Shown here piece after piece: positions 1-64,000 of a stretch of 64,000 bases of DNA. Every line of letters begins with the position of its first letter. Position 1 is the stretch's first letter. The position numbers and the translations under genes were made by a program. A model generated the notes under the pieces. The model had not been told where the DNA came from and ran no database searches. It saw nothing but the letters and a program-made list of their open reading frames with translations. Origin of the DNA: Candidatus Methanomethylophilaceae archaeon (GTDB taxonomy: Archaea; Thermoplasmatota; Thermoplasmata; Methanomassiliicoccales; Methanomethylophilaceae); assembly GCA_045596945.1 (NCBI GenBank), contig JAZODL010000199.1, positions 1,143 to 65,142 on the forward strand, given 5' to 3'.

Positions 1-9
1 AGGGATACG

Positions 10-384
10 ATGGACGATACGGAGATTCGGATGACCCGGGCGACCGGGGCGGACATACCGGGGTGGACGGACGCGCCCCCCACGGGGGTGTCCGTGACGA
101 CGACTACGGGGGCCCCCGCGACCCCCGTCGCACCGGGGCCCGCCCCGGTCGGGACCGGGGACGACCCCGTGGACGCACCCGCGCACTACCGCCGCGGGGG
201 GTTCGAGCTGGGGGAGGTGCTCTACGTCTGGGGCCTGTCCCACAGGCGCGCCAGCGCGGTGGAGTACATCATGCGCGCCGGGGACAAGGACCCGGCCAGG
301 GAGGTGGAGGACCTGCGCAAGGCGATCAGGAACCTCGAGATGGAGCTGGAGTACATGGAGAGGTACGGGAGGCGCACGGCATGA
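10..384 (+). CDS. DUF3310 (SaV-like) family phage protein
   Basis: DPVDAPAHY...AVEYIMRAGDKD...EDLRKAIRNL matches the DUF3310 pattern. Confidence 0.7.
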   Translation: MDDTEIRMTRATGADIPGWTDAPPTGVSVTTTTGAPATPVAPGPAPVGTGDDPVDAPAHYRRGGFELGEVLYVWGLSHRRASAVEYIMRAGDKDPAREVEDLRKAIRNLEMELEYMERYGRRTA

Positions 385-635
385 TCGCCGCGGTGTTCCA
401 ATGGGCGTCCGGAGGGGAGCTGACGGTCCCCCTGGGCGACATGGACGACGCCCTCCTGGTGGCGGACACGCTGTCACGGGCCATAAGCGGAGGGGACAGG
501 GCCGTGAGGCTGACCGTCCCGGACGGCAGGACGGTCTTCGTCATGCTGGAGGGGCTCCTCCACGCGGGGATCGGGCCGTGGGACGGCGGGATACCCTGGG
601 ACTCCCTCCCGCCTGTGGGGGGTGGGGACGAGTGA
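381..635 (+). CDS. hypothetical protein
   Basis: ATG overlaps the upstream TGA (ATGA); MIAAVFQW...; C-terminal part of ORF 63..635. Confidence 0.55.
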   Translation: MIAAVFQWASGGELTVPLGDMDDALLVADTLSRAISGGDRAVRLTVPDGRTVFVMLEGLLHAGIGPWDGGIPWDSLPPVGGGDE

Positions 636-937
636 GCACCGTGCACCAGCTCGAGGTGCGCTTCGCGGCGGCCCCCGCCGACAAGCCCTCCGCGTACTAC
701 AAGGGGGACGTCATGAGGGTGACCATGCTCGACCAGCAGAGCGCCAACATGGCGGTGTCGAAGATACAGGCCGGCAGGGACGACAGGGGGTCGAGGATGG
801 TGCACTTCCTCGACGAGTCGGGGCTCATGTGGACCATGGACTCGTGGAGGGTCGTGTACGCCAGGGCCCTGAGGTTCGAATCCCCGTCCGTCGACGGGGG
901 GGAGCCCGCACAGGCCCCCGACAGGGGGGAGGCGTGA
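632..937 (+). CDS. hypothetical protein
   Basis: GTGA start/stop overlap; typical GC3-rich codon usage. Confidence 0.55.
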   Translation: MSTVHQLEVRFAAAPADKPSAYYKGDVMRVTMLDQQSANMAVSKIQAGRDDRGSRMVHFLDESGLMWTMDSWRVVYARALRFESPSVDGGEPAQAPDRGEA

Positions 938-1164
938 TGGACACCGTGCGCTTCAGGGTGTCCGTGGCGCCGCTGGACGGCGAGGCCTTCATAATGGAGC
1001 AGTTCGCCACCGAGTCCGACGCCAGGGCGTTCCACGCGTCGCTGGTGTCCGAGGAGGACAGCATCATCGCCGCGGTGCACTACCCGTGCGTCACCGTCAC
1101 GTTCGAGGAGTTCCTCAAGGGGCACTGGGTGGTCACGGGCCGCAAGCTGGTGGTGCGCCGATGA
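937..1164 (+). CDS. hypothetical protein
   Basis: TGATG coupling, MDTVRFRV... Confidence 0.55.
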   Translation: MDTVRFRVSVAPLDGEAFIMEQFATESDARAFHASLVSEEDSIIAAVHYPCVTVTFEEFLKGHWVVTGRKLVVRR

Positions 1165-1592
1165 CCGGGACACGTGGCAAGGCAGATAAACCCGCATGCC
1201 ATACGGATGGACGCATGTGCGCACCCGGTAGGAGGTTGTTCGCGGTGGTCAGGGGGAACGGCGACAACGCCGCGGAGGCCCGGAAGTTCAGGGACCTGTG
1301 CGTCCTGACGGGCTTCATGGGGGCCGTCGGCAGGGCGGAGATCCGCATCGGGTCGGTCTCCATCCTGGTGTCCGTCCCGGACGAGCCCGGCGACCACGCA
1401 TGGGTGGAGCGCAACGTCACCTCCTGGGTGGACATCCAGAGGGCCGACACGCCCGACGAGGCCGCCGTGCTGGCGGGGAGGATGGCGGAGAGGCTGGCCG
1501 AGGCCGGGGGGACCCCCGACATGGTCGGCACCGCCTTCCTGAGGTACCACCTGGACAGGATGTACATGCACTACGACGAATGGAGTGATTGA
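1161..1592 (+). CDS. hypothetical protein
   Basis: ATGA coupling within a tightly packed operon. Confidence 0.5.
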   Translation: MTGTRGKADKPACHTDGRMCAPGRRLFAVVRGNGDNAAEARKFRDLCVLTGFMGAVGRAEIRIGSVSILVSVPDEPGDHAWVERNVTSWVDIQRADTPDEAAVLAGRMAERLAEAGGTPDMVGTAFLRYHLDRMYMHYDEWSD

Positions 1593-1992
1593 TATGGCGA
1601 GGAGGAAGGCCGCGACGGTCCCCGAGGGGACCGCGGAGGAGGGGGCGCAGACCCCCGTGGACGCACCGGCGGACCCCGTGGCGGAACCCGTCGCGGAGGA
1701 GGCCCCCGCGAGGAGGGCCGTGGACACCGGCGCCGAGGTGGTGAGGACGGTCAGGGCCGTCCTGTCGGAGCCCATGGGGAGGGACGACCTCCCCGTGCTC
1801 CTGTCCGTGAGGATGGGGGACGGCAGGAGGACCTACCACATGGTCCCCGTGGGGGGTCCCGCGCTCGAGAGGGCGTGGGACACCTACAGGAGCAGGTTCC
1901 CGGGGGCGACCCCCGAGGGGTTCGTGGGACTGCTCTACGACGTGCTCCCGGCATCGGAGATGTTCCGTGCCGTGTCCAGACTGGACATATGA
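1585..1992 (+). CDS. hypothetical protein
   Basis: ORF coupled to the upstream gene; start may be the ATG at 1594. Confidence 0.55.
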   Translation: MIDMARRKAATVPEGTAEEGAQTPVDAPADPVAEPVAEEAPARRAVDTGAEVVRTVRAVLSEPMGRDDLPVLLSVRMGDGRRTYHMVPVGGPALERAWDTYRSRFPGATPEGFVGLLYDVLPASEMFRAVSRLDI

Positions 1993-2051
1993 GCACAGGC
2001 GGGGTCGCACCCCGCCATACGTTTTTACATCGGCAAGGCCTTGCAGAGGCC

Positions 2052-4877
<2,826 letters not shown>

Positions 4878-5123
4878 CATCACAGTCGTTTACAGGATAT
4901 TACCGAGTTCCTGTAAGTTGGTTCTTTATAAACCCTTTAAATCCTTTTTATTATTATTACATAATTACATGATTTTCTTTCTAAAGTTCATGAGTAATTA
5001 TGGACAACATGGATGGTAGGATGTCGAGGAAAACGGGAGGGTTTATGGAAAACCGCGTTTGTAACTCCCCATGTAATGTCCGGGAGTCCAAGTTATTTAA
5101 CCGATGGAGTGGATACCAGCACC

Positions 5124-6335
5124 ATGTCCACGATTTTCGACATGATCGACAGGGCCACGGGAGAGGGGGAGGTCATCACCCTCACCGAGGACATGGTGGA
5201 AGCGGTGAGGGTACCCGAGGGACGCAACGTCGTCATCGACCTCGGAGGGTTCACATGGACCGCCCCCCAGGGGGAGACACCCATCACCGTGGAGTACTCC
5301 ACCGTGACGCTCAGGAACGGAACCATCTCCGGGGACGGGAACGCCGCCATCAGGGTCGGTGCGAAGGATGCGGTGAAAGCCACGTACGTCACACTCGCAC
5401 AGGGGCTCACCGTGAGGGCCAAGGGCCATGCGGGTGTGTTCCTCTCGGGAAAGGGTCATCTGGACACCTACGCCGACATAGACGTCGACGGGGAGTTCGG
5501 GTGCATCCAGGGCAACGGATCCGAGCCCTACTTCGGGAACTCCGCGACCATCCACGGCGGCAGGCTGACATCCAAGGGGACCGCTATATACTGGCCCCAG
5601 GAGGGCGACCTCCGCATCTACGGCGGAGAGGTCACTGGTGTCACCGGGGTGGAGGTCAGGGCGGGAACCGTCTCCGTCAGGGGAGGAACCATCACCGGTA
5701 CCGCGGTACCCACCAGCGTCACCCCCAACGGCAACGGCTCCACCTCCCTGGGAGCGGGACTGGCCATCGCACAGCACACGACCATGCGCCCCGTCGCAGC
5801 GGACATCTCGGGCGGAACCATCCAGGGATACTCCGCGGTCTACGAGAGCAACCCAGAGGGCAATCCCGCCGAGGCCGTGGCCAAGGTGGCCATGGACATC
5901 TCGGGCGGAACCATGAAGGCCGTCAACGGTGGAACCGTCGCGGTCTACGCCGAGAACGTCAGGGGATTCGTCAGGGGAGGTACCTTCAACACCCCCGTGG
6001 CGACCTACCTGGTCTCCCCCGGCATATCCATGACCACCGATGCGGACGGCAACACCGTCCCCGCCAGGGCCGACTGGGTGTACCCCGACACGGGAGCCGT
6101 CACACTCGGCATGGGTATGAAGAGACTCGTGATGACCTGTGCGAGACTGATCTACCCCACGGGCGGGATCACGATGTCCGGAATGGGCATCAGACCCGTC
6201 TGTGCGGTTGCCAACGTCCCCGGAGGGGCATCCGCACATGTGGACCCGGTCACAGGGGCCGTCAGGCTCTACGTCAACGGGGCCGAGGCCGAGGGCACCC
6301 TCGACGACGTGTCCCTCATCGTCTTCGGGTACTGA
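5124..6335 (+). CDS. beta-helix/pectin-lyase-like protein (possible virion or adhesin protein)
   Basis: Repeated 'I.GGTI' G/T/V-rich turns; start MSTIFDMI. Confidence 0.55.
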   Translation: MSTIFDMIDRATGEGEVITLTEDMVEAVRVPEGRNVVIDLGGFTWTAPQGETPITVEYSTVTLRNGTISGDGNAAIRVGAKDAVKATYVTLAQGLTVRAKGHAGVFLSGKGHLDTYADIDVDGEFGCIQGNGSEPYFGNSATIHGGRLTSKGTAIYWPQEGDLRIYGGEVTGVTGVEVRAGTVSVRGGTITGTAVPTSVTPNGNGSTSLGAGLAIAQHTTMRPVAADISGGTIQGYSAVYESNPEGNPAEAVAKVAMDISGGTMKAVNGGTVAVYAENVRGFVRGGTFNTPVATYLVSPGISMTTDADGNTVPARADWVYPDTGAVTLGMGMKRLVMTCARLIYPTGGITMSGMGIRPVCAVANVPGGASAHVDPVTGAVRLYVNGAEAEGTLDDVSLIVFGY

Positions 6336-6379
6336 GGACGCAAACCCCTTCCATAAACCCCTTCCAAGGAGATTCGGAC

Positions 6380-7804
6380 ATGTCGGACAGTGATATGGCG
6401 GCCGAGAGGCCCGCCGACTGGTACAAGAGGAAGGGACGTCTGAAGGTCGTGGACGTCCCCGTGGAGGAGCTAAGGGCCTACGAGAACAACCCCCGCATCA
6501 ACGATGCGGCGGTACCAGCCCTGAAGGAGGATATAGCGAGACTGGGGTTCAACGTGCCCCTGACCATCACGAAGGACAACGTCATCATCACGGGACACAC
6601 CCGTCTGAAGGCGGCGATGGAGCTCGGCATGGAGACGGTGTCGTGCATATACCTTGACGATCTGACGGAGGAGGAGGTGAGGATGTTCCGCCTCACCGAC
6701 AACAAACGTGCCGAGGAGTCCGGGTGGGACATGCCTAAGCTGGACATCGAGCTGAAGACCCTGGAACCCCTCATGGACATCGAGGACTTCGGGTTCACGC
6801 TGGAGGACCTGTCACCCATCCCCTTTGACACCCGTCCCGCGCCCCCGGAGGACACCGTGGTCTCCGAAGGGGACACCGTGTACACGGCCCCCGTGTACGG
6901 GGAGGGGGACGGACCCGTGGGGGACATGGAGGGCTGGACCGTGGACGAGGACGGGGAGCTGCAGGGCCCCACGGAGGACATCGGGTTCGAGGAGCCCGGG
7001 GGAGAGTGCCATGTCCAGCGCGGCGACATCATCCGTCTGGGACGCCACACCGTGATGTGCGGGGACGCCCTCGATCCCGTGGACATGACCATGCTCGTGG
7101 GAATCGACAGGGTGGACATAGCGTTCACCTCGCCGCCCTACAATGCGGGCCATCTGGGGACGGGGAGGGCCGAGAACGGCCCCAAGTACCTCCACGACGA
7201 GGATCAGCGTTCCGAGGAGGAGTACGACCGTTTCCTCCAGGAGAACGTGTCCATCCTCCTGGACTGCGCCCACGAGGTGTTCTACAACATAGGTGTCCTG
7301 AAAGGCTCCAAGAGGGCCATCGTCCGTCTGCTCAACGCCAGGCTGGACAACTTCAAGGACCTGATCTATTGGAAGAAGAACAACCCCGTACCGGCTCTGG
7401 CCAAGAACATCATCTCCTCCGCCACCGAGCTCATCATCGCGTTCGGACAGACGGACTCCAGATCCTTCAGGAAGGACCCGGGGATATGGTACGGGGTCAT
7501 AGAGGGTAACTGGGCCGGCAACAACGCCTACTCGAAGATACACCGTGCCACGTTCCCCCTGTACCTGCCGACGGAGATCGTCACCCGCTTCACCGAGGAG
7601 GGCGGCACCGTACTGGACTGCTTCGGAGGGACCGGCACCACCTTGATAGCATGTGAGGACACTGGCAGGACGTGCTTCATGATGGAGATCGAGCCCATCT
7701 ACGTCCAGACAATCGTCAGGAGGTACATCGAGAGGGTTGGTTCCGACTCAGCGGTCGTGCACATGCGCGACGGCGAGGTGCTCGACACGGACTGGGTGCA
7801 TTGA
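6380..7804 (+). CDS. ParB-like N-terminal domain + N6A/N4C DNA methyltransferase
   Basis: YENNPRIND...IITGHTRLKAA (ParB/Srx); catalytic FTSPPY precedes SAM-binding DCFGGTGTT (beta-class order); AGGAG upstream. Confidence 0.85.
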   Translation: MSDSDMAAERPADWYKRKGRLKVVDVPVEELRAYENNPRINDAAVPALKEDIARLGFNVPLTITKDNVIITGHTRLKAAMELGMETVSCIYLDDLTEEEVRMFRLTDNKRAEESGWDMPKLDIELKTLEPLMDIEDFGFTLEDLSPIPFDTRPAPPEDTVVSEGDTVYTAPVYGEGDGPVGDMEGWTVDEDGELQGPTEDIGFEEPGGECHVQRGDIIRLGRHTVMCGDALDPVDMTMLVGIDRVDIAFTSPPYNAGHLGTGRAENGPKYLHDEDQRSEEEYDRFLQENVSILLDCAHEVFYNIGVLKGSKRAIVRLLNARLDNFKDLIYWKKNNPVPALAKNIISSATELIIAFGQTDSRSFRKDPGIWYGVIEGNWAGNNAYSKIHRATFPLYLPTEIVTRFTEEGGTVLDCFGGTGTTLIACEDTGRTCFMMEIEPIYVQTIVRRYIERVGSDSAVVHMRDGEVLDTDWVH

Positions 7805-8047
7805 TTAGGAGGTTTCCGCCCCGAGAGTGCGATAACGAGTGTTGGATAGGACCGGGGCGGAGCCACTACGGGTCGGGCAGTGGCGCACTCGTGTGCATCA
7901 CTACATATCCATACAGGTATATAACCAGTTTCACTTTTTATTACATTATTACCGATATTACATGGTTTTTTTGAAAAATTCCGACCTATAGAATACAATT
8001 AAATACGCCAATCGGTTTGTACCCCCCGCGAAACGGAGTTGGACAGG

Positions 8048-9817
8048 ATGAAGAACATCGTGTTGATAGACAGCCTGAGGGCCCTCGGCCTCCAGGTGGA
8101 TGAGCTGGGACTTGTGAGCGACGGCATCTTCGAGTTCGTGCGTCTGCACAGGACCAAGGTGGAGACCCATGACGGGCGTTCCATCGAGATGAAGGCCATA
8201 GAACAGGTGTCGTACGTGGATGTGGAGCACAGGCTGTTCCTAACCACCGCGGAGGGCCACGAATCGGTCTACGGGGGGAAATTCCCCGTCAAGTTGGAAA
8301 TCAGGGAGATGCCCAAGACCCTCAGCGCCCTGAACAGGGAGTTCGACAACATCTTCCCCGATTCCTATGAGATGCTCTACTACGACGAGCTCCGTGAGAA
8401 GAGGATGATCGACATGACCCTCCTCGGGGACCCCGAGAAGGGAATCATTCCCCTGAACGACGACATCCTCGCGCTCTACCACCTCACGTTCGAGGAGAGA
8501 CTGGAACAGATGGACTACGTCGGGAAGGGCATGCCGGCCCACACGATCATGGATGAGATCCTCACGGTGAGGATATTCCGCCATCGCAGGAACCCGTTCC
8601 GCGAGTGGGTGGAGTCTCACGAGTGGGACCAGAAGCCCAGACTCAGGATGTGGTTCAGGGACTATGTGGGGGCCACCGCCCCCGCTCTCCAGACCCTCGC
8701 GGGTGAACCTACCTCCGACGAACTCCAGTACATCGGGGACGTCACCGAGGCGTGGTTCATGGGAGCCATCGCCCGTATGTACCAGCCGATTCAGCACGAC
8801 ATCGTCCCCGTCCTCATAGGGGGTCAGGGGCGCGGCAAGGGTCAGGCGCTGAGGTTCCTGGCCGGAGACAACTCGTGGTTCAAGTCCACGTCCGCGGACG
8901 TGTCCAAACCCGACAGGTTCCTGGAGTCCATCAGAGGAGCCGTTGTGGTGGAGCTCTCCGAGTCCAGACAAATCAGGACCGCCGACAACGAGGCCCTGAA
9001 GACCTTCATATCACAGCCCTCCGACCAGTTGAGGAGGGCCTATGCGAGGTACGAGGACGAATATCCCCGCAGGTTCGTCATGATCGCTACATCCAACCTC
9101 TCGTCCGTCTTCACCGATCTGACGGGAGCCAGGCGTTTCTTCCCGATGGAGTGCAACCCCAAGTACGCATCCGCCGAGATTCCCGTGGACGAGAGGGGGG
9201 AGACGTACCAGTACGAGGTGGAGCAGCTGTGGGCGGAGGCCCTCTACCTGTACAGGGCCGGGCACAAGTGGAACCTCTCGGCCAAGACGAAGGAGCTGGC
9301 CCAGAGGATGCAGGACTTCAACTCCGAGGAGAACCCGGGGCTGATCGCAATCGACGAATGGCTGGACGACCCTGCGAACGGGTACGCCGACAAGGGGAGC
9401 AAGGTCACCCGCGAGGACATCATGGTCAAGATCTTCATGGTGGATCCCACCGCCCCGCCGAAGGAGATGGAGACCATGTACCGCGCATGGAGGAACGGGA
9501 CCCGCAGATGGGCGAAGTGCAAACCGTTCTTCAGGGACGGCAAGACCCGTCGCGGGTTCGAGAGGATGTTCGTACCCGGGGAGACCATCACGGCTCAGAC
9601 CTTCAACCTGGTGTCGGGTGCGGACCCCGTGCCCGCGGTAAGAGACCCCATCAAGAGAATCAGAGAGGTCGCGAGGGAGTACGGCCTGTCGGAGGACGAC
9701 CCCCTGCCGTTCGAGAAGATTCCCCTGGAGGACATCAACGACTTCATGATGGAGGGGTTCGTGGTGGACTACGGAACCCCGACGCGCCCCGATTACAGGG
9801 TCGCGTACCTTCCCTGA
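8048..9817 (+). CDS. VapE/VirE-like P-loop ATPase (replicative helicase-type)
   Basis: PVLIGGQGRGKG Walker A, VVELSE, LKTFISQPSDQLRRAYAR, ATSN, TGARRF. Confidence 0.8.
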   Translation: MKNIVLIDSLRALGLQVDELGLVSDGIFEFVRLHRTKVETHDGRSIEMKAIEQVSYVDVEHRLFLTTAEGHESVYGGKFPVKLEIREMPKTLSALNREFDNIFPDSYEMLYYDELREKRMIDMTLLGDPEKGIIPLNDDILALYHLTFEERLEQMDYVGKGMPAHTIMDEILTVRIFRHRRNPFREWVESHEWDQKPRLRMWFRDYVGATAPALQTLAGEPTSDELQYIGDVTEAWFMGAIARMYQPIQHDIVPVLIGGQGRGKGQALRFLAGDNSWFKSTSADVSKPDRFLESIRGAVVVELSESRQIRTADNEALKTFISQPSDQLRRAYARYEDEYPRRFVMIATSNLSSVFTDLTGARRFFPMECNPKYASAEIPVDERGETYQYEVEQLWAEALYLYRAGHKWNLSAKTKELAQRMQDFNSEENPGLIAIDEWLDDPANGYADKGSKVTREDIMVKIFMVDPTAPPKEMETMYRAWRNGTRRWAKCKPFFRDGKTRRGFERMFVPGETITAQTFNLVSGADPVPAVRDPIKRIREVAREYGLSEDDPLPFEKIPLEDINDFMMEGFVVDYGTPTRPDYRVAYLP

Positions 9818-9864
9818 GTATATACGCATAGGTATATATCTTCAAACCCCTTCCCATTCTCATC

Positions 9865-11247
9865 ATGCCCGAGGAACGTTTCCAACTAGCAGACCATCAG
9901 CTCTATGCCATCGAGATGATGGAGGCCAACCCCCAGCTGGCCGTATGGTACGATGCGGGTACGGGCAAGACCGCCACCGCTCTGATGTGGCTCATCAGAG
10001 CACTCAGGAGGGGCGACATCACCAGGGCGCTGGTGGTGTGCCCCGCATCCCTGGTCGGCAACTGGCATTCGGCCGTGGACAAGATGATCATGTTCGCGGG
10101 AGTCACGCCCGAGGATGTGGAGATGCTCCGTGGGGCCCTGACCATCGTGTCCTTCCAGAAGACGTATAAGATAGACAAGAGGGTCGTCAGGCACAGGAAC
10201 GGGCTCACGTCCACAAAGAGGGAGCGCCACCTCCGTGAGGAGGTGGACAGGCTCTGGGGAGCCATCATAATCGATGAATCCCATTGTATAGGTGCCCACA
10301 ACTCCACCCAGACCAAGGCCGCGTTGGCCCTGGCCAGGTTGACCGAGAACAGGTACATCTTGTCCGGGACCCCTGTCCACGGCGGAGGAGGGGATTCCGA
10401 TTACAAGAAGCTGTTCGGGCAAATCAACTTCCTGAATCCAGATAGATGGTCCACATGGCAGTCCTTCTGCGAGGAGTGCGTCATATCCTACGATCCGTGG
10501 GGGAACCCCCGCAAGTACAGGAAGGAGGTGTGCATGGACATCATGCAGGAGTACGGGATCGTGGCCCGTCTCGCGGACTGCTACGACATGCCGTCCAGCA
10601 CCTATACCACCACCGGTTGCGCCCTGGCGGAGAAGAAGGTCTACAAGGACATCAAGGAGGGGTTCATCCTGGACTACCAGATGGACATACGCAATCCCGG
10701 CTCCCAGTACACCAAGCTCCTCCAGATATGCTCCGGCAGCATGAAACGCAACGAAAGGGACGAGGACACACTTGTGCTGAGGAGCTCCAAGGATGAGGCG
10801 CTCAGGGACATCGTGGCCGGTACCTCCGACAGGGTGGTGGTGTTCTGCCAGTACCGCGCGTCGATAGACCGTGTGGCATCCATAGCCCGGAAGATGGGGC
10901 TGGACCCCCTGGTGTACGACGGTCGCACCAAGGACAAGAACTGCTATCTGGATTTTCAGAAGGGGAAGTACGACATGTTCATCGGACAGTACAGTTCGGG
11001 AGGGGTCGGCATCGACCTGTTCTCATCCCACACCATGGTGCTCTTCGAACCCACCCTGTCCGCGCTCCAGCTGGAGCAGACGATCGCCCGTATCATGAGG
11101 AAGGGTCAGACCCAGAACTGCACCTATCACTACCTCACCACTCCCGACACCATAGAGGACAAGGTGTGGGATCTGGTGCGTAGAGGACGTGATGTCTCCA
11201 ACGACACGCTCAGGGCGCTTGCATTGGGGCTGGAAATTCCGATGTGA
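9865..11247 (+). CDS. SNF2-like superfamily 2 helicase
   Basis: DAGTGKT, IIDESH, LSGTP, GVGIDL, EQTIARIMRKGQ. Confidence 0.85.
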   Translation: MPEERFQLADHQLYAIEMMEANPQLAVWYDAGTGKTATALMWLIRALRRGDITRALVVCPASLVGNWHSAVDKMIMFAGVTPEDVEMLRGALTIVSFQKTYKIDKRVVRHRNGLTSTKRERHLREEVDRLWGAIIIDESHCIGAHNSTQTKAALALARLTENRYILSGTPVHGGGGDSDYKKLFGQINFLNPDRWSTWQSFCEECVISYDPWGNPRKYRKEVCMDIMQEYGIVARLADCYDMPSSTYTTTGCALAEKKVYKDIKEGFILDYQMDIRNPGSQYTKLLQICSGSMKRNERDEDTLVLRSSKDEALRDIVAGTSDRVVVFCQYRASIDRVASIARKMGLDPLVYDGRTKDKNCYLDFQKGKYDMFIGQYSSGGVGIDLFSSHTMVLFEPTLSALQLEQTIARIMRKGQTQNCTYHYLTTPDTIEDKVWDLVRRGRDVSNDTLRALALGLEIPM

Positions 11248-11346
11248 TACGAGTCTATTGTGTGTATATGTTGATGTGTTATAGGTAATATTATATACAC
11301 CCTAGTGCATGTAACCTTGCGACCCACGGGGTCGAGGAGAGTACGA

Positions 11347-12207
11347 ATGGAGGACACACAGCAGACAGCGTCCCTCGAAGCCAAGAGGGGACTGTACAGG
11401 AAGATAAGCGGGCTCCGTCAGGAGCTTCTGACACTGGACTGGTCGGATGACAAGATCATGAAGGCCCCGTCCATGAGCTATCCCTACCTGTCCACCGACA
11501 AGGTGAAGAGGAACATCGCGCCCCTCTTCCACAAGCACGGGCTGGAGGTCAGGGTCTATTACGACGAGCTGGAGCCCCGTCCCGCGGTCGGGGACTTCAC
11601 ATCCCACTGGACCGTCAGGATCAACGTGGAGTTCATCGACATGGACACATGTGCCACGGTGACGTACCATGCATACGGTGAGGCGACCGACAAGAACGAC
11701 AAGGCCATCAACAAGGCGCAGACCTCCGCATTCAAGCAGTGGGTCCTATCCACGTTCGGCATCTCGGACGGAATCGACCCCGAGATGGTGATAGGCAACG
11801 GAGGGTCCTTCCACAGGCGTTCCGAGGAGGAAGAGGAGGAGGTCAGGAGCAAGGTCCTCGCCAATGCGGAGAAGCCCCCTGCACCCAAGCCCCCTGCTCC
11901 CAAGAAGGCGCCCAGGAAGGAGGAGCCCGAGCCCGAGGCCCAGGAGGAGCCCAAGGCCGAACCCGCACCAGCGCCCGAGCCCGAGGCCCAGGAGCCTCCC
12001 AAGGCGGAGGACAATGCACCCGCTCCCGGTTACAAGCCCATGGGGGTCCAGGCCAAGGCCATCGACCGCATCACCAGCGTGTACGAGCAGAGGGCCAAGG
12101 CCGGGGAGATTTCACCCGAGGAGTACAACCAGATGTCGATGGACTGCGCATCCATCTCCAGCGTCAAGGATGCCACCGCGTTCATCAAGAAGTACAGGGT
12201 GGGATGA
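11347..12207 (+). CDS. ERF-family ssDNA annealing protein
   Basis: YPYLS...GEATDKNDKAINKAQTSAFK; next to an exonuclease. Confidence 0.7.
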   Translation: MEDTQQTASLEAKRGLYRKISGLRQELLTLDWSDDKIMKAPSMSYPYLSTDKVKRNIAPLFHKHGLEVRVYYDELEPRPAVGDFTSHWTVRINVEFIDMDTCATVTYHAYGEATDKNDKAINKAQTSAFKQWVLSTFGISDGIDPEMVIGNGGSFHRRSEEEEEEVRSKVLANAEKPPAPKPPAPKKAPRKEEPEPEAQEEPKAEPAPAPEPEAQEPPKAEDNAPAPGYKPMGVQAKAIDRITSVYEQRAKAGEISPEEYNQMSMDCASISSVKDATAFIKKYRVG

Positions 12208-13274
12208 TGGTGGCCGTCAGGAAGTACACCCAGCCCAAGTGCGACTTCTCCATCGTGGACGGGCATATCGAGACCGATGGGAGCGTGAAGGGCAGAATCA
12301 CAGGGACCATGATGGGAGGTATCCTCAACATGTCCCCCTGGTCCACACCCTTCCAGGTGGCGTGCCGTCTCCTGGGGCTCGCAGAGGAGGATATATCCGA
12401 CAAACCTGCCGTGAAGGCCGGGAAGCATCTCGAGTCAAAGGTGATCGAATTCGCCGCCGAGAGGTATGGGGAGAGGTACGGTATGTTCATCCCTGCGGAG
12501 GAGGTCCATGAGAAGCGCGAGGGCGACCACGCGTCATGGGCATCCGACTTCGACGACGAATACTTCGCGGGGCACGTCGACGGGTATGTGATGAACGACG
12601 ACGGGGAATCCTACATCCTGGAGGTCAAGACCTCCGGCAACCTGGATGCATGGGTGGACGGTGTACCATCCTACTACTACTGGCAGGTGGCCCTGTACAA
12701 CAGGTTCCTCACCGGACAGGACCACGCATACGTGGTGCTGGGCATCGTGGAGGAGGATGAGCGTCGCGACCCCACCAAATGGAAACCCTCTGACTCGAAC
12801 GTCAGGGTGTTCAAAGTGGACATCGAGCAGGATGGTGTGGAGCGCATCCTCACCAAGGTCCGCGAGTGGTACGACACCTATATCGCCAAGGGCATCACGC
12901 CCACCTACGACCCCTCCAATCCGAAGGACGTCGAGATGTTCGAGCACCTGGCCAATCTCACCAGCGACGGAGGGGACATATCCTCCATGGTCGACCGTCT
13001 GATGGAGGTCGAGGAGGAGATAGGGGAGTACGAGAGGTCGTATGCCCATCTGTCCACCGAGAGGGATGCCCTCCGCAACAGGTTGAAGGACTACATGACA
13101 GGGAACGACATGACCGAACTGCCCTCCCTGTCGGGAGCATACAAGGCCGTCCTGACCACATCGGTCAGGAAGAAAATCGAAGCCACCAAGCTGGTGGAGA
13201 GCGGAATCGACCCCGCACCGTTCACGACCGAAACCGTTTCGAAATCGTTTACAATCAAGAAGAACAAGGAGTGA
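12204..13274 (+). CDS. YqaJ/lambda-exonuclease-like nuclease
   Basis: SPWSTP...GKHLE...GHVDG...LEVKT...YYWQV. Confidence 0.8.
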   Translation: MMVAVRKYTQPKCDFSIVDGHIETDGSVKGRITGTMMGGILNMSPWSTPFQVACRLLGLAEEDISDKPAVKAGKHLESKVIEFAAERYGERYGMFIPAEEVHEKREGDHASWASDFDDEYFAGHVDGYVMNDDGESYILEVKTSGNLDAWVDGVPSYYYWQVALYNRFLTGQDHAYVVLGIVEEDERRDPTKWKPSDSNVRVFKVDIEQDGVERILTKVREWYDTYIAKGITPTYDPSNPKDVEMFEHLANLTSDGGDISSMVDRLMEVEEEIGEYERSYAHLSTERDALRNRLKDYMTGNDMTELPSLSGAYKAVLTTSVRKKIEATKLVESGIDPAPFTTETVSKSFTIKKNKE

Positions 13275-13279
13275 GTACA

Positions 13280-13723
13280 ATGGCAATCAAAATCACACAG
13301 TGGGAGTACAGCGATGAAATCGAGCAGCCCGACGTGCCCGTCGAGGAGGGAGACAGATACCTCTTCGTCAGGAACGCGTACCTGACCGACGACAAGGTCT
13401 ACATCATCAGCTTCAAGGACCTCCAGAACGAGGCGGAATTCACCATCAAGCACAAGATGAATAAGGCCGACGACAACGGCAACATCGTACGTAACAACAA
13501 GGCACGTGGGACCCTCGTCACCCTCGGTCACGCGATTCTCGGCACCGAGAAGGGAGTGCCACACCCCGACGACATCATCGGAGGCGTCTGCCACGCGGAG
13601 ATCAAGCTCAACGAGTTCAAGGGTAAGATGTACCCCAACATCTACAAGTACGAGCCCGTGAACTATGAGTGGTCCCTCCTCGGAACCATGGAGGAGCAGT
13701 ACTACGAGGAAGACGAGGAGTGA
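13280..13723 (+). CDS. putative ssDNA-binding protein (DUF669-like)
   Basis: Position after the recombination genes, OB-like composition, acidic tail. Confidence 0.45.
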   Translation: MAIKITQWEYSDEIEQPDVPVEEGDRYLFVRNAYLTDDKVYIISFKDLQNEAEFTIKHKMNKADDNGNIVRNNKARGTLVTLGHAILGTEKGVPHPDDIIGGVCHAEIKLNEFKGKMYPNIYKYEPVNYEWSLLGTMEEQYYEEDEE

Positions 13724-13728
13724 TTCCC

Positions 13729-14058
13729 ATGGATTGCGACGGTGTGTACACACGCACCCGTAAACTGGTCAAGGCGGGGAACTCCTGTTCATTCACCCTC
13801 AACTCCAGCTGGCCCTTCGAGGTGGACGACCTGGTCCAGGTCCAGGTATCGGTTCCCACCGATCCCGATGTGGTCTACACCGAGACCCTGAAGGTGTGCT
13901 TCAGGGCCAACAACAGAATCGTGCACGTGCCGCACGATTGGGGGTTCGAGGCTGGACAGGTGGTGACCCTGGCCGTGCTGGGAGTAGTCAGGAAGGCGAA
14001 CACCAATGCCGAAGACGCCAGAAGGTCGGTTGAAAGAAGAGTTGAAGAGGTATCTTGA
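13729..14058 (+). CDS. AbrB/MazE-like DNA-binding protein
   Basis: RKLVKAGNSCSFTL plus a second HVPHDWGFEAGQVV repeat. Confidence 0.5.
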   Translation: MDCDGVYTRTRKLVKAGNSCSFTLNSSWPFEVDDLVQVQVSVPTDPDVVYTETLKVCFRANNRIVHVPHDWGFEAGQVVTLAVLGVVRKANTNAEDARRSVERRVEEVS

Positions 14059-14323
14059 CTCTCTGGAGGGAGTCACATGGTTCATGGTGCCCGGGCGTGC
14101 CAGCGGTACGCTCGGTGCACCTGACATAATCCTGTGTGTCGACGGGAGGTTCGTGGGGGTGGAGGCCAAGACCCCTACGGGCAAGTTGACGGGATTCCAG
14201 ATAACACGTAAGATACAGATAGAGAGGAGCGGAGGAGTCGACCTGGTGGTAAGGAGCATCGACCAGCTCCGCGATCAGATAGAGGAGTTGAGAAGCGAAT
14301 GGGCAAGAGAGGAAGAGCGATGA
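14006..14323 (+). CDS. VRR-NUC domain nuclease (Holliday junction resolvase-like)
   Basis: TPEGRLK...GAPDII...VEAKTPTGKLTGFQ. Confidence 0.8.
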   Translation: MPKTPEGRLKEELKRYLDSLEGVTWFMVPGRASGTLGAPDIILCVDGRFVGVEAKTPTGKLTGFQITRKIQIERSGGVDLVVRSIDQLRDQIEELRSEWAREEER

Positions 14324-14601
14324 GACAGAACAAGACGATTGTACCCGAGGAGGTCGCACCCGAGACCCCGGAGATCCCTGATGTTCAGGAGACCCGGGAG
14401 ACGGAGGAGGTCTCCCTCACCATGGGGATGATTCCCGAGACCATAGGATTCAGCATACACGAGTCCACGGTCGCGGACGCACCCCCCTTCATCCTGCTGT
14501 CCTTCAAGAGGCTGGACGGGGTCCCCTGCGATGTCCTCCTGACCGAGGACATCGTCAGGCAACTCGCCGACCAGTGCGGTCAGGTACTGGAGAAGCTCTG
14601 A
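14320..14601 (+). CDS. hypothetical protein
   Basis: ATGA coupling; last gene before a hairpin/T-tract. Confidence 0.55.
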   Translation: MRQNKTIVPEEVAPETPEIPDVQETRETEEVSLTMGMIPETIGFSIHESTVADAPPFILLSFKRLDGVPCDVLLTEDIVRQLADQCGQVLEKL

Positions 14602-14610
14602 AACCCTTCA

Positions 14611-14636
14611 GGGGGCGTGAGCCCCCATCTTTTTTT
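14611..14636 (+). terminator. GC hairpin + T-tract terminator
   Basis: GGGGGC-gtga-GCCCCC followed by T7. Confidence 0.6.
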
Positions 14637-14660
14637 AACATAGTCCTCCATACTGAACAC

Positions 14661-15389
14661 ATGACCTACACGGATTCCATCGAGCCGAGGTACTGCACCG
14701 TGGAGGACGTGGAGGAAACCCTCAGTCTTCCCTCCAGGACGGACCCTATGGGCATATTCCGTTTCACCGATGTGTCCAATCCTTCATACGACCGTGTCTG
14801 CAAGCTCATCATAGGGGCGGAGAACGTCATAGACGGGCGCGCCCGCAAATCGTGGAGGACCAATCGCGTGGTCAACCATGTGACCTCCATCAAGACGTAC
14901 TGGCACGACCTGTCGGGTATGAGGATAGGATACGCCACGCACGGGGGGGACTACGTCCAACTCAGGAAGGACGTCCTCCCGTGGGACCCCGAGAAGGGGG
15001 ACAAGCTGGAGGTGAGGTTCTACGGTATGAACAACTGGTCCGATATAACCGAGTCGGGGGGCAAGGACCAGGGGGGGATGTTCTGGTTCGACTACCATAT
15101 GGGGAAGATGTACATGCGCACCCGTCTGTACCAGCCCAAGATTGATGCGGTACGCATCACGTACAGGTGGGGTACCGAGGATGAGGAGATCCCCTGGGAT
15201 GTGAACCGTCTCGCATGTCTGCACGTGGCATCGCAGATAATCAACGGAGGAATCTACGACATCAAGGTCGGGATGGGCGGCGACATCGCGGGGATAAAGG
15301 ACAGCCTCCTCCGCAACTGGCAGGCCGAGATGGGGGAGATATACTCCAGGATACAGTGCTCGGGTGCGGTCCACTCCATGCTGGGGTGA
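14661..15389 (+). CDS. head-tail adaptor protein
   Basis: YCTVEDV...AENVID...VRITYRWG...IPWDV pattern; first gene of the tail module. Confidence 0.6.
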   Translation: MTYTDSIEPRYCTVEDVEETLSLPSRTDPMGIFRFTDVSNPSYDRVCKLIIGAENVIDGRARKSWRTNRVVNHVTSIKTYWHDLSGMRIGYATHGGDYVQLRKDVLPWDPEKGDKLEVRFYGMNNWSDITESGGKDQGGMFWFDYHMGKMYMRTRLYQPKIDAVRITYRWGTEDEEIPWDVNRLACLHVASQIINGGIYDIKVGMGGDIAGIKDSLLRNWQAEMGEIYSRIQCSGAVHSMLG

Positions 15390-15408
15390 TGATCTGGACA
15401 ACAACAGG

Positions 15409-15960
15409 ATGTTCATGCCGGTCCCCGAGACCCATATGTTCCAGGACGACAGGAAGATGATGGCCGAGCTCATCAGGGACGAGTGGTCCCTCGGAATAGG
15501 CAGGGACCCACTCATAGAGTACAATGCCGACAAGTACCTGATGGATTCCCGCTACGGCTCCATATTCATATACTACATCAACCGCAGCCCCCGTGTCTCG
15601 TCCGTGGACTACAACACCCTCCACAGGATATGCAACATGTCCTTCAGGGTGAGCTCCCCGGTCTACGACTACCATGCGGAGATATGCGAGGAGATGTACA
15701 GGATACTCCTGGCCAACAGACGCGCCGCGGCCAAACTGTCCCCGTACACGTTCCTGGAGATAACCAACGAACGTCACTCCAACGACCTGTCAGGGTACTA
15801 TGGGACCACCATATCCATCAGGCTCACGGGATATGCGACGCCCATTATGTCCGCAGGGTTCGGGGACGAGGTGAACAACACCATCATGAACCCCGTGGAC
15901 ATGAGCTGTCCGGAGCAGATGCCACACGGGCCCTGGGACGGTCGTGCATGCGGCAGATAA
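15409..15960 (+). CDS. putative tail terminator/completion protein
   Basis: Size and position immediately before the tail tube gene; start uncertain. Confidence 0.4.
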   Translation: MFMPVPETHMFQDDRKMMAELIRDEWSLGIGRDPLIEYNADKYLMDSRYGSIFIYYINRSPRVSSVDYNTLHRICNMSFRVSSPVYDYHAEICEEMYRILLANRRAAAKLSPYTFLEITNERHSNDLSGYYGTTISIRLTGYATPIMSAGFGDEVNNTIMNPVDMSCPEQMPHGPWDGRACGR

Positions 15961-15990
15961 TTTAAGAATCCATGAACCCATGATAGTCGC

Positions 15991-17250
15991 ATGAGCGGTA
16001 TCAGACAGGGATTCTGTTTCTGTCGTGAGAGGACATTCAGGGGAGGTAAGGACGAGGAGGATTTCTGGATCGCCCCTCCCCCCGGCTCCTTCCTGTCCAC
16101 GACCCACAACAGGACAACGAACAAGCTATACACGACCGGTTCCAAATTCTACGACACCGTGGCCTACGGCCAGGTGTCGGGCTCATGGGAATGGACGTTC
16201 GTGTTCGATTACGAGTACATCGAACCTTTCCTCCTGGCCCTGGAATCCGCGGAATGCATATCCTATGAGGGTAAAGCGTATGCAGACTACACGCTTACCA
16301 AGTCCAACAACACCCGTCTGCCTTCTTTCTGCATACGTAGGAAGATCCTCAACGACATGGCCGGGCGTGGTGGTCAGGACGAGGAGACCATCCTGTACGG
16401 GTGTGTGGTCAAGGCCCTGAGGTTCTCCAAGACCTCGGGGGGCTCCCAGATAAACGTCACCATGACGGGGTTCTACGCGTATGAGGAGACTGTGCTCGGA
16501 GACCTGGTGGCCACGGACTACATGAAGTACACCGGAAGCCTGGTCGAGTTCTCATGCATGTTCATATCCTCAATCGCCAACAGCAACTACGTCGCCCACA
16601 CGGAGTCCCTGACCATAGGGGTCGAGAACTCCGCAGGAGCCGTCACACCGGTGTGCACTCCCTTCGCATCCACCTACTACGAGGGACAGACATCCATCAC
16701 ATTCGGAACGACCTGTTACTCCAACGACCCCGAGAGATACAAGATGAGGGTGTACGGGGGAGGGGAGCGTGCTACAGGCGTGCCTATCGACAACACCGGC
16801 AAGACCCTGTACAGGCCCAGGTCCAAGGGCATGAAGCCCATCGACAGGGTCCTACTGGCATCCTACAACGGAACGGCCGATGGTTTCGACAATGACGTTG
16901 CCACGGTATACGGGAGCTCCGACCGCAGGATATGCATCATCCTGGACGATGTGGTCATCAAGTCCCTGACATGGCAGAAGGGAGACGGAAGCAAACTTCA
17001 GGACCAGATCAACTCCACCGAATGCCGTACGTTCACCCTGGAGATCAGGAGTGGCAACACCGCAGGCATAGAGGATATATGGGGTGAAGCCAATCCCCAT
17101 GGGATCCCCGGATCAGGCAAGGTCTCCGAGACGCCCGGTTCAGCCGGGGGCTCGGGCTCCCAGGATGCAACGGATGACACGAGGTCCTCGGACACCTCCG
17201 TGGACAGCGGTTCTTCCGATGCTAACGGAGAGGCCTTGGGGGGAGAATGA
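15991..17250 (+). CDS. major tail tube protein
   Basis: Beta-rich, upstream of the frameshifted chaperone and tape measure. Confidence 0.6.
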   Translation: MSGIRQGFCFCRERTFRGGKDEEDFWIAPPPGSFLSTTHNRTTNKLYTTGSKFYDTVAYGQVSGSWEWTFVFDYEYIEPFLLALESAECISYEGKAYADYTLTKSNNTRLPSFCIRRKILNDMAGRGGQDEETILYGCVVKALRFSKTSGGSQINVTMTGFYAYEETVLGDLVATDYMKYTGSLVEFSCMFISSIANSNYVAHTESLTIGVENSAGAVTPVCTPFASTYYEGQTSITFGTTCYSNDPERYKMRVYGGGERATGVPIDNTGKTLYRPRSKGMKPIDRVLLASYNGTADGFDNDVATVYGSSDRRICIILDDVVIKSLTWQKGDGSKLQDQINSTECRTFTLEIRSGNTAGIEDIWGEANPHGIPGSGKVSETPGSAGGSGSQDATDDTRSSDTSVDSGSSDANGEALGGE

Positions 17251-17259
17251 GGTATTGAC

Positions 17260-17634
17260 ATGGACATAAGACCGAGAATCACGATTGATCTGACAGCGTT
17301 CGGCAAGGAGGGGGCGATTGTTCTCGCCCCACCCACCTTCCGCAGGACACAGGAACTCTCCAACAGGCTCGCCGTGATCGGACAGGGTGGCGAAATCATC
17401 AAGGTATCGCCCGGTGAGGCGTACGTCCTGAGCGTCCTGTCCTATGTGGAGTCGGGACCGTTCGGACTGGACTACGACGAATTCATGGACTACTGCGACG
17501 AACTGGACGAGCTCAGGCTCGGTTCCGCGAAGGAACTGTTCTCCAGTATGGAGAAGGCGGTCAGGGAACTGGACACCCAGGTGGTGTCCCCTTTTGCGGG
17601 CTCACCCTCAGCGGAGATCGCGAATTCGGTCTGA
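17260..17634 (+). CDS. tail assembly chaperone (lambda gpG-like)
   Basis: Between tube and tape measure; slippery C CCT TTT near the 3' end. Confidence 0.65.
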   Translation: MDIRPRITIDLTAFGKEGAIVLAPPTFRRTQELSNRLAVIGQGGEIIKVSPGEAYVLSVLSYVESGPFGLDYDEFMDYCDELDELRLGSAKELFSSMEKAVRELDTQVVSPFAGSPSAEIANSV

Positions 17635-17849
17635 GGCTGTACGACGAGGCCCTGGTCAAGGGTCTGGACCTCCATGGGGACATGGTCACCCTGTACGCGT
17701 ACGGGGTGTACCTGTCCAACGGAGGGAGACATGAGGATTTCATGGATTTCACCGAAGAGGATGTCCAGATACTCGCCACCACCCATATGGCGATGAGGAA
17801 ACGCGAAATGTACAGCATGTCCCGCATGTTCGGAGCAGAGGAGCAGTGA
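17589..17849 (+). CDS. -1 frameshift extension of the tail chaperone (gpGT-like)
   Basis: CCCTTTT at 17589-17595; the -1 frame is open to TGA 17847-17849, just before the tape measure ATG. Confidence 0.65.
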   Translation, partial: PFCGLTLSGDREFGLRLYDEALVKGLDLHGDMVTLYAYGVYLSNGGRHEDFMDFTEEDVQILATTHMAMRKREMYSMSRMFGAEEQ

Positions 17850-17853
17850 GCCG

Positions 17854-19125
17854 ATGGCATCAGAGGATTACATCGTGAGGGTTGTCCTCAGACCCGATCT
17901 GGATAAGGAGGCTCTGAGGAGCGCGTTCGAGGAGACCCTCTCGGATATCAGGGTCAGGATATCGCCCGAGGTGGAGCAGGAGTATGTGGACTCCATCATG
18001 TCCGAGGACGACCCCGAGCGCAGGGCGGAGATTCTCAGGGAGATTCTTGCCGAAATCAGGAACGGCAACAGATCGGGCGAAAGGTCCAACGCCGCGTTGG
18101 AGGCCGCTGAACAGCACCTCAGGAACGCGGAGGTCGCAAGGGAGGCCCATGGCAGGAACCGCCGTGTGGTGGAGAACAAAGGCCTCCTCGGAGAGACCTC
18201 CGACGTCATGCCTGTGCCGGATGAGGACGAGGAGCGCGGGAGCCGTGCCCTCGAGACACTCAACCGCAACATGGGCCGTGCCGCAGGGTACCTGGCGGAC
18301 GGCACCAAGTTCCTCATGACCAGTTCCTTCGAGCTGGTGGAGGGCATATACAACCAGATGAAGCAGGCCTCCCCCCTGCTCCAGGCGGTGGAGAGCATGT
18401 TCAACCTCGCGGTGCAGCTGTTCTTCATGCCGATGGGCAACAAATTGGGCGAGATCCTCATCCCCGCCACGGTGGATCTCCTCGAGAAGGTCACCGACAT
18501 GTGGGACGCGTTCGAGGGACAGTCACTCGGGGAGATGGTGACCACGGCCATCACCGAGGGCACCAAGGTGTTCGGGGAGTACCTCATCGACATAGGTTCC
18601 ACTCTCTCGGAGGAGCAGGGGATAGTGGGCTCCATAGGCGAGATGTTTGTCACACTCGGTACGTTCATAGAGAGCAACGGAGCCCAGACGCTCAGCGTGG
18701 TCGTGAAGCTCGCCGACTGGGTCCTCAACAACCTCCCCGCGTTCATCCAGTGGTACGTGGCGATGAAGGGTGTCGAGGTGGGATCCCAACTGTTCTCCTC
18801 CATACCCTTGGTGGGATCGCTCATCGGAGGTGTGGTCGGGGGAGCCATGGGTTTCGCGATATCCGATATCGCCATGACCACTCTGGGGGTGCCGGGATAT
18901 GCGGAGGGCGGAGTGGTCCCCGCCACGCCCGGTGGCAGGCTGGTGGTCGTGGGGGAGGGAGGAGAGGACGAGATCATCGTACCCAAGTCCAAACTCGGCA
19001 CGATGGGCGGAACCGTGTACATCACCAACAACTTCTCGGGATACACCCGCGAGGAGTTGATCGACGAGGTCAACCGCATCATCGACAGCCAGATTGCACG
19101 CAGCAGGAGCACGGGAGGGTTCTGA
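17854..19125 (+). CDS. tape measure protein (short)
   Basis: Helical, amphipathic; C-terminal YAEGGVV...VGEGGEDEIIVP motif typical of tape measure proteins. Confidence 0.7.
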   Translation: MASEDYIVRVVLRPDLDKEALRSAFEETLSDIRVRISPEVEQEYVDSIMSEDDPERRAEILREILAEIRNGNRSGERSNAALEAAEQHLRNAEVAREAHGRNRRVVENKGLLGETSDVMPVPDEDEERGSRALETLNRNMGRAAGYLADGTKFLMTSSFELVEGIYNQMKQASPLLQAVESMFNLAVQLFFMPMGNKLGEILIPATVDLLEKVTDMWDAFEGQSLGEMVTTAITEGTKVFGEYLIDIGSTLSEEQGIVGSIGEMFVTLGTFIESNGAQTLSVVVKLADWVLNNLPAFIQWYVAMKGVEVGSQLFSSIPLVGSLIGGVVGGAMGFAISDIAMTTLGVPGYAEGGVVPATPGGRLVVVGEGGEDEIIVPKSKLGTMGGTVYITNNFSGYTREELIDEVNRIIDSQIARSRSTGGF

Positions 19126-22100
19126 TGGCATCCGTATCCACATCCGATGTTTACGTAGAGGCGGGGGAATCGTTCTCCGAGGAGATGTTCTCCGCCGATT
19201 TCACAATCAACACCAAATCGGTCTCCGGGCCAGCCTGGATATCGAACAAGTACAACGGATCCAATTCTGGGATCATCATCTCCGGTACCCCGACCACGGC
19301 GGGGACCTATTCGGTCAGTGCCAGGATCACCGATATCTGGGGGAACTACTCCGATACCACCACCGCCTACATATACGTCTCGGAGAGCTCCAGCGGAGGG
19401 GATGACGGAGGGGGCTCGGGCGGAGATTCGGGAGGGGATTCAGGCGGTGACTCAGGAGGCGATTCCGGAGGAGATGATTCGGGGACCACCGTGGTCGGAT
19501 ACTTCTCCACGGACGGGACGGTCAACTCCAAAGTCTCATCCATCACCATGTCCGTGGGAGCATCCAAGACGGTGTATTACTCTGCATACTTGAACATCAC
19601 GAGTTTCACCTTCACATCGTCCAACACATCCGTGGTGTCGGTCACCAAGACCACATCAGGTACGATATACAAGCGCATCCTGACCCTGAAGGCGACGGGG
19701 AGCGGCACAGCCTATATATCGGCACCCAACGGGGACAGGTTACAGGTCACCGTCGAGAAGGAGGACACGGGCGGGTCCGCCCCCTCCTTCGCAGTGGCGT
19801 CGATCACCATGCAGGTGGACGAGGAGGTGTCCACGTACATCAACCTCAACGGCAACGACATCGGTCTGCTGTCACTGTACTGCGACCCCGAGTCCCTGGT
19901 GCAGATAAAGCAGGGCGACGAGTCCGACACCCGCTGGGACTTCTCGCTCGTGGGCCTCAAGACCGGCACGGGTACGATGCACGTCGAGAACACCGACACA
20001 GGCGAGTCAGACACCATGACCGTCTACGTGGAGACCACGGGTGGAGCGGGGGAGTCCGACGGCCCCATCTCGCTGTCAGGTCCTACCACCGTGCTCCCCG
20101 ATACATGGTACACGTTCAGGGCGACGGGAGGCAACGAGGCGACCATCACATGGACGTCCAACCCCGATGTCGCAGACATAAGCGGAGACGGCAGGACGGC
20201 GGAGATCATGTTCCCGTCCTCATCCAGTGTGCAGTCCGTGGAGATATACGTGTATGATGACGTGGGGTCCGCCCCCGCATCGCTCACGGTCATCGTGGTG
20301 CCACTGGTGGAGTACTACGGGGCCACGGAGAAGACCGTCTCCGTGGGGAAGAACCTGAACACATACATCAGGTACAAACCCGCCTCCGTGGTGGCGAAGT
20401 ACGCCACCCCCTATGTCACAGGAGCCAACCACTGCTCGGTCACGGTCACAGAGGTGGCCTCCGGCTACGTGGATTTCACGTTGCGGGGCCTCACCGAGGG
20501 TACGGACACGCTCGTGTTCTCGGCACCATACGGGGATTCGACCCATACTGTCACCGTGCACGTCGTTCCCCCGGGGGAGGTCACAATCACCTCGTACGAG
20601 TCCCCCATGTACTCCGGGGAGACTCAGACCATCAGGGCGGAGTCCTCCACATGGACGGTGGACACGTGGCTGGTCACCGAGAAGACGGACGTCACGGTCA
20701 TCCAGGAGTCGGACAACCTCTCATGCGATGTCACGGCCACCCTCAGTTCCACAACCGTGGAGGAGGGGGAGTTCACGATCAGGGCATCCCTGGACACGGG
20801 AGAATACGATGAGGTCACCATCGCCGTCCGCAGGGCCCCGTACAGGCTCAGGTTGTCGGGCCCCGTGTCAGCGATCACAGGGGAGAGGGTCACGGTCACC
20901 GCCACCCTAACAGGAGGTACGGGATCCACCGTGGCCCCCTCGGTCAGGTGGTCCCTGGAGGGGGATGACACGACCAAGATCTCCGAGACGTCCTCCACGG
21001 TCACATTCACCAGATCCACCGCAGGATCGGTCCTGGTCTACGCAATCGATGACACGGGGGCGGAATCGTCCCTGTCCATAGGGTTCACGAAGGCCAAGGC
21101 GAAGAAGCAGACGGTCACGTTCGACCCGAACGGAGGTGTGGCCGAGCTGAGGAGCAAGGAGGTGTTCAAGGGGGAGACCGTCCTCCTTCCGTCCGCATAC
21201 CGCGAGGGATACAGACTGTCCGCCTGGACTCCCTCCAGCAGTACCGTGTCCCTCTCGAGGAGTTCCCCCGTGTACGCCGCAGGGTACAGGTACGAGGTCA
21301 CGGAATCGATCACCCTGACCGCGATGTGGGCGCCAGTCTCACAGTCGGAGGTGGATTCGGACTGCTACATACACGTGATGCATGATGATGTGGACCGCAT
21401 CATGCACATGGGTGTAGTGGAGGCCATATCGGATACGGTGACGTCCAGTCTGATCTCCATCCCGACCATGGTGTTCGGTGTGGAGAACAGGTTCCTGTGC
21501 GACCTCGGGAACGTCCGCAGGTTCAACATCACCCTCGTCCGTGTGGCCCCGCCCCATCACGACGACTCCTCGTCCGATGACAGGATGTGGTCCAATGGCA
21601 AGTGGATACGCGAGCTGAAGTCCATCCTGGACTTCTGGCAGAACTTCGGACAGGACCCCCGCACAGGCGAGGTCGTCGGAGGGTTCAGGTTCCGTTTCAG
21701 GCCGCCGTCGGATGCGGCAGAGCTCTACCCCGAGATAGACAAGAACGTCTTCCTGACGGGCGCCATCACCTACTCGTCGGACAGGGACGTGCAGAAGCTG
21801 AGGTACACCCTCCCGCTCACCGTCGCATGCATGAGGGCGGGCTACAAAGGGGATCCCGACATAACCGTCACATACAGCCCCAACGGGGTCGAGGGATCGT
21901 CCTTCTCTCAGAAGGTGTCGTCGTCGACCCGTGCGATTATCTCCAACCCCGACAGCACATGGGCGGACGGCAACCCCCTCAGGATGTTCAAGGGTTGGGC
22001 CATCACGCCGTCGGGAGGTGTCAGGTACACCCCGGGGGAATCTCTGACATTCTCCTCCGACACGGAGCTGTACGCGGTGTGGGATTCGCCGTTGGCGATA

Positions 22101-22895
22101 CACGTGTTCCGCGAGGCGGGGGAGCACACATTCGACATCCCCGCCGGCAACCGCCTAATAGCCTACCTCGTGGGAGGAGGCGGCAGCGGGGGGATGTGGT
22201 ACTCCGGCAAGTTCGCGGAAGCTCCTGCGGGAGGCGCCGGCGGAGCGGGCGAGTACGCCGTGTTCGGTTCCACCGTGGTGTCCGGCACATCAGGGAGGGT
22301 CGTGGTAGGGAAGGGCGGACCGTCCGTGAAGGCATGGAGCATCGACGACGGGAGCGACTACACGAAGGCCGTCTCCAAGAAGGGCAACCCCGGAGGGGCG
22401 ACCAAGCTGTACGTGGACGGAATCCATATAGGCACCGCCAACGGAGGTTCCGGGGGCGGGGTCGGGATATACGACGAGGATACCCACGACCCCCTGGTAT
22501 CGGAGGTCAAAGGGGGCTCGGGATACGGCCCCGGGGGCCCCTCGTCCAGGTTCGGCAAGGGAGGGGACGGCACGGCCGCATCCCCCAACCCCGCGAAGAA
22601 CGCGGGGAAGGGGAAGTGGAGTCAGACCGTGGAGTCCAGGGATGTGGAGATGAGGTACTGGGGAGGCCCCGGAGGGGGCGCATCCGCTCTGGACCAGGTG
22701 TTCGAGGGCATCCGCTACACCTCGTACGGAGGGGACGGAGGGGATTCGACCATTGAGCCCGGCGTAGGCGTGCTGGGAGGAGGCGGCGGGTCGGGTCCCG
22801 TGCACCTGGTACCCACCAGTGGCACGGTGTACCCCGCGGCGGACAGCGGGAGAGGGGGCGACGGGTTCGCCCTGATAGCGGTATTCAACTGGTGA
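19125..22895 (+). CDS. multidomain tail protein: Ig-like repeats, InlB-B/Listeria-Bacteroides repeats, Dit-like domain, Gly-rich C-terminus
   Basis: Start MASVSTSD; VTFDPNGG...LPSAYREGYRLSAW...LTAMW repeat; LVGGGGSGG...GGAGGAG. Confidence 0.65.
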   Translation: MASVSTSDVYVEAGESFSEEMFSADFTINTKSVSGPAWISNKYNGSNSGIIISGTPTTAGTYSVSARITDIWGNYSDTTTAYIYVSESSSGGDDGGGSGGDSGGDSGGDSGGDSGGDDSGTTVVGYFSTDGTVNSKVSSITMSVGASKTVYYSAYLNITSFTFTSSNTSVVSVTKTTSGTIYKRILTLKATGSGTAYISAPNGDRLQVTVEKEDTGGSAPSFAVASITMQVDEEVSTYINLNGNDIGLLSLYCDPESLVQIKQGDESDTRWDFSLVGLKTGTGTMHVENTDTGESDTMTVYVETTGGAGESDGPISLSGPTTVLPDTWYTFRATGGNEATITWTSNPDVADISGDGRTAEIMFPSSSSVQSVEIYVYDDVGSAPASLTVIVVPLVEYYGATEKTVSVGKNLNTYIRYKPASVVAKYATPYVTGANHCSVTVTEVASGYVDFTLRGLTEGTDTLVFSAPYGDSTHTVTVHVVPPGEVTITSYESPMYSGETQTIRAESSTWTVDTWLVTEKTDVTVIQESDNLSCDVTATLSSTTVEEGEFTIRASLDTGEYDEVTIAVRRAPYRLRLSGPVSAITGERVTVTATLTGGTGSTVAPSVRWSLEGDDTTKISETSSTVTFTRSTAGSVLVYAIDDTGAESSLSIGFTKAKAKKQTVTFDPNGGVAELRSKEVFKGETVLLPSAYREGYRLSAWTPSSSTVSLSRSSPVYAAGYRYEVTESITLTAMWAPVSQSEVDSDCYIHVMHDDVDRIMHMGVVEAISDTVTSSLISIPTMVFGVENRFLCDLGNVRRFNITLVRVAPPHHDDSSSDDRMWSNGKWIRELKSILDFWQNFGQDPRTGEVVGGFRFRFRPPSDAAELYPEIDKNVFLTGAITYSSDRDVQKLRYTLPLTVACMRAGYKGDPDITVTYSPNGVEGSSFSQKVSSSTRAIISNPDSTWADGNPLRMFKGWAITPSGGVRYTPGESLTFSSDTELYAVWDSPLAIHVFREAGEHTFDIPAGNRLIAYLVGGGGSGGMWYSGKFAEAPAGGAGGAGEYAVFGSTVVSGTSGRVVVGKGGPSVKAWSIDDGSDYTKAVSKKGNPGGATKLYVDGIHIGTANGGSGGGVGIYDEDTHDPLVSEVKGGSGYGPGGPSSRFGKGGDGTAASPNPAKNAGKGKWSQTVESRDVEMRYWGGPGGGASALDQVFEGIRYTSYGGDGGDSTIEPGVGVLGGGGGSGPVHLVPTSGTVYPAADSGRGGDGFALIAVFNW
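19393..19484 (+). repeat. GGDS tetrapeptide tandem repeat linker
   Basis: GGDDGGGSGGDSGGDSGGDSGGDSGGDDSG. Confidence 0.75.
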
Positions 22896-22899
22896 TAGG

Positions 22900-24588
22900 A
22901 TGGGAATTTACGGAAAGATGGTCCTGTCGTACCCTGGCGGGTCCGACATGGATATGGGCATCGTGACCAAGATGGGGTGCACGTACAGCAAGTCGGTGTC
23001 CACCACGCCCCTGGTCTCCATGCCGATGGACGACACGTTCGCGGTGGAGACAGGGGCCACCGAGAGCTACACGTTCAGCTTCCAGAGGAAGCACCCAGGG
23101 GGCATCTCCGAGGACCGTTCGGACACGGAGACCATGTGCAACGCCGCATGGTACGACCTCATGACGGAGATCGTGGACAGGTGGCAGATGAAGACGGACG
23201 GGTTCAGGCTGAGGTTCACCCCCATTGGTAATGACAACGTGGAGACCGTGGACATCAACGGGTACGTCAGGAGCCTGACTCGTGACTACAGGGCAGGGGA
23301 CAACGAGGTCATCCACGGGAACCTGGTGTTCGAGAGGGGGACCATGTTCGTCAACGCGAGCAGACCCCTCTCCGATTCCATCCCCGCATCCGAGTTCCAG
23401 ATATCCATGTCGGATTCGGCCAATACGGCATGGTATTCCCTGATGGACTCCACCGGGACGGACTGCGTGTCCTCGTACACGATGTACGGCGGGATGGAGA
23501 CCCCGTTCGAGTACATCGTCATGCGCATCCCCCAGGCCAAGCTGAACAAGGTGGCGCCCGCACTCGTGGACGACATCCAGGCGGGTAAGAACAGGGTCCT
23601 GGTCAATGCGGTCGGCAGGTCGAACATGACGGTCACCTCCTGCGGGGCCTCCGGGGACGACCTGGAGGTCGTCGCATACTGCGATGCCGAGGTCCTCAGA
23701 GGGTACAACCTCAGGGAGAACCAGACCATGGATGCGTTCTCATGGATACGCTACATCCTCACCCAGGGAAGGTACGGGGTCGCGTTCAGGGAGAACGTGT
23801 CCTTCAAGTACCATGTGAACCCCAAGGAGGGTGCGGAGCACCAACTGTCCTTCAACGCGGGGACCAACGTGTGGTCGGTGCTCCAGATATGCGCCATCTA
23901 CCTAAGAGCCAAGCTGTTCTTCACAGGCAACATGGCCTATCTGACGGACTTCACCGCCGACACCCCCAGGTACGACACAGGGGATGCAATGGACAGACGC
24001 GCCCGTGTGGAGGTCCACCCGAAGGGAGACAGGGGGAACCCCATGTACGCCCGTGCCATCGGACAGGTCAAGCTAGGTCCCGAGGGGAAGTATCCCGTCA
24101 CCAACTCCCTGACCCTGAGCTGCTCCGAGCCGACGGAGGACGGGATGAAGACGCGTGACTTCATCTACACGGACGAGGACTCCATAGCCGAGTTCGAGTC
24201 GCTCACCCAGGCATCGTACTCCTTACCGCAGCTGGTGGTCGGAGAGGGTGTGGACCAGGGGAAGGAGTTCGCACAGGGCGTGTTCGCGTACCGCAGGGAG
24301 GTCCAGCAGTCCGTGACCGTCAAGCTGAAGGAGATGTACAGCACGGGGTCCGGCATAATATGGTCCCCGTTCTTCCACCCCTACACGGCACTGTCGGCGA
24401 TATCCAGCTCCACGGACGGGTTCGAGGTGAACAACATCTCTGACATCACAGGGGAGCCGTACTATCCGCTCCTCCTCCTCTCGGGGTTCGAGCGCAGCTA
24501 CCCCCAGGGGGCCACCGCCTACACATTCGGGGTCATCGGGAATGTGGACCTCTCCTCGAGCACCAGCAGGATTCTGTCCACGAAGTGA
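22900..24588 (+). CDS. distal tail/baseplate hub protein (Dit-Tal-like)
   Basis: Position in the tail module; N-terminus resembles the internal domain of the preceding gene. Confidence 0.5.
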   Translation: MGIYGKMVLSYPGGSDMDMGIVTKMGCTYSKSVSTTPLVSMPMDDTFAVETGATESYTFSFQRKHPGGISEDRSDTETMCNAAWYDLMTEIVDRWQMKTDGFRLRFTPIGNDNVETVDINGYVRSLTRDYRAGDNEVIHGNLVFERGTMFVNASRPLSDSIPASEFQISMSDSANTAWYSLMDSTGTDCVSSYTMYGGMETPFEYIVMRIPQAKLNKVAPALVDDIQAGKNRVLVNAVGRSNMTVTSCGASGDDLEVVAYCDAEVLRGYNLRENQTMDAFSWIRYILTQGRYGVAFRENVSFKYHVNPKEGAEHQLSFNAGTNVWSVLQICAIYLRAKLFFTGNMAYLTDFTADTPRYDTGDAMDRRARVEVHPKGDRGNPMYARAIGQVKLGPEGKYPVTNSLTLSCSEPTEDGMKTRDFIYTDEDSIAEFESLTQASYSLPQLVVGEGVDQGKEFAQGVFAYRREVQQSVTVKLKEMYSTGSGIIWSPFFHPYTALSAISSSTDGFEVNNISDITGEPYYPLLLLSGFERSYPQGATAYTFGVIGNVDLSSSTSRILSTK

Positions 24589-24592
24589 TCCG

Positions 24593-24961
24593 ATGGGGAG
24601 ACCGCTCAGGAACGATCTGACGGGCCAGCGGTTCGGGAGGCTCACGGTCACATGCCGTGCACCGAACCGCAACGGCAAGGTGATGTGGCACTGCGTGTGC
24701 GACTGCGGGGGCTCCACGACGGTGGAGTCCTCCAACCTCATCTTCACCCAGATGTCCTGCGGGTGCTACAGGAGAGAGAGGATATCGGAGATTCACTCCA
24801 TCAGACCCCCCCTGGGGGCCCGCTACGGCCACCTGGTGGTAGAGGGATGGGACGGACCTATGTCGAAGGTCGTGTGCGACTGCGGGACGCACAAGGCTGT
24901 CAGGAGCAAGCACCTCCGTGACGGGAGCACCCGCTCCTGCGGGTGCAGAGGAAATATTTAA
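24593..24961 (+). CDS. Cys-rich zinc-binding repeat protein (N-terminal part of phage HNH/AP2-type endonucleases)
   Basis: DLTGQRFGRLTV...CVCDCG...SCGC, present twice; no nuclease domain. Confidence 0.65.
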   Translation: MGRPLRNDLTGQRFGRLTVTCRAPNRNGKVMWHCVCDCGGSTTVESSNLIFTQMSCGCYRRERISEIHSIRPPLGARYGHLVVEGWDGPMSKVVCDCGTHKAVRSKHLRDGSTRSCGCRGNI

Positions 24962-24991
24962 AGGAAAACCATCGTTTTCCGATAACCCTCC
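24948..24991 (+). promoter_or_regulatory. BRE/TATA-like element, copy 1
   Basis: GAGGAAATATTTAAAGGAAAACCATCGTTTTCCGATAACCCTCC; similar inverted copy at 32208-32254. Confidence 0.55.
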
Positions 24992-25020
24992 GTACAGGTT
25001 CTTTCAATGGGGGTATCCCA

Positions 25021-25458
25021 TTGGGTTTCGACAACATCTCTCTCGCCATCAACGGACAGCAGAACAACGTGAACAGGGACCTGGAGGACTACAACCTCTT
25101 CGACAGGCTCCGCAAGGAGGGGAGGTCGCTCCAGGACATCGTCAGACAGGCTGAGGAGGCCGAGGCCCTCAGGAAGCAGATGGACGAGATGGGACGCACC
25201 AAGCCCCGCATGGACGCCGCAGTCTTCTCCCTGATGGAGGAGTACGTCAGGGACGATCCCGAGGTCGCCGTGGCGAGGAACAGGTTGCTGGATATGAGGA
25301 ACGCGATAATCAGCGAGCTCTGCATGAAGGACAACAGGTACCGTGGGGAGTTCGAATCGTACCGCAACACGGTGCAGGAGAGGTACGTCAAGGCGCGTGA
25401 GGGAATCGCACAGACGGGGTCCCTCGAGGCGCCCGACACCTCGGAACAGGACGAATGA
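25021..25458 (+). CDS. hypothetical coiled-coil protein
   Basis: Likely TTG start after GGGGT; helical. Confidence 0.5.
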   Translation: MGFDNISLAINGQQNNVNRDLEDYNLFDRLRKEGRSLQDIVRQAEEAEALRKQMDEMGRTKPRMDAAVFSLMEEYVRDDPEVAVARNRLLDMRNAIISELCMKDNRYRGEFESYRNTVQERYVKAREGIAQTGSLEAPDTSEQDE

Positions 25459-25626
25459 TTTGCACCGGCACGGACGACCGGAAAAATGGAGGCTGTAAGT
25501 GTGTACTACATGGCCGGTCGTCCGTATCCGGCTAGGTGAATGCCCCGAAGCAGATGTTCTTCCCAAGAGGCGTTCATAGAATCGTCATACGAGTATTTCA
25601 AATAATCTGTAACCCATCCTCATGCC

Positions 25627-26610
25627 ATGACCGACAAGCACGAGGATGATTACGAATATCATCACGATGACGTCGATGAGGATGATGATAGGGCACGTGA
25701 GCTCATCGCCCAGGAGGAGCGTGCTGCCAACGAGTACGAGGCCATGGCGGACGATTCCGATGACAGGGATGCCGAGGCCGTCTTCAGGGACATAGCACGT
25801 GAGGAGAAGGTGCATGCGGGGGAGCTGTTCCTCATCCTCCTCCAGAAGGACCCCGAGGAGATGCACGCGCATGCCGAGGGCATGAAGGAGGCAGCCGAGA
25901 TCACAGGGATGGACGAGGATGTCGGGAAGGACATCATGGACATGTCCCTCCGCGAGCTCTTCAGCATGAAGAGGGGCGAGGTCCTGGACAAGGCCAATGG
26001 TGTGTCCTCCTTCGAGAAGGATGGTCTGAACAACCATCTGACCTCCGAGGAGTCGAAGGCCCTGGAGGACACGCCCGTGGCCGTCGCCAAGGGGCGCAGA
26101 CGTGTCCTCATGCAGGATCACAAGATACAGGCCGACAGGAACAGGTTCCATCACGACGACCCCTCCAGGAAGGACCCTGTGGACCCGGGGGAGCAACAGT
26201 GGGAGGAATCCAAGGCGGAATCCAGGATGATCTCCACGGGACGTGCGGGTCAGACCGATTCGGATGCCGAAGTACGTTCGAGGAAGAGGCTCGGGAACCA
26301 CTTCCAGGTCAAGAACAACAACATGTCATCCACGCCCCGCAACGACGCCCTTGCCAGAGCCGCCCAGAGGGAATCGGAGCAGAATGCTCTGGAGGGGGAC
26401 GCATCATATCAGTTCGACAGATTGAGGAATGAACATGAACAGTCCGCCGACTCGGTCGTCGGCAAGACCAGGCGTGCGATGCTGGCCGCCAACCAGCAGG
26501 CCGCATCCATGGGACTCTCCACTCCGACCTCCCCCGCACAACCCGTGACCCGTGGCAACGCTAGGTACATGCTCGAAGAGAGGGGGATCGATCCCGATGC
26601 AGTCCTTTGA
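25627..26610 (+). CDS. ferritin-like/rubrerythrin domain protein with long C-terminal extension
   Basis: ARELIAQEERAANEYE...VFRDIAREEKVHAGEL di-iron ExxH motif. Confidence 0.65.
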   Translation: MTDKHEDDYEYHHDDVDEDDDRARELIAQEERAANEYEAMADDSDDRDAEAVFRDIAREEKVHAGELFLILLQKDPEEMHAHAEGMKEAAEITGMDEDVGKDIMDMSLRELFSMKRGEVLDKANGVSSFEKDGLNNHLTSEESKALEDTPVAVAKGRRRVLMQDHKIQADRNRFHHDDPSRKDPVDPGEQQWEESKAESRMISTGRAGQTDSDAEVRSRKRLGNHFQVKNNNMSSTPRNDALARAAQRESEQNALEGDASYQFDRLRNEHEQSADSVVGKTRRAMLAANQQAASMGLSTPTSPAQPVTRGNARYMLEERGIDPDAVL

Positions 26611-29600
26611 GGAGATGATGGCGGAGATCCTGGAGGCCCGTTCGGAGCCCCACAGGATCTTCAAAAAGGAGAAGGTCAAATGGGATCGCGACCTGACGTT
26701 CTACGACTACAACCGTTCGAAGGACCAGGGTTGGCTGGGAGGTAGGACCCACATCTGGCAGTCCAGGTCCAACAGCGTGCCACGTTCCAGGAGTCCCGAG
26801 GTGGCGGGGGTGAACATCGACAACATGCCGGGCTACCGCAGGAAGTATCCCTACGCATGGGTCACCCCCGACGGCAGGCTGACCAACGACAGGTCGGAGG
26901 CCGCCCTGGATGAGAAGGGGAGGCCCGTCCGCAACAGGAACAACACCATCGCCACCGCCGCCGACAAGCGTGCCCACGCGGCCCGCACGGGGGCGGACAG
27001 GGAGGATCCCGTGTTCAAGGACAGGGTGAACGCCGTGCACCTCAGGACGATGGATCATATCAGGCGTCTCGTGGAGGCCTCCGAAGTCATCAACGAGAGA
27101 ATCAGGCAGATCCGCGAGTACAACGCGGCCAACCCGGACAAGCCCCGCAAGGCCCCCAACCTGCCGACGTTTACGGTGTCGGATTCCAACAGCAACAGCA
27201 AGGTGTACCAGAACCTGTTCGACAGGTACTTCAGAGAGGAGTTCGGCATCCCGCCCGAGGAGGCATCCTACACCGTGGCCCCCAGGGACGACCTGGATGA
27301 CTACCTCGCAGGTGTGAAGAGGGAGTGGCAGTACAGACACGAGGCCGCGGAGGACAGGCGCAGGAAGAATTCGGAGGACTGGGCGAAGGTGCAGGAATGG
27401 CAGAAGGAGCAGGACAGGATGGACGCGATGTCCAGACTGGGGGACTTCAACACCGCCTACGATGCCTTCATGAACCCGTTCTCGAGGGACACGGACAGTT
27501 CCCGGTCGCCCATCCCCCTCGCCACCAACTACATGGATCACGTCAACAGGCTCAGGGCCCAACTGGACAGCCTCCACGACGACATGACGAGGTCGGGGGA
27601 GCTGGAGGGGGTGCCTCCCGAGGATGTGGATGCCGTCGTAGTGAACCGCATGCTCCAGATCAACCCCGCCTTCGCCTACTCATGGAACCGTGCGGGGGAG
27701 ATGAGGGAGGCCCTGGAGGAGGAGTACGGCATATACACCGAACAGAACGGCGACATCCCCGAGGACACCTTCAGGACCCTCAGGGACCTGCAGTCCATGA
27801 AGGACAAGAAGTATTCCGCCATGATGGACAGGGACAGCGTCCTGAACATGATCCAAGAGATGAGGGATGGTACGAGACTGGCTTTGCCACACAGTGCCAG
27901 GTTCTGGCCCGAGGAGTATCAGGAGAAGGCCCGCGAGGCCCTGAAGACGGGGGAATACGTCCGGAACAAGACCGCGAGGGAGGGATACCTCCACAGGAGG
28001 ATCCAGGAGTACAACGCGACCCGCAACAACGACCCGTCATGGAGCATGCTGAAACCCCTGTTCAGGGACACGGGGGTCCCCGTGTTCATAAGGGCCTCTG
28101 CACTCGCAGATTACGAGATCCGCCATACGAGGGACGCATTGTCCGCACAGGGCTGGGTGAGACTCGCCGATCTGGTGGATCGGTTGAGGAGGGAGGGGAC
28201 CGTGAGCGGGGCCATCAATCTCACGAGCATCATCAAGGAGGAATCCAAGGGGCTGACAGGGAACGCTGGCAAGGCAGTGAAGGACATGCTGGAATCGGTC
28301 CGTAACGACCTCAGGGCACAAGCCATCCATTTCCATGACAGCCGCAGCAACACACCCGAGACCCGTTTCACATTCGGCAGAATCGCCACCGATCCGAGAT
28401 ATGCGCAGTACGTCGCCAAATTTAGGGATTACATACAAGAACTGAACCGCTCCGATGCCCAGTTCGACGCACGCAGGGAAAGGGAGGCGGAAGATGACAC
28501 GATACCGGAAAATCACAAGATGAGGGAATGGGAGCGTGACAACCCCCTCAATGAGCCAGGGGGCACCGAGAGGATGAGGTTCCTCAACTCAGTGGACCAT
28601 GTCGAACCCGGCGAGGGGAGCTGGAGGCAGGAGCTCACTCAGGATCCCTCCGGAGGCGCCACGCCCCAGAAGTACAGGCGGATGATGAGGGGCATAGGAA
28701 ATGACCGGTTCCTCAGAGACATGTCCGCTCTGGCCAGGATGCCACAGTCGGATGATGCCGAGAGGAACACCATCAAAGCCAACGCGCTCGCGTTCATGAA
28801 CCTCCTCGTCTCGAAAGGGGCGATTGAGTCTATCGACAACCCCGTGATTCCGATGGTCGCCAACAGGGTGAAGCGTCTGGACGGCACCTACGAGGACAAG
28901 GGGATGACGAGGGACCCCAAGGCGGTAGAGGCCAGGAAGAATCTGATCGAGGCCGCGGACGGAGTGGTTATGCGCGATCTCTCCACGGCCCGCGAGGGCC
29001 AGGTGGAGGCCCTGGATGAGGCGGGCCTGATGTGGGGCAAGTCGACCGAACCCCTCGTGTACGCCACCGCCGATGCGGAGGCCTCCCTGTGGCCCTCGGG
29101 CGACGAGGGGCCCGTGGCGGACTGGATGAGGGGCCAGTTGGACGCTTTCGGAGACGGCCCCGATACCGCATCCCAGAGGGACGATCTCGGGACCATGTAC
29201 AGGGAGAACGTGCAGGGCGGGCGCGTCCGCAGGGACAGGGCAGGAGGGTACGGGGACGCGTACCGCACCCTCACCACGGCCCTCGGGACGTACCATGACC
29301 CGAACGCGGATCCCTCTGCCAGGGCCAGGGCGGAACGCATCGCGTCCATGCTGCTGTCCGACCCCGACTTCGCGGGAGCGGACGTATCCCAACCCATGGC
29401 GGGCGACAGGAGGGCGTACGTCAACGACAGGGTGCGCATACCCGATATGGAGACCTTCAGGAACCCGAGGACCCACGAGATGTACCGGGCGTACAGCGAG
29501 GAGGTGAAAGCCAACCCCGTCAACACCACGGATCCCGTCACCACGGCGTACGAGGCCCGCCAGAGGAAACAGGAGCGCGGAGCCGGGCGCAACATCATCT

Positions 29601-30097
29601 CCAACACCATGAACCGTGCCAGCAAGGAGCGGGAAGGAGAGGTGGGGGCCCACCAGAAGGCCAGGGAGGTGGTCGTGGACGAGGCCATCGACGCGGACGT
29701 GGATGCCGGCACCCGTGTCAGGGATGACATCTTCCGCGACGAGGAGGCCGAAGATAAGAATAACCTGGAAATCCATCAGTTACCCGGAGTGAGCATAGTG
29801 AGCAACGACAACAGTCCCGAGACCCCGCCTGAGACCAAACCGGAGAAGACCGAATACACCCCGAAATCGGCCTCCGGAGGGCTTCCCATGATGTCCCTGA
29901 GGGACATGATGATAGCCGTCCAGAAGAGCGACGGGAAGAGGGGACATCCCTACGGGAAACCCCTCGACGGGAACGTCTTCGCATACGGTGCGAGCCAGGC
30001 GAGCATCGGTGAGGGCAAGGACCCCGTGATGCCGAAGACCCTTCCCGAGGCAAAGGGGGAGGTCGAGGGGGCCTCCAAGAGGAAACTCGACCTCTGA
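26597..30097 (+). CDS. large hypothetical protein (putative internal head protein)
   Basis: About 1166 aa from MQSFEEMM; shares an MSLR.MM...KS peptide with the scaffold. Confidence 0.55.
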   Translation: MQSFEEMMAEILEARSEPHRIFKKEKVKWDRDLTFYDYNRSKDQGWLGGRTHIWQSRSNSVPRSRSPEVAGVNIDNMPGYRRKYPYAWVTPDGRLTNDRSEAALDEKGRPVRNRNNTIATAADKRAHAARTGADREDPVFKDRVNAVHLRTMDHIRRLVEASEVINERIRQIREYNAANPDKPRKAPNLPTFTVSDSNSNSKVYQNLFDRYFREEFGIPPEEASYTVAPRDDLDDYLAGVKREWQYRHEAAEDRRRKNSEDWAKVQEWQKEQDRMDAMSRLGDFNTAYDAFMNPFSRDTDSSRSPIPLATNYMDHVNRLRAQLDSLHDDMTRSGELEGVPPEDVDAVVVNRMLQINPAFAYSWNRAGEMREALEEEYGIYTEQNGDIPEDTFRTLRDLQSMKDKKYSAMMDRDSVLNMIQEMRDGTRLALPHSARFWPEEYQEKAREALKTGEYVRNKTAREGYLHRRIQEYNATRNNDPSWSMLKPLFRDTGVPVFIRASALADYEIRHTRDALSAQGWVRLADLVDRLRREGTVSGAINLTSIIKEESKGLTGNAGKAVKDMLESVRNDLRAQAIHFHDSRSNTPETRFTFGRIATDPRYAQYVAKFRDYIQELNRSDAQFDARREREAEDDTIPENHKMREWERDNPLNEPGGTERMRFLNSVDHVEPGEGSWRQELTQDPSGGATPQKYRRMMRGIGNDRFLRDMSALARMPQSDDAERNTIKANALAFMNLLVSKGAIESIDNPVIPMVANRVKRLDGTYEDKGMTRDPKAVEARKNLIEAADGVVMRDLSTAREGQVEALDEAGLMWGKSTEPLVYATADAEASLWPSGDEGPVADWMRGQLDAFGDGPDTASQRDDLGTMYRENVQGGRVRRDRAGGYGDAYRTLTTALGTYHDPNADPSARARAERIASMLLSDPDFAGADVSQPMAGDRRAYVNDRVRIPDMETFRNPRTHEMYRAYSEEVKANPVNTTDPVTTAYEARQRKQERGAGRNIISNTMNRASKEREGEVGAHQKAREVVVDEAIDADVDAGTRVRDDIFRDEEAEDKNNLEIHQLPGVSIVSNDNSPETPPETKPEKTEYTPKSASGGLPMMSLRDMMIAVQKSDGKRGHPYGKPLDGNVFAYGASQASIGEGKDPVMPKTLPEAKGEVEGASKRKLDL

Positions 30098-30168
30098 CCG
30101 GGTGGTTTCCACCCGGATAAACCGTTTACCCTGTTTTTTATTATACTTATAACACACTAATAACACAC

Positions 30169-31104
30169 ATGAATGCGATAACGGCATCCAAAACGACCGC
30201 TGTGGCCCTCGGAACGTACAACGAACGCAACCTCAGGCGCGACATCTCGCTCTTCATCGCCCATCTGGCCCAGAAGGGACGCAGGGAGACCACCCAGAGG
30301 ACATACAGGGAGGCCCTGAAGAGCGTCTTCAGGACCATCATCGACAGCCAGGGACGTGTGATCGACCCCAGGATGCTCGTCCCCGAGGATTTCGAGCTCC
30401 TGAGGCAGCAGATGACGGTCTGCGACAACTCCAAGAAGCTCTACCTGGTGGTCCTGGGCCGTTTCGTGGAGTTCCTGACGGGCGAGAACCCCCGTCCGAA
30501 GGCCGATATCCTCTGGAACGACGACGACAGGCGCAGGTTGTTCATCTCTCCCGAGGAGTTCAAGGTCATGATGATGGATTCCAGCCCCGAGGAACGTCTG
30601 GTGCTCGCATTGGGAGCCTACATGGGCCTCAGGAGGTCCGAGATCGCGAGGATAAGGCTCTGTGACATCGAGAACGGCCATCTCACGGTCCACGGCAAGG
30701 GTCACGGGCCTCTCGGGAAGCGTGCCAGGCTGTTCATACCCGTCCAGGTGCGCTCCGCAATGGAGGATTACGCCCGTGTGCGCTCCATGATTGTCTCCCT
30801 GTCGGGTTCGACCGACGACCACCTCCTCCTGAGGGACACCAGGACTGGCAGGGGCCGTGCTATGGACTCCGCGTGCATCGGAGCGGTCGTCTCGAGGGTG
30901 TCGAAGCGCAACGGGGTGAGGATGACGCCCCATTCCCTCCGCAGACTCTTCGCCACGAGCCTCTGGCAGGCCGGGACGGACCTGAACACCATCAGAATCA
31001 TGATGAGGCACAGCAACGTGAACACCACGTTGGGTTGCTACATCAACGTGTCGGATGTGAGCCTCGAGGATGCCAGGAGGAGGTTGGCCTCCATTCTGGA
31101 TTGA
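30169..31104 (+). CDS. tyrosine recombinase (XerC/D-like; candidate shufflon invertase and/or integrase)
   Basis: GLRRSEI (R), HGKG (K), PHSLRR (HxxR), RHSNVNTTLGCY (H...Y). Confidence 0.9.
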   Translation: MNAITASKTTAVALGTYNERNLRRDISLFIAHLAQKGRRETTQRTYREALKSVFRTIIDSQGRVIDPRMLVPEDFELLRQQMTVCDNSKKLYLVVLGRFVEFLTGENPRPKADILWNDDDRRRLFISPEEFKVMMMDSSPEERLVLALGAYMGLRRSEIARIRLCDIENGHLTVHGKGHGPLGKRARLFIPVQVRSAMEDYARVRSMIVSLSGSTDDHLLLRDTRTGRGRAMDSACIGAVVSRVSKRNGVRMTPHSLRRLFATSLWQAGTDLNTIRIMMRHSNVNTTLGCYINVSDVSLEDARRRLASILD

Positions 31105-31216
31105 GGGATTTCGGGGGCTTGCGCCCCCTGGGTTTCAGAACCAGTAGCCGTCGTCGAACAGGACGGTCTGTACTGTCGCGGGTGTCCCCGCATCGGTCGG
31201 TTCAGCGGACGCCTCC

Positions 31217-32167
31217 TTAGGGAAAGGTCGCCTGGGGCACGGTTCCGGAGAACACTCCGGTCGTGGCGTCGAGCGTGCCGTTGAAGGGCCTCGAGGCGTT
31301 GACAGCACTGACGGTCGCGAGTGCCCTTGCATCCGCCTTGGCGTCTGCGAGCTTGTCGCGGAGTTCGGTGATGGTCTTGGCATCCTCGCGGAGCTTGATG
31401 TCGGTGAACTCCTTGGCGAGGTAGGCGTTCTGCTCGCAGAACTGGTTCTGGATGAACGCGGTCTGCGCGGCGAACTGCGATGCCAGGTTGTAGTTGACGC
31501 CCTGGATGGCCTGCTGGGTCTCGCAGCAGCACTTGTCCTGCCTCCTCTCGATGCTGTTCTGCATCCTCTCGATGTTGAGGTTGGTTCCACAGAATCCCTC
31601 GGACATCTGCCTGGAGGTCTCGTACTTCATCTCGTCGATCTTGGAGCCGAGCCTGCAGCAGCAGTTGCAGATGGCCTGCTCGATCGAACCCTGGGAGAGC
31701 GCGATCTGCTTGTCCACCCCGCAGAGTGCGGACTTGATCTGTCCGATGTCGCAGTTCAGGGATGCCGCGAGGGTCTGCATGGACTGCTCGTTACCTCTGA
31801 CCGCTCCCATGAGCATCTCGTAGTTGCTGGTGTTGACGACGGTCCTGTCGACGCCGGCCACACCGCCGTCGAGACCCCTGTTGCCCCATCCGAGACCGTT
31901 TCCTCCTCCGAGGAGCAGGACGAGGAACAGGAACATGAGTCCGTCGTCGCTCCAGCCATCACGCCTGTTGTTGTTCATGAGTGCCATCACATCCGCCGCA
32001 TCGAGGCCCTGCCTGTTGAGCAGGCCCGCGAGCAGACCAGAGTCATAAGCTCCGTTCATAGATTCTTCAGCCTCCATTTTTATGAGCGCGTCCGTGTCAT
32101 GATCGATATCGCACAGTTTGTGCATCACTTCGCTGTGATGCTGGTTGAGAGACATCTCCTCTGCCAT
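31217..32167 (-). CDS. conserved phage hypothetical protein with CCC motifs
   Basis: MAEEMSL...hydrophobic segment, GGGNGLGWG, NCCC and KCCCETQQAIQGVNYN; GGAGGTG upstream. Confidence 0.65.
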   Translation of the reverse strand: MAEEMSLNQHHSEVMHKLCDIDHDTDALIKMEAEESMNGAYDSGLLAGLLNRQGLDAADVMALMNNNRRDGWSDDGLMFLFLVLLLGGGNGLGWGNRGLDGGVAGVDRTVVNTSNYEMLMGAVRGNEQSMQTLAASLNCDIGQIKSALCGVDKQIALSQGSIEQAICNCCCRLGSKIDEMKYETSRQMSEGFCGTNLNIERMQNSIERRQDKCCCETQQAIQGVNYNLASQFAAQTAFIQNQFCEQNAYLAKEFTDIKLREDAKTITELRDKLADAKADARALATVSAVNASRPFNGTLDATTGVFSGTVPQATFP

Positions 32168-32207
32168 GGTACACCTCCTGTCCTTTCGGACGATTAAAAC
32201 AACGCGT

Positions 32208-32254
32208 GGAGGGGTATTATCGGAAAATGATGAGTTTCCTTTATATATTTCCTC
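32208..32254 (-). promoter_or_regulatory. BRE/TATA-like element, copy 2
   Basis: Minus strand GAGGAAATATATAAAGGAAACTCATCATTTTCCGATAATACCCCTCC. Confidence 0.55.
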
Positions 32255-32263
32255 AACAGGAGG

Positions 32264-32769
32264 TAAAGGCAATTAACAGTGCAGGTGGTTTGAAATGGGA
32301 GACGCTATGGACAGGTTCATCAACATCAATCAGTTTGTCATCAAGCTTCCTTGCAGATTTGATGTCAAGAGATTTATGTAGAATCACCTTAGACGGATCG
32401 CACTCTAAGACCACAGGGTACGAATATTATGATTTTTACAATATTCAGGTATTATGTAGCTTTTCAGCAATAAAACCGACTACTGTAGAATATGAAGCAT
32501 CATCTTCAACATCTTCAACCACACGTGGAATCTCTATCTCATGGCAGATTGGATGTTATAATTATTTCTACAGACAAAACTCATATACCAACTCGTATAC
32601 TGGGGTGATTTATGGTTTTTGGGCAAAGGAATCTTCTACTTCGACTGGTGCGGTTGCTCCCATCGGTACATTACCCAATACTTTACAGTCGATTTCTGGA
32701 GAATCGTGGTCGCAATCAACGACCTCAGGTTTGAAAATTATAAAGATAGAGGGGCTTGTTAAAAATTAA
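32264..32769 (+). CDS. silent tail-fibre C-terminal cassette K1 (site class AAGGCA)
   Basis: Begins TAAAGGCAATTAAC (KAIN) with no proper start codon; AT-rich, S/T/Y-rich. Confidence 0.7.
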
Positions 32770-32790
32770 GGGGCCATATGGCCCCTTAAT
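32765..32790. repeat. 26-bp perfect palindrome joining convergent cassettes
   Basis: ATTAAGGGGCCATATGGCCCCTTAAT contains both TAA stop codons. Confidence 0.9.
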
Positions 32791-33204
32791 ATCCACTGTA
32801 TGAGATGCATATCCCGTTTTTGATTGTTATAGGGTAATAATCGGGATTCCCCATATGGGATAAATTAAAGGAGGATATACCCCCACTATCGCCCCAACTG
32901 TTTGTGAAATAAAATGTGAACATAGGGTATGTATTGGAATAGAGAGTTCTGATTCCTCCATAGAAAGGACCGATGCTAGATGAACCGTTTTCACTACGCC
33001 TCCCACTGCATACGAAATACGAGGATGTGAGTTTTTTAAGATGGAGTCCGTACCAATAATAATATGTTGACGATCCATGCTTCATAATAATCTCTTCTGC
33101 CAGGATTTCATCTCCAGTGGACATTTCATCAAACATTGTGACCATTTGGTCAAATGAAGAGATGGTGTGGATTTTTATTGAACTTCCATCATTAATTGCC
33201 TTTA
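32786..33204 (-). CDS. silent tail-fibre C-terminal cassette K2 (site class AAGGCA)
   Basis: Minus-strand TAAAGGCAATTAAT at 33191-33204 reads KAINDGSS in frame with ORF 32786..33145. Confidence 0.7.
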
Positions 33205-33266
33205 GCGGATTCCGTCCTTAATCTAGGTGTAATCCCCATTAAATCCGTGTACATGCATGTTGTACC

Positions 33267-36143
33267 ATGGCAACCACTGTCAAACGCATATTCAACCTAT
33301 CCACGAGGACGTTGAAGGCCCCTTCTGGCAAGTGCTATGTCGGTCAGGTCTACGACCACATCAGCACGACGCTCGAGTTCACATACGACCCCATAAACGC
33401 CCTCTCGGACGGCTACGTCCCCTACATCGTGTTCAATCTCTACGACGATGCGGGCAACCTGTTCGTCTACGGACCCGGCTCGGCCCCCGTCTTCGACGGG
33501 TACACCTTCGAGATACCCACTGCGGTCACCTCCCGTATCAGGGGGGCCCGTCTGGATTACCAGGTCTGGCTCATCAGGAACAGATTGGAGTGGGACGGGC
33601 GCATAGAGACCCTCGGCGACACCGAGTACCTGTTCTCAGCCATGGACTCCCTCGCGTTCAAGGACGGACTCAGGTGCAGGCAGCCCTCCCGCAACCCCTG
33701 CGCCCCTCCCCAGCCCTGTCTGGAGCCCGGCACCCTCGGATGGGTCAACTACCTCCGCGACCACTGCGTCCTAACCCCCGTGCAGGAGTTCTACGGGGCC
33801 CTCTCGGACGGAGTCAGGGGGGTGTCCCTCCTCTTCCCCACGTACAACGAGTCCAAGGACTGCGTCGTGGAGCTCAGGGTACCCTATCTGGATTCATCGG
33901 GCAGGGTGGACATCAACACCCATCTGCCGATGATCTCCACGTGGGAGGAGGCGGCCGACACGAACCTCGTGGACGCCCTGATGCTCAGGGAGGCCCTGGA
34001 ATCCAAGTTGGACGACACCCAGGTCATCCACAGTTGGGACGATCTCGACCCCTACAGACCCGATTCTGAGACCCAGATAACCTCCGCGATCCTCTCCAAG
34101 CTGACATTCGACACCAAGACGGACAAGACCATGTCCGTGGCCCTCTACGACCCCGTGGCGGTCTACAACAGGGGCTCCGTAGTCGTCTGGACCGACGGTC
34201 CGTACGCCCCCGACATGTACATCTGCATGGCGGACGGAGTGACCGGCACCGCCCCCGACGACACCTCCGTCTGGTCCTGCGTCTCGGAGCAGAACATGAT
34301 CCTGGACGGGTGGGACTCCGCTCCCTGGGAGAGGTACGGGGACAACCCCGCCATCACCGTGTCCGCAGGCACCATCAGACGCAACCCCGTGCCGTTCTGG
34401 GCACCTGAGATCGAGTACCCCAAGGGGGCCGTCGTCGTGGAGAGGGACACCAACACGCTGTTCATCTCCATGGACTCCCGCAACAGGGGGAACAGCCCCT
34501 ACAGGCAGGATGAGCCCTCCGCACGCATCGTCAACCAGGAGTGGTGGACCCCCGTGAGGGGGGCGGGCGGTACCGATGAGCAGGACTTCACCACCAGGCA
34601 CGACCACCTCAACATCACCACGTACAGGTTCGATCTCGGATGCTGGGTCATCAGCCACACGTTCAACACGTACAACGTGTTCGTGCAGGTCAGACGCAAC
34701 GTCACCGGGGACTCGGAGACGGGGGCCGTCACCGACCGCACCCTCGTGGACGCCCGCATCGAGCCCATCGGACTGAACGAGGTCGCCATCAGACTCGATT
34801 CCCAGTTCCACGACCCGGAGCACGAGGGGTTCACCACCGTACCGCTCATCGCGTACGTGTCCCCCGGAGGAGGTCGCGATGCGGGGAAGACGGGCGTGGA
34901 GGGCTTCCAGCTCACCAGGGAGAAGGGCGAGCCCAACGGGTACGCGGGACTGGACCCGACCGGGAGGGTGCCCGCGGCCCAGCTCCCCATGATGACCTCA
35001 TGGGGTCAGGCATCCATGGACAGCATAGCCCCCGCGGTCATGGTGAGGACGGCCGTGGACCACAACACCAGGCTCATCTCGGAGCGCACGGAGAAGGTGG
35101 ATTTCGGACGCTGGAGCGCAGACTCCAGGTACGCAGAGGGCTCCGTGGTGACCCATGCGGGACGCATGTACATCGCGACCAGGTACAACACGGCCGTGGA
35201 CCCCTCCGGCTCCGCGGACGGGACGTGGACGCCCATCGCCACCGCATCCCCCGAGGAAAGCGTGTCCAGGTACGTCCTGAACACCTCCGTCGACGGTACG
35301 GAGCTCGTCGTGGAGCACAACCTGGGCACCAGGAACCTCGTGTTCTCGGTCAGGGCCCTGGCGGACGACAGGTTCCTCAGGGACTACGATGTGTACGCCC
35401 CCTCCGACGACACCGCCAGGTTCGTGTTCCCCTCCGCACCTGGTATGGTGGCGGTCAGCCTGCTCTCCTGTCCCGCTCCCCCCATGGGCTCCGTGGAGGA
35501 GATCGTCTACAAGGGGGTGAATCCCTGGGTGTACGAGAACACCACGGGTGCGCCCGTGTTCGTGCAGTCCATCATGGCGTCAGGGGATCTTGGGTTCGCC
35601 GTGGTCGACCAGGACCCTGCATCCGGGTACGACCCCGTGACGGTCAGGGTAATGTCCTCGGCCCCCGACGGCACCCTCGTGGCCGGCAGGGCGGACTACG
35701 TCAGGAGGTTCACCAGGGACGACCTGGAGGTGGAGCCCTCCACGGGCGAGTACGTCCTGCACATCACCAAGACGGACATCGCCTCCGACCTCGCATGGTA
35801 CGCGGTGCAGGTGTATCTGGACGGCAGCGGACAGGCCCTCGCCAACGTGAAGCAGAACGGCTCCGAGGTGACGGTCGGCATATCCTCGAAGACCATCGAG
35901 AACACCCCCGACATCGCGGGAGCGGTCATCCTGAAGAGGGCGACCCAGGCGGTGACGTTCGAGATGGGACAGATAGAGGACGGCACCCTCACCCTGGACA
36001 TCCCCGAGGGGAGGACGGTCGCAGGGGTCCAGCTGTTCGTCGGTGCCGAGGGGGACATGATGATGTCCGACATCAAGTGCATCGACGGGAAGGTCACGGC
36101 GAGGTTCTCCGAGCCCGATTACGGTACCGTGGTCCTCGTCTGA
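33267..36143 (+). CDS. tail/baseplate protein with carbohydrate-binding-like repeats
   Basis: W....Y..GS.V repeats (CBM5/12-like), KGEPNGYAGLDPTGRVPAAQLP, VEHNLGT. Confidence 0.6.
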   Translation: MATTVKRIFNLSTRTLKAPSGKCYVGQVYDHISTTLEFTYDPINALSDGYVPYIVFNLYDDAGNLFVYGPGSAPVFDGYTFEIPTAVTSRIRGARLDYQVWLIRNRLEWDGRIETLGDTEYLFSAMDSLAFKDGLRCRQPSRNPCAPPQPCLEPGTLGWVNYLRDHCVLTPVQEFYGALSDGVRGVSLLFPTYNESKDCVVELRVPYLDSSGRVDINTHLPMISTWEEAADTNLVDALMLREALESKLDDTQVIHSWDDLDPYRPDSETQITSAILSKLTFDTKTDKTMSVALYDPVAVYNRGSVVVWTDGPYAPDMYICMADGVTGTAPDDTSVWSCVSEQNMILDGWDSAPWERYGDNPAITVSAGTIRRNPVPFWAPEIEYPKGAVVVERDTNTLFISMDSRNRGNSPYRQDEPSARIVNQEWWTPVRGAGGTDEQDFTTRHDHLNITTYRFDLGCWVISHTFNTYNVFVQVRRNVTGDSETGAVTDRTLVDARIEPIGLNEVAIRLDSQFHDPEHEGFTTVPLIAYVSPGGGRDAGKTGVEGFQLTREKGEPNGYAGLDPTGRVPAAQLPMMTSWGQASMDSIAPAVMVRTAVDHNTRLISERTEKVDFGRWSADSRYAEGSVVTHAGRMYIATRYNTAVDPSGSADGTWTPIATASPEESVSRYVLNTSVDGTELVVEHNLGTRNLVFSVRALADDRFLRDYDVYAPSDDTARFVFPSAPGMVAVSLLSCPAPPMGSVEEIVYKGVNPWVYENTTGAPVFVQSIMASGDLGFAVVDQDPASGYDPVTVRVMSSAPDGTLVAGRADYVRRFTRDDLEVEPSTGEYVLHITKTDIASDLAWYAVQVYLDGSGQALANVKQNGSEVTVGISSKTIENTPDIAGAVILKRATQAVTFEMGQIEDGTLTLDIPEGRTVAGVQLFVGAEGDMMMSDIKCIDGKVTARFSEPDYGTVVLV

Positions 36144-36233
36144 GCCTGTAGGGGGCGAAAGCCCCTTCAAACCCCTTATGAAAAAATAAGCCGGAATCTT
36201 TCGTTAACTCATTCTTGGTAAAGGTTCCTTCCA

Positions 36234-36544
36234 TAAAGGCAATTAACGAGAGCGGTTCGGGAACAACAGTCTCAACCAGTTACAAGTTCAGCTATTTCGC
36301 ATCAGGAGGATCTATAGGAGACATCTGGGCCTACTACTCAGAAGGTAGCGGAACTAGATACAATCTGATAGTAATCAAGACTGCATCGAATGAATTCGCT
36401 TCAACAGGATATTGGAATAAAGCAATACCTTATTCTCTATCAGATAGCACTTTGTATTACAGAGATTTGTATACATCCTCGACTTCTGGACAGGGTAGCA
36501 CGGATATCAGTTCATATTATGGAATTTGGATTCATTTCGGATGA
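36234..36544 (+). CDS. silent tail-fibre C-terminal cassette K3 (site class AAGGCA)
   Basis: TAAAGGCAATTAAC at 36234-36247 reads KAINESGS; AT-rich. Confidence 0.7.
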
Positions 36545-36555
36545 AAAAGGGTAAT

Positions 36556-36575
36556 GAGGGGCCATATGGCCCCTC
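36556..36575. repeat. 20-bp perfect palindrome between convergent cassettes
   Basis: GAGGGGCCATATGGCCCCTC. Confidence 0.9.
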
Positions 36576-36576
36576 C

Positions 36577-37262
36577 TCAACTAAGGGCGATTGAGGAAAT
36601 TGAGGATATGAACAACTTCATGTATCCTTGAGTTGTCGATGAATTATACTTATCCATGTCTATGCTGCAATGGTGCATGTATTTGTAATTGGAATTTGTT
36701 GAAGTGATTTTGATGTCGTCCACGATACCGTTGGACCAAGAGAAGGCTAATTTTATCGTTGTACGTCCACTGTTATTGGTTACATATTTTGATGGATTCG
36801 GGAATGAGAGGTTACAGGTGTATTCTTCAAAATCGCTATGGTATGAGTAATATTCTGTGCAATTGACAACCATTGTGAAACTAATCGTACCAGGATAGTC
36901 GCTGGAAATCACCTGTTCGAGGTAATCCTTCAGAACCGATTTGAAAGGGTCGATGACAGTCCACGTTTTCAGATTGACCATGCTACTGAAATTGTAATAA
37001 ACCAAGAATATGGAGGGAGTTGTACTAGGATTAGTCATGGAGTCGAATGAATATGCAGGATAAGAGGAAATCACTGGTTTGGTGGTAGCAGAACTGTTGT
37101 ATGTTGATTTAGACAGAGTGCCCTTGGATGAGATGCCGCAGGAATATGATGAATATGCTCCAATATAACCATCAGAGGGGGTTGTCACAAGTTTCGCCTC
37201 ATCGGAAATTGTCAGAGTATAGGAGTCGTTGCTGGAATCCAATGCGATATTAATTGCCTTTA
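36577..37262 (-). CDS. silent tail-fibre C-terminal cassette K4 (site class AAGGCA)
   Basis: Minus-strand TAAAGGCAATTAAT at 37249-37262 reads KAINIALDSS in frame. Confidence 0.7.
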
Positions 37263-37284
37263 ACGTTACCCGCTTCGCTCTGTC

Positions 37285-38085
37285 TTTAGTGCGATTAACA
37301 GCAAGATGGACAACATGACCGTGGACAGCGCACCCGCCCCCGGATCCAGCAATCTCGTGACCAGCGGAGGCGTGTATACTGCGATTAACGATAAGTCCGT
37401 GTCAGACGTGGCCATGGCCGTCGACGCAGACAACAACCTAAGCGTGACGGTCAAACAGGCTGATGGAACGAGTAAGAGCGGAAGCGTGGCATTGCCTGGA
37501 GGAGAGATTGAGATTAAGAACTACGGTGAAGTAGGAGCTACCAACAAACTCACGATAACACTTACCAGTTCCGAGAGTGTATCGACAAGTTCGACTAGCA
37601 ATAGAACGTGGTATCTGTTTGAGGCAGAGGACTCCTATTTGTCGGAGGGACTGTATTATGACCCTGATTCAAACACTATCAAGAAATGTGGTCTGAAAAC
37701 CATAAAACAGACTCAATCAGGTACGCTTGCAACAAGCCTATACAATTCAAATGTAAGTAGGTTGTTATCATACTTCCAAAATGCACTGGTCGGAAAGCGT
37801 CTTACAAGTGAGAACTCCAACAATATAACGACCAGTCATACCATATATTATAAGGTTGATTCCAAATCAATCATACTGGAAGTGAGCTGCACCTACGGTT
37901 CCAATGAAAATTATGACAGGATTACGGCTGTAAGCTCGGTCAAGGCGTATTCAACATCATATAATAATACGTTAAGCGGGACCTTAAATCTCACAAGGGT
38001 GTCCAACAGCACAACCAGTATTTACCACCAGTGTGACGAATACAACGAGATACCATCAACCTATGTCAAGATCGCAGACCTTTAA
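37285..38085 (+). CDS. silent cassette S1 (site AGTGCG) containing an internal second-tier site (ACTGCG)
   Basis: TTTAGTGCGATTAAC 37285-37299 (FSAIN); GTGTATACTGCGATTAAC 37372-37389 (VYTAIN). Confidence 0.72.
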   Translation, partial: FSAINSKMDNMTVDSAPAPGSSNLVTSGGVYTAINDKSVSDVAMAVDADNNLSVTVKQADGTSKSGSVALPGGEIEIKNYGEVGATNKLTITLTSSESVSTSSTSNRTWYLFEAEDSYLSEGLYYDPDSNTIKKCGLKTIKQTQSGTLATSLYNSNVSRLLSYFQNALVGKRLTSENSNNITTSHTIYYKVDSKSIILEVSCTYGSNENYDRITAVSSVKAYSTSYNNTLSGTLNLTRVSNSTTSIYHQCDEYNEIPSTYVKIADL

Positions 38086-38250
38086 GGGGTCATCGACCCC
38101 ATCAAACCTCTTACAATACAAAGTTCAGATCAGAACATCGGTACAAATGGAATTATCGTCGATGACTGTGAAATGATATGCCATTATTTCACCGATAGAA
38201 TGGTGGTGAAATGGATATAAAAAGAGTATCCCCCGAAGGGGTAAGGTGTT

Positions 38251-38772
38251 TCACTGTTTCAAGCGGTACATCTTGTATATATAGGTCGGTATATCAGCAG
38301 TTTTGATGACTGATTCTCCTAACGACTTACTATAAGAACCGTTGAACAATTGTAGGAAATAAGCAAATGGATTCCCAGAGTTCATCATGCTAGCCTGTTT
38401 AACTCCGTACTTGCATAAACTTACATAGGCATCGTTTGCAATATAACAGAACGAACCATAACTTGTGGCATCAGATTGCACCTCAAATTCCATAAAGTTG
38501 GTAGCACGTATAGTAGACATCGTTATTCCTGATATTGAACTTGTCCAACTCGATATACTGCTTGAAGGTATACCGATAAGTTTGAACGATACCTTCACCC
38601 TGTCCCCTGTGACCCAGTCAGTCGGGAAGTTCGTCAGGTCAACCTCCTCCCAGACCTCTCCGCCACCAGCATCCTGCCAGCTTCCAGCCCCAGCCCCGTC
38701 ACTTGTCCAGACCTGTCCAGCCTGTCCAGCACTTGTCGGGCTGTACTGCGTGGCTTCGTTAATCGCAGTAAA
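38251..38772 (-). CDS. silent cassette T2 (site class ACTGCG)
   Basis: Minus-strand TTTACTGCGATTAAC at 38758-38772 reads FTAINEATQY...AGQAGQVWTSDGAG (tail-fibre-like). Confidence 0.72.
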   Translation of the reverse strand, partial: FTAINEATQYSPTSAGQAGQVWTSDGAGAGSWQDAGGGEVWEEVDLTNFPTDWVTGDRVKVSFKLIGIPSSSISSWTSSISGITMSTIRATNFMEFEVQSDATSYGSFCYIANDAYVSLCKYGVKQASMMNSGNPFAYFLQLFNGSYSKSLGESVIKTADIPTYIYKMYRLKQ

Positions 38773-38810
38773 TGTCGCGGAATCATGAAAAAAAATAAAG
38801 GGAAGGGGTT

Positions 38811-39248
38811 TCAGAACTCGGGTTCGGCGGGCCAGATGGGGATGTTGTTCGGGTACCCTACGGCATCTCTGGTCGCCCTGACCGCCAGCTTGTACGCGTC
38901 GATGGCCTTGAGGGTCGCCTCGTTGGCCTCCACGTCCACTCCGTTCCTGATGTTCCTCTGTGCGGACTGCTCCGCACCGTCCAGACGCTCGTACCTGATG
39001 GCCCTGAACATGGTCTGGAGCCCGTCGTCCCACCTGTCATCGGGGATGGTGAGTGCAAGGGCCTTCGCCTGGTCGTATTCCGTGGGTGTGAGGAGGACCT
39101 CGGTGTACTCCCACCCTTTAGTGGTGCGGTCGTCATCCTGTTCCTCGAAGGGGGTGATGGATCCCCTGACGTACACGGTCCTCCCGTTGACCTCCACATT
39201 GGAGGGTCTGACATCCTGTGTTCCCCTTACTCTTCCGTTGAATCTCAT
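38811..39248 (-). CDS. putative tail-fibre assembly chaperone
   Basis: C-terminal AYKLAVR...GYPNNIPIWPAEP resembles Tfa-like proteins; coupled to the RT stop. Confidence 0.5.
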   Translation of the reverse strand: MRFNGRVRGTQDVRPSNVEVNGRTVYVRGSITPFEEQDDDRTTKGWEYTEVLLTPTEYDQAKALALTIPDDRWDDGLQTMFRAIRYERLDGAEQSAQRNIRNGVDVEANEATLKAIDAYKLAVRATRDAVGYPNNIPIWPAEPEF

Positions 39249-40297
39249 ATCGTTTCAACTCCTATAGCCATGGCCCTGTCGACCCTCCCGAGGTACTTGT
39301 CCGCGAGTTTCCGATCGGAGCACCAGCTGAGCATGCCCTCGTATGATATCAGGCTTTTAAACATCTTCGGACGGATGACCTCCCTCCTGCGGATGGCCCT
39401 CAGTATGCGGTTGCATGCCCTGATGAAGGAGACCTTGGTACGTTTGCGGATCATGGTCTGCTTGTGGTCGGACACGTATCCCATGAAATCCAGTCTGCGC
39501 TTCACCACCGGGAACACAGCGTAGTTCCCCTTCATCCTCAGACCGATCCCGTGGATGTACTGTCTGATGTACCTGATGTACGCCCGGAGCTTGGCCTTGG
39601 AGTTGCTGAGGAGGGCGATGTCGTCCATGTACCGATAGTAGTACGGCGCATGCAGGGTCTCCTTCACATAATGGTCCAATCCGCTCAGGAAGAACACGCT
39701 CAGGACCTGGCTGGAGAACAGACCTATCGGCAATCCGCGTTTGCCGGGGCACTGGAATATGATGCGGTGTAAGAGGTCCAGTGTACGACGGCATTTGAGT
39801 CGTGAACGGAGCATGTCGAACAGTATGTGCCTGTCCACGGAGTCGAAGAAGTGGTATATGTCCAGCTTGGCGCAGTAGCGGGTGCCACGGGGGTCGCACT
39901 GGAGGTCCATGGCGACCTGTTTGGCCCCCCTGTGGAGACCACGCCCCTTCACACCGGCGAACGAGGTCTCCCCGACCTCCCTGTGGAGGATGGGTCCGAC
40001 AACGTTGAACACTGCGTGCTGGATCACCCTGTCGGGATACGTGCGGGTGTAGCACAGCTTCCTGTCCTTCCCGCGTTCCCTGATGGTACGGTGCCTGAAC
40101 CGACCGTAGTGGAACGATTCGCTCGTCAATATGTCTTTGATGCCCCGGACGTAGGGATCAGGGTCGGCCTTCATTGCCTGTACCGCAGGGTCGCGGTGAT
40201 GGTCCTTGCAGGCCTCCTTTATCGCGAGTCGGATGTTGTCCTCGTCGCATATACAATCATACAGTTTCCTTCCATCGATGTTTCCAACCCTCTTCAT
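39245..40297 (-). CDS. DGR reverse transcriptase
   Basis: MKRVGN...NIRLA, DRVIQHA, KLDIYHFFDSV, GLPIGLFSSQ, YYRYMDD, LDFMGY; adjacent TR. Confidence 0.95.
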   Translation of the reverse strand: MKRVGNIDGRKLYDCICDEDNIRLAIKEACKDHHRDPAVQAMKADPDPYVRGIKDILTSESFHYGRFRHRTIRERGKDRKLCYTRTYPDRVIQHAVFNVVGPILHREVGETSFAGVKGRGLHRGAKQVAMDLQCDPRGTRYCAKLDIYHFFDSVDRHILFDMLRSRLKCRRTLDLLHRIIFQCPGKRGLPIGLFSSQVLSVFFLSGLDHYVKETLHAPYYYRYMDDIALLSNSKAKLRAYIRYIRQYIHGIGLRMKGNYAVFPVVKRRLDFMGYVSDHKQTMIRKRTKVSFIRACNRILRAIRRREVIRPKMFKSLISYEGMLSWCSDRKLADKYLGRVDRAMAIGVETI

Positions 40298-40437
40298 AGG
40301 TATCCTCTCCTATGTTGTTCATCCGCTTTCCATCGGCCCTGAGGCTGTACTGACGGGTGTAGGTGAAGTCGTGTTTTGCCGAGAGGCAGGGTTGTCCCGG
40401 TCCTTCTCCTCCCCAAAGGGGATGGAGCGTGAGGAAA

Positions 40438-40593
40438 TAGGAAAGGCGGGAGCCGATGTTCGAGTTCGAGTTGGTCGAATTGTAGTTGACATTGCAATAG
40501 AACAGTCCAGCATTGTCTGTGTTGTTGTAATTGCCACCAACATTCGGGAAATTCGCATTCGACGAGTTGTAGTTCACATTGCCATTGTCGGCG
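40438..40593 (-). ncRNA. DGR template repeat (TR)
   Basis: 156-bp AAC-rich copy of the target 3' end; core mismatches all at TR adenines. Confidence 0.92.
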
Positions 40594-40705
40594 CGAAGAC
40601 TAGACCCACGGCTCCGACACGGGACAACCATGCATGGTCCATGGAGGAGGGTGTATAAAGGGTTTGGTGCGCCTGCCGGCGCCATGGTTCGCCGGAGAGG
40701 CCCCC

Positions 40706-40718
40706 GGGGCTTCGCCCC
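40706..40718 (-). other. GC hairpin downstream of VR/IMH
   Basis: Minus strand GGGGC-GAA-GCCCC about 30 bp after the target stop codon. Confidence 0.5.
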
Positions 40719-40750
40719 TTATGGGGAAAGGGTTTGCAGGGGCTCCGGGC

Positions 40751-43700
40751 TCACGCCCTTCCGCCCCTGTAGGAGAGGCGGGAGCCGACGTACGAGCTCG
40801 AGTTGGTCGAAGTGTAGAGGACACTGCAACAGAACAGTCCAGCATTGCCTGCGTCGTCGTAAATGCCACCAACACGCGGGAAATACGCAACCGACGAGTA
40901 GTAGCCCACACTGCCATAGTCGGCGAAGTACGTGGTCGCCGAACCTCCGGACTGGCTGGTGGAACAGAACCCTCCCTTGTTGGTTCCCGAGACGGTCTTG
41001 ATGTATCCGCCGGAGTTGGAGCCGGTCAGACCCGTGTCGGTTCCCAAAGACGCCTGCTTCGCATAGTTGCTGGTGGAGTTCCAGGAGCTGTTGTCGAATG
41101 CCCTGGAGTTGGCCTGTCTGGGGAGCCAGTAATACAGCTTCGACGATGAGCCGGCACGGTTCCATGCCCCTCCGATGAACTGGTAGATGTTGCCCCAGAT
41201 GTCGTGTATCCAGAAGAACGCGTTGCGTGCCGAGCTCTTGGAACCGGCCATACCGTATGCGGTGGTGCTCAGTCCTCCGTTTCCGAGACTGGTCCCGTCT
41301 TCATCGGCATATCCATAGGAGTGTGCGACCTGCGTGTTGGTGGATCTGTACAGGAGGACGAACAGTGCCTGGAGGTACGTCCACTGCTGGAAGCTCATAC
41401 AGTCGTAATCCGTTCCACGTGCGTTCGCGGCCACGAAATACTGGTTGTATGCGGTCGACACCAACGCACTTGAGGACACCTTGGAGTATATCCCCGAAGT
41501 CGAACCCGATGCCTGGAAGCAACCGATGTGGAAAGAGTTGGCGAAATACGAGTTATCGTTGGATGCCATGATGGTCGACCTGTTGACGGACGACATGGCG
41601 GACTCTATCTGGTCGTTGGAGTACGAGTCACAACCCTTGGCGTGCGCATAGCACTGGAATGTGGAGTCAGGCTGTTCGTCCTTGTCGGAGAAGATGATAC
41701 GTATCTTGGAACCGTCGTTGGTTATGGAGAGCCACTGGAACGGGAACTCTGTGAACATGTCCGCATTCGAGGAGACGGGGCCCCACGTGCCGGCGTCCGT
41801 ATCCAGATCCGTCCAGCTGGAACCGTTCTTGACGACGGGCTTTATCCCCTCCAGGATCTTGTGGGATCTCTCCGACCAGGAACCCATGCTGAAAGTGGAT
41901 GCTCCCGAAGCGGGCGTGTATCCGGAACAGGAATTCGCCACGGAGGCCCCGTTGACCGTGATGGTCGCAGGGTACGTGCACCTGTCCTCACAGTCGGATG
42001 TGCTGATTGCGATGTCCACCGCTGCGAACCCGTAACCGAACGTGATGGCCATGGTCACGGTGTACTCCTGGTCGTTCGCGATGATCAGGGTCTGCGGGTT
42101 GCATGATCCGCCTGTGGGCACGTTCGTCATGGTGAAGGTCACGCTCCCCGTCGTGGAGAACACATGGGAGGTCCCTCCCGAGGAATCCGATGTCAGAGAA
42201 GCCGACTCCGCCCCTGTGACGGCGATGGTTCTCCCGCTCTGGTACCCGCTGTTGGATGCATCCGTGACGACCACGTTGACGACAGGTTTCCTGACGAGGG
42301 TGAACGTGATGTTGGTCACGAGTCCCGCGGCTGCCGTGGTTATGGTCTGGCTCTCCACCGCATAATAGCCCTCGGGGACATCGCATCCCACAGTGTACTG
42401 GGAGGTGGCGTTGAGCGTCATCGTCACGGAACCTCCCGAGCCGATCGTCGCGGTCGTGTCCGCGGAACCCTCGGCAGGTGTCGCGGTGATGACCCTTCCG
42501 GTGATGTTCCCCGTGGCGGAGGTAACGTTGATGGTGAGGTACGACTTGGCCGTGCTCACCTCGCCCTCGAGGTTCTCGACCTTTCCCTCCAAGGTGGAGA
42601 GGGATTGGTTGATCGTGTTAATCGCACTATACACAGCCTTGTTCTGCACGGGGTTGGTGCTGGTGCTGGAGAGTGCGCTGTCGACGGTGACCGCCGCGGG
42701 GACCTCGCTCCTGAGCGCGTAGTCGCCGGTGGGTTGCTTCCCGTTGAGCTGGGACTGGATGGAGGATGTGACCCCGCTGACGTAGCCGAGCTCTGCCGAG
42801 GTGACGCCCGAGACGGCGACCTTCCCGTTCCCATCGGAGACGAGCGCCCTGCTGGCCGTGAGGTTGTTACCGGTGATGGATGTGGCCGCTCCCGTGATGG
42901 TGGCCTGCTTGCCGTTCACGACGCCCTGGAGGGTGTCGAGCTCGGTTCCCGTGGCATAGTCGCCGGTGGGCTGGTACTTGGTGAGCTCGTCGGCGAGTCC
43001 CGTGGTCGTGACGTATGATGAGTCGTTGGAGAGCTCGCTGACCTTGGTGGGGACGGTTATGTCCACGGCCTTGCTCCCGTCGACGGTCAGCGCGGAGCCG
43101 TTCCTCTTGATGGTCTCGATGACGTTGGTCTGTGCGCCCGCGGCGATTCCCGTGAGCTTGGACTTCTCCGCATCGGTGTAGTTGTTGTCGGAGAGGACCT
43201 TGTCGCCGTCCCTGTCCACCTTGCCGTTCTCCAGGCCATCGATGGCCGCTTTGACGACCTTGTTCTGCACGGGGTTGACGGATGTGGTGGAGAGGGCGGA
43301 GTCGACGGTGATGCTGACCGCGGTGGTGCCGATTTTCTCCCATGCGTTGTTGATCCAGAGGTACTCCGCCTTGATGTCGGAGTCCGCGGTGTTCCCGGCG
43401 GGGACGAGGTACAGGGTGTTCGCCACTCCCGTCGTGGGGAGGGCGTCCGCAATCTCTATGTTGAACTGCCTGAGGGCGTTTATCTGGTTCTGGAGGGAGG
43501 CCTGTGCATTGCCGATGGTGGTGTTGAGCGCGGCGACCTCGTTGGAGAGCTCGCCCTTGGTCGCGGCCGCCGCGACGCCCTCCACCAGGTCGGAGATGTC
43601 CGCCTGGACGGTGTCCATCTCGCCCTCCAGGGTGGTGGCCCGTCCCTCGAGGGAGGTTGCCCTGTTCTGGAGTGCGGCATCGGCGGAGTCGAGCTCGCCC

Positions 43701-44083
43701 ACCTTGGTGTCGTAGTCGCTCTGGGCGACCTTCTTGGTGATGGCAGTCGCCAGCTCCGCATCCTTGGTGTCGAGGGCGGATTTGATGGTCGCAACATGCG
43801 TGCTCACGGCCCCTCCGGACACGGGGCTGGTGCTCCCCGCATTCACGGAGCTGTCGATGACCAGGTTCCCACTGTACTCGGTCCATGTGGATCCGTTGGA
43901 CACGTAGAACCTGCCCTTGGTGTATTCGCCGGTGGTAGTTCCCGCATAGAGCACGACGCAACCGTTGTTGACCGCGTTCGCGACAGGCAGGGAGCTGAAA
44001 GTACCCAGGAGGTTCCCCTGGGCGGAGGAGTGGATCCTTCCTCCCACGGAGATGCTGGCGTAGTGTGTGTAATCATCTGCCAT
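40751..44083 (-). CDS. tail fibre/receptor-binding protein; shufflon expression locus and DGR target (C-type-lectin/FGE-like C-terminus)
   Basis: VDSALS.TS.NPVQNK fibre repeats, coiled coil, VYSAIN site at 42617-42634, IHDIWGNIYQF...VGSRL; likely start MADDYTH. Confidence 0.85.
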   Translation of the reverse strand: MADDYTHYASISVGGRIHSSAQGNLLGTFSSLPVANAVNNGCVVLYAGTTTGEYTKGRFYVSNGSTWTEYSGNLVIDSSVNAGSTSPVSGGAVSTHVATIKSALDTKDAELATAITKKVAQSDYDTKVGELDSADAALQNRATSLEGRATTLEGEMDTVQADISDLVEGVAAAATKGELSNEVAALNTTIGNAQASLQNQINALRQFNIEIADALPTTGVANTLYLVPAGNTADSDIKAEYLWINNAWEKIGTTAVSITVDSALSTTSVNPVQNKVVKAAIDGLENGKVDRDGDKVLSDNNYTDAEKSKLTGIAAGAQTNVIETIKRNGSALTVDGSKAVDITVPTKVSELSNDSSYVTTTGLADELTKYQPTGDYATGTELDTLQGVVNGKQATITGAATSITGNNLTASRALVSDGNGKVAVSGVTSAELGYVSGVTSSIQSQLNGKQPTGDYALRSEVPAAVTVDSALSSTSTNPVQNKAVYSAINTINQSLSTLEGKVENLEGEVSTAKSYLTINVTSATGNITGRVITATPAEGSADTTATIGSGGSVTMTLNATSQYTVGCDVPEGYYAVESQTITTAAAGLVTNITFTLVRKPVVNVVVTDASNSGYQSGRTIAVTGAESASLTSDSSGGTSHVFSTTGSVTFTMTNVPTGGSCNPQTLIIANDQEYTVTMAITFGYGFAAVDIAISTSDCEDRCTYPATITVNGASVANSCSGYTPASGASTFSMGSWSERSHKILEGIKPVVKNGSSWTDLDTDAGTWGPVSSNADMFTEFPFQWLSITNDGSKIRIIFSDKDEQPDSTFQCYAHAKGCDSYSNDQIESAMSSVNRSTIMASNDNSYFANSFHIGCFQASGSTSGIYSKVSSSALVSTAYNQYFVAANARGTDYDCMSFQQWTYLQALFVLLYRSTNTQVAHSYGYADEDGTSLGNGGLSTTAYGMAGSKSSARNAFFWIHDIWGNIYQFIGGAWNRAGSSSKLYYWLPRQANSRAFDNSSWNSTSNYAKQASLGTDTGLTGSNSGGYIKTVSGTNKGGFCSTSQSGGSATTYFADYGSVGYYSSVAYFPRVGGIYDDAGNAGLFCCSVLYTSTNSSSYVGSRLSYRGGRA
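40770..40925 (-). repeat. DGR variable repeat (VR)
   Basis: Aligns ungapped to TR 40438-40593. Confidence 0.92.
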
Positions 44084-44103
44084 AGGATGGGCATCGTCAG
44101 CAC

Positions 44104-44116
44104 GCAATATAAACCG
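44104..44116 (-). promoter_or_regulatory. TATA-like box of the fibre gene, inside an invertible segment
   Basis: Minus strand CGGTTTATATTGC about 25 bp upstream of the ATG at 44083. Confidence 0.45.
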
Positions 44117-44139
44117 TTCCCTGGAGCCCTCGGCCTGCG

Positions 44140-45252
44140 TTTAGTGCGATTAACAGCAAGCAGGACACCCTCCCCGCGACCGGGTCCTCCACGGTACCCG
44201 TCTACGTGTCCGCAACGGGCACCGTCACCGCATGCTCCCTCGGAGCGGCCGCGACCAAGGGCGTATCGACATCCGTCACCTCCGGCGACGCGAACCTCGT
44301 CACAGGAGACGCTGTGTATAAGGCAATTAACACATTGGATGCATCTGTAGATGGACAGGATTTCACAATCACTTTAAATGGTAAATCAACTACTGTGACA
44401 CTCCCTCGAAAGACAGGTACCGCACTCAGAGTCGTATTGACCACTGATGGAGATGCGAGTGCTATCAGTGGAGTGTTGGTTACAGTATCTAATTCATCAT
44501 ACTCGTACACAGGAACTTCAGATTCCTCGGGAGTAGCGGTTGTACAGGTGGAACAACCTGGAACATATACTGTATCTGCTACGGCCCCCAGATATTATAC
44601 TGCAACATCACCCAGTGTAGATCTTACCTCGGAATCCTCGATTGCCCTCAGTGTAAATACATACAGTTTGACTTGTAGATGGAAATCGGGAGGATTATCC
44701 ACTTCAACTAAGACGATTGTGGAAGACGGTAGTCCATCATCATCTAGGTTCTACGTAAACACAGATACTTATGATGATTATGGAACAACAGTAACTACAG
44801 ATGGTGTGCCTATATACAAAATCAAGGCGTATGGTAATAATTCATATTCTACATACGGTAATTCAGAAGTTCCCAGTTATTCGTATCTTCACAGGATCTC
44901 ATCTTGGAATAGCACGAATGTGCTTACGGACTTACAATATTGGAAATTCACATCCACTTTTTCAGGAAGATGCAGATTTCAAGTAGATATTGAATATTGG
45001 AATTATGGTGAGGGGTCTTCATACGGAGGCATATACAGGAATAGTTCATTTACCATTACATTCGATGCAAATATTACAAAAAATTCAGATTCTTATGGAA
45101 TGGCTCTAACAGATATAGAGATTGTATCTATTCCTTCTACTGTATCTTTTTATTCAGATTCTCACCGTACCGATTATTTCTCATATGATATCGGTGAGAT
45201 CCGCTGTACTGCGATTTCTATCGACTATGATACATTACCAGATCCAAGTTAA
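44140..45252 (+). CDS. silent cassette S2 (site AGTGCG) containing an internal second-tier site (AAGGCA)
   Basis: TTTAGTGCGATTAAC 44140-44154 (FSAIN), open frame through GTGTATAAGGCAATTAAC 44314-44331 (VYKAIN); becomes AT-rich right after the second site. Confidence 0.75.
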   Translation, partial: FSAINSKQDTLPATGSSTVPVYVSATGTVTACSLGAAATKGVSTSVTSGDANLVTGDAVYKAINTLDASVDGQDFTITLNGKSTTVTLPRKTGTALRVVLTTDGDASAISGVLVTVSNSSYSYTGTSDSSGVAVVQVEQPGTYTVSATAPRYYTATSPSVDLTSESSIALSVNTYSLTCRWKSGGLSTSTKTIVEDGSPSSSRFYVNTDTYDDYGTTVTTDGVPIYKIKAYGNNSYSTYGNSEVPSYSYLHRISSWNSTNVLTDLQYWKFTSTFSGRCRFQVDIEYWNYGEGSSYGGIYRNSSFTITFDANITKNSDSYGMALTDIEIVSIPSTVSFYSDSHRTDYFSYDIGEIRCTAISIDYDTLPDPS

Positions 45253-45260
45253 ACAGTTTA

Positions 45261-45278
45261 AGGGCCCATATGGGCCCT
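45261..45278. repeat. 18-bp palindrome after cassette S2
   Basis: AGGGCCCATATGGGCCCT. Confidence 0.85.
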
Positions 45279-45518
45279 AATTTAATCATATGGAAATTGA
45301 CGCAGTTCCAGTATAGTCACTTGCATCACTTGATCCGTAATAATCCCAAACATTGCCTTAAACAGGGCCGTATCCATCTCCGTTCAGACCACATGTGCAA
45401 CACCTTTAAAAAATCAAAGATCCATTTTATCCGGAAGGTGATCGAAACGTTGAATACAACGCTGAATCTGATGCACAGGGTGTCGACCGAAGCCGTGGGA
45501 ATAGACTGATGAGGGGAT

Positions 45519-45668
45519 ATGTACGACATATTCGTAGACACAGTGCTCATCGTAGCCATTTTCGCGATGAACGTCATCATGTACGAGGGGCTGCGTCCCA
45601 AGGGGGGTACACCCGTACACATGGTGATGTCCCGAGTGCCTGGGGGTGCATCCCCGTTCCGGGGCTGA
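45519..45668 (+). CDS. possible small membrane peptide (49 aa)
   Basis: GAGGGG upstream; MYDIFVDTVLIVAIFAMNVIMY hydrophobic stretch. Confidence 0.3.
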   Translation: MYDIFVDTVLIVAIFAMNVIMYEGLRPKGGTPVHMVMSRVPGGASPFRG

Positions 45669-45743
45669 GTGCGACACATCTTTAAAGTCCACAGGAGATG
45701 TTATGCCGTGTTCCGGGGGAACCCGGGGCAGGAGAGAGAAAGT

Positions 45744-47177
45744 ATGACCGATACGCTGGAGTTCATATCCAACATAGACCTGAAAGGCAACGAGCTCAAG
45801 AACGTTGTCATCGACCCCATGGAGTCCGCGCCCACCGATGGCGGTTCGCCCGGACAGATCAAGTACCACAGCGGAACCCTGTATGTCGCAGGTGCCGATG
45901 GAACCTACATCGCACTCGGAAAGGCCACATCCGCAGAGTCGGTTGCAACCAGGGTCGATGCACTCGAGGAATGGCAGACAGAGGCGAGGACCTCCATTGC
46001 CAACAACGCTTCCGCCGCTTCCACCAACGCGGCCAACATCACCACCCTTGCAGGGAGGGTTGACACCGTCGAGAGCGACATCGACACCCTCGAGGGCAAG
46101 GTCTCCACACTCGAGACTGACAACACCCAGAACAAGACCGACATCGCAGCCCTGAAGACCGCAGTCGGATCCACCGGAGAGAGCGGAGATTCCCTTCTGA
46201 CCCGTGTTACCACATTGGAGACCACCATCGCCACCAAACAGGACAAGGCAGATGCGTTCACCGATGATGAGGCAACCACTCTCGAGACCAGACTGACCGG
46301 ACTCATCGACGCGAAAGCGGATGGAGACTATGCATACTCCAAGGGTGAGACTGACACCAAGCTTGCGCTCTACAGGACCGTCGCAGACTCCTACACCAAG
46401 GCCGAAGTCGACTCCGCCATCAACAACGCATCCTCCAAGGTCTACAGGTACAAGGGATCCCTTGCAAACCTCGCAGCGATTCAGGCTGTTCAGAGCCCCG
46501 TCATAGGAGATGTCTACAATGCAGAGGATACCGGCAAGAACTATGCATGGGATGGAACCGCATGGGATGACCTCGGTGGATCCATCGACCTCAGCAGCTA
46601 TGCAACCACCTCCTATGTCGATGGAAAAGTCACCGATCTGACCGGACTCATCAACGGAAAGGTCGCCCAGGATGCATACAACACCAAGATTTCAACAATC
46701 GAGGGAAGGATTGGTGCCAACGAGTCCGCCATCACCACTCTCCAGGGAGATGTCGAGGACAGGGTCCTCCAGTCCGACTATGACACCAAGATGACCCAGC
46801 TGGACTCCGCCATCGCAGGCAAGGCCGCAAAGGTCACCCAGGCCGGTGGAACCTACACCAAGGTCACTGTCAACACCGAGGGTGTCGTCACCTCCGGATC
46901 CACTCTCGAGGCGACGGACATCCCCGCTCTTACTGCGGACAAGATCACCAACTTCGCGGCAACCGTCAAGGCGACCAGGTTCTGCCAGTCATACTCTTCT
47001 GTCGGAACCTCTCAGACCGTTGCACACGGACTCAATGTCATGTACCCTCAGGTCTCCGTGTACAACACGACCAACAACAACGTCATCTACGCGACCATCC
47101 GCTATGTCGATGAGAACTCTATCGTAGTCAGTGGAAACGTCGACCTCGGTGCCATCACCGTCGTCGTCTCCCCCTGA
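45744..47177 (+). CDS. coiled-coil tail fibre protein
   Basis: FISNIDLKGNELKNVVI N-terminus, heptad repeats, YRYKGS...WDDLGGSIDLSSY, YTKVTVNTEG. Confidence 0.75.
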   Translation: MTDTLEFISNIDLKGNELKNVVIDPMESAPTDGGSPGQIKYHSGTLYVAGADGTYIALGKATSAESVATRVDALEEWQTEARTSIANNASAASTNAANITTLAGRVDTVESDIDTLEGKVSTLETDNTQNKTDIAALKTAVGSTGESGDSLLTRVTTLETTIATKQDKADAFTDDEATTLETRLTGLIDAKADGDYAYSKGETDTKLALYRTVADSYTKAEVDSAINNASSKVYRYKGSLANLAAIQAVQSPVIGDVYNAEDTGKNYAWDGTAWDDLGGSIDLSSYATTSYVDGKVTDLTGLINGKVAQDAYNTKISTIEGRIGANESAITTLQGDVEDRVLQSDYDTKMTQLDSAIAGKAAKVTQAGGTYTKVTVNTEGVVTSGSTLEATDIPALTADKITNFAATVKATRFCQSYSSVGTSQTVAHGLNVMYPQVSVYNTTNNNVIYATIRYVDENSIVVSGNVDLGAITVVVSP

Positions 47178-47328
47178 TGACCAGAAGGGGCTCCGGCCCC
47201 TTCAAACCCCTTCACTCTCTGAGAAGTCGATTTATACCGGGATGCAGATGGCATAATGCGCCCCGTGCAGGTCATCCATTGTGAAAAGGTAAGGTGTTTG
47301 GGAAGGGGTTTTTCCACGCATCTCCGAT

Positions 47329-47553
47329 TCAGAGCCCGAACGTCTCCGCCACCTTCTGCTTGGACGGCCTCCCACGGGGATTCTTCCCGTAGACATAGGG
47401 GTTCAGTCTGTACGCGCACTTGCGGATGTGCTTGCGCGAGTACTCGTCGGTCGATGCGCTCATGTCCTTGTTGCAGAAAGGACACCTGAGCACGTTGGGC
47501 AGGACCTCGCGGTTCCCTCCCGGTATGCACTTCCATTCATGCATACCATTCAT
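47329..47553 (-). CDS. small zinc-finger/AT-hook protein
   Basis: CPFC...HIRKC and PRGRP. Confidence 0.5.
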   Translation of the reverse strand: MNGMHEWKCIPGGNREVLPNVLRCPFCNKDMSASTDEYSRKHIRKCAYRLNPYVYGKNPRGRPSKQKVAETFGL

Positions 47554-47838
47554 ATCGCATGACCTCCTTATCAACATTGTCGTGTGGAACGCCTTTCCAC
47601 TGGACATTTGTACAGCATGGACGTACATTTCTAGACATATGTACAGGGGGGCCGGGGAAGATTGATATACTTGGAAGAATATATACGTTCGTTCCGACTG
47701 TTCTAGCGTGTCGGAGCTCCTGTGCGGTTCCTTCGGACCGGGACACGGGGCGGTTCTGTCATCACCGTCCCGTGTCTTAAAAATCAGGCAGTAGGTTTAT
47801 AACACCACGGCACGATTGGTCTGCCGAGGGAAATTATC

Positions 47839-49140
47839 ATGAAATTCTCTATGTCGAACAAATCTATGCTGGCGGCAGCCATCATGCTCGTCGCTGCATT
47901 CGCGGGGATCACCGTCTTCGACGGTGAGGACGTGGATGCGGCGAACGCGGCCGTCTCCCTTGACGGGGAGTTCGACCTCGCGGGCGTGAAATGGACCAAC
48001 GCCGGCCTCGGCAACAACCTCTCGATTGCCGACGGTAAAATCACCGGAACCGTCGCGAAGGCGGACGCCTCGAAGATCCAGGCCCTCTGGGGAACGGGCG
48101 CAACCGAGAAACATGTCGTCATCCTGACCTTCACCATCCAGCCTGGACAGTACCTCGTCTGGGAGGCATCCGACAACTCCGGCGTCAAGACGGCCAAAGC
48201 AGAGTCCGATGGTAAAATCGTCATGGGACTCCGTCTCGCAGAGAGCACTAAGGACTTCGTCTACGCGGTCAGCTCTGTGAACGTCGCCGACAAGGCGGTC
48301 TATGACGCACTCATCAAGGAGAAGGTCGAGTTCGATGTCGAGCTCCTCGGAGACGCTGTCAACATCTACTACACTGTCGGAGACCTCACCTACATCCAGC
48401 GCTCCATTGCCAAACAGACCTACACCCTCGTCTCCATGGACGACCTCAGGGCCGTCGCACCCGAGGGATACGAGTTCGCAGGCTGGGCATGGACCAACAA
48501 CGTCCTTGACGCAGGCGCCATCCTCACCCTCGCAGAGGGCGAGGAGGACGGATACTATACGTTCACCGCCACTTTCAGGGAGATTCCCGTCCAGGAGGTC
48601 TTCAAAGTCGAGTTCGTCGTCGACGGCATCGTCGTCCAGACCTGCCAGTCCGACAACGTCGTCGTTCCTGCGGATCCCTCTAAGATCGGGTTCAAGTTCA
48701 CCGCATGGACTGTCGAGGGAGTCATGGCAAACCCCGCCAACTACGCATACACCGAGGATGTCAAATTCACCGCCGCGTTCGAGGCATACACCTACAGGGT
48801 TACCTTCGTCGCAGGCGGGGATGTCGTGGGCACTCCCCAGACCGTTAAGCACGGCGACCTCATCCTCGCACCCGCACTCCCCTCGGGATACGAGTCCTGG
48901 AACTTCGACTTCGCCAAGGCCATCACCGAGGACACCGTCATCGTCGCAGTCGAGGCCCCCGAGCCCGAGCCCACCGGCGCAGACGACCCCAAGACCCTCA
49001 TGGTCTACATCATCGTGGTCATCGTGATCGCCCTGCTCGTCGCCTGTGTTATCTACCTCATCAGAGAGGGCAAGATCGTCGTCGGACTCGGAAAGAAGAA
49101 GGAGATCGAGGCGCCCGCAAAGGAGGAGCCCAAACAGTGA
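47839..49140 (+). CDS. secreted, membrane-anchored surface protein with InlB-B-like repeats
   Basis: Signal peptide ending DVDAA, PEGYEFAGW / DPSKIGFKFTAW repeats, C-terminal transmembrane helix. Confidence 0.75.
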   Translation: MKFSMSNKSMLAAAIMLVAAFAGITVFDGEDVDAANAAVSLDGEFDLAGVKWTNAGLGNNLSIADGKITGTVAKADASKIQALWGTGATEKHVVILTFTIQPGQYLVWEASDNSGVKTAKAESDGKIVMGLRLAESTKDFVYAVSSVNVADKAVYDALIKEKVEFDVELLGDAVNIYYTVGDLTYIQRSIAKQTYTLVSMDDLRAVAPEGYEFAGWAWTNNVLDAGAILTLAEGEEDGYYTFTATFREIPVQEVFKVEFVVDGIVVQTCQSDNVVVPADPSKIGFKFTAWTVEGVMANPANYAYTEDVKFTAAFEAYTYRVTFVAGGDVVGTPQTVKHGDLILAPALPSGYESWNFDFAKAITEDTVIVAVEAPEPEPTGADDPKTLMVYIIVVIVIALLVACVIYLIREGKIVVGLGKKKEIEAPAKEEPKQ

Positions 49141-49242
49141 ATACTGATGGCGGTGGGCTGGTTCCTCTTCTCCCCCACATCGTGGGAGTTGAGACTGACG
49201 TACATCGCCATCTACCTCACACTGATATGGAATGTGATACCT

Positions 49243-49650
49243 ATGTCTGAAGATATGCTCCTGTACACGCCCTGGGAGGTCGTCCCCATGATCTTCCTCA
49301 TCTCCCTGGTGGTCTCCGCGCTCTTCGTGTTCAAGCACGGACTCATCGAGTTCAACTGCACTAACAAAGAGCAGCTCCGCAACGGACTCATCAGCGAGAA
49401 GCTGAAGTACGCATGGTCCTACCTCGCAGGTAACATCGCGACGATTGTCATCGCGGTCATCGGAAGCGTCCTCATCCCCGGTCTCGTCTACGACGCGGTC
49501 GGGTTCGAGTTCGCAGAGTCCGGTGCGATCCTCATCGCACTCGCGTTCTCCGCACTCATGGGGATCTCCGGTATCAAGCACATCAACGATTTCGTCGACC
49601 TCTTCAAGGACATCGGAAAGATCGACACACTCCTTCAGAAGAAGGAGTGA
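49243..49650 (+). CDS. small multi-pass membrane protein (holin-like)
   Basis: Three hydrophobic segments and a charged C-terminus. Confidence 0.5.
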   Translation: MSEDMLLYTPWEVVPMIFLISLVVSALFVFKHGLIEFNCTNKEQLRNGLISEKLKYAWSYLAGNIATIVIAVIGSVLIPGLVYDAVGFEFAESGAILIALAFSALMGISGIKHINDFVDLFKDIGKIDTLLQKKE

Positions 49651-49801
49651 GACCAACAACCACAAGGGGCTTCGGCCCCATCCCACCGTTTTTATACCTC
49701 ATCCCCCATCCATCGGATGGGGGTCACCTGTCTCCGGTCTTCTTGCACGGTGACCCCATACTAATATACCCTCGTGTCGATTACGTGCCAGAGGTATTGA
49801 C

Positions 49802-50275
49802 ATGGTTTCCAGGAACAGGAGACAGGAGGAGTTCCGTGAACAGCTCCGCAGGAGCATCACCCCCGACGACATGCGCCTCATGTCCGAGGATTCGCTCGCC
49901 AGGGTCGCGGACCCAGAGGCCGTGAACAGGTTCAGGGAGAGCATCTACCGTCAGCAGTCCCGCGGAGTGGCCAGGATGGTCCGTTCCACGGGGGAGGAGG
50001 CCGACATGGAGAAGCTCAGGGCCAGGAGGGGCACGTACCATGCCGACGTGGTCGACATGGCACTGGAGGACAACGTCTGTCTGATATACTTCAACACCTA
50101 CGGCGAGAACTTCGAGGGTGGATCTGTCATGGACGACCCTGAGAAGGGTTGGACATGCCCGGGGTGCAAGATAAAGTACAGGACCTCCCTCAAATCCCTG
50201 CCGGACAGGTGCATGAGATGCGGCTGGCAGAGTCCGATGGGGAGGTTGAGGAAGGATGGCTTCCTCAGACGCTGA
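49802..50275 (+). CDS. zinc-ribbon protein
   Basis: WTCPGC...CMRCGW. Confidence 0.55.
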   Translation: MVSRNRRQEEFREQLRRSITPDDMRLMSEDSLARVADPEAVNRFRESIYRQQSRGVARMVRSTGEEADMEKLRARRGTYHADVVDMALEDNVCLIYFNTYGENFEGGSVMDDPEKGWTCPGCKIKYRTSLKSLPDRCMRCGWQSPMGRLRKDGFLRR

Positions 50276-50303
50276 TTATATACCCATAGGGGGATTACAT
50301 GAT

Positions 50304-50684
50304 ATGACATCCAAAAGGGAGCATATGAGACTCAAATCGCAGGAGGACCTCCAGAGGCTTATCAGGGCGGTTCTGGACACCCCTGCCGGCGAGGGGGAGA
50401 TGTACTACATAGATGCCGAACATCCCATCTCGTACTTCAAGGACAAGAACACGGATATGAAGACCCGTATCGTGGTCAACCAGGCCATCCTGGCATCCAA
50501 CGGCAGCGACAAGGCCGCGAAGTTCCTGTTCGACTACGGCGGATTGACACCTCCGAAGGAGCAGCACGTCACCGTGGAGCCCCACACCTTCGTGGACGAC
50601 ATCTCCTGCACGATGGTGGAGGAGGACGGGGAGTCCGACTACGGGGACGACACGGAAGACGGCTCAGAGCCCGAAGAGGATTGA
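50304..50684 (+). CDS. putative terminase small subunit
   Basis: Directly upstream of TerL; KAAKFLFDYGG, FVDDI tail. Confidence 0.45.
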   Translation: MTSKREHMRLKSQEDLQRLIRAVLDTPAGEGEMYYIDAEHPISYFKDKNTDMKTRIVVNQAILASNGSDKAAKFLFDYGGLTPPKEQHVTVEPHTFVDDISCTMVEEDGESDYGDDTEDGSEPEED

Positions 50685-50685
50685 G

Positions 50686-52092
50686 ATGGCCGTCTTCAAA
50701 CTGTCCGAAGTCATCGGACAAGGGTACAACGAGTGGTGGACCACCAGGAAGTTCTACCGCATATGCAAGGGGTCCAAGGGGTCGAAGAAGACCCGTACCA
50801 CGGCCCTCTGGTTCATATGGCACATGATGAGGTACCCCGAGGCCAACACCCTGATAATCAGGAGGTTCAAGAACACCCTCGAGGGCACCGTCTACAACGA
50901 CATGCTGTGGGCCATAGACAGGTTGGAGGTGGCAGATGAGTGGAAGGCGTACAAATCCCCCCTCAGGTTGGTCCACTTCAACGAAGACCCCGTGACTCAC
51001 AGGAGGACCCAGAACGTCATCCTGTTCGCGGGCATGGACGACCCCTTGAAACTGGCCGGTTCGTCGGTCAGGTACGGGTACCTGTGCTGGGTGTGGTTCG
51101 AGGAGATGTACGACATCACCAACGAGAACGAGTTCGAGAAACTCGTCATGTCCATCCGCGGTAAGATTCCTCCCGAGACGGGCCTGTGGAAGCAGATCAC
51201 AGGGACGTTCAACCCGTGGAGCGAGAACACGTGGATCAAGAGGCGCTTCTTCGACGAACCCGCCAAGAACGTGTTCTCCATGACCACCACTTACAAGTGC
51301 AACGAATGGCTCGGAGAGGATGACATCGAGAGGTACGAGCAGATGTACATCCAGAACCCCCGCATGGCACGTATCGTCTGTGACGGGGAATGGGGCATCG
51401 CGGAGGGCCTCGTCTATGAGAACTGGCGCGAGGAGGAGTTCGACCCGTTCGAGGTCCTGGCTGAGAACCCCAACGCGAGGCCCGTGTTCGGACTGGATTT
51501 TGGTTTCGCGATATCGTACAACGCGTTCGTGGCCGCCATCGTGGACCCGAAGGCCAAGAAGGTGTGGATATACGACGAGATGTACGAGCGCGGGATGTCC
51601 AACATGGACATCGCCAAGCGCATCACCGAGATGGGATACGGAAGGGAACGCATCACAGCGGACAGTGCCGAGCCCAAGTCCATCTACGAGCTCCAGGCGG
51701 GCCTCATCGAGGAGACCTTCGACGCGAACGGCAATCCGGTGTACACCCGCTGGATGCTTCCCGGTGTGGAGCCCGCCATGAAGGGCCCTGACTCCGTGAG
51801 GAGCGGGATCAGGAGGCTCCAGTCCTTCGAGCAAATCGTCCATCCCAGGTGCGTCAACTACAAGATGGAGCTCAACAACTACTGCTACGATCAGGACAAG
51901 GACGGCAACTGGCTCGACAAGCCGATCAAGGAGTTCGACCATCTGATGGATGCGATGCGCATGGGTCTCGACCAGGTCTTCGTGCAGGCGAGGGGTCATG
52001 TCGTGGAGGCGGGTTCCGACAGGAACCATCCCACAGGCGTGCACAGCAGACGCGTGGTATCCTCCCACAGACCCCCTCAGTCCAAAACATAA
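50686..52092 (+). CDS. terL: terminase large subunit (PBSX family)
   Basis: KGSKGSKKT, WFEE, TFNPW, GLDFGF, ADSAEPKSI, DHLMDAMR. Confidence 0.92.
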   Translation: MAVFKLSEVIGQGYNEWWTTRKFYRICKGSKGSKKTRTTALWFIWHMMRYPEANTLIIRRFKNTLEGTVYNDMLWAIDRLEVADEWKAYKSPLRLVHFNEDPVTHRRTQNVILFAGMDDPLKLAGSSVRYGYLCWVWFEEMYDITNENEFEKLVMSIRGKIPPETGLWKQITGTFNPWSENTWIKRRFFDEPAKNVFSMTTTYKCNEWLGEDDIERYEQMYIQNPRMARIVCDGEWGIAEGLVYENWREEEFDPFEVLAENPNARPVFGLDFGFAISYNAFVAAIVDPKAKKVWIYDEMYERGMSNMDIAKRITEMGYGRERITADSAEPKSIYELQAGLIEETFDANGNPVYTRWMLPGVEPAMKGPDSVRSGIRRLQSFEQIVHPRCVNYKMELNNYCYDQDKDGNWLDKPIKEFDHLMDAMRMGLDQVFVQARGHVVEAGSDRNHPTGVHSRRVVSSHRPPQSKT

Positions 52093-52122
52093 ATAGATAT
52101 CAGTATATGACCAGGTGATAAA

Positions 52123-53841
52123 ATGGTACGTGTTTCAGGACCGAAGGTCCCCTTCATCAAATCCGCGACGGCACCTCCCAAGCCGACGGTGACCTCGGTT
52201 GCGCCCGACATCTTCGGCAACCTCGAGAAGGACACCGTCGACGTGTTCCGTGCCGCGGATCGTGTCGGGCAGGCCATCATGAACGGCGAGAGGCCGTCCA
52301 ACTTCATGTACAGAGTGACCGAGCAGTCCAACTTCTGGTACATGTACAACCTGATGGACTGGTACGTGTCGGAGGTCTCCGTGGTGTCCACGGTCATCCT
52401 GCGCTCCGTGTCCGAGCTGTTCAGGCACGACATCAGCTTCGAACCCAGGTTCTCCTTCAAGTGCGAGGAATGCGGTCATGAGAGCCAGACGTACATAGAC
52501 ATGTGTCCCAGGTGCCGTTCCACGCACCTGCGCAGGCCCGATGAGACCCAGCTGGAGTACTTCAAACGTCCCAACGGCAAATCGTTCCTGGACGAGGCGA
52601 ACAACAGCGGTCAGTCCCTCAAGGACGTTCTGAGGAGCTTCGCCGAATCCGAGTACAGGAACAACGAGGGGTACATCCTCACCATCACGGGGGACATAGT
52701 GGACAAGGGCACCGGCAGACTGTCGAGAGCCTACCCCCTGGAGTTCATCGCATACGACCCGAAGTTCGTCATGAACCTCCACGATGAGACGGGTACCCCC
52801 GGCAGGACCTATGCGTTCGTCAGGGAGGACAGGAACGCCCTCATAAACCTGGACAAGGACGAAGACGCCCTCCAGGTCGTAGATGAGAAGGGCCTGGAGC
52901 TCTACCCGGCCTACTGGAAGGTAGGGGAGTCCCCCGGGGCCACCGGCAGGTACTTCCTGTACACGCAGGAGGAGGTTTACCACGACCATTGGTTCAGACC
53001 CTCCCTGACCTACGGCATCCCCATATGGTTCGACATCGAGGACGACCTCCTGACATACCACTTCATCGAGAAGCACTTCCACAAGAGGTACAAGTTCGGA
53101 ATCGTCAGGAAGATGGTCATCCTGCCCGGGTTCAAGGACGAGGATGTGGAGGACATCACCAAGGGAATCCAGGACATCCTGGCGACCAATGACAACTCCA
53201 TCCCCATCATATGCACACCGCCCCAGCTAGCGGGCACGGCGGAGATGAGGGCCCAGACCCTTGAGCTCGGTACCGAGGATGCCTCCCAAGCCATGCAGAT
53301 CAAGAACGACATCAGGGATCGTATCTGCGCCCATGTGGGTGCACCCAACATCTTCGTGGGTGACGCCGAGGCATCCGGGGGTATGAACAACGAATCCCAG
53401 CAGATCACCATCTTCGACAGGTACCTGATGGACAAGTACAACGCCATCGACCGCGCCCTGAAGTACATCCTGTCCTGGTTCCCCTCCATCACGGATTGGG
53501 AGCTCTGCATCAACCGTCCCAGCAAGGCCCACACCGACGCCAAGCGCAGATTGGACAAGATAGGCGAAGCCCAGCTCATGAAGTCCCTGGGGTTCGACAT
53601 CACCTACATGGACGGCGAGTTCAGGTACTCCGAGGAACCCATCGACCAGATACAGAGGAAGGAGCAGGAGACCATGATGGCCCAACAGCAGCAGATGGCC
53701 ATGATGGGGGGGGGCATGATCCCCGGAGACGGGGACGGACCCCCCGAGAAGGGCACCGCCCGCCGCGAGGACCCCGAGATCGGCGACTCGAAGGACGAGA
53801 TCGACCTCTCCAAGAGGGAGGCCGAGGACTCCATGGAGTGA
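52123..53841 (+). CDS. portal protein (with zinc-ribbon insertion)
   Basis: Follows TerL; YGIPI, ICAHVGAPNIFVG; CEECG...CPRC insert. Confidence 0.75.
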   Translation: MVRVSGPKVPFIKSATAPPKPTVTSVAPDIFGNLEKDTVDVFRAADRVGQAIMNGERPSNFMYRVTEQSNFWYMYNLMDWYVSEVSVVSTVILRSVSELFRHDISFEPRFSFKCEECGHESQTYIDMCPRCRSTHLRRPDETQLEYFKRPNGKSFLDEANNSGQSLKDVLRSFAESEYRNNEGYILTITGDIVDKGTGRLSRAYPLEFIAYDPKFVMNLHDETGTPGRTYAFVREDRNALINLDKDEDALQVVDEKGLELYPAYWKVGESPGATGRYFLYTQEEVYHDHWFRPSLTYGIPIWFDIEDDLLTYHFIEKHFHKRYKFGIVRKMVILPGFKDEDVEDITKGIQDILATNDNSIPIICTPPQLAGTAEMRAQTLELGTEDASQAMQIKNDIRDRICAHVGAPNIFVGDAEASGGMNNESQQITIFDRYLMDKYNAIDRALKYILSWFPSITDWELCINRPSKAHTDAKRRLDKIGEAQLMKSLGFDITYMDGEFRYSEEPIDQIQRKEQETMMAQQQQMAMMGGGMIPGDGDGPPEKGTARREDPEIGDSKDEIDLSKREAEDSME

Positions 53842-53845
53842 TTCC

Positions 53846-54433
53846 GTGGAGATCGGGATGACCATCTCCATGGAGGGAGCCGACATCGAGGCCCTCGCCA
53901 TCGAGGTCCTGTCGGGGTCCGGTAGACTGGACCCCCACTGTGTCGTGATAGACTGCGAGCACGCATTGCCGATGGAGTTCGGCACTAGCCCCGCCAAGAA
54001 GCGGGCCTCCCTCAGAGGGGGGCCCCCCTCCAAGGCATGGATCAACATACGCGAGTGGTGCAGGGTCAGATGGGGAATCACCGACCCGAGGGAACTGGAC
54101 AGGAGGGCGGGAGCCCTCTACAAGAGAATCATGGACAACGGTCTCGCCCCCCATCCCTTCATCAGGCCCGCCATGGAGGAGATCCGCGAGGAGCTGCTCA
54201 CCCTCGACGGGGAGCACTGGTTCAACGAGCATTCTGTGGAGGACCTGGCCGAGTACCTCGCCGAACGCATGCGCGAGATCCTGATCGAGCACGACACCGT
54301 GTTCACGGGCGAGCTCCTGGACAGCATCCATGTCACACCCTGGTACGGCGACGAGGCGGAGGGCATACCCGAGCTGGGGGATCTCTGGAGCGACCCGTCC
54401 GCAGGTGTCAACGGCAGGACCGAGGAGGAATGA
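53846..54433 (+). CDS. HK97 gp10-like neck/tail completion protein
   Basis: MEFGT...APHPFIRPAM; TGELLDSI. Confidence 0.55.
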   Translation: MEIGMTISMEGADIEALAIEVLSGSGRLDPHCVVIDCEHALPMEFGTSPAKKRASLRGGPPSKAWINIREWCRVRWGITDPRELDRRAGALYKRIMDNGLAPHPFIRPAMEEIREELLTLDGEHWFNEHSVEDLAEYLAERMREILIEHDTVFTGELLDSIHVTPWYGDEAEGIPELGDLWSDPSAGVNGRTEEE

Positions 54434-54434
54434 G

Positions 54435-54869
54435 ATGTCCCACAAGAGGGAGTACGCCATAAAGAGGATGATCCTGGCCCATCCGCGCCAATGGCTCAAC
54501 ATGATGGACATCGCATGCGAGGTGAACCTCACCTACAGGCAGACGGTCAAACTCTGCCAGTGCATGGCCCAGCCCCCGTACGAGTGCAGGGTGTCCCCCT
54601 TCACGGACATGCTCCAGATAAGGGTGGATGTGGACGGGGACGAGGTCCGTCTGCTCATGCGCGACCTCATGGAGAGGTCGTTCGGGATAACCGACGAGAT
54701 GGAACTCACACTCGAGCGCATCCTGGACGAGAGGGGCGACATGACCCTCTCGGAGCTGATGGGGGCGACGGGGTACACGAGGTCCGAGATACTCCGCATG
54801 ATATCCATACTCGACATCGAGCAGTTCAAGAGGGGTCAACACATAGCATACAGGAGAAGAAAGGGGTGA
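54435..54869 (+). CDS. helix-turn-helix protein
   Basis: MTLSELMGATGYTRSEILRMI. Confidence 0.5.
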   Translation: MSHKREYAIKRMILAHPRQWLNMMDIACEVNLTYRQTVKLCQCMAQPPYECRVSPFTDMLQIRVDVDGDEVRLLMRDLMERSFGITDEMELTLERILDERGDMTLSELMGATGYTRSEILRMISILDIEQFKRGQHIAYRRRKG

Positions 54870-54873
54870 TCGG

Positions 54874-55890
54874 ATGTATCAGACGATTTACGAACTACCT
54901 TCACAGGTCCGTAGTTCTCTCGACGAGACGGATCAGAAGGTTTTTCTGGAAGCTTACAACAGTAAGGCACCTTCGACCGAGGCGGAAGTCAGGGAGGCGA
55001 TGAAACATGCATGGAGGACATGCAGGACGTTGCCGTCCTCGTTCTCCTTCAACATCATCGCATCCGTGGACGACATCGACCGCGACGGGGAGGTCATCGA
55101 CATGGACTCCATAAAGGAGCACATGGATTCCTTCATCGACTTCGGAGGGGCCCTCCAGAAGGACCATTCCTCGTACCAGCTGGGTCTGATATGGGATTGG
55201 AACCCCATCGAGCACAACGGGATGGATGCCGTGGAGGTCTGGGGCAACATGTTCGGGGGGGATCTGGTCTACGATCAGTCCCGTAAGGCGTTCGTGGATG
55301 GGATGAACAACCTGTCAATCGCAGGGGAAGCCTCCAAGGGGAGGTTCCAGTGCGACAAGCGTGGATGCTACGTCAAACGCGACGTCAGGCAGCTACTGGA
55401 GATATCCCTCTGCGTCAAACCCGCCAACAGGCACTGCACCCTCAAGTGGTACAACGAGGACGCCAGGATGACCAAATCGTACGGAGGGGACGTCCGCATG
55501 GACGTCAAGCAGTACGAGATACACAGGAGCTACGACTTCTGTCCCACCCAGGCGCTCTGCAAGAGCCTCAGGGACTGCGGGATAGATGCGCACGCGACGT
55601 ACGACGGCGTGGAGGTGGCCATGACGGGGGAGAGGTTCCTGGAACTGGTCCCCATGTGGAAATCGCTCGGAGTGATTCCGTCCTACAGGGGCGGCCATGC
55701 CGTGCTGTGGAACAGAGACATGGCCCTGGAGAAGCTCTTCAAGGACGGGTACGAGAAGGGATACCTGGATGGTGACGGGAAGGTCACCGGACACATCACC
55801 CGGGCCCAGTTCAGGAGGTTGTTCGATGCAGACGTCCTCGAGACCCGTGATGGGAGGTACAGGCTTTGCAGGCCGGAACCCCCGTTCTGA
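54874..55890 (+). CDS. prohead protease with N-terminal ChaB-like domain
   Basis: YELPSQVR..L...QKVFLEAYN..AW (ChaB); ASVDDIDRDGEVI, H, LSIAG, LEISLC..PAN (HK97-type protease). Confidence 0.75.
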   Translation: MYQTIYELPSQVRSSLDETDQKVFLEAYNSKAPSTEAEVREAMKHAWRTCRTLPSSFSFNIIASVDDIDRDGEVIDMDSIKEHMDSFIDFGGALQKDHSSYQLGLIWDWNPIEHNGMDAVEVWGNMFGGDLVYDQSRKAFVDGMNNLSIAGEASKGRFQCDKRGCYVKRDVRQLLEISLCVKPANRHCTLKWYNEDARMTKSYGGDVRMDVKQYEIHRSYDFCPTQALCKSLRDCGIDAHATYDGVEVAMTGERFLELVPMWKSLGVIPSYRGGHAVLWNRDMALEKLFKDGYEKGYLDGDGKVTGHITRAQFRRLFDADVLETRDGRYRLCRPEPPF

Positions 55891-56294
55891 CACCGGACGG
55901 CCTGGATGATGCGGATATCCTCTACCTCTACGATGGAACCTTCGACTACGGAGGGTTCCTGGAGGCCGTGGGGCCCATCATCCCGGAATACGCCGACGTG
56001 CCGGATGCGATGGATTTCGCAGGTGACGGCGGGGCCGACACCGTGTTCCTGGAGGGCGAGCCCGAGGAGGGGTACGATGTCCACGACCTGTTCCGTCGCA
56101 TGGGCATCCCGAGGCTCGATGGAGGGGGCGGGTTCGTGTACCTCCGTCCCCTGACGTATCTGGTGGCCCGGGGTTCCGCCAACCTGTCTACGGAGGAGTA
56201 CGAGGTCCCCGTGACGCTCAGACTGGCCGGAACGCTCGCCATAGCCCCCCTGGACTACGGGGAGCGCTGCACCACATACACGGCAATATTATAA
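55866..56294 (+). CDS. hypothetical protein
   Basis: ORF between protease and scaffold; start uncertain. Confidence 0.45.
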   Translation: MQAGTPVLTPDGLDDADILYLYDGTFDYGGFLEAVGPIIPEYADVPDAMDFAGDGGADTVFLEGEPEEGYDVHDLFRRMGIPRLDGGGGFVYLRPLTYLVARGSANLSTEEYEVPVTLRLAGTLAIAPLDYGERCTTYTAIL

Positions 56295-56323
56295 TATGCT
56301 ACAAACACATCGTGTGCCCAGGT

Positions 56324-58219
56324 ATGCCTATGGATTCTGACGAAGCGTGGGACAGGTTCAGGGACGACTCCTACAGTGTCCGCAAAGCCTCCATCAGCGA
56401 GAAGCTCGACGTCATCGCCGCCGCTATCCAGGAGATGCAGACGGATACCAAGCGTACCGCGGAGATCGTACCCAAGATCATGGGTGACGAGGCCGCCCTT
56501 GATGCCGCCAACGCAGAGGCGGGGTCGGAGGGGCTCGCACCGGGTATGGACCCCAGCATGGACATGCAGGGGGACATGATGGGAGAAGAGACTATGAACG
56601 AGGAAGATGGAGCCATCCCCCCCGAGGGAGGGGAGGCTATGGATCCCGGTATGGCCGGAGGCATGCCTCCGATGGACGTACCGGAGGGCGAAGCTCCCCC
56701 CATGGGTGGCGACGCAATGGCCGGTGCCCCACCCATGGACGCAGGGATGGATGACGACTACATCTCCGATGAGGAGATAGAGCGCATCCTCGGAGGTTCG
56801 TTCGAGGTGGGGCCCGAGGATACGACTATGATGGAGGAGGGCACCGTTCCTGCCATGCCCGCCGCCTCCATGGGCGGAGGGGAGCTGGACAGCGCCGCGA
56901 GCAACCTCATGTCCGCACTCAAACAGGCCATGCACGAAGCGGTGGACGCAGGCGACATGGAACGCATCATGATGCTGTCCCAGAAGGAACAGGAGATTAT
57001 GGCGGCCCTCGGAGGGGTCGCGAACGTCACACTCCCCGATACCACCATGGGCCCCGGACCCGGGGAGATACCCATGGATGAGGAGATCGGAGAGGAAATC
57101 GACGAGGAGACTCCCAAGGGGGAGGCTCCCGAGACCGAAGGAGGAGATAGCGATGCCGAAGGAGATTCCGCCGATGAAGGTGAAGGGGCTGGCCCCTCGG
57201 ATGGTGAGGAGAAGGGTAAGACCCCTGGGAAAGAGGACGATGAGGACAGCGGAGACGGTGATGATGACGAAGCCGAGGACGACGACACGGAGTCAACTAA
57301 GAAGTCCGTGACGGAGGAGGCCTTCGAGGACATCCCCGATGAGATAGCCCTCTCATGCGGGCCCGGCTCGGGTTACGCGATGGAGGTCGCCGACGGAGTA
57401 TCCGATATAGACACCATCATGAAGTCCATGGAGGAGGCCCTATTCAGGATGCCCACCGTCCTGGATATTATGTCAGGCAACGTGGACACCGCCGAGATGA
57501 TGAAATCCACCGTCGACCACGACATCCCCGATGACGACATCTTCACCGGCACCGATTCATTCGAGGAGTCCTGCGACAAGTCCATGGGAGACGACTTCAT
57601 GAAGTCCGACGACAGGATAGCATCCGCGATGAGCATCTTCGACATGAAGACCGAGTCCGGTGTCAAGAACCCCGACTCCATCGCATCCGCAGGCACAGCG
57701 GAGGAGGCGCTCGCCGTAACGGGCCATCAGGACCCCGATGCAATCGCGAGCGCGGAGCCCATCATGGAGCTCAGCAAATCCGCCGACACCGCCGAGTCCC
57801 ACAAGGACATGTCCAGGGGCCACCAGGATCCCGATGCAATCGCATCCGCAGGCACAGCGGAGGAGGCCCTGTCCCACAAGGGGAAGCAGGACCCCGACTC
57901 CATCGCATCCGCGGACAGGTCCGTGGACGAGGAGGATGCCGACAGCAGCGAGGGCACCAGGAGCCCCTTCAGCATAGGGAAGAGTTCCGAGAGCCAGGGC
58001 AGGGAGATCATGTCCCTCAGGGAGATGATGGCATTCGCCAAGAGCGACAGGCCGAGTCTCCTCGCCACCGTCAACGGTGACATGGAGAGGCCCGACCTCG
58101 ACGCCATACACAAATCGAACACCCCTGTCGTCAGGATGGGACAGGGAGTCGACCCCCTCGATGTCATCAGGGGCGACCTCGACAGGTATAACCTTTTTAT
58201 TAACAGAAACACGTACTAA
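56324..58219 (+). CDS. putative scaffolding protein (acidic, Met-rich)
   Basis: Directly upstream of the capsid gene; low complexity with internal repeats. Confidence 0.6.
   Translation: MPMDSDEAWDRFRDDSYSVRKASISEKLDVIAAAIQEMQTDTKRTAEIVPKIMGDEAALDAANAEAGSEGLAPGMDPSMDMQGDMMGEETMNEEDGAIPPEGGEAMDPGMAGGMPPMDVPEGEAPPMGGDAMAGAPPMDAGMDDDYISDEEIERILGGSFEVGPEDTTMMEEGTVPAMPAASMGGGELDSAASNLMSALKQAMHEAVDAGDMERIMMLSQKEQEIMAALGGVANVTLPDTTMGPGPGEIPMDEEIGEEIDEETPKGEAPETEGGDSDAEGDSADEGEGAGPSDGEEKGKTPGKEDDEDSGDGDDDEAEDDDTESTKKSVTEEAFEDIPDEIALSCGPGSGYAMEVADGVSDIDTIMKSMEEALFRMPTVLDIMSGNVDTAEMMKSTVDHDIPDDDIFTGTDSFEESCDKSMGDDFMKSDDRIASAMSIFDMKTESGVKNPDSIASAGTAEEALAVTGHQDPDAIASAEPIMELSKSADTAESHKDMSRGHQDPDAIASAGTAEEALSHKGKQDPDSIASADRSVDEEDADSSEGTRSPFSIGKSSESQGREIMSLREMMAFAKSDRPSLLATVNGDMERPDLDAIHKSNTPVVRMGQGVDPLDVIRGDLDRYNLFINRNTY
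57670..57915 (+). repeat. internal repeats (Q)DPD[AS]IASA(GTAEEAL) x4
   Basis: Visible in protein and DNA. Confidence 0.75.
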
Positions 58220-58230
58220 GGGCGATATAT

Positions 58231-59550
58231 ATGGGAGCGAAAGGTAATTTCATCTACCAGGACGACCAGCTCAGGGGTAGTACCTACCCTCAGAAGGGAA
58301 GCTGCATGTGGGACCTCATGGAGGATTTCTACGCGGCACAGTACAACACAGCGATTGCCAAATCCGCAGGCTCCGCCGTCTACACCACCGACAGGCAGAA
58401 CGGATACGTCAACGCCATCTACGGCAAGTACATCACCGCGGCGATGTTCTCCAGCGACAATGTCTTCACCGCACTCGGAGCCCGCCCCTACAACCATGAG
58501 GGTGTCAGGATCGCAACCGAGATGGCCTCCTACGGTCTCGCCACCGCAGACGACATCGCGAAGGGACTGACCGGTGTGGAGGAGGGCGAGTTCGCAGGTA
58601 TCGGTGCGACCACTGTCCAGGACGGATACGTTCCCGAGTCCGTCAAGATGCCCGTGGGAGAGTACAGGGAGCCCTGGAAGGACCTCCCCCTCGACTTCGA
58701 CTACGGTCTCGGTCTCTCCGCAATCGAGAACAAGGACGATGTCATCGCGAAGAAGGATTATTTCGACAAGATCTCCAAGAACTACAGCGACCTCATCGAC
58801 AAGACCATCCTCAGACCCATCCAGATCAAGCAGCCCTCCATGAACGGCTATGAGACATCCCTGAACGGACTTGCAAGGCTTGTCTCCGGATTCTCCGAGA
58901 TCGACAGGGAGGTTAAGGGAAGGACCCTCGATGCGGGAATGGTCTCCCCCTACGGAGGACTCACAGCCGCACGTGGGGACTTCTACAACATGAGGTCCCA
59001 GAAGGAGACCAACCTCGACTCCAACATCATCGACGGAAAGGGACAGGTCCTCGGACTCAACCACCTCAGGACCCTCTACAGGGATTGTCACATCAACTGG
59101 GACGACAGTGCCAACCCCAACAACAAGATGTGGGTCATGTCGAACGTGGCCAGGGACAAGCTCGAGGCAATCATGCAGGCCAACAACATCCTGCTCAACA
59201 CCGTCTATGCATCCAGGGACTTCAACGGAGTCAAGACTGTGCCCGGTAGGGATGCGGGACTCGTGCTCTCCAGCTACAACAACATCCCGATCATCCCCGA
59301 CGGTAACATCAACTTCGACTACAAGACCAAGAAGGTCTCCAAGGTCTCCATGGGAGATATCATGCTCCTCGACCTCGACCACATCTGGATGTCGATTCTC
59401 ACACCCGTCGAGCTCTACAACATCAACAACCCTGCCGTCACCAGGAAGCTGCAGGAAGTCAATCTCATCCACATGCGTTGTGAGACCCGTATCGACAGCT
59501 TCATCCAGCACGGAAAGATTGTGGGACTTGCCGACGACACCCTCATCTGA
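58231..59550 (+). CDS. major capsid protein (HK97 fold)
   Basis: Position after protease/scaffold, strong codon bias, YNNIPIIPD...IMLLDLDH...HGKIVGL. Confidence 0.8.
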   Translation: MGAKGNFIYQDDQLRGSTYPQKGSCMWDLMEDFYAAQYNTAIAKSAGSAVYTTDRQNGYVNAIYGKYITAAMFSSDNVFTALGARPYNHEGVRIATEMASYGLATADDIAKGLTGVEEGEFAGIGATTVQDGYVPESVKMPVGEYREPWKDLPLDFDYGLGLSAIENKDDVIAKKDYFDKISKNYSDLIDKTILRPIQIKQPSMNGYETSLNGLARLVSGFSEIDREVKGRTLDAGMVSPYGGLTAARGDFYNMRSQKETNLDSNIIDGKGQVLGLNHLRTLYRDCHINWDDSANPNNKMWVMSNVARDKLEAIMQANNILLNTVYASRDFNGVKTVPGRDAGLVLSSYNNIPIIPDGNINFDYKTKKVSKVSMGDIMLLDLDHIWMSILTPVELYNINNPAVTRKLQEVNLIHMRCETRIDSFIQHGKIVGLADDTLI

Positions 59551-59584
59551 GGAGACGTGTGAAAAGGGGGCGATTGCCCCCGAC

Positions 59585-60067
59585 TTACTCACCTTGTGTA
59601 TCGGAGGGGTCGGACTCCCCGTCCCCCCTCCCCTCACCCCGTGTCCTACGGGGTTCGGTTATTGCGCGTTTGACATCCCATCCGTCCTCTATCCTGTGCA
59701 GGACCACGTGGGGCGGGATGTCGTAGATACGGCACCATCTGGCCAGGGTCTTCCTGTGGCCGTCCACCGTGTAGTAACTGGCGGTGGTGCGGTTGTTCGC
59801 CTGGGCCCTGCGGGAGACCCAGCGGCAGTTGGTGGGGGAGTACCCCCTGTTGTTGCTCACCCTGTCCAGGGTGAGGTCGTTCGAATACCCGTTGTCGAGG
59901 GCCCACCTCTCGAACTCCATGTAGTCATCCCTCCACTCTGGACACATCCTTATGCCACGGCCTCCGTACTTTGGGTAGTCCTTGCAGGCGGGGTTCATGG
60001 TGCGTTTGCGGCACGACCTCCATATCTCCCTCAGGCGGGCGTGCTCCTCCCTGGTGGCCTCCCTCAT
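59585..60067 (-). CDS. HNH endonuclease-like protein
   Basis: YGGRGIRMCPEW...LTLDRVSNNRGYSPTNCRW...QANNR. Confidence 0.75.
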   Translation of the reverse strand: MREATREEHARLREIWRSCRKRTMNPACKDYPKYGGRGIRMCPEWRDDYMEFERWALDNGYSNDLTLDRVSNNRGYSPTNCRWVSRRAQANNRTTASYYTVDGHRKTLARWCRIYDIPPHVVLHRIEDGWDVKRAITEPRRTRGEGRGDGESDPSDTQGE

Positions 60068-61440
60068 GTCAGCTCCCTCGATTCGGGTGCGGAGAGGATG
60101 CGATCGAGCTCCGACACGTCTATGTCCACGGCATCGGACCCATCATCGGGGGGCGAATAGCGGGAGGCCCTCCTGTCCGCAGGGAGTTTCGGGGGCCTGT
60201 TCCTGTACGTCTGCCTCATCAGGCCCAGGTTGACCGTGGAGAGCTCCACCTTCATGAACCTGAGTCCGAACCTCACCTTGTCATTCTCCTCGTCCAGCTC
60301 CAGCTCCTCGATGATTCCCAGGTTCCTGTCCCCTGCGAACAGCTCGAACACCATCATGTAATCTATGCTGGAGGGCGTCACGTTGGGGTAGTAATCCATC
60401 CTGACGTGGAAATCATCGTTCAGTCTGAATGCGAACCCTTTCTTGTCCCTCATGTCGTCCAGGGCCATGTAGTACGCCTCGGATGCCCTGTCCCTTGCGG
60501 ACTTGGTTTCCGTGTCGTAGAACGTGTATCCGTGGTACGCCTCGAAGTACTTCCTCAGCATGATGCATCTGAATGCGCTGACCGGCTTCTCCCTCTTCTT
60601 CCTCGTCTTCCTCACCATCCTGGTTCCCTGTATCTTCTTCCTGCGGGGGTTCAGGATATCCATCTTGTCTATGCCGTACGGCAACCGGACTCCCTGGATC
60701 TCCAGAGTATCCATGATGAACTCCCAGTTCGGTACCCTCTGCACATGCTCGGATATCCTGACCATGTCCAGTCTGTCCACATCCCTCTTGTAGTCCATGA
60801 TGCACAGGAATGCGAAGTAGAACACGAAATGGAGTTCCTCCACATACCTGTACCACTTGTCGAAGATGGTCCTGTCCATGACGATCCACTTGGCCAGCGG
60901 GTCGACGGACACGATGGACGCGTTCTCGGGAGGTTCCGTGACCCTGAACATCAGCTCCGTCATGCAGTGGGCTCCACGGACCTCGTCATGGTCCAGGTAC
61001 TCCAGCAACCACTGGCGGTAGGGCCCATCCCAGAAGTACCTCCAGGTGTTCTTCCCGGCATGCACCACGTCGAACTCCTGTGGCATGTGGTGCCTGAGGT
61101 ACCTGCGGTACCTCTTGACGAAATGTCTCTGCTACATGGCGGTGGACATACTCTGGGCGATGGGCCTGAAACGGTTCTTCAGGACCGTGTTGGAGTATAT
61201 CCCCCTGAAGAACTTCATCTTCAGCTCGTCGGTCAGTCCCCTGTACACGCCCGGGAGCGTGACGTAGAGCTCCCTGTCCACGAGTTCGGCATCATAGTGG
61301 ATGCCGGGCATGTGCATGTCATAGTCCACGATGCATATGTCCAGCCTCTCCCCGTTGTCCACCCTCTCCATGAGGATGCTGTCCCTGATGGGTTCATCCT
61401 CGTCGAACCCCAGGTCCGATTTGAAAATCCTGATCTCCAT
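60064..61440 (-). CDS. hypothetical protein with one in-frame TAG (candidate pyrrolysine readthrough, 458 aa)
   Basis: ORFs 61132..61440 and 60064..61086 share a frame and are separated only by TAG at 61132-61134 plus 15 sense codons. Confidence 0.55.
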
Positions 61441-61562
61441 TGGGAATCACCCGGGTATGTGCATGCGGGGCGAGGAGGGCATCCCGATCAGAATAGAGGT
61501 ATTGACCGGACGGACTGATGCCTGTTCCACCCCGCATTGTGCACCCCGGGGGCGCCCCTCCA

Positions 61563-62372
61563 TCAGAGGAGGAGCCCCGAGAGCATTCCCACGAGGGCCA
61601 TCCCGAGGGCGGCCCCCGCCAGTATGAAGCGCAACGTGGACTCCCTGTACAGGCCGTCCACCTTCCCCCTGAGGCCTTCCATCTCCTCATCGAGGGCCTT
61701 CACCAGGAGTTCGGTCGTCCCGATGCATGTGAAGTTCTCCTCCATCTTTCTGATGGCTTCGGGGATATCGCGTTCGACGACTCCGACGAGACTCTCGAGC
61801 TGACATTTCAGTGCATCCATATCATGTTTCTGTACTCTGATGCGCTCATCCATATCATCGGCAACCGCATCCAGATCATCCACCGTGGCCTTGATGCCAT
61901 CAACACTCTCCCTCAGGGCACCCAGTTCGCGCATCGCTCCGGCCATGTCATCACTCAGGAACTCGCACCTCCTGTGAAGTTCCCTTGTGTTGAAATCGAG
62001 GATGTCATGGAGCCCCTTCGCCGAGTTACTGGCCTTGAGAGCGACGCACCTCAAATCGAGCACCTGTGTCCCGAGTTCTCTGACGACCCCTCCGATCCTG
62101 TCGAGCTCCGCGTCCAGGTCGGCCATCCCCTCTGTGAAGTCGTCCATGCCGTGGGCGAGCATGGTCAGGTCGGACGACACCTCACCATCCAGTCTGGTCA
62201 GTGTGTCGGACAGTCCCCCGATCTTGTCGCAGATGAGCGTGTTCATCTCCTCCAGGCTGTCGTTCCTGGACTCCAGGACCGCCATCTTGGCGGTCAAGGT
62301 CTTGGTGCCACTTTCAGACTCTTTGGTCTTCGCACGGGCCGTCTTGATTTTCTTCTCGTCCGTCATGTCCAT
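61563..62372 (-). CDS. coiled-coil protein with C-terminal membrane anchor
   Basis: Long heptad repeats, then FILAGAALGMALVGMLSGLLL. Confidence 0.65.
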   Translation of the reverse strand: MDMTDEKKIKTARAKTKESESGTKTLTAKMAVLESRNDSLEEMNTLICDKIGGLSDTLTRLDGEVSSDLTMLAHGMDDFTEGMADLDAELDRIGGVVRELGTQVLDLRCVALKASNSAKGLHDILDFNTRELHRRCEFLSDDMAGAMRELGALRESVDGIKATVDDLDAVADDMDERIRVQKHDMDALKCQLESLVGVVERDIPEAIRKMEENFTCIGTTELLVKALDEEMEGLRGKVDGLYRESTLRFILAGAALGMALVGMLSGLLL

Positions 62373-62398
62373 ACCTCTGGAACGTAATCCCCTTCCGA

Positions 62399-62857
62399 TT
62401 ATAAATGGTTCGGGGGAACGAGTGCGTCCCTGATACGGGTCCATATCCCAGCAGTGGCCCTGACCACGGTGCAGTCGCACAGGCAATAGGTGGTGTACCT
62501 CCCCACAGAATCCGTGACGGCCTTCGCACGGAGCCTGTCGTTCACCAGATACCTCACGTCCTCGTACGTGATGTCGCGGAGCCTCCTGCCGTCGTACCCC
62601 ATGATGTCCACATCGCCGTACCTGAGGATGCGGTCGCCCTCCATCAAGGCGGGCGCAGGACGGCGACCGGAACGTGCATCGGGGTCGTACCTGACCGCGA
62701 ACCTCCTGTCCCCGATATCCATCAGGACGATTGTATCATCCCTGCCTATGTCCACCCCGTCCGTGTCGAACCACCCGCCCGCGGGGTGGAGTGAGAAGGC
62801 CTCCACCCTCCCGGTTCCGCGCACGCACACCCCGATACTGTTGTCATGCTTGCTCAT
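62399..62857 (-). CDS. hypothetical protein
   Basis: GGAG and TTTATA upstream. Confidence 0.5.
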   Translation of the reverse strand: MSKHDNSIGVCVRGTGRVEAFSLHPAGGWFDTDGVDIGRDDTIVLMDIGDRRFAVRYDPDARSGRRPAPALMEGDRILRYGDVDIMGYDGRRLRDITYEDVRYLVNDRLRAKAVTDSVGRYTTYCLCDCTVVRATAGIWTRIRDALVPPNHL

Positions 62858-62911
62858 ATGTGATGCTCCTGTGTGTTATATGTATGATAAAAATGGTATA
62901 AAAGGTTTGAG

Positions 62912-63280
62912 TCAGGGATGGGGATGGTTCATGTAGTACCACTCCACCTCGTCCCAGAACTCCTCGTAGAGCCTGTCCAACTCGGCTTCGCGTGCGACCA
63001 GTTCGGCATCGGCCATCGTGACGCTGGCGAACAGGGCGAGGGCGACGACCACGACAATCACGACCGCAATCCCCATCCTGCGTTCCCTGGTCCAGTCCCT
63101 CAACCCCCCTACACCCATATGGATGGTGACCAACGCCGCGATCGCGACCAGGATCAGGAGGAGGTTCAGTTCCATGTTCATCTGGAAGGGGCCGGCCAGC
63201 ATGTCGCCGGCCAGCTGCTCCTTCATGCCCACCAGTTCCGCGTAATCATCCAACAGGTGTGCGGGTACCGTCGTTCCCAT
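62912..63280 (-). CDS. hypothetical membrane protein (2 TM)
   Basis: Two hydrophobic helices. Confidence 0.55.
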   Translation of the reverse strand: MGTTVPAHLLDDYAELVGMKEQLAGDMLAGPFQMNMELNLLLILVAIAALVTIHMGVGGLRDWTRERRMGIAVVIVVVVALALFASVTMADAELVAREAELDRLYEEFWDEVEWYYMNHPHP

Positions 63281-63334
63281 CGTCTTCCTCCCTGTCGATC
63301 CATGCGCCGTCCGAGTAGTGCTCGCCCATGCGCA

Positions 63335-63592
63335 TCATATGTCGAAGACCCCCGTGACATCCGTGAGACGGAGGGCGCCGGATGATGCCATCTCGTACAC
63401 CTCGTGAATCAGGGACTCCGCATCCTCCGCATCCATCATGCCACCGTCCACGGACACGTTGCCTTCCCCCCAGACCATGTCGTAGTAGAGGACGCCATGC
63501 TCCTCCAGGATGCCTATCAGTACGTTCTCGAGCTCCACGAGGTCCTGCAGCTCGGGGTCGTTGGACCAGGACAGCGTGCACCTGGTCATCAC
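63335..63592 (-). CDS. hypothetical acidic protein
   Basis: Coupled start/stop with the upstream gene; GAGGTGA upstream. Confidence 0.5.
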   Translation of the reverse strand: MMTRCTLSWSNDPELQDLVELENVLIGILEEHGVLYYDMVWGEGNVSVDGGMMDAEDAESLIHEVYEMASSGALRLTDVTGVFDI

Positions 63593-63816
63593 TCATCACC
63601 TCTGATGTCGGCATATCTGCGTTCCCCCTCTCTGTCCATGAAGGCCCCTATCCTCTCCAGATCCTCCATGCTCCTCTCGCAGAACATGTTCTTGTCGTCG
63701 TTCAGGGCATCGTCCCCCAGGTCGAGGTTCGAGAGCCCGATGATACTGTCCTTTATGTAATCGATATGCGTCTCGGCCCTCACGAGGGTGGCCAGATAAC
63801 GTGCATCCTCCTTCAT
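63589..63816 (-). CDS. hypothetical protein
   Basis: MKEDARYL start after AGGAG; 3' part of ORF 63589..63969. Confidence 0.5.
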   Translation of the reverse strand: MKEDARYLATLVRAETHIDYIKDSIIGLSNLDLGDDALNDDKNMFCERSMEDLERIGAFMDREGERRYADIRGDE

Positions 63817-64000
63817 TTCCGTATCTCCTTCAAGTCGTTTGCAGGGGAATCCCCATATGGGGATATAATCCCCTCGGCTCCCCTCGGGGCTCCGTACCGA
63901 CGGATCCTCGATAGCTTGTGCTCCAGCATCCTGTTCCACTGCCCCATGGCCCTGACCACGGTCCTGCACCTGGGCCCCCTCTCATGGCAACGGGGGCACA

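Follow-up and report, generated by a model that had tools for sequence, protein, structure and literature searches.

Results

Organisation of the fibre locus

The 64,000-nucleotide stretch of DNA analysed here (the window) is part of a 79,031-bp contig (C199) in an assembly of 1.44 Mb. It encodes a terminase, a portal protein, a major head protein and tail-region genes, and is therefore assigned to a tailed virus; a search of C199 for terminal repeats returned none. The assembly contains mcrA. Among named genome records that hold a homologue of the recombinase described below, 7 of the 10 strongest bear the name Methanomassiliicoccales, Methanomethylophilaceae or Thermoplasmata. Judged from the binning and from these relatives, the host is likely a gut methanogen of the Methanomassiliicoccales.

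The features of the locus are collected in Table 1. A constant trunk is joined through an 18-bp site, the primary acceptor, to the current tip, and two branches (S1 and S2) and a set of donor cassettes (t2 and c1 to c4) lie on either strand around it. The PHROG tail and structural matches, taken with the tail-region context, suggest a tail-fibre role, and k0, the tip of branch S2, carries an Ig-like domain. GC content is 0.39-0.46 in the cassettes vs 0.57-0.69 in the trunk, the linkers and the core genes. The palindromes at the convergent cassette ends are likely terminators, and a TATA-like box (44107-44113) is positioned between the trunk start (44083) and the S2 donor site, inside the invertible segment, such that the trunk would stay expressed in either orientation. 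The conserved neighbour gene adjoins the fibre locus in G078, G079, L153, L166, L187 and L226; used as a query in metagenome contigs, it returned no relative.

Table 1. Features of the fibre locus, with positions in window coordinates
Feature	Position	Strand	Evidence or remark
Tyrosine recombinase, 311 aa, candidate invertase	30169..31104	+	Pfam PF00589, 5.5e-17
Conserved neighbour gene	31217..32167	-	phrog_16490
Donor cassette c1 (AAGGCA-class site 32260-32277)	32260..32769	+	GC 0.39
Palindrome at convergent cassette ends	32769..32786; copies 36557-36574, 45261-45278		Repeat search
Donor cassette c2 (AAGGCA-class site 33191-33208)	32786..33208	-	Missing in X8 and X9, where the site is degenerate
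Fibre-like passenger gene between AAGGCA-class sites, 958 aa	33267..36143	+	Weak PHROG tail fibre match, 6e-4
Donor cassette c3 (AAGGCA-class site 36230-36247)	36230..36544	+	Site search
Donor cassette c4 (AAGGCA-class site 37249-37266)	36577..37266	-	Site search
Branch S1	37282..38085	+	Donor site 37282-37299, 24-codon GC-rich linker, acceptor 37372-37389, tip t1
Donor cassette t2 (ACTGCG-class site 38758-38775)	38251..38775	-	AAGGCA-type spacer in X1
145-aa gene behind the reverse transcriptase (RT), kept beside it in relatives	38811..39248	-	Gene neighbourhood
RT of the diversity-generating retroelement (DGR)	39245..40297	-	PF00078, 1.6e-16; phrog_1423, 5e-85
DGR template repeat (TR)	40438..40593	-	Repeat search
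DGR variable repeat (VR), 3' end of current tip	40770..40925	-	TR/VR alignment
Current tip, DGR target branch	40751..42616	-	PHROG tail protein, 2e-21
Primary acceptor, AGTGCG class	42617..42634	-	Joined to 44142 by inversion in X1
Constant fibre trunk, 483 codons	42635..44083	-	PHROG virion structural protein, 7e-11
Branch S2	44137..45252	+	Donor site 44137-44154, 53-codon GC-rich linker, acceptor 44314-44331, tip k0
AGTGCG-class sites, 18 bp	Acceptor 42617-42634; donors 37282-37299, 44137-44154	Acceptor -; donors +	
ACTGCG-class sites, 18 bp	Acceptor 37372-37389; donor 38758-38775	Acceptor +; donor -	
AAGGCA-class acceptor, 18 bp	44314-44331	+	
AAGGCA-class donors, 18 bp	32260-32277; 33191-33208; 36230-36247; 37249-37266	+; -; +; -	

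A tyrosine recombinase and a DGR, both absent from the initial annotation, accompany the cassettes. The recombinase gene lies 1.2 kb from the first site and outside all ten; its residues R155, K177, H255, R258, H281 and Y291, which occupy the positions of the catalytic residues of tyrosine recombinases, are invariant in an alignment of 35 recombinase sequences. It is the only PF00589 match on C199, a profile search of which found no resolvase. We have good confidence that it is the enzyme acting on the sites; it could also, or instead, be an integrase. As a query in viral contigs, the window recombinase found no relative.

The DGR template and variable repeats differ at 24 of 156 positions, and 23 of these mismatches fall at TR adenines. 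The tip that carries the VR gives a weak profile match (E 3e-4) to PDB 5vf4_A, which we take to be the variable protein of a Thermus DGR, of C-type lectin fold; two AlphaFold models of the tip were too poor (pLDDT 35 and 48), and a fold search gave no match. The 145-aa gene behind the RT has no Pfam or PHROG match.

Ten sites in three classes

The initial annotation had listed ten sites, sorted by a 6-bp 'spacer' into the classes AGTGCG, ACTGCG and AAGGCA, and we find all ten with the class and strand it gave (six on the plus and four on the minus strand); its donor coordinates, however, fell 3-4 bases short of the full 18 bp. The architecture it described is present as well: every site reads in frame as x-A-I-N, exactly one site per class, the acceptor, bears a GTGTAT left arm, and the ACTGCG and AAGGCA acceptors are nested 90 bp inside S1 and 177 bp inside S2, respectively. 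Its description of the donors as lacking an ATG holds for five of seven, in which the 90 bp upstream contain no in-frame start, but not for c1 (an in-frame GTG and two ATGs) or c3 (an in-frame TTG). The in-frame starts at c1, together with a Met two residues before S-A-I-N in the database fibre proteins P0123, P0247, P0267, P0265 and P0330, suggest that some cassettes may be expressed alone.

The sites are strongly concentrated at this locus. The 79 kb of C199 contain 10 matches to the pattern ANNGCNATTAAY, vs two in the remaining 1.36 Mb of the assembly, where the three exact classes, with 10 occurrences in C199, have none, and 10 of the 11 distinct places in the contig with ATTAAY are the sites themselves. 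Local shuffles (n = 300) give a mean of 0.17 sites and a maximum of 2, vs the 10 observed. The acceptors use codons that are rare in the structural genes of the virus (ATT, 5% of Ile; TAT, 15% of Tyr; AGT, 3% of Ser), which suggests constraint on the DNA. Each site is asymmetric in form, with a conserved core and right arm and a variable left arm, and the mirror symmetry of the left arm extends to 5 of 7 bases in the window acceptors vs 0-4 of 7 in the donors.

Eight tips had been predicted from this arrangement. In a symbolic simulation that permits inversions between same-class sites only, all eight are reached in 0-3 inversions, and 8/8 are in frame and free of stops, with fusion proteins of 646-1110 aa. 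The DGR tip requires no step, S1+t1 and S2+k0 one step, S1+t2, S2+c2 and S2+c4 two, and S2+c1 and S2+c3 three; the simulated states number 256 with an acceptor required and 512 otherwise.

Alternative junctions in related strains and genomes

We found no sequencing run with this exact virus (best share of words, 0.13 among the 13 matches listed). Runs with relatives (X1, X2, X4, X5, X6, X8 and X9) were compared as contigs, and cassettes uncovered in these runs are not evidence of absence. X1 is mostly 95-99% alike to the window and contains a joint of 42630 to the opposite strand at 44142, in which 14 letters fit both sides and 190 lie on the shorter side. This joint sets the AGTGCG acceptor against the S2 donor in one contig with a depth of 2.8, and the depths of the flanking bins (0.22 and 0.03) fit a trunk followed by the whole S2 linker to 44331. 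In the same run, t1 is stored in donor form, arranged back to back with t2. A further X1 record (record 7, 43743-44176) was considered as proof of two coexisting orientations and set aside; it extends only 22 bases past 44137-44154 with six differences, which could be an S1-like start and make the record unusable for this purpose.

Other relatives hold either the window state or further ones. The trunk is joined to the DGR tip in X2 and X4, as in the window; in X9 the AAGGCA acceptor leads, from the very next base, into a different tip that continues in frame, and in X8 the AAGGCA acceptor is followed by 397 unplaced bases and then by gene 33267, reversed relative to that acceptor. X5 and X6 gave no informative joint.

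A parallel layout is present in G078 (IMGVR_UViG_3300045988_183780), a complete genome of 84,332 bp with direct terminal repeats and a recombinase 57% identical to that of the window. Five sites of two classes fall within 10.6 kb of G078 and none elsewhere: the first class comprises a primary acceptor before a DGR tip and two donors, and the second an acceptor with a different core, nested within one of these donors, and one donor of its own. The G078 acceptors are not clearly more symmetric than its donors, and 25 of the 32 TR/VR mismatches of its DGR are at adenines (in a rough window). The inspection of cassette layout in related genomes that the initial annotation had proposed yields alternative junctions (X1, X9) and a nested two-class layout (G078).

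One alternative is a nested shufflon that is now frozen or decaying in this genome, with diversification left to the DGR. The DGR tip does occupy the trunk in the window, X2, X4 and G078, one G078 donor is interrupted, reaching a stop after 67 codons, and X8 and X9 lack c2, but the eight window cassettes are intact and in frame, the catalytic residues of the recombinase are conserved, and the near-identical strain X1 is in another state; we consider this alternative scarcely credible.

G079 (78% complete) shares the gene neighbourhood and has neither such sites nor a PF00589 match. Of the genus, 61 other genomes were searched: none has the S1 linker, and 2 have the acceptor pattern, with one true homologue on a short contig (G017:C259). 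A scan of viral contigs with the acceptor pattern returned three matches, none shown to be related, and loci in G005, G008, G046 and G049 that pair a DGR with a 33-39% identical recombinase homologue have no clustered inverted 12-mers at three or more copies. Five TAAACACCGTTAA copies in G011:C37 were rejected as a shufflon, as they lie before genes and not in frame inside them, and are promoter-like.

Probable class restriction and its limits

The initial annotation had held that spacer identity keeps the tiers separate. The nesting is supported, but the code probably does not extend over the whole 6 bp and the separation is not absolute over time. The class code probably resides in bases 2-6 of the spacer. 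The primary acceptor of G078 (AGTGCG) begins with A and its two donors (TGTGCG) begin with T, from which the exchanged overlap likely starts one base later, with the first base belonging to the left arm. Variation at the right end (ATTAAC or ATTAAT in the window, ATTGAT in X1), taken with that at the first base in G078, places the exchanged overlap within NNGCNATT, its length bounded only to about 5-8 bp.

The t2 cassette family is in the ACTGCG class in the window, has an AAGGCA-type spacer in X1 and is first tier in G078. Cassettes thus change class between strains and the tiers are not sealed over evolutionary time; the class labels are probably leaky, drifting between strains through rare cross-class events or mutation.

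This drift also fits a one-class shufflon, in which the enzyme reads the shared GCNATTAAY half and joins any acceptor to any donor, the spacer merely tunes rates, and dozens of fibres result. Two of the classes (AGTGCG and ACTGCG) are only one base apart, and with the class rule dropped from the simulation at least 40 products are reachable within the 150,000 states searched. Free mixing would, however, erase the pattern of exactly one acceptor per class seen in the window and in G078, and the primary acceptor carries a first-tier cassette in 5/5 DNA states (window, X1, X2, X4 and G078). Tyrosine recombinases, moreover, generally need identity in the overlap (Cre/lox, lambda Int). We therefore regard free mixing as unlikely and a mainly class-restricted nesting, in which the first tier would pick a branch and the second a tip within that branch, as probable.

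Breakpoints in database fibre proteins

Database fibre proteins (P0127 and others) were compared for shared and divergent segments. P0127 and P0248 have the same trunk and S1 linker (95% identical) and tips that part at the nested T-A-I-N site; the P0127 trunk is 60% identical to that of the window. P0123, P0247 and P0267 share the first linker, followed in P0267 by a t1-like tip and in P0123 and P0247 by a second linker, after which these two part at Q-A-I-N; P0122 has this second linker in donor form. Three proteins with a G078-type trunk (P0346, P0380 and P0384) part at the second and third sites, and from these sequences relatives appear to have three tiers. Two V-Y-T-A-I-N sites stand in tandem in P0330, and homologous acceptors differ between P0318 and P0322 (T-A-I-N vs N-A-I-N). 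The residue pairs found at matching sites (S/C, T/S/A and K/Q) are reachable, with the codons we infer, by changes at the first codon base alone, which fits the shifted overlap.

A breakpoint test covered 362 pairs with shared N-termini from 293 proteins, of which 168 have a clear last breakpoint. No more than 3 residues separate this breakpoint from A-I-N in 11 of 14 site-bearing fibre pairs and in 0 of 154 other pairs, where the site-bearing group was drawn by the motif itself and its pairs come from about four lineages. Other, unrelated fibre families also break at repeat ends, which means that ordinary mosaicism can mimic site-specific exchange, and the breakpoint pattern thus supports, but does not prove, the latter.

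Mosaicism of this kind underlies the alternative without programmed inversion, in which homologous or illegitimate recombination at stalk-repeat ends assembled the fibres, the low-GC cassettes were acquired or are relics, and the recombinase is an integrase. Besides the unrelated families, the possible own starts of some cassettes are in keeping with it, as are recombinase homologues of 33-39% identity in 19 of 24 genus genomes, with no sites in the stretches examined. Yet the identity between partner sites is only 11-15 bp, in both orientations and with rare codons; the inversion in X1 has a 14-bp overlap, an upstream start is missing from five of seven donors, and the layout is kept in G078. 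We judge this alternative very improbable and consider it very likely that the locus is a shufflon.

Discussion

A proposed mechanism of hierarchical switching

The most likely mechanism draws on tyrosine-recombinase chemistry and on analogy with asymmetric sfx sites. The adjacent tyrosine recombinase would act mainly on pairs of sites with identical cores and invert the DNA between them. It would bind the conserved right half (GCNATTAAY) of every site, which would pair with the partly symmetric left arm of an acceptor, an arm mostly missing in donors. Strand exchange would need identity of the overlap from spacer base 2 onward (GT, CT or AG beside the cut), and this requirement would keep the classes separate. 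The second-tier acceptors lie in the next copy of the fibre stalk repeat, with two consequences: a second-tier choice would take effect only while the trunk carries its branch, and the length of the stalk would depend on the branch. As the sites are located at the stalk-repeat end, duplication of a repeat together with a core change would create a new tier. In branch one, the current tip, the DGR is expected to introduce additional mutations at adenines.

Tier-2 inversions would also flip gene 33267..36143. Three AAGGCA sites are direct repeats around this gene, and protection against deletion would therefore be needed. Asymmetric sfx sites have been proposed to allow inversion and hinder deletion, and a recent screen of Rci homologues reports no fully orthogonal enzyme/site pair, both according to the accessible portion of PMC11852207.

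The purpose of the system is likely receptor switching on Methanomassiliicoccales hosts. Whether one recombinase and a two-base code run the full decision tree of two to three levels of tips, with stalk length coupled to the choice and a DGR on one branch, is to our minds evenly balanced.

Comparison with known systems

Each ingredient of the locus has a precedent, and none was found for the nested combination. Phage DGRs of the Bordetella BPP-1 Mtd type act on receptor-binding tips. The DGR described here resembles them in its RT, its TR, its C-terminal VR and the adenine-specific changes in a tail protein; it differs in its target, one detachable branch of a shufflon, and in that Pfam and PHROG searches found no avd-like accessory gene.

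The R64/IncI1 shufflon (Rci, sfx, PilV), as described in the available text of PMC11852207, likewise has a tyrosine recombinase next to a series of short sites, which occur in either orientation, a constant N-terminus with alternative adhesin C-termini, and sites with a conserved core and right arm and a variable left arm. That system has seven sites of 12-7-12 geometry and an Rci with a C-terminal domain (PMC11852207, same portion), whereas the locus in the window has three core classes, acceptors nested in donor cassettes and a DGR on one branch, and resides in an archaeal virus. Its 311-aa enzyme ends 20 residues after the catalytic tyrosine (Y291), which leaves no room for an extra C-terminal domain; the locus works like the R64 shufflon but is not a member of the Rci/sfx family.

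The phiCh1/phiH1 systems (Int1) are also of archaeal tailed viruses and use a tyrosine recombinase, and inversion at repeats inside their fibre genes swaps C-termini and changes length, as the available passages of PMC6210493 and PMC4284463 describe. They differ in having two facing fibre genes, two ends and a recombinase on the invertible segment (available passages of PMC6210493, PMC4284463 and PMC8651126), and the same passages of the first two sources describe no classes, nesting or DGR. Here, by comparison, one trunk serves eight ends and the recombinase lies outside all sites.

A single tyrosine recombinase (PsrA) acting with three inverted-repeat classes (IR1, IR2 and IR3) is found at the pneumococcal cod (SpnIII) hsdS locus, which differs in its repeats of 15, 298 and 85 bp, in the exchange between expressed hsdSA and silent copies, and in encoding a bacterial methyltransferase subunit (available text of PMC7096588). 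In the window, the classes are versions of a single 18-bp site that differ by 1-3 bases, and the acceptors of the second tier are confined to their own branch. Two nested inversions are known at a PglX locus, reported in the accessible part of the survey of Milman et al., who state that viruses and archaea were outside its coverage (PMC9881135).

Searches of open-access main texts yielded neither a fibre shufflon with nesting or several classes nor a locus combining a shufflon with a DGR, in line with the initial annotation, which knew of no described shufflon with a hierarchical spacer code; the available main text of the MSTV1 paper (PMC11375127) contains no shufflon-type terms. Set against the systems above, the locus would, if our reading is true, bring archaeal viruses into the range of multi-cassette shufflons and introduce a new logic, that of branch-conditional tiers split by small core differences, with a DGR on the same gene. 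It would then supply a single enzyme with naturally occurring orthogonal sites that permit inversion only and represent a hierarchical recombination-plus-hypermutation receptor switch not described before, and it offers a concrete way into the question of how viruses keep up with variable surfaces in gut Methanomassiliicoccales.

A conserved gene beside the fibre locus, and joints within the locus

We find that the phrog_16490 gene of the window is a constant neighbour of the fibre locus or of the recombinase in relatives, adjoining one or the other in the complete 84-kb relative G078, in G079, in G017:C259 and at loci L153, L166, L187 and L226. At cassette ends of the fibre locus lie near-identical GC palindromes, which are likely terminators; they are retained in sequencing runs X8 and X9 even at places where a cassette is absent. 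The cassettes share a second joint, past the glycine linker and also seen in database fibre proteins P0264/P0265 and P0297, at which necks and tips have been swapped without an A-I-N site. A stretch of 467 trunk bases is missing in run X2, which suggests a change in stalk length at repeats that carry no site. Genes judged by eye to resemble homing endonucleases are inserted among fibre cassettes and tail genes, and one of the two Flg_new adhesin-repeat proteins has an apparent signal peptide and an apparent C-terminal membrane anchor.

Feature coordinates in the window and in related loci
Feature	Location	Coordinates
phrog_16490 gene	window	31217-32167
Cassette-end GC palindromes	window	32769-32786, 36557-36574, 45261-45278, 38086-38099
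Post-glycine-linker joint	window	37490-37510, 38640-38700
Trunk bases missing in X2	window	42638-43106
Homing-endonuclease-like genes (by eye)	L233	10011-10733, 14533-15549
	L023	2990-3604
	window	24542-24961
Flg_new-repeat proteins (n = 2)	window	47839-49140, 18501-22895
Inverted repeat, 66 nt	L023 (G079)	5096-5161, 7756-7821
TAAACACCGTTAA, five copies	L123/L124 (G011:C37)	413, 7116, 9849, 17204, 21571
DGR RT/recombinase-homologue pairs	L119, L121, L122, L128-L131 (G008, G005, G046, G049)	
Stretches shared with C178 or C201	G000:C199	67065-78445

Repeats and recombinase homologues in related elements

The related virus G079 has no ATTAAY sites and carries a 66-nt inverted repeat that flanks low-GC tip cassettes next to a DGR tip, with start codons falling within the repeat and a TATA-like box upstream of one arm only; this repeat is possibly a promoter or start switch. 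No recombinase match is present in the G079 record, which is 78% complete. In G011:C37, a different virus with a DGR, the copies of TAAACACCGTTAA precede genes and are promoter- or operator-like.

In four genomes of the same genus, a DGR RT lies within 3-5 kb of a 32-36% homologue of the recombinase, often accompanied by an Flg_new-like adhesin; a search for repeated inverted sites at these loci found none. Within the assembly itself, C199 shares segments as long as 270 bp with contigs C178 and C201, the former of which encodes a 36% homologue of the window recombinase; this possibly reflects a second related element.

Follow-up and report, generated by a model that had tools for sequence, protein, structure and literature searches.

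Diversity-generating retroelements (DGRs) and shufflons have been treated as alternative means of diversifying a receptor-binding protein, and the locus described here raises the question of whether both can act on a single gene, as they appear to do in at least two viruses. The window, a stretch of 64,000 nucleotides from a 79-kb contig, belongs to an assembly that encodes McrA and an MtmB with an in-frame TAG and whose relatives are 1–3 Mb in size, and the closest reverse transcriptases (up to 58% identity) occur in the same genus as the host assembly. The contig is thus likely to derive from a virus of a methyl-reducing methanogen of the Methanomassiliicoccales, the host being assigned by binning and the name of the order deduced.

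A DGR branch within a fibre gene

The fibre gene (ATG 44083 to 40751, minus strand; 1110 aa) is assembled as a constant stalk of 486 aa (42626..44083, minus, with a TTTATA box at 44108–44113) fused to a DGR branch whose coding part of 624 aa (40751..42625, minus) lacks a start codon near its 5′ end and comprises an Ig-like-looking stalk and a C-type-lectin (FGE-type) tip. Its product is likely a fibre-like or receptor-binding protein of a tailed virus. A model of the tip (last 419 aa; pLDDT 66, pTM 0.79) has a C-type-lectin fold, with TaqVP (5vf4; Z 12.1, rmsd 4.1, 258 aligned) as best structural match and FGE-type lectins ranked next; Foldseek likewise placed a 5vf4 chain at the top (E 0.011), and neither the tip nor the chaperone-like protein described below had a PDB match with it at E ≤ 0.001.

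The variable repeat (VR; 40777..40925, minus) forms the 3′ end of this lectin tip, in keeping with the DGR pattern of a C-terminal VR on a C-type-lectin or Ig fold. Over 149 nt, all 23 mismatches between VR and the template repeat (TR; 40445..40593, minus) fall at TR adenines, of which there are 45 (P about 7e-15), and mutagenesis could not produce a stop codon at any of the 26 variable codons. Similar counts hold in related viruses (23/23 and 145/148 VR differences at TR adenines), and in run X5 the VR end carries 25 differences over 244 nt, while the six other pieces listed together have 9 over 1025 nt, the bases being unspecified. As read from the sequence, the 3′ ends of TR and VR diverge, and a G+C-rich inverted repeat lies behind VR, candidates for the IMH/IMH* difference and the hairpin known from DGRs. 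The reverse transcriptase (RT; 39245..40297, minus; 350 aa) is intact, with a YMDD motif and matches to PF00078 (E 1.6e-16) and phrog_1423 (E 5e-85). Directly behind it, here and in relatives, stands a gene of 145 aa (38811..39248, minus) with a weak likeness to tail-fibre assembly chaperones (phrog_8746, E 0.0018; Atlas neighbours Caudo_TAP/Phage_tail_APC, scores 0.86–0.89; BFVD entries labelled tail assembly chaperone, E 0.018 or weaker). No match to the Avd family was found among the 43 proteins scanned, which included only part of the short ORFs.

The TTTATA box that the first-pass annotation had placed upstream of TR is present (40654..40659, minus) and is a candidate promoter for TR, RT and the chaperone-like gene; it abuts a terminator-like motif, and of ten related viral-type lineages inspected by eye only six show a TATA-like box before TR. 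A sigma-70 promoter scan, with a model unsuited to archaeal promoters, gave nothing above shuffles.

Recombination sites and spacer classes

The annotation had further described these parts as lying beyond an acceptor site and within a segment bounded by an inverted copy of it. All of them were found there, and both sites are real, their ends being shifted by 1–2 bases to 42616–42633 and 37283–37300. The DGR is, however, not the sole content of this segment: an adaptor, two other tips and two nested sites are also present, so the DGR branch proper is confined to 38775–42615.

In all, ten 18-bp sites with the consensus YRWWA-N6-TTAAYR, N6 being the spacer, lie within 12 kb, six on the plus and four on the minus strand. 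All are in frame, every one yields an open fusion, and all ten branches (101–624 aa) are intact. Chance does not account for them: 12-mer matches at ≤1 mismatch numbered 5, compared with a mean of 0.06 in 50 shuffles, and the strict site occurs ten times in the 1.44-Mb assembly, always at 32.2–44.4 kb of the window.

The spacers form three classes of five, three and two sites, each with one acceptor-type copy marked by a coding left arm. Spacer GTGCGA is found in the primary acceptor (42616..42633, minus), which lies inside the fibre gene and reads Y-S-A-I-N, in its inverted partner (37283..37300, plus), and in a donor upstream of the promoter (44138..44155, plus); the annotation had given the acceptor only the former partner, and the spacer classes and adaptors had also escaped it. 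Each of these two donors opens an adaptor that continues in frame to a site of another class. Adaptor 1, a 30-aa stalk repeat (37291..37380, plus), leads to the second-tier acceptor-type site with spacer CTGCGA (37373..37390, plus), which precedes a tip of 234 aa (37381–38085); the other CTGCGA site, a donor (38757..38774, minus), forms the left border of the DGR branch and precedes a tip of 171 aa (38766–38251). Adaptor 2, a 59-aa stalk module (44146..44322, plus), leads to the second-tier acceptor-type site with spacer AGGCAA (44315..44332, plus), which precedes a tip of 309 aa (44323–45252). The four remaining AGGCAA sites are donors: 32261..32278 (plus) before a tip of 166 aa (32269–32769), 33190..33207 (minus) before one of 137 aa (33199–32786), 36231..36248 (plus) before one of 101 aa (36239–36544) and 37248..37265 (minus) before one of 226 aa (37257–36577). 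Between the cassette blocks lies a fibre-like structural gene of 958 aa (33267..36143, plus), with a weak match to the tail fibre family phrog_7389 and with homologues that adjoin the corresponding genes in relatives; some inversions would carry it along.

A donor spacer always equals an acceptor spacer, while the left arms of donors vary. The single crossover core common to all cassettes of a shufflon is absent, there being three spacer classes here and two in the related virus G264, and from its sequence the locus reads as a shufflon in function, in a tiered variant. Because the two in-frame adaptors change the spacer class, the eight tips would be reached in tiers. Recombination would be restricted by spacer class, and a simulation limited to within-class inversions reached 8/8 tips here and 4/4 in G264.

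The likely invertase is a tyrosine recombinase of 311 aa (30169..31104, plus; PF00589), XerD-sized and leaving no room for an arm-binding domain. Homologues were recovered by an alignment-based scan, a single-sequence scan having given none; the catalytic residues R155, K177, H255, R258, H281 and Y291 are present and invariant in 30 aligned homologues. This recombinase likely performs the site inversions; less favourable to such a role are its distance from the sites, 1.2 kb to the nearest and 11.5 kb to the acceptor, and the wide spread of its family in the host order (50/61 genomes).

An inversion in a close relative

In run X1, from a relative about 99% identical in the constant genes, a contig connects position 42630 with position 44142, the two lying on opposite strands, through exactly 14 shared bases. 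This is the joint of a flip between 42616 and 44138, which restores a long reading frame and moves the constant half, leaving the DGR in place but headless. The acceptor, which according to the annotation had to be capable of recombining, has therefore done so. The flip is known from one low-depth contig of the relative's assembly, which consists of contigs and not reads; its depth (2.8) is similar to that of neighbouring contigs, and 190 letters lie on the short side. A second X1 piece (43743–44176) shows the unflipped joint, but with only 21 letters beyond the core. Among the X1 contigs the 37283 flip and every second-tier flip were unseen, the inversion 37283–42633 being a predicted one. 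Another X1 contig departs from the window sequence at 36237, one base inside the 36231 spacer, a break that the spacer-class model does not explain. The X1 contigs give no cover over 39204–42311, and this gap shows nothing either way.

Related viruses

The complete 84-kb virus G264 has five sites, two classes and one adaptor, and a DGR tip on its acceptor. Three of its sites have spacer GTGCGA, namely the acceptor at the joint of stalk and DGR tip and two inverted donors; a new spacer, CTGCAA, occurs in one site nested behind a 37-aa adaptor and in one inverted donor. The G264 adaptor is homologous to adaptor 1 (49% over 39 aa) and the recombinases are 57% identical; 22/23 TR/VR mismatches are at A, and RT and chaperone are also present. 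A GTGCGA site likewise marks the joint of stalk and DGR-type tip in G017:C259. In runs X2 and X4 the site joins the DGR tip to a constant part that has diverged.

Of the related loci, 27/30 have no site core, and scans of genome contigs (106 single matches) and viral contigs (2 and 99 stretches) for the site pattern yielded only G264. Among 205 site-pattern loci checked, only two loci, both of G264, match the window fibre genes, and two others have three loose cores without homology to them. A further candidate site-bearing locus, L340, was rejected as a chance match. In G011:C37 a DGR and a recombinase are accompanied by TAAACACCGTTAA repeats, but these lie between genes and out of frame and do not constitute a shufflon.

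Proposed mechanism and alternative explanations

Given eight tips behind in-frame sites, a flip in a relative and a tip targeted by a DGR, one gene likely receives both coarse swapping and hypermutation. This had been the central proposal of the first-pass annotation, and the acceptor recombined in the near-identical X1 as well as the site and joint that G264 shares, along with inverted donors, speak for it. We put at roughly 0.8 the probability that the locus is a tail-fibre shufflon with eight in-frame tips, one of them a complete DGR branch, and that the recombinase flips same-spacer sites and the adaptors change class.

The X1 joint could be a chimera that arose in assembly or in the library, with the shufflon dead, and a single low-depth contig would allow this; a joint falling exactly on a 14-base site, with the long frame restored and depth like its neighbours, and the intact state of all ten branches and the recombinase make it highly improbable. 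It is quite unlikely that any inverted pair of sites recombines through the shared GCRATTAA core, with classes and adaptors reflecting history and not control. GTGCGA and CTGCGA are only one base apart, the Rin and BV01 shufflons, as described, use one short shared repeat, and the one crossover seen had 1-in-3 odds of being within class (2/6 inverted partners). Against this stand the absence of scrambled spacers among the ten sites (AG is always found with A, GT or CT always with G), the single acceptor-type copy per class in both the window virus and G264, and the new G264 spacer, which occurs exactly twice, nested and inverted.

The crossover sites could also be real but served by a host enzyme (XerA-like), the viral recombinase being an integrase or dimer resolvase. 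The latter is the only tyrosine recombinase on the contig (the sole PF00589 match) and in complete G264, so could be needed elsewhere; the site arms presumably resemble Xer/dif inner arms; and in the fragmented, site-bearing assemblies G017 and G021 no close recombinase homologue was found (best 33–35% identity). We nevertheless consider this quite improbable, as each of the three viruses seen to carry the recombinase (window, L319, L320) has it among fibre genes, the contig has no tRNA, the rest of the assembly gave no att-like match near the recombinase, and host genomes do not carry the site in repeated form (any match in 49/261, more than three only in G000). Also unlikely is that the DGR is a mobile passenger swapped in behind the acceptor, which mutates or matters only when fused, the coupling adding no function. 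The module is 97–99% identical in X2 and X4 while other genes diverge, it is without cover in the otherwise matching X1 (a gap that proves nothing), and in most relatives the DGR target stands alone, beginning with its own ATG; the joint is nonetheless retained in G264 and G017 though the tip is only 28% identical, and in a different virus the DGR gene is switched by an inversion of another kind, a promoter flip, which suggests repeated selection for an optional DGR tip. The L001 record, 78% complete, yielded neither a serine nor a tyrosine recombinase.

In the tiered shufflon that we favor, the recombinase would start from the constant stalk fused to the DGR tip and flip DNA between sites with identical 6-bp spacers. 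The 42616 × 44138 flip would turn the promoter and constant half and fuse the latter to adaptor 2, the joint seen in X1, and a 42616 × 37283 flip would fuse it to adaptor 1. From there, second-tier flips would select one of the five AGGCAA tips or one of the two CTGCGA tips, so that none of the eight would be more than three flips away. Once detached from the acceptor, the DGR tip would have no start; because VR, TR, RT and chaperone would remain together, adenine mutagenesis probably continues in the detached tip. In BPP-1, homing is reported to work also when the target is inverted and when the donor is supplied in trans (PMC3240598). More tentatively, the locus may serve a programmable receptor search on three levels, the tips forming a decision tree built from orthogonal spacer classes and adaptors, in which a parked hypermutator leaf banks an unselected, stop-free lectin library for activation by one flip; an optional DGR tip may then have arisen twice in methanogen viruses, by in-frame fusion and by promoter flip.

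Two questions find a natural test in this locus: whether mutagenic homing requires expression of its target, and by what means a virus keeps down the cost of hypermutation, fixed tips being a safe fallback. Spacer classes and adaptors are natural orthogonal sites that make a branching genetic switch from 18-bp sites, which is relevant to recombinase logic, and the system bears on the host range of gut-methanogen viruses.

Comparison with known systems

R64 Rci inverts multiple cassettes for the tip of a fibre or adhesin in bacteria, with a single site class and no known retroelement. The same likeness and the same differences apply to Min/Gin/Cin (PMC6109161) and the tail-fibre shufflon of BV01-like phages (PMC13596623), so far as the sources describe them. 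Closer is the Rin shufflon of Bifidobacterium prophages (Mavrich et al., 2018, PMC6109161) and Eggerthella lenta clade 1 (PMC8778435), which shares a constant N-terminus, variable C-termini behind short in-frame sites, an armless tyrosine recombinase and a receptor-binding protein; unlike the window locus it is flat, with one 11-bp (or 8-bp) repeat, and lacks a DGR branch. The prophage clade of E. lenta with the Rin shufflon (clade 1) is described as distinct from those with DGRs (clades 2, 3, 4, 7, 10; PMC8778435). Our literature search, incomplete by one key paper, found no paper with DGR and shufflon coupled on one gene, and the account of MSTV1 (PMC11375127) has no passage on a DGR, adhesin, recombinase or shuffling. 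The phage DGRs of BPP-1 mtd (PMC3240598) and TaqVP (PDB 5vf4) share adenine mutagenesis by TR/VR at a C-terminal C-type lectin with RT behind TR, but their target is normally a fixed gene, whereas that of the window is a detachable branch with a chaperone-like gene behind RT and no Avd found. Among archaeal tailed viruses, phiCh1 (Vertoviridae; PMC8651126) is likened by description to the present virus through a tyrosine-type invertase acting on a tail-fibre module; it differs in its haloarchaeal host, and the part of that source consulted mentions no DGR and describes no multi-tier cassettes.

The virus and its probable host

Most of a 79-kb contig (G000:C199) is covered by the window, in an assembly totalling 1.44 Mb, and its terminase gene, taken with a weak portal match and a head-protein match, indicates a tailed virus. 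The assembly encodes McrA and MtmB, the latter with an in-frame TAG, and its relatives measure 1-3 Mb, from which we infer a host of the order Methanomassiliicoccales; the putative virus-host link is drawn from binning and from the nearest reverse transcriptases (RTs; up to 58%), which lie within the same genus. At 66.9-78.5 kb, mostly outside the window, the contig matches the host-binned contigs C178, C201, C254 and C273 in patches (69-96% identity), as if the assembly held another, related element.

A fibre gene ending in a variable repeat

The target of the diversity-generating retroelement (DGR) is a minus-strand fibre gene running from an ATG at 44083 to 40751 and encoding 1110 aa, with the variable repeat (VR) as its 3' end. 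The template repeat (TR) sits 332 nt downstream of the VR, and 23 of 23 mismatches between them fall on TR adenines (149 nt aligned, 45 A; P about 7e-15); none of the 26 variable codons in the TR is able to turn into a stop. Between assemblies of related viruses, VR differences lie at template adenines in 23/23 and 145/148 cases (pairwise). The last 419 residues of the fibre protein were modelled from 18 sequences (pLDDT 66), and the best match to this tip was the DGR protein TaqVP (Z 12.1, rmsd 4.1, 258 aligned). The TR is followed by the RT and then by a 145-aa gene (38811-39248) whose likeness to tail-fibre assembly chaperones is weak but concordant; the protein gave a confident model (pLDDT 95) and no PDB match. 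The first-pass annotation had placed a lectin-like tip with its VR, the TR, the RT and a chaperone-like gene downstream of the acceptor site (42616-42633, minus strand), and all of these parts are present. A family scan of 43 proteins found no Avd. In most of the related DGR loci that were examined, stand-alone targets included, the chaperone-like gene stands behind the RT, and this lineage, which lacks Avd, may have it as a fixed accessory.

Recombination at the acceptor

The site core GCRATTAA occurs ten times in the window, always at 32.2-44.4 kb and always reading A-I-N in frame, and seven times in the other 1.36 Mb; the pattern WWA-N6-TTAAYR, which leaves the 6-bp spacer free, returns the same 10 sites on the contig and no others. 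Each site is an imperfect palindrome about its spacer, which is AGGCAA in five, GTGCGA in three and CTGCGA in two. Joined to any of them, the 486-aa constant part gives an open frame. The seven fixed tips are mutually unrelated (BLASTP) and A+T-rich, with a G+C of 0.38-0.46 versus 0.64 in the constant part. Flg_new repeats are present in two more window proteins, adhesin-like and encoded outside the shufflon (18501-22895, 1464 aa; 47839-49140, 433 aa).

Four of the 13 listed sequencing runs were compared with the window, as assembled contigs and not as reads. The earlier reading would have fallen with an acceptor that never recombines; this one does. On one contig of run X1, a gut metagenome whose contigs are about 99% identical to the virus over the constant genes, position 42630 abuts 44142 in opposite strand orientation; the 14 letters common to the two sites fit either side, and the shorter arm of the contig is 190 letters long. 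Such a joint results when the promoter and constant half are inverted between the two GTGCGA sites: the stalk becomes fused to the module at 44146, and the sequence after 42616 loses its start. The unflipped joint is found on another X1 piece with only 21 letters beyond the core, a length at which coexistence of both arrangements in X1 is only suggested. Two cassettes stand head to head in X1 versus tail to tail in the window, and one of the two is another tip, whose spacer is AGGCAA. In X2 and X4, the RT-TR region is about 97% identical, and the tip is joined through the site to a constant part that has diverged. In X5, the VR end carries 25 differences in 244 nt versus 9 in 1025 nt over the six other pieces shown, counts that are blind to the identity of the differing bases.

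Proposed tiered choice of tips and the recombinase

Exactly one copy of each spacer class has a coding left arm (TGTATA after a stalk repeat): GTGCGA at 42616, CTGCGA at 37373 and AGGCAA at 44315. The other two GTGCGA sites open modules of 30 aa and 59 aa, at whose far ends lie the second and third sites of acceptor type. Strand exchange by tyrosine recombinases requires identical spacers, and if that requirement is valid here tips would be chosen by tiers: the gene would first pick the DGR tip, adaptor 1 or adaptor 2 (short in-frame stalk modules), and then one among two or five fixed tips. Simulated under this spacer restriction, all 8 tips were reached within at most three flips (512 states). 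A homology of 7-8 bp is mentioned in a passage of PMC6109161. One observation counts against the spacer-class model: in the site at 36231-36248, a contig of X1 parts from the window sequence after the first base of the spacer and continues for 29 unmatched letters.

All six catalytic residues are present in the 311-aa recombinase, the probable invertase. It is the sole match to the tyrosine recombinase family PF00589 on the contig, as is its counterpart in G264, a complete 84-kb related virus from IMG/VR; it sits among fibre genes in all three viruses where it was found. It may instead serve integration, or a host enzyme may act on the sites, and both are conceivable since recombinases of this family are widespread in the host order. 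On another viral contig (L321), inverted repeats of about 20 bp (1404, 2805) flank a homologue of the recombinase itself. Several host-genus assemblies (L178-L182; G028, G031, G008, G005) have a more distant DGR RT (34-37%) some 4 kb upstream of a gene homologous to the same recombinase; no site cluster was found at these loci, which are possibly integrated elements carrying DGRs. On the provirus-like contig G011:C37 (L174 and L175), which also carries a DGR and a recombinase, TAAACACCGTTAA recurs in about 11 intergenic copies (at most 2 mismatches) that are probably operators.

A related virus with the same design

An alignment search with the recombinase recovered G264, which has exactly five site cores. 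One GTGCGA site marks the junction between stalk and DGR tip, and two more are inverted donors; from one of these donors a 37-aa adaptor runs to a site with the new spacer CTGCAA, whose only other copy is an inverted donor. Its TR/VR mismatches fall on A in 22 of 23 cases, RT and chaperone are present, and the recombinase is 57% identical; here the constant half would be moved by either of the first-tier flips. The site layout of G264 independently repeats the tiered design.

In G017:C259, too, a GTGCGA site lies where stalk and DGR-type tip meet; the core was absent at 27 of 30 related loci. Most related DGR targets stand alone as genes and begin at an ATG of their own. The loose site pattern has a background of about one match per five genomes. 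In G021:C203, a donor-type GTGCGA copy (L312, 2445-2459) is followed by only 15 codons, possibly an off state or a lost cassette.

Possible mutation of the detached tip

The VR with its 3' flank, the TR, the RT and the chaperone-like gene lie on one piece (38775-42615) with no internal sites, so no flip can part them. A TTTATA box stands about 60 nt before the TR, and an identical one precedes the ATG of the fibre gene by 25 nt; TATA-like boxes, judged by eye, occur in 6 of 10 related lineages. In BPP-1, according to excerpts of PMC3240598, homing is independent of target orientation and a donor in trans works. The unbroken piece, the box and this homing behaviour together make it plausible that mutagenesis goes on while the tip is silent, at odds that we put a little better than even.

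Comparison with known systems

A parallel arrangement, in which a promoter-like segment flips, is found in one related virus. Two records 99.5% identical, L001 (5090-8035) and L099 (1724-1953), differ by inversions at a different site just upstream of start codons, which turn a TATA-bearing segment (about 200 bp) towards either the DGR gene or one or more other small, tip-like genes. The switch has three sites, crosses at a central TA and was seen in two states in two assemblies. Exchange at a central TA is the habit of serine recombinases; no recombinase was found in the L001 record, which is 78% complete.

Full-text literature searches found no account of a DGR as a shufflon branch or of a shufflon with spacer classes, a point on which the methanogen-virus study of Medvedeva et al. 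(2023) and its supplements may bear. The shufflon with a DGR branch is real and replicated, and the earlier proposal that one gene undergoes both domain swapping and adenine mutagenesis is supported by the X1 joint at the acceptor and the repetition of the design in G264. In the prophages of E. lenta, as described in parts of PMC8778435, shufflon and DGR occur in different clades, whereas the present virus has both on one gene; two known systems are here combined in a new form, with a tiered site architecture for which we found no printed precedent.
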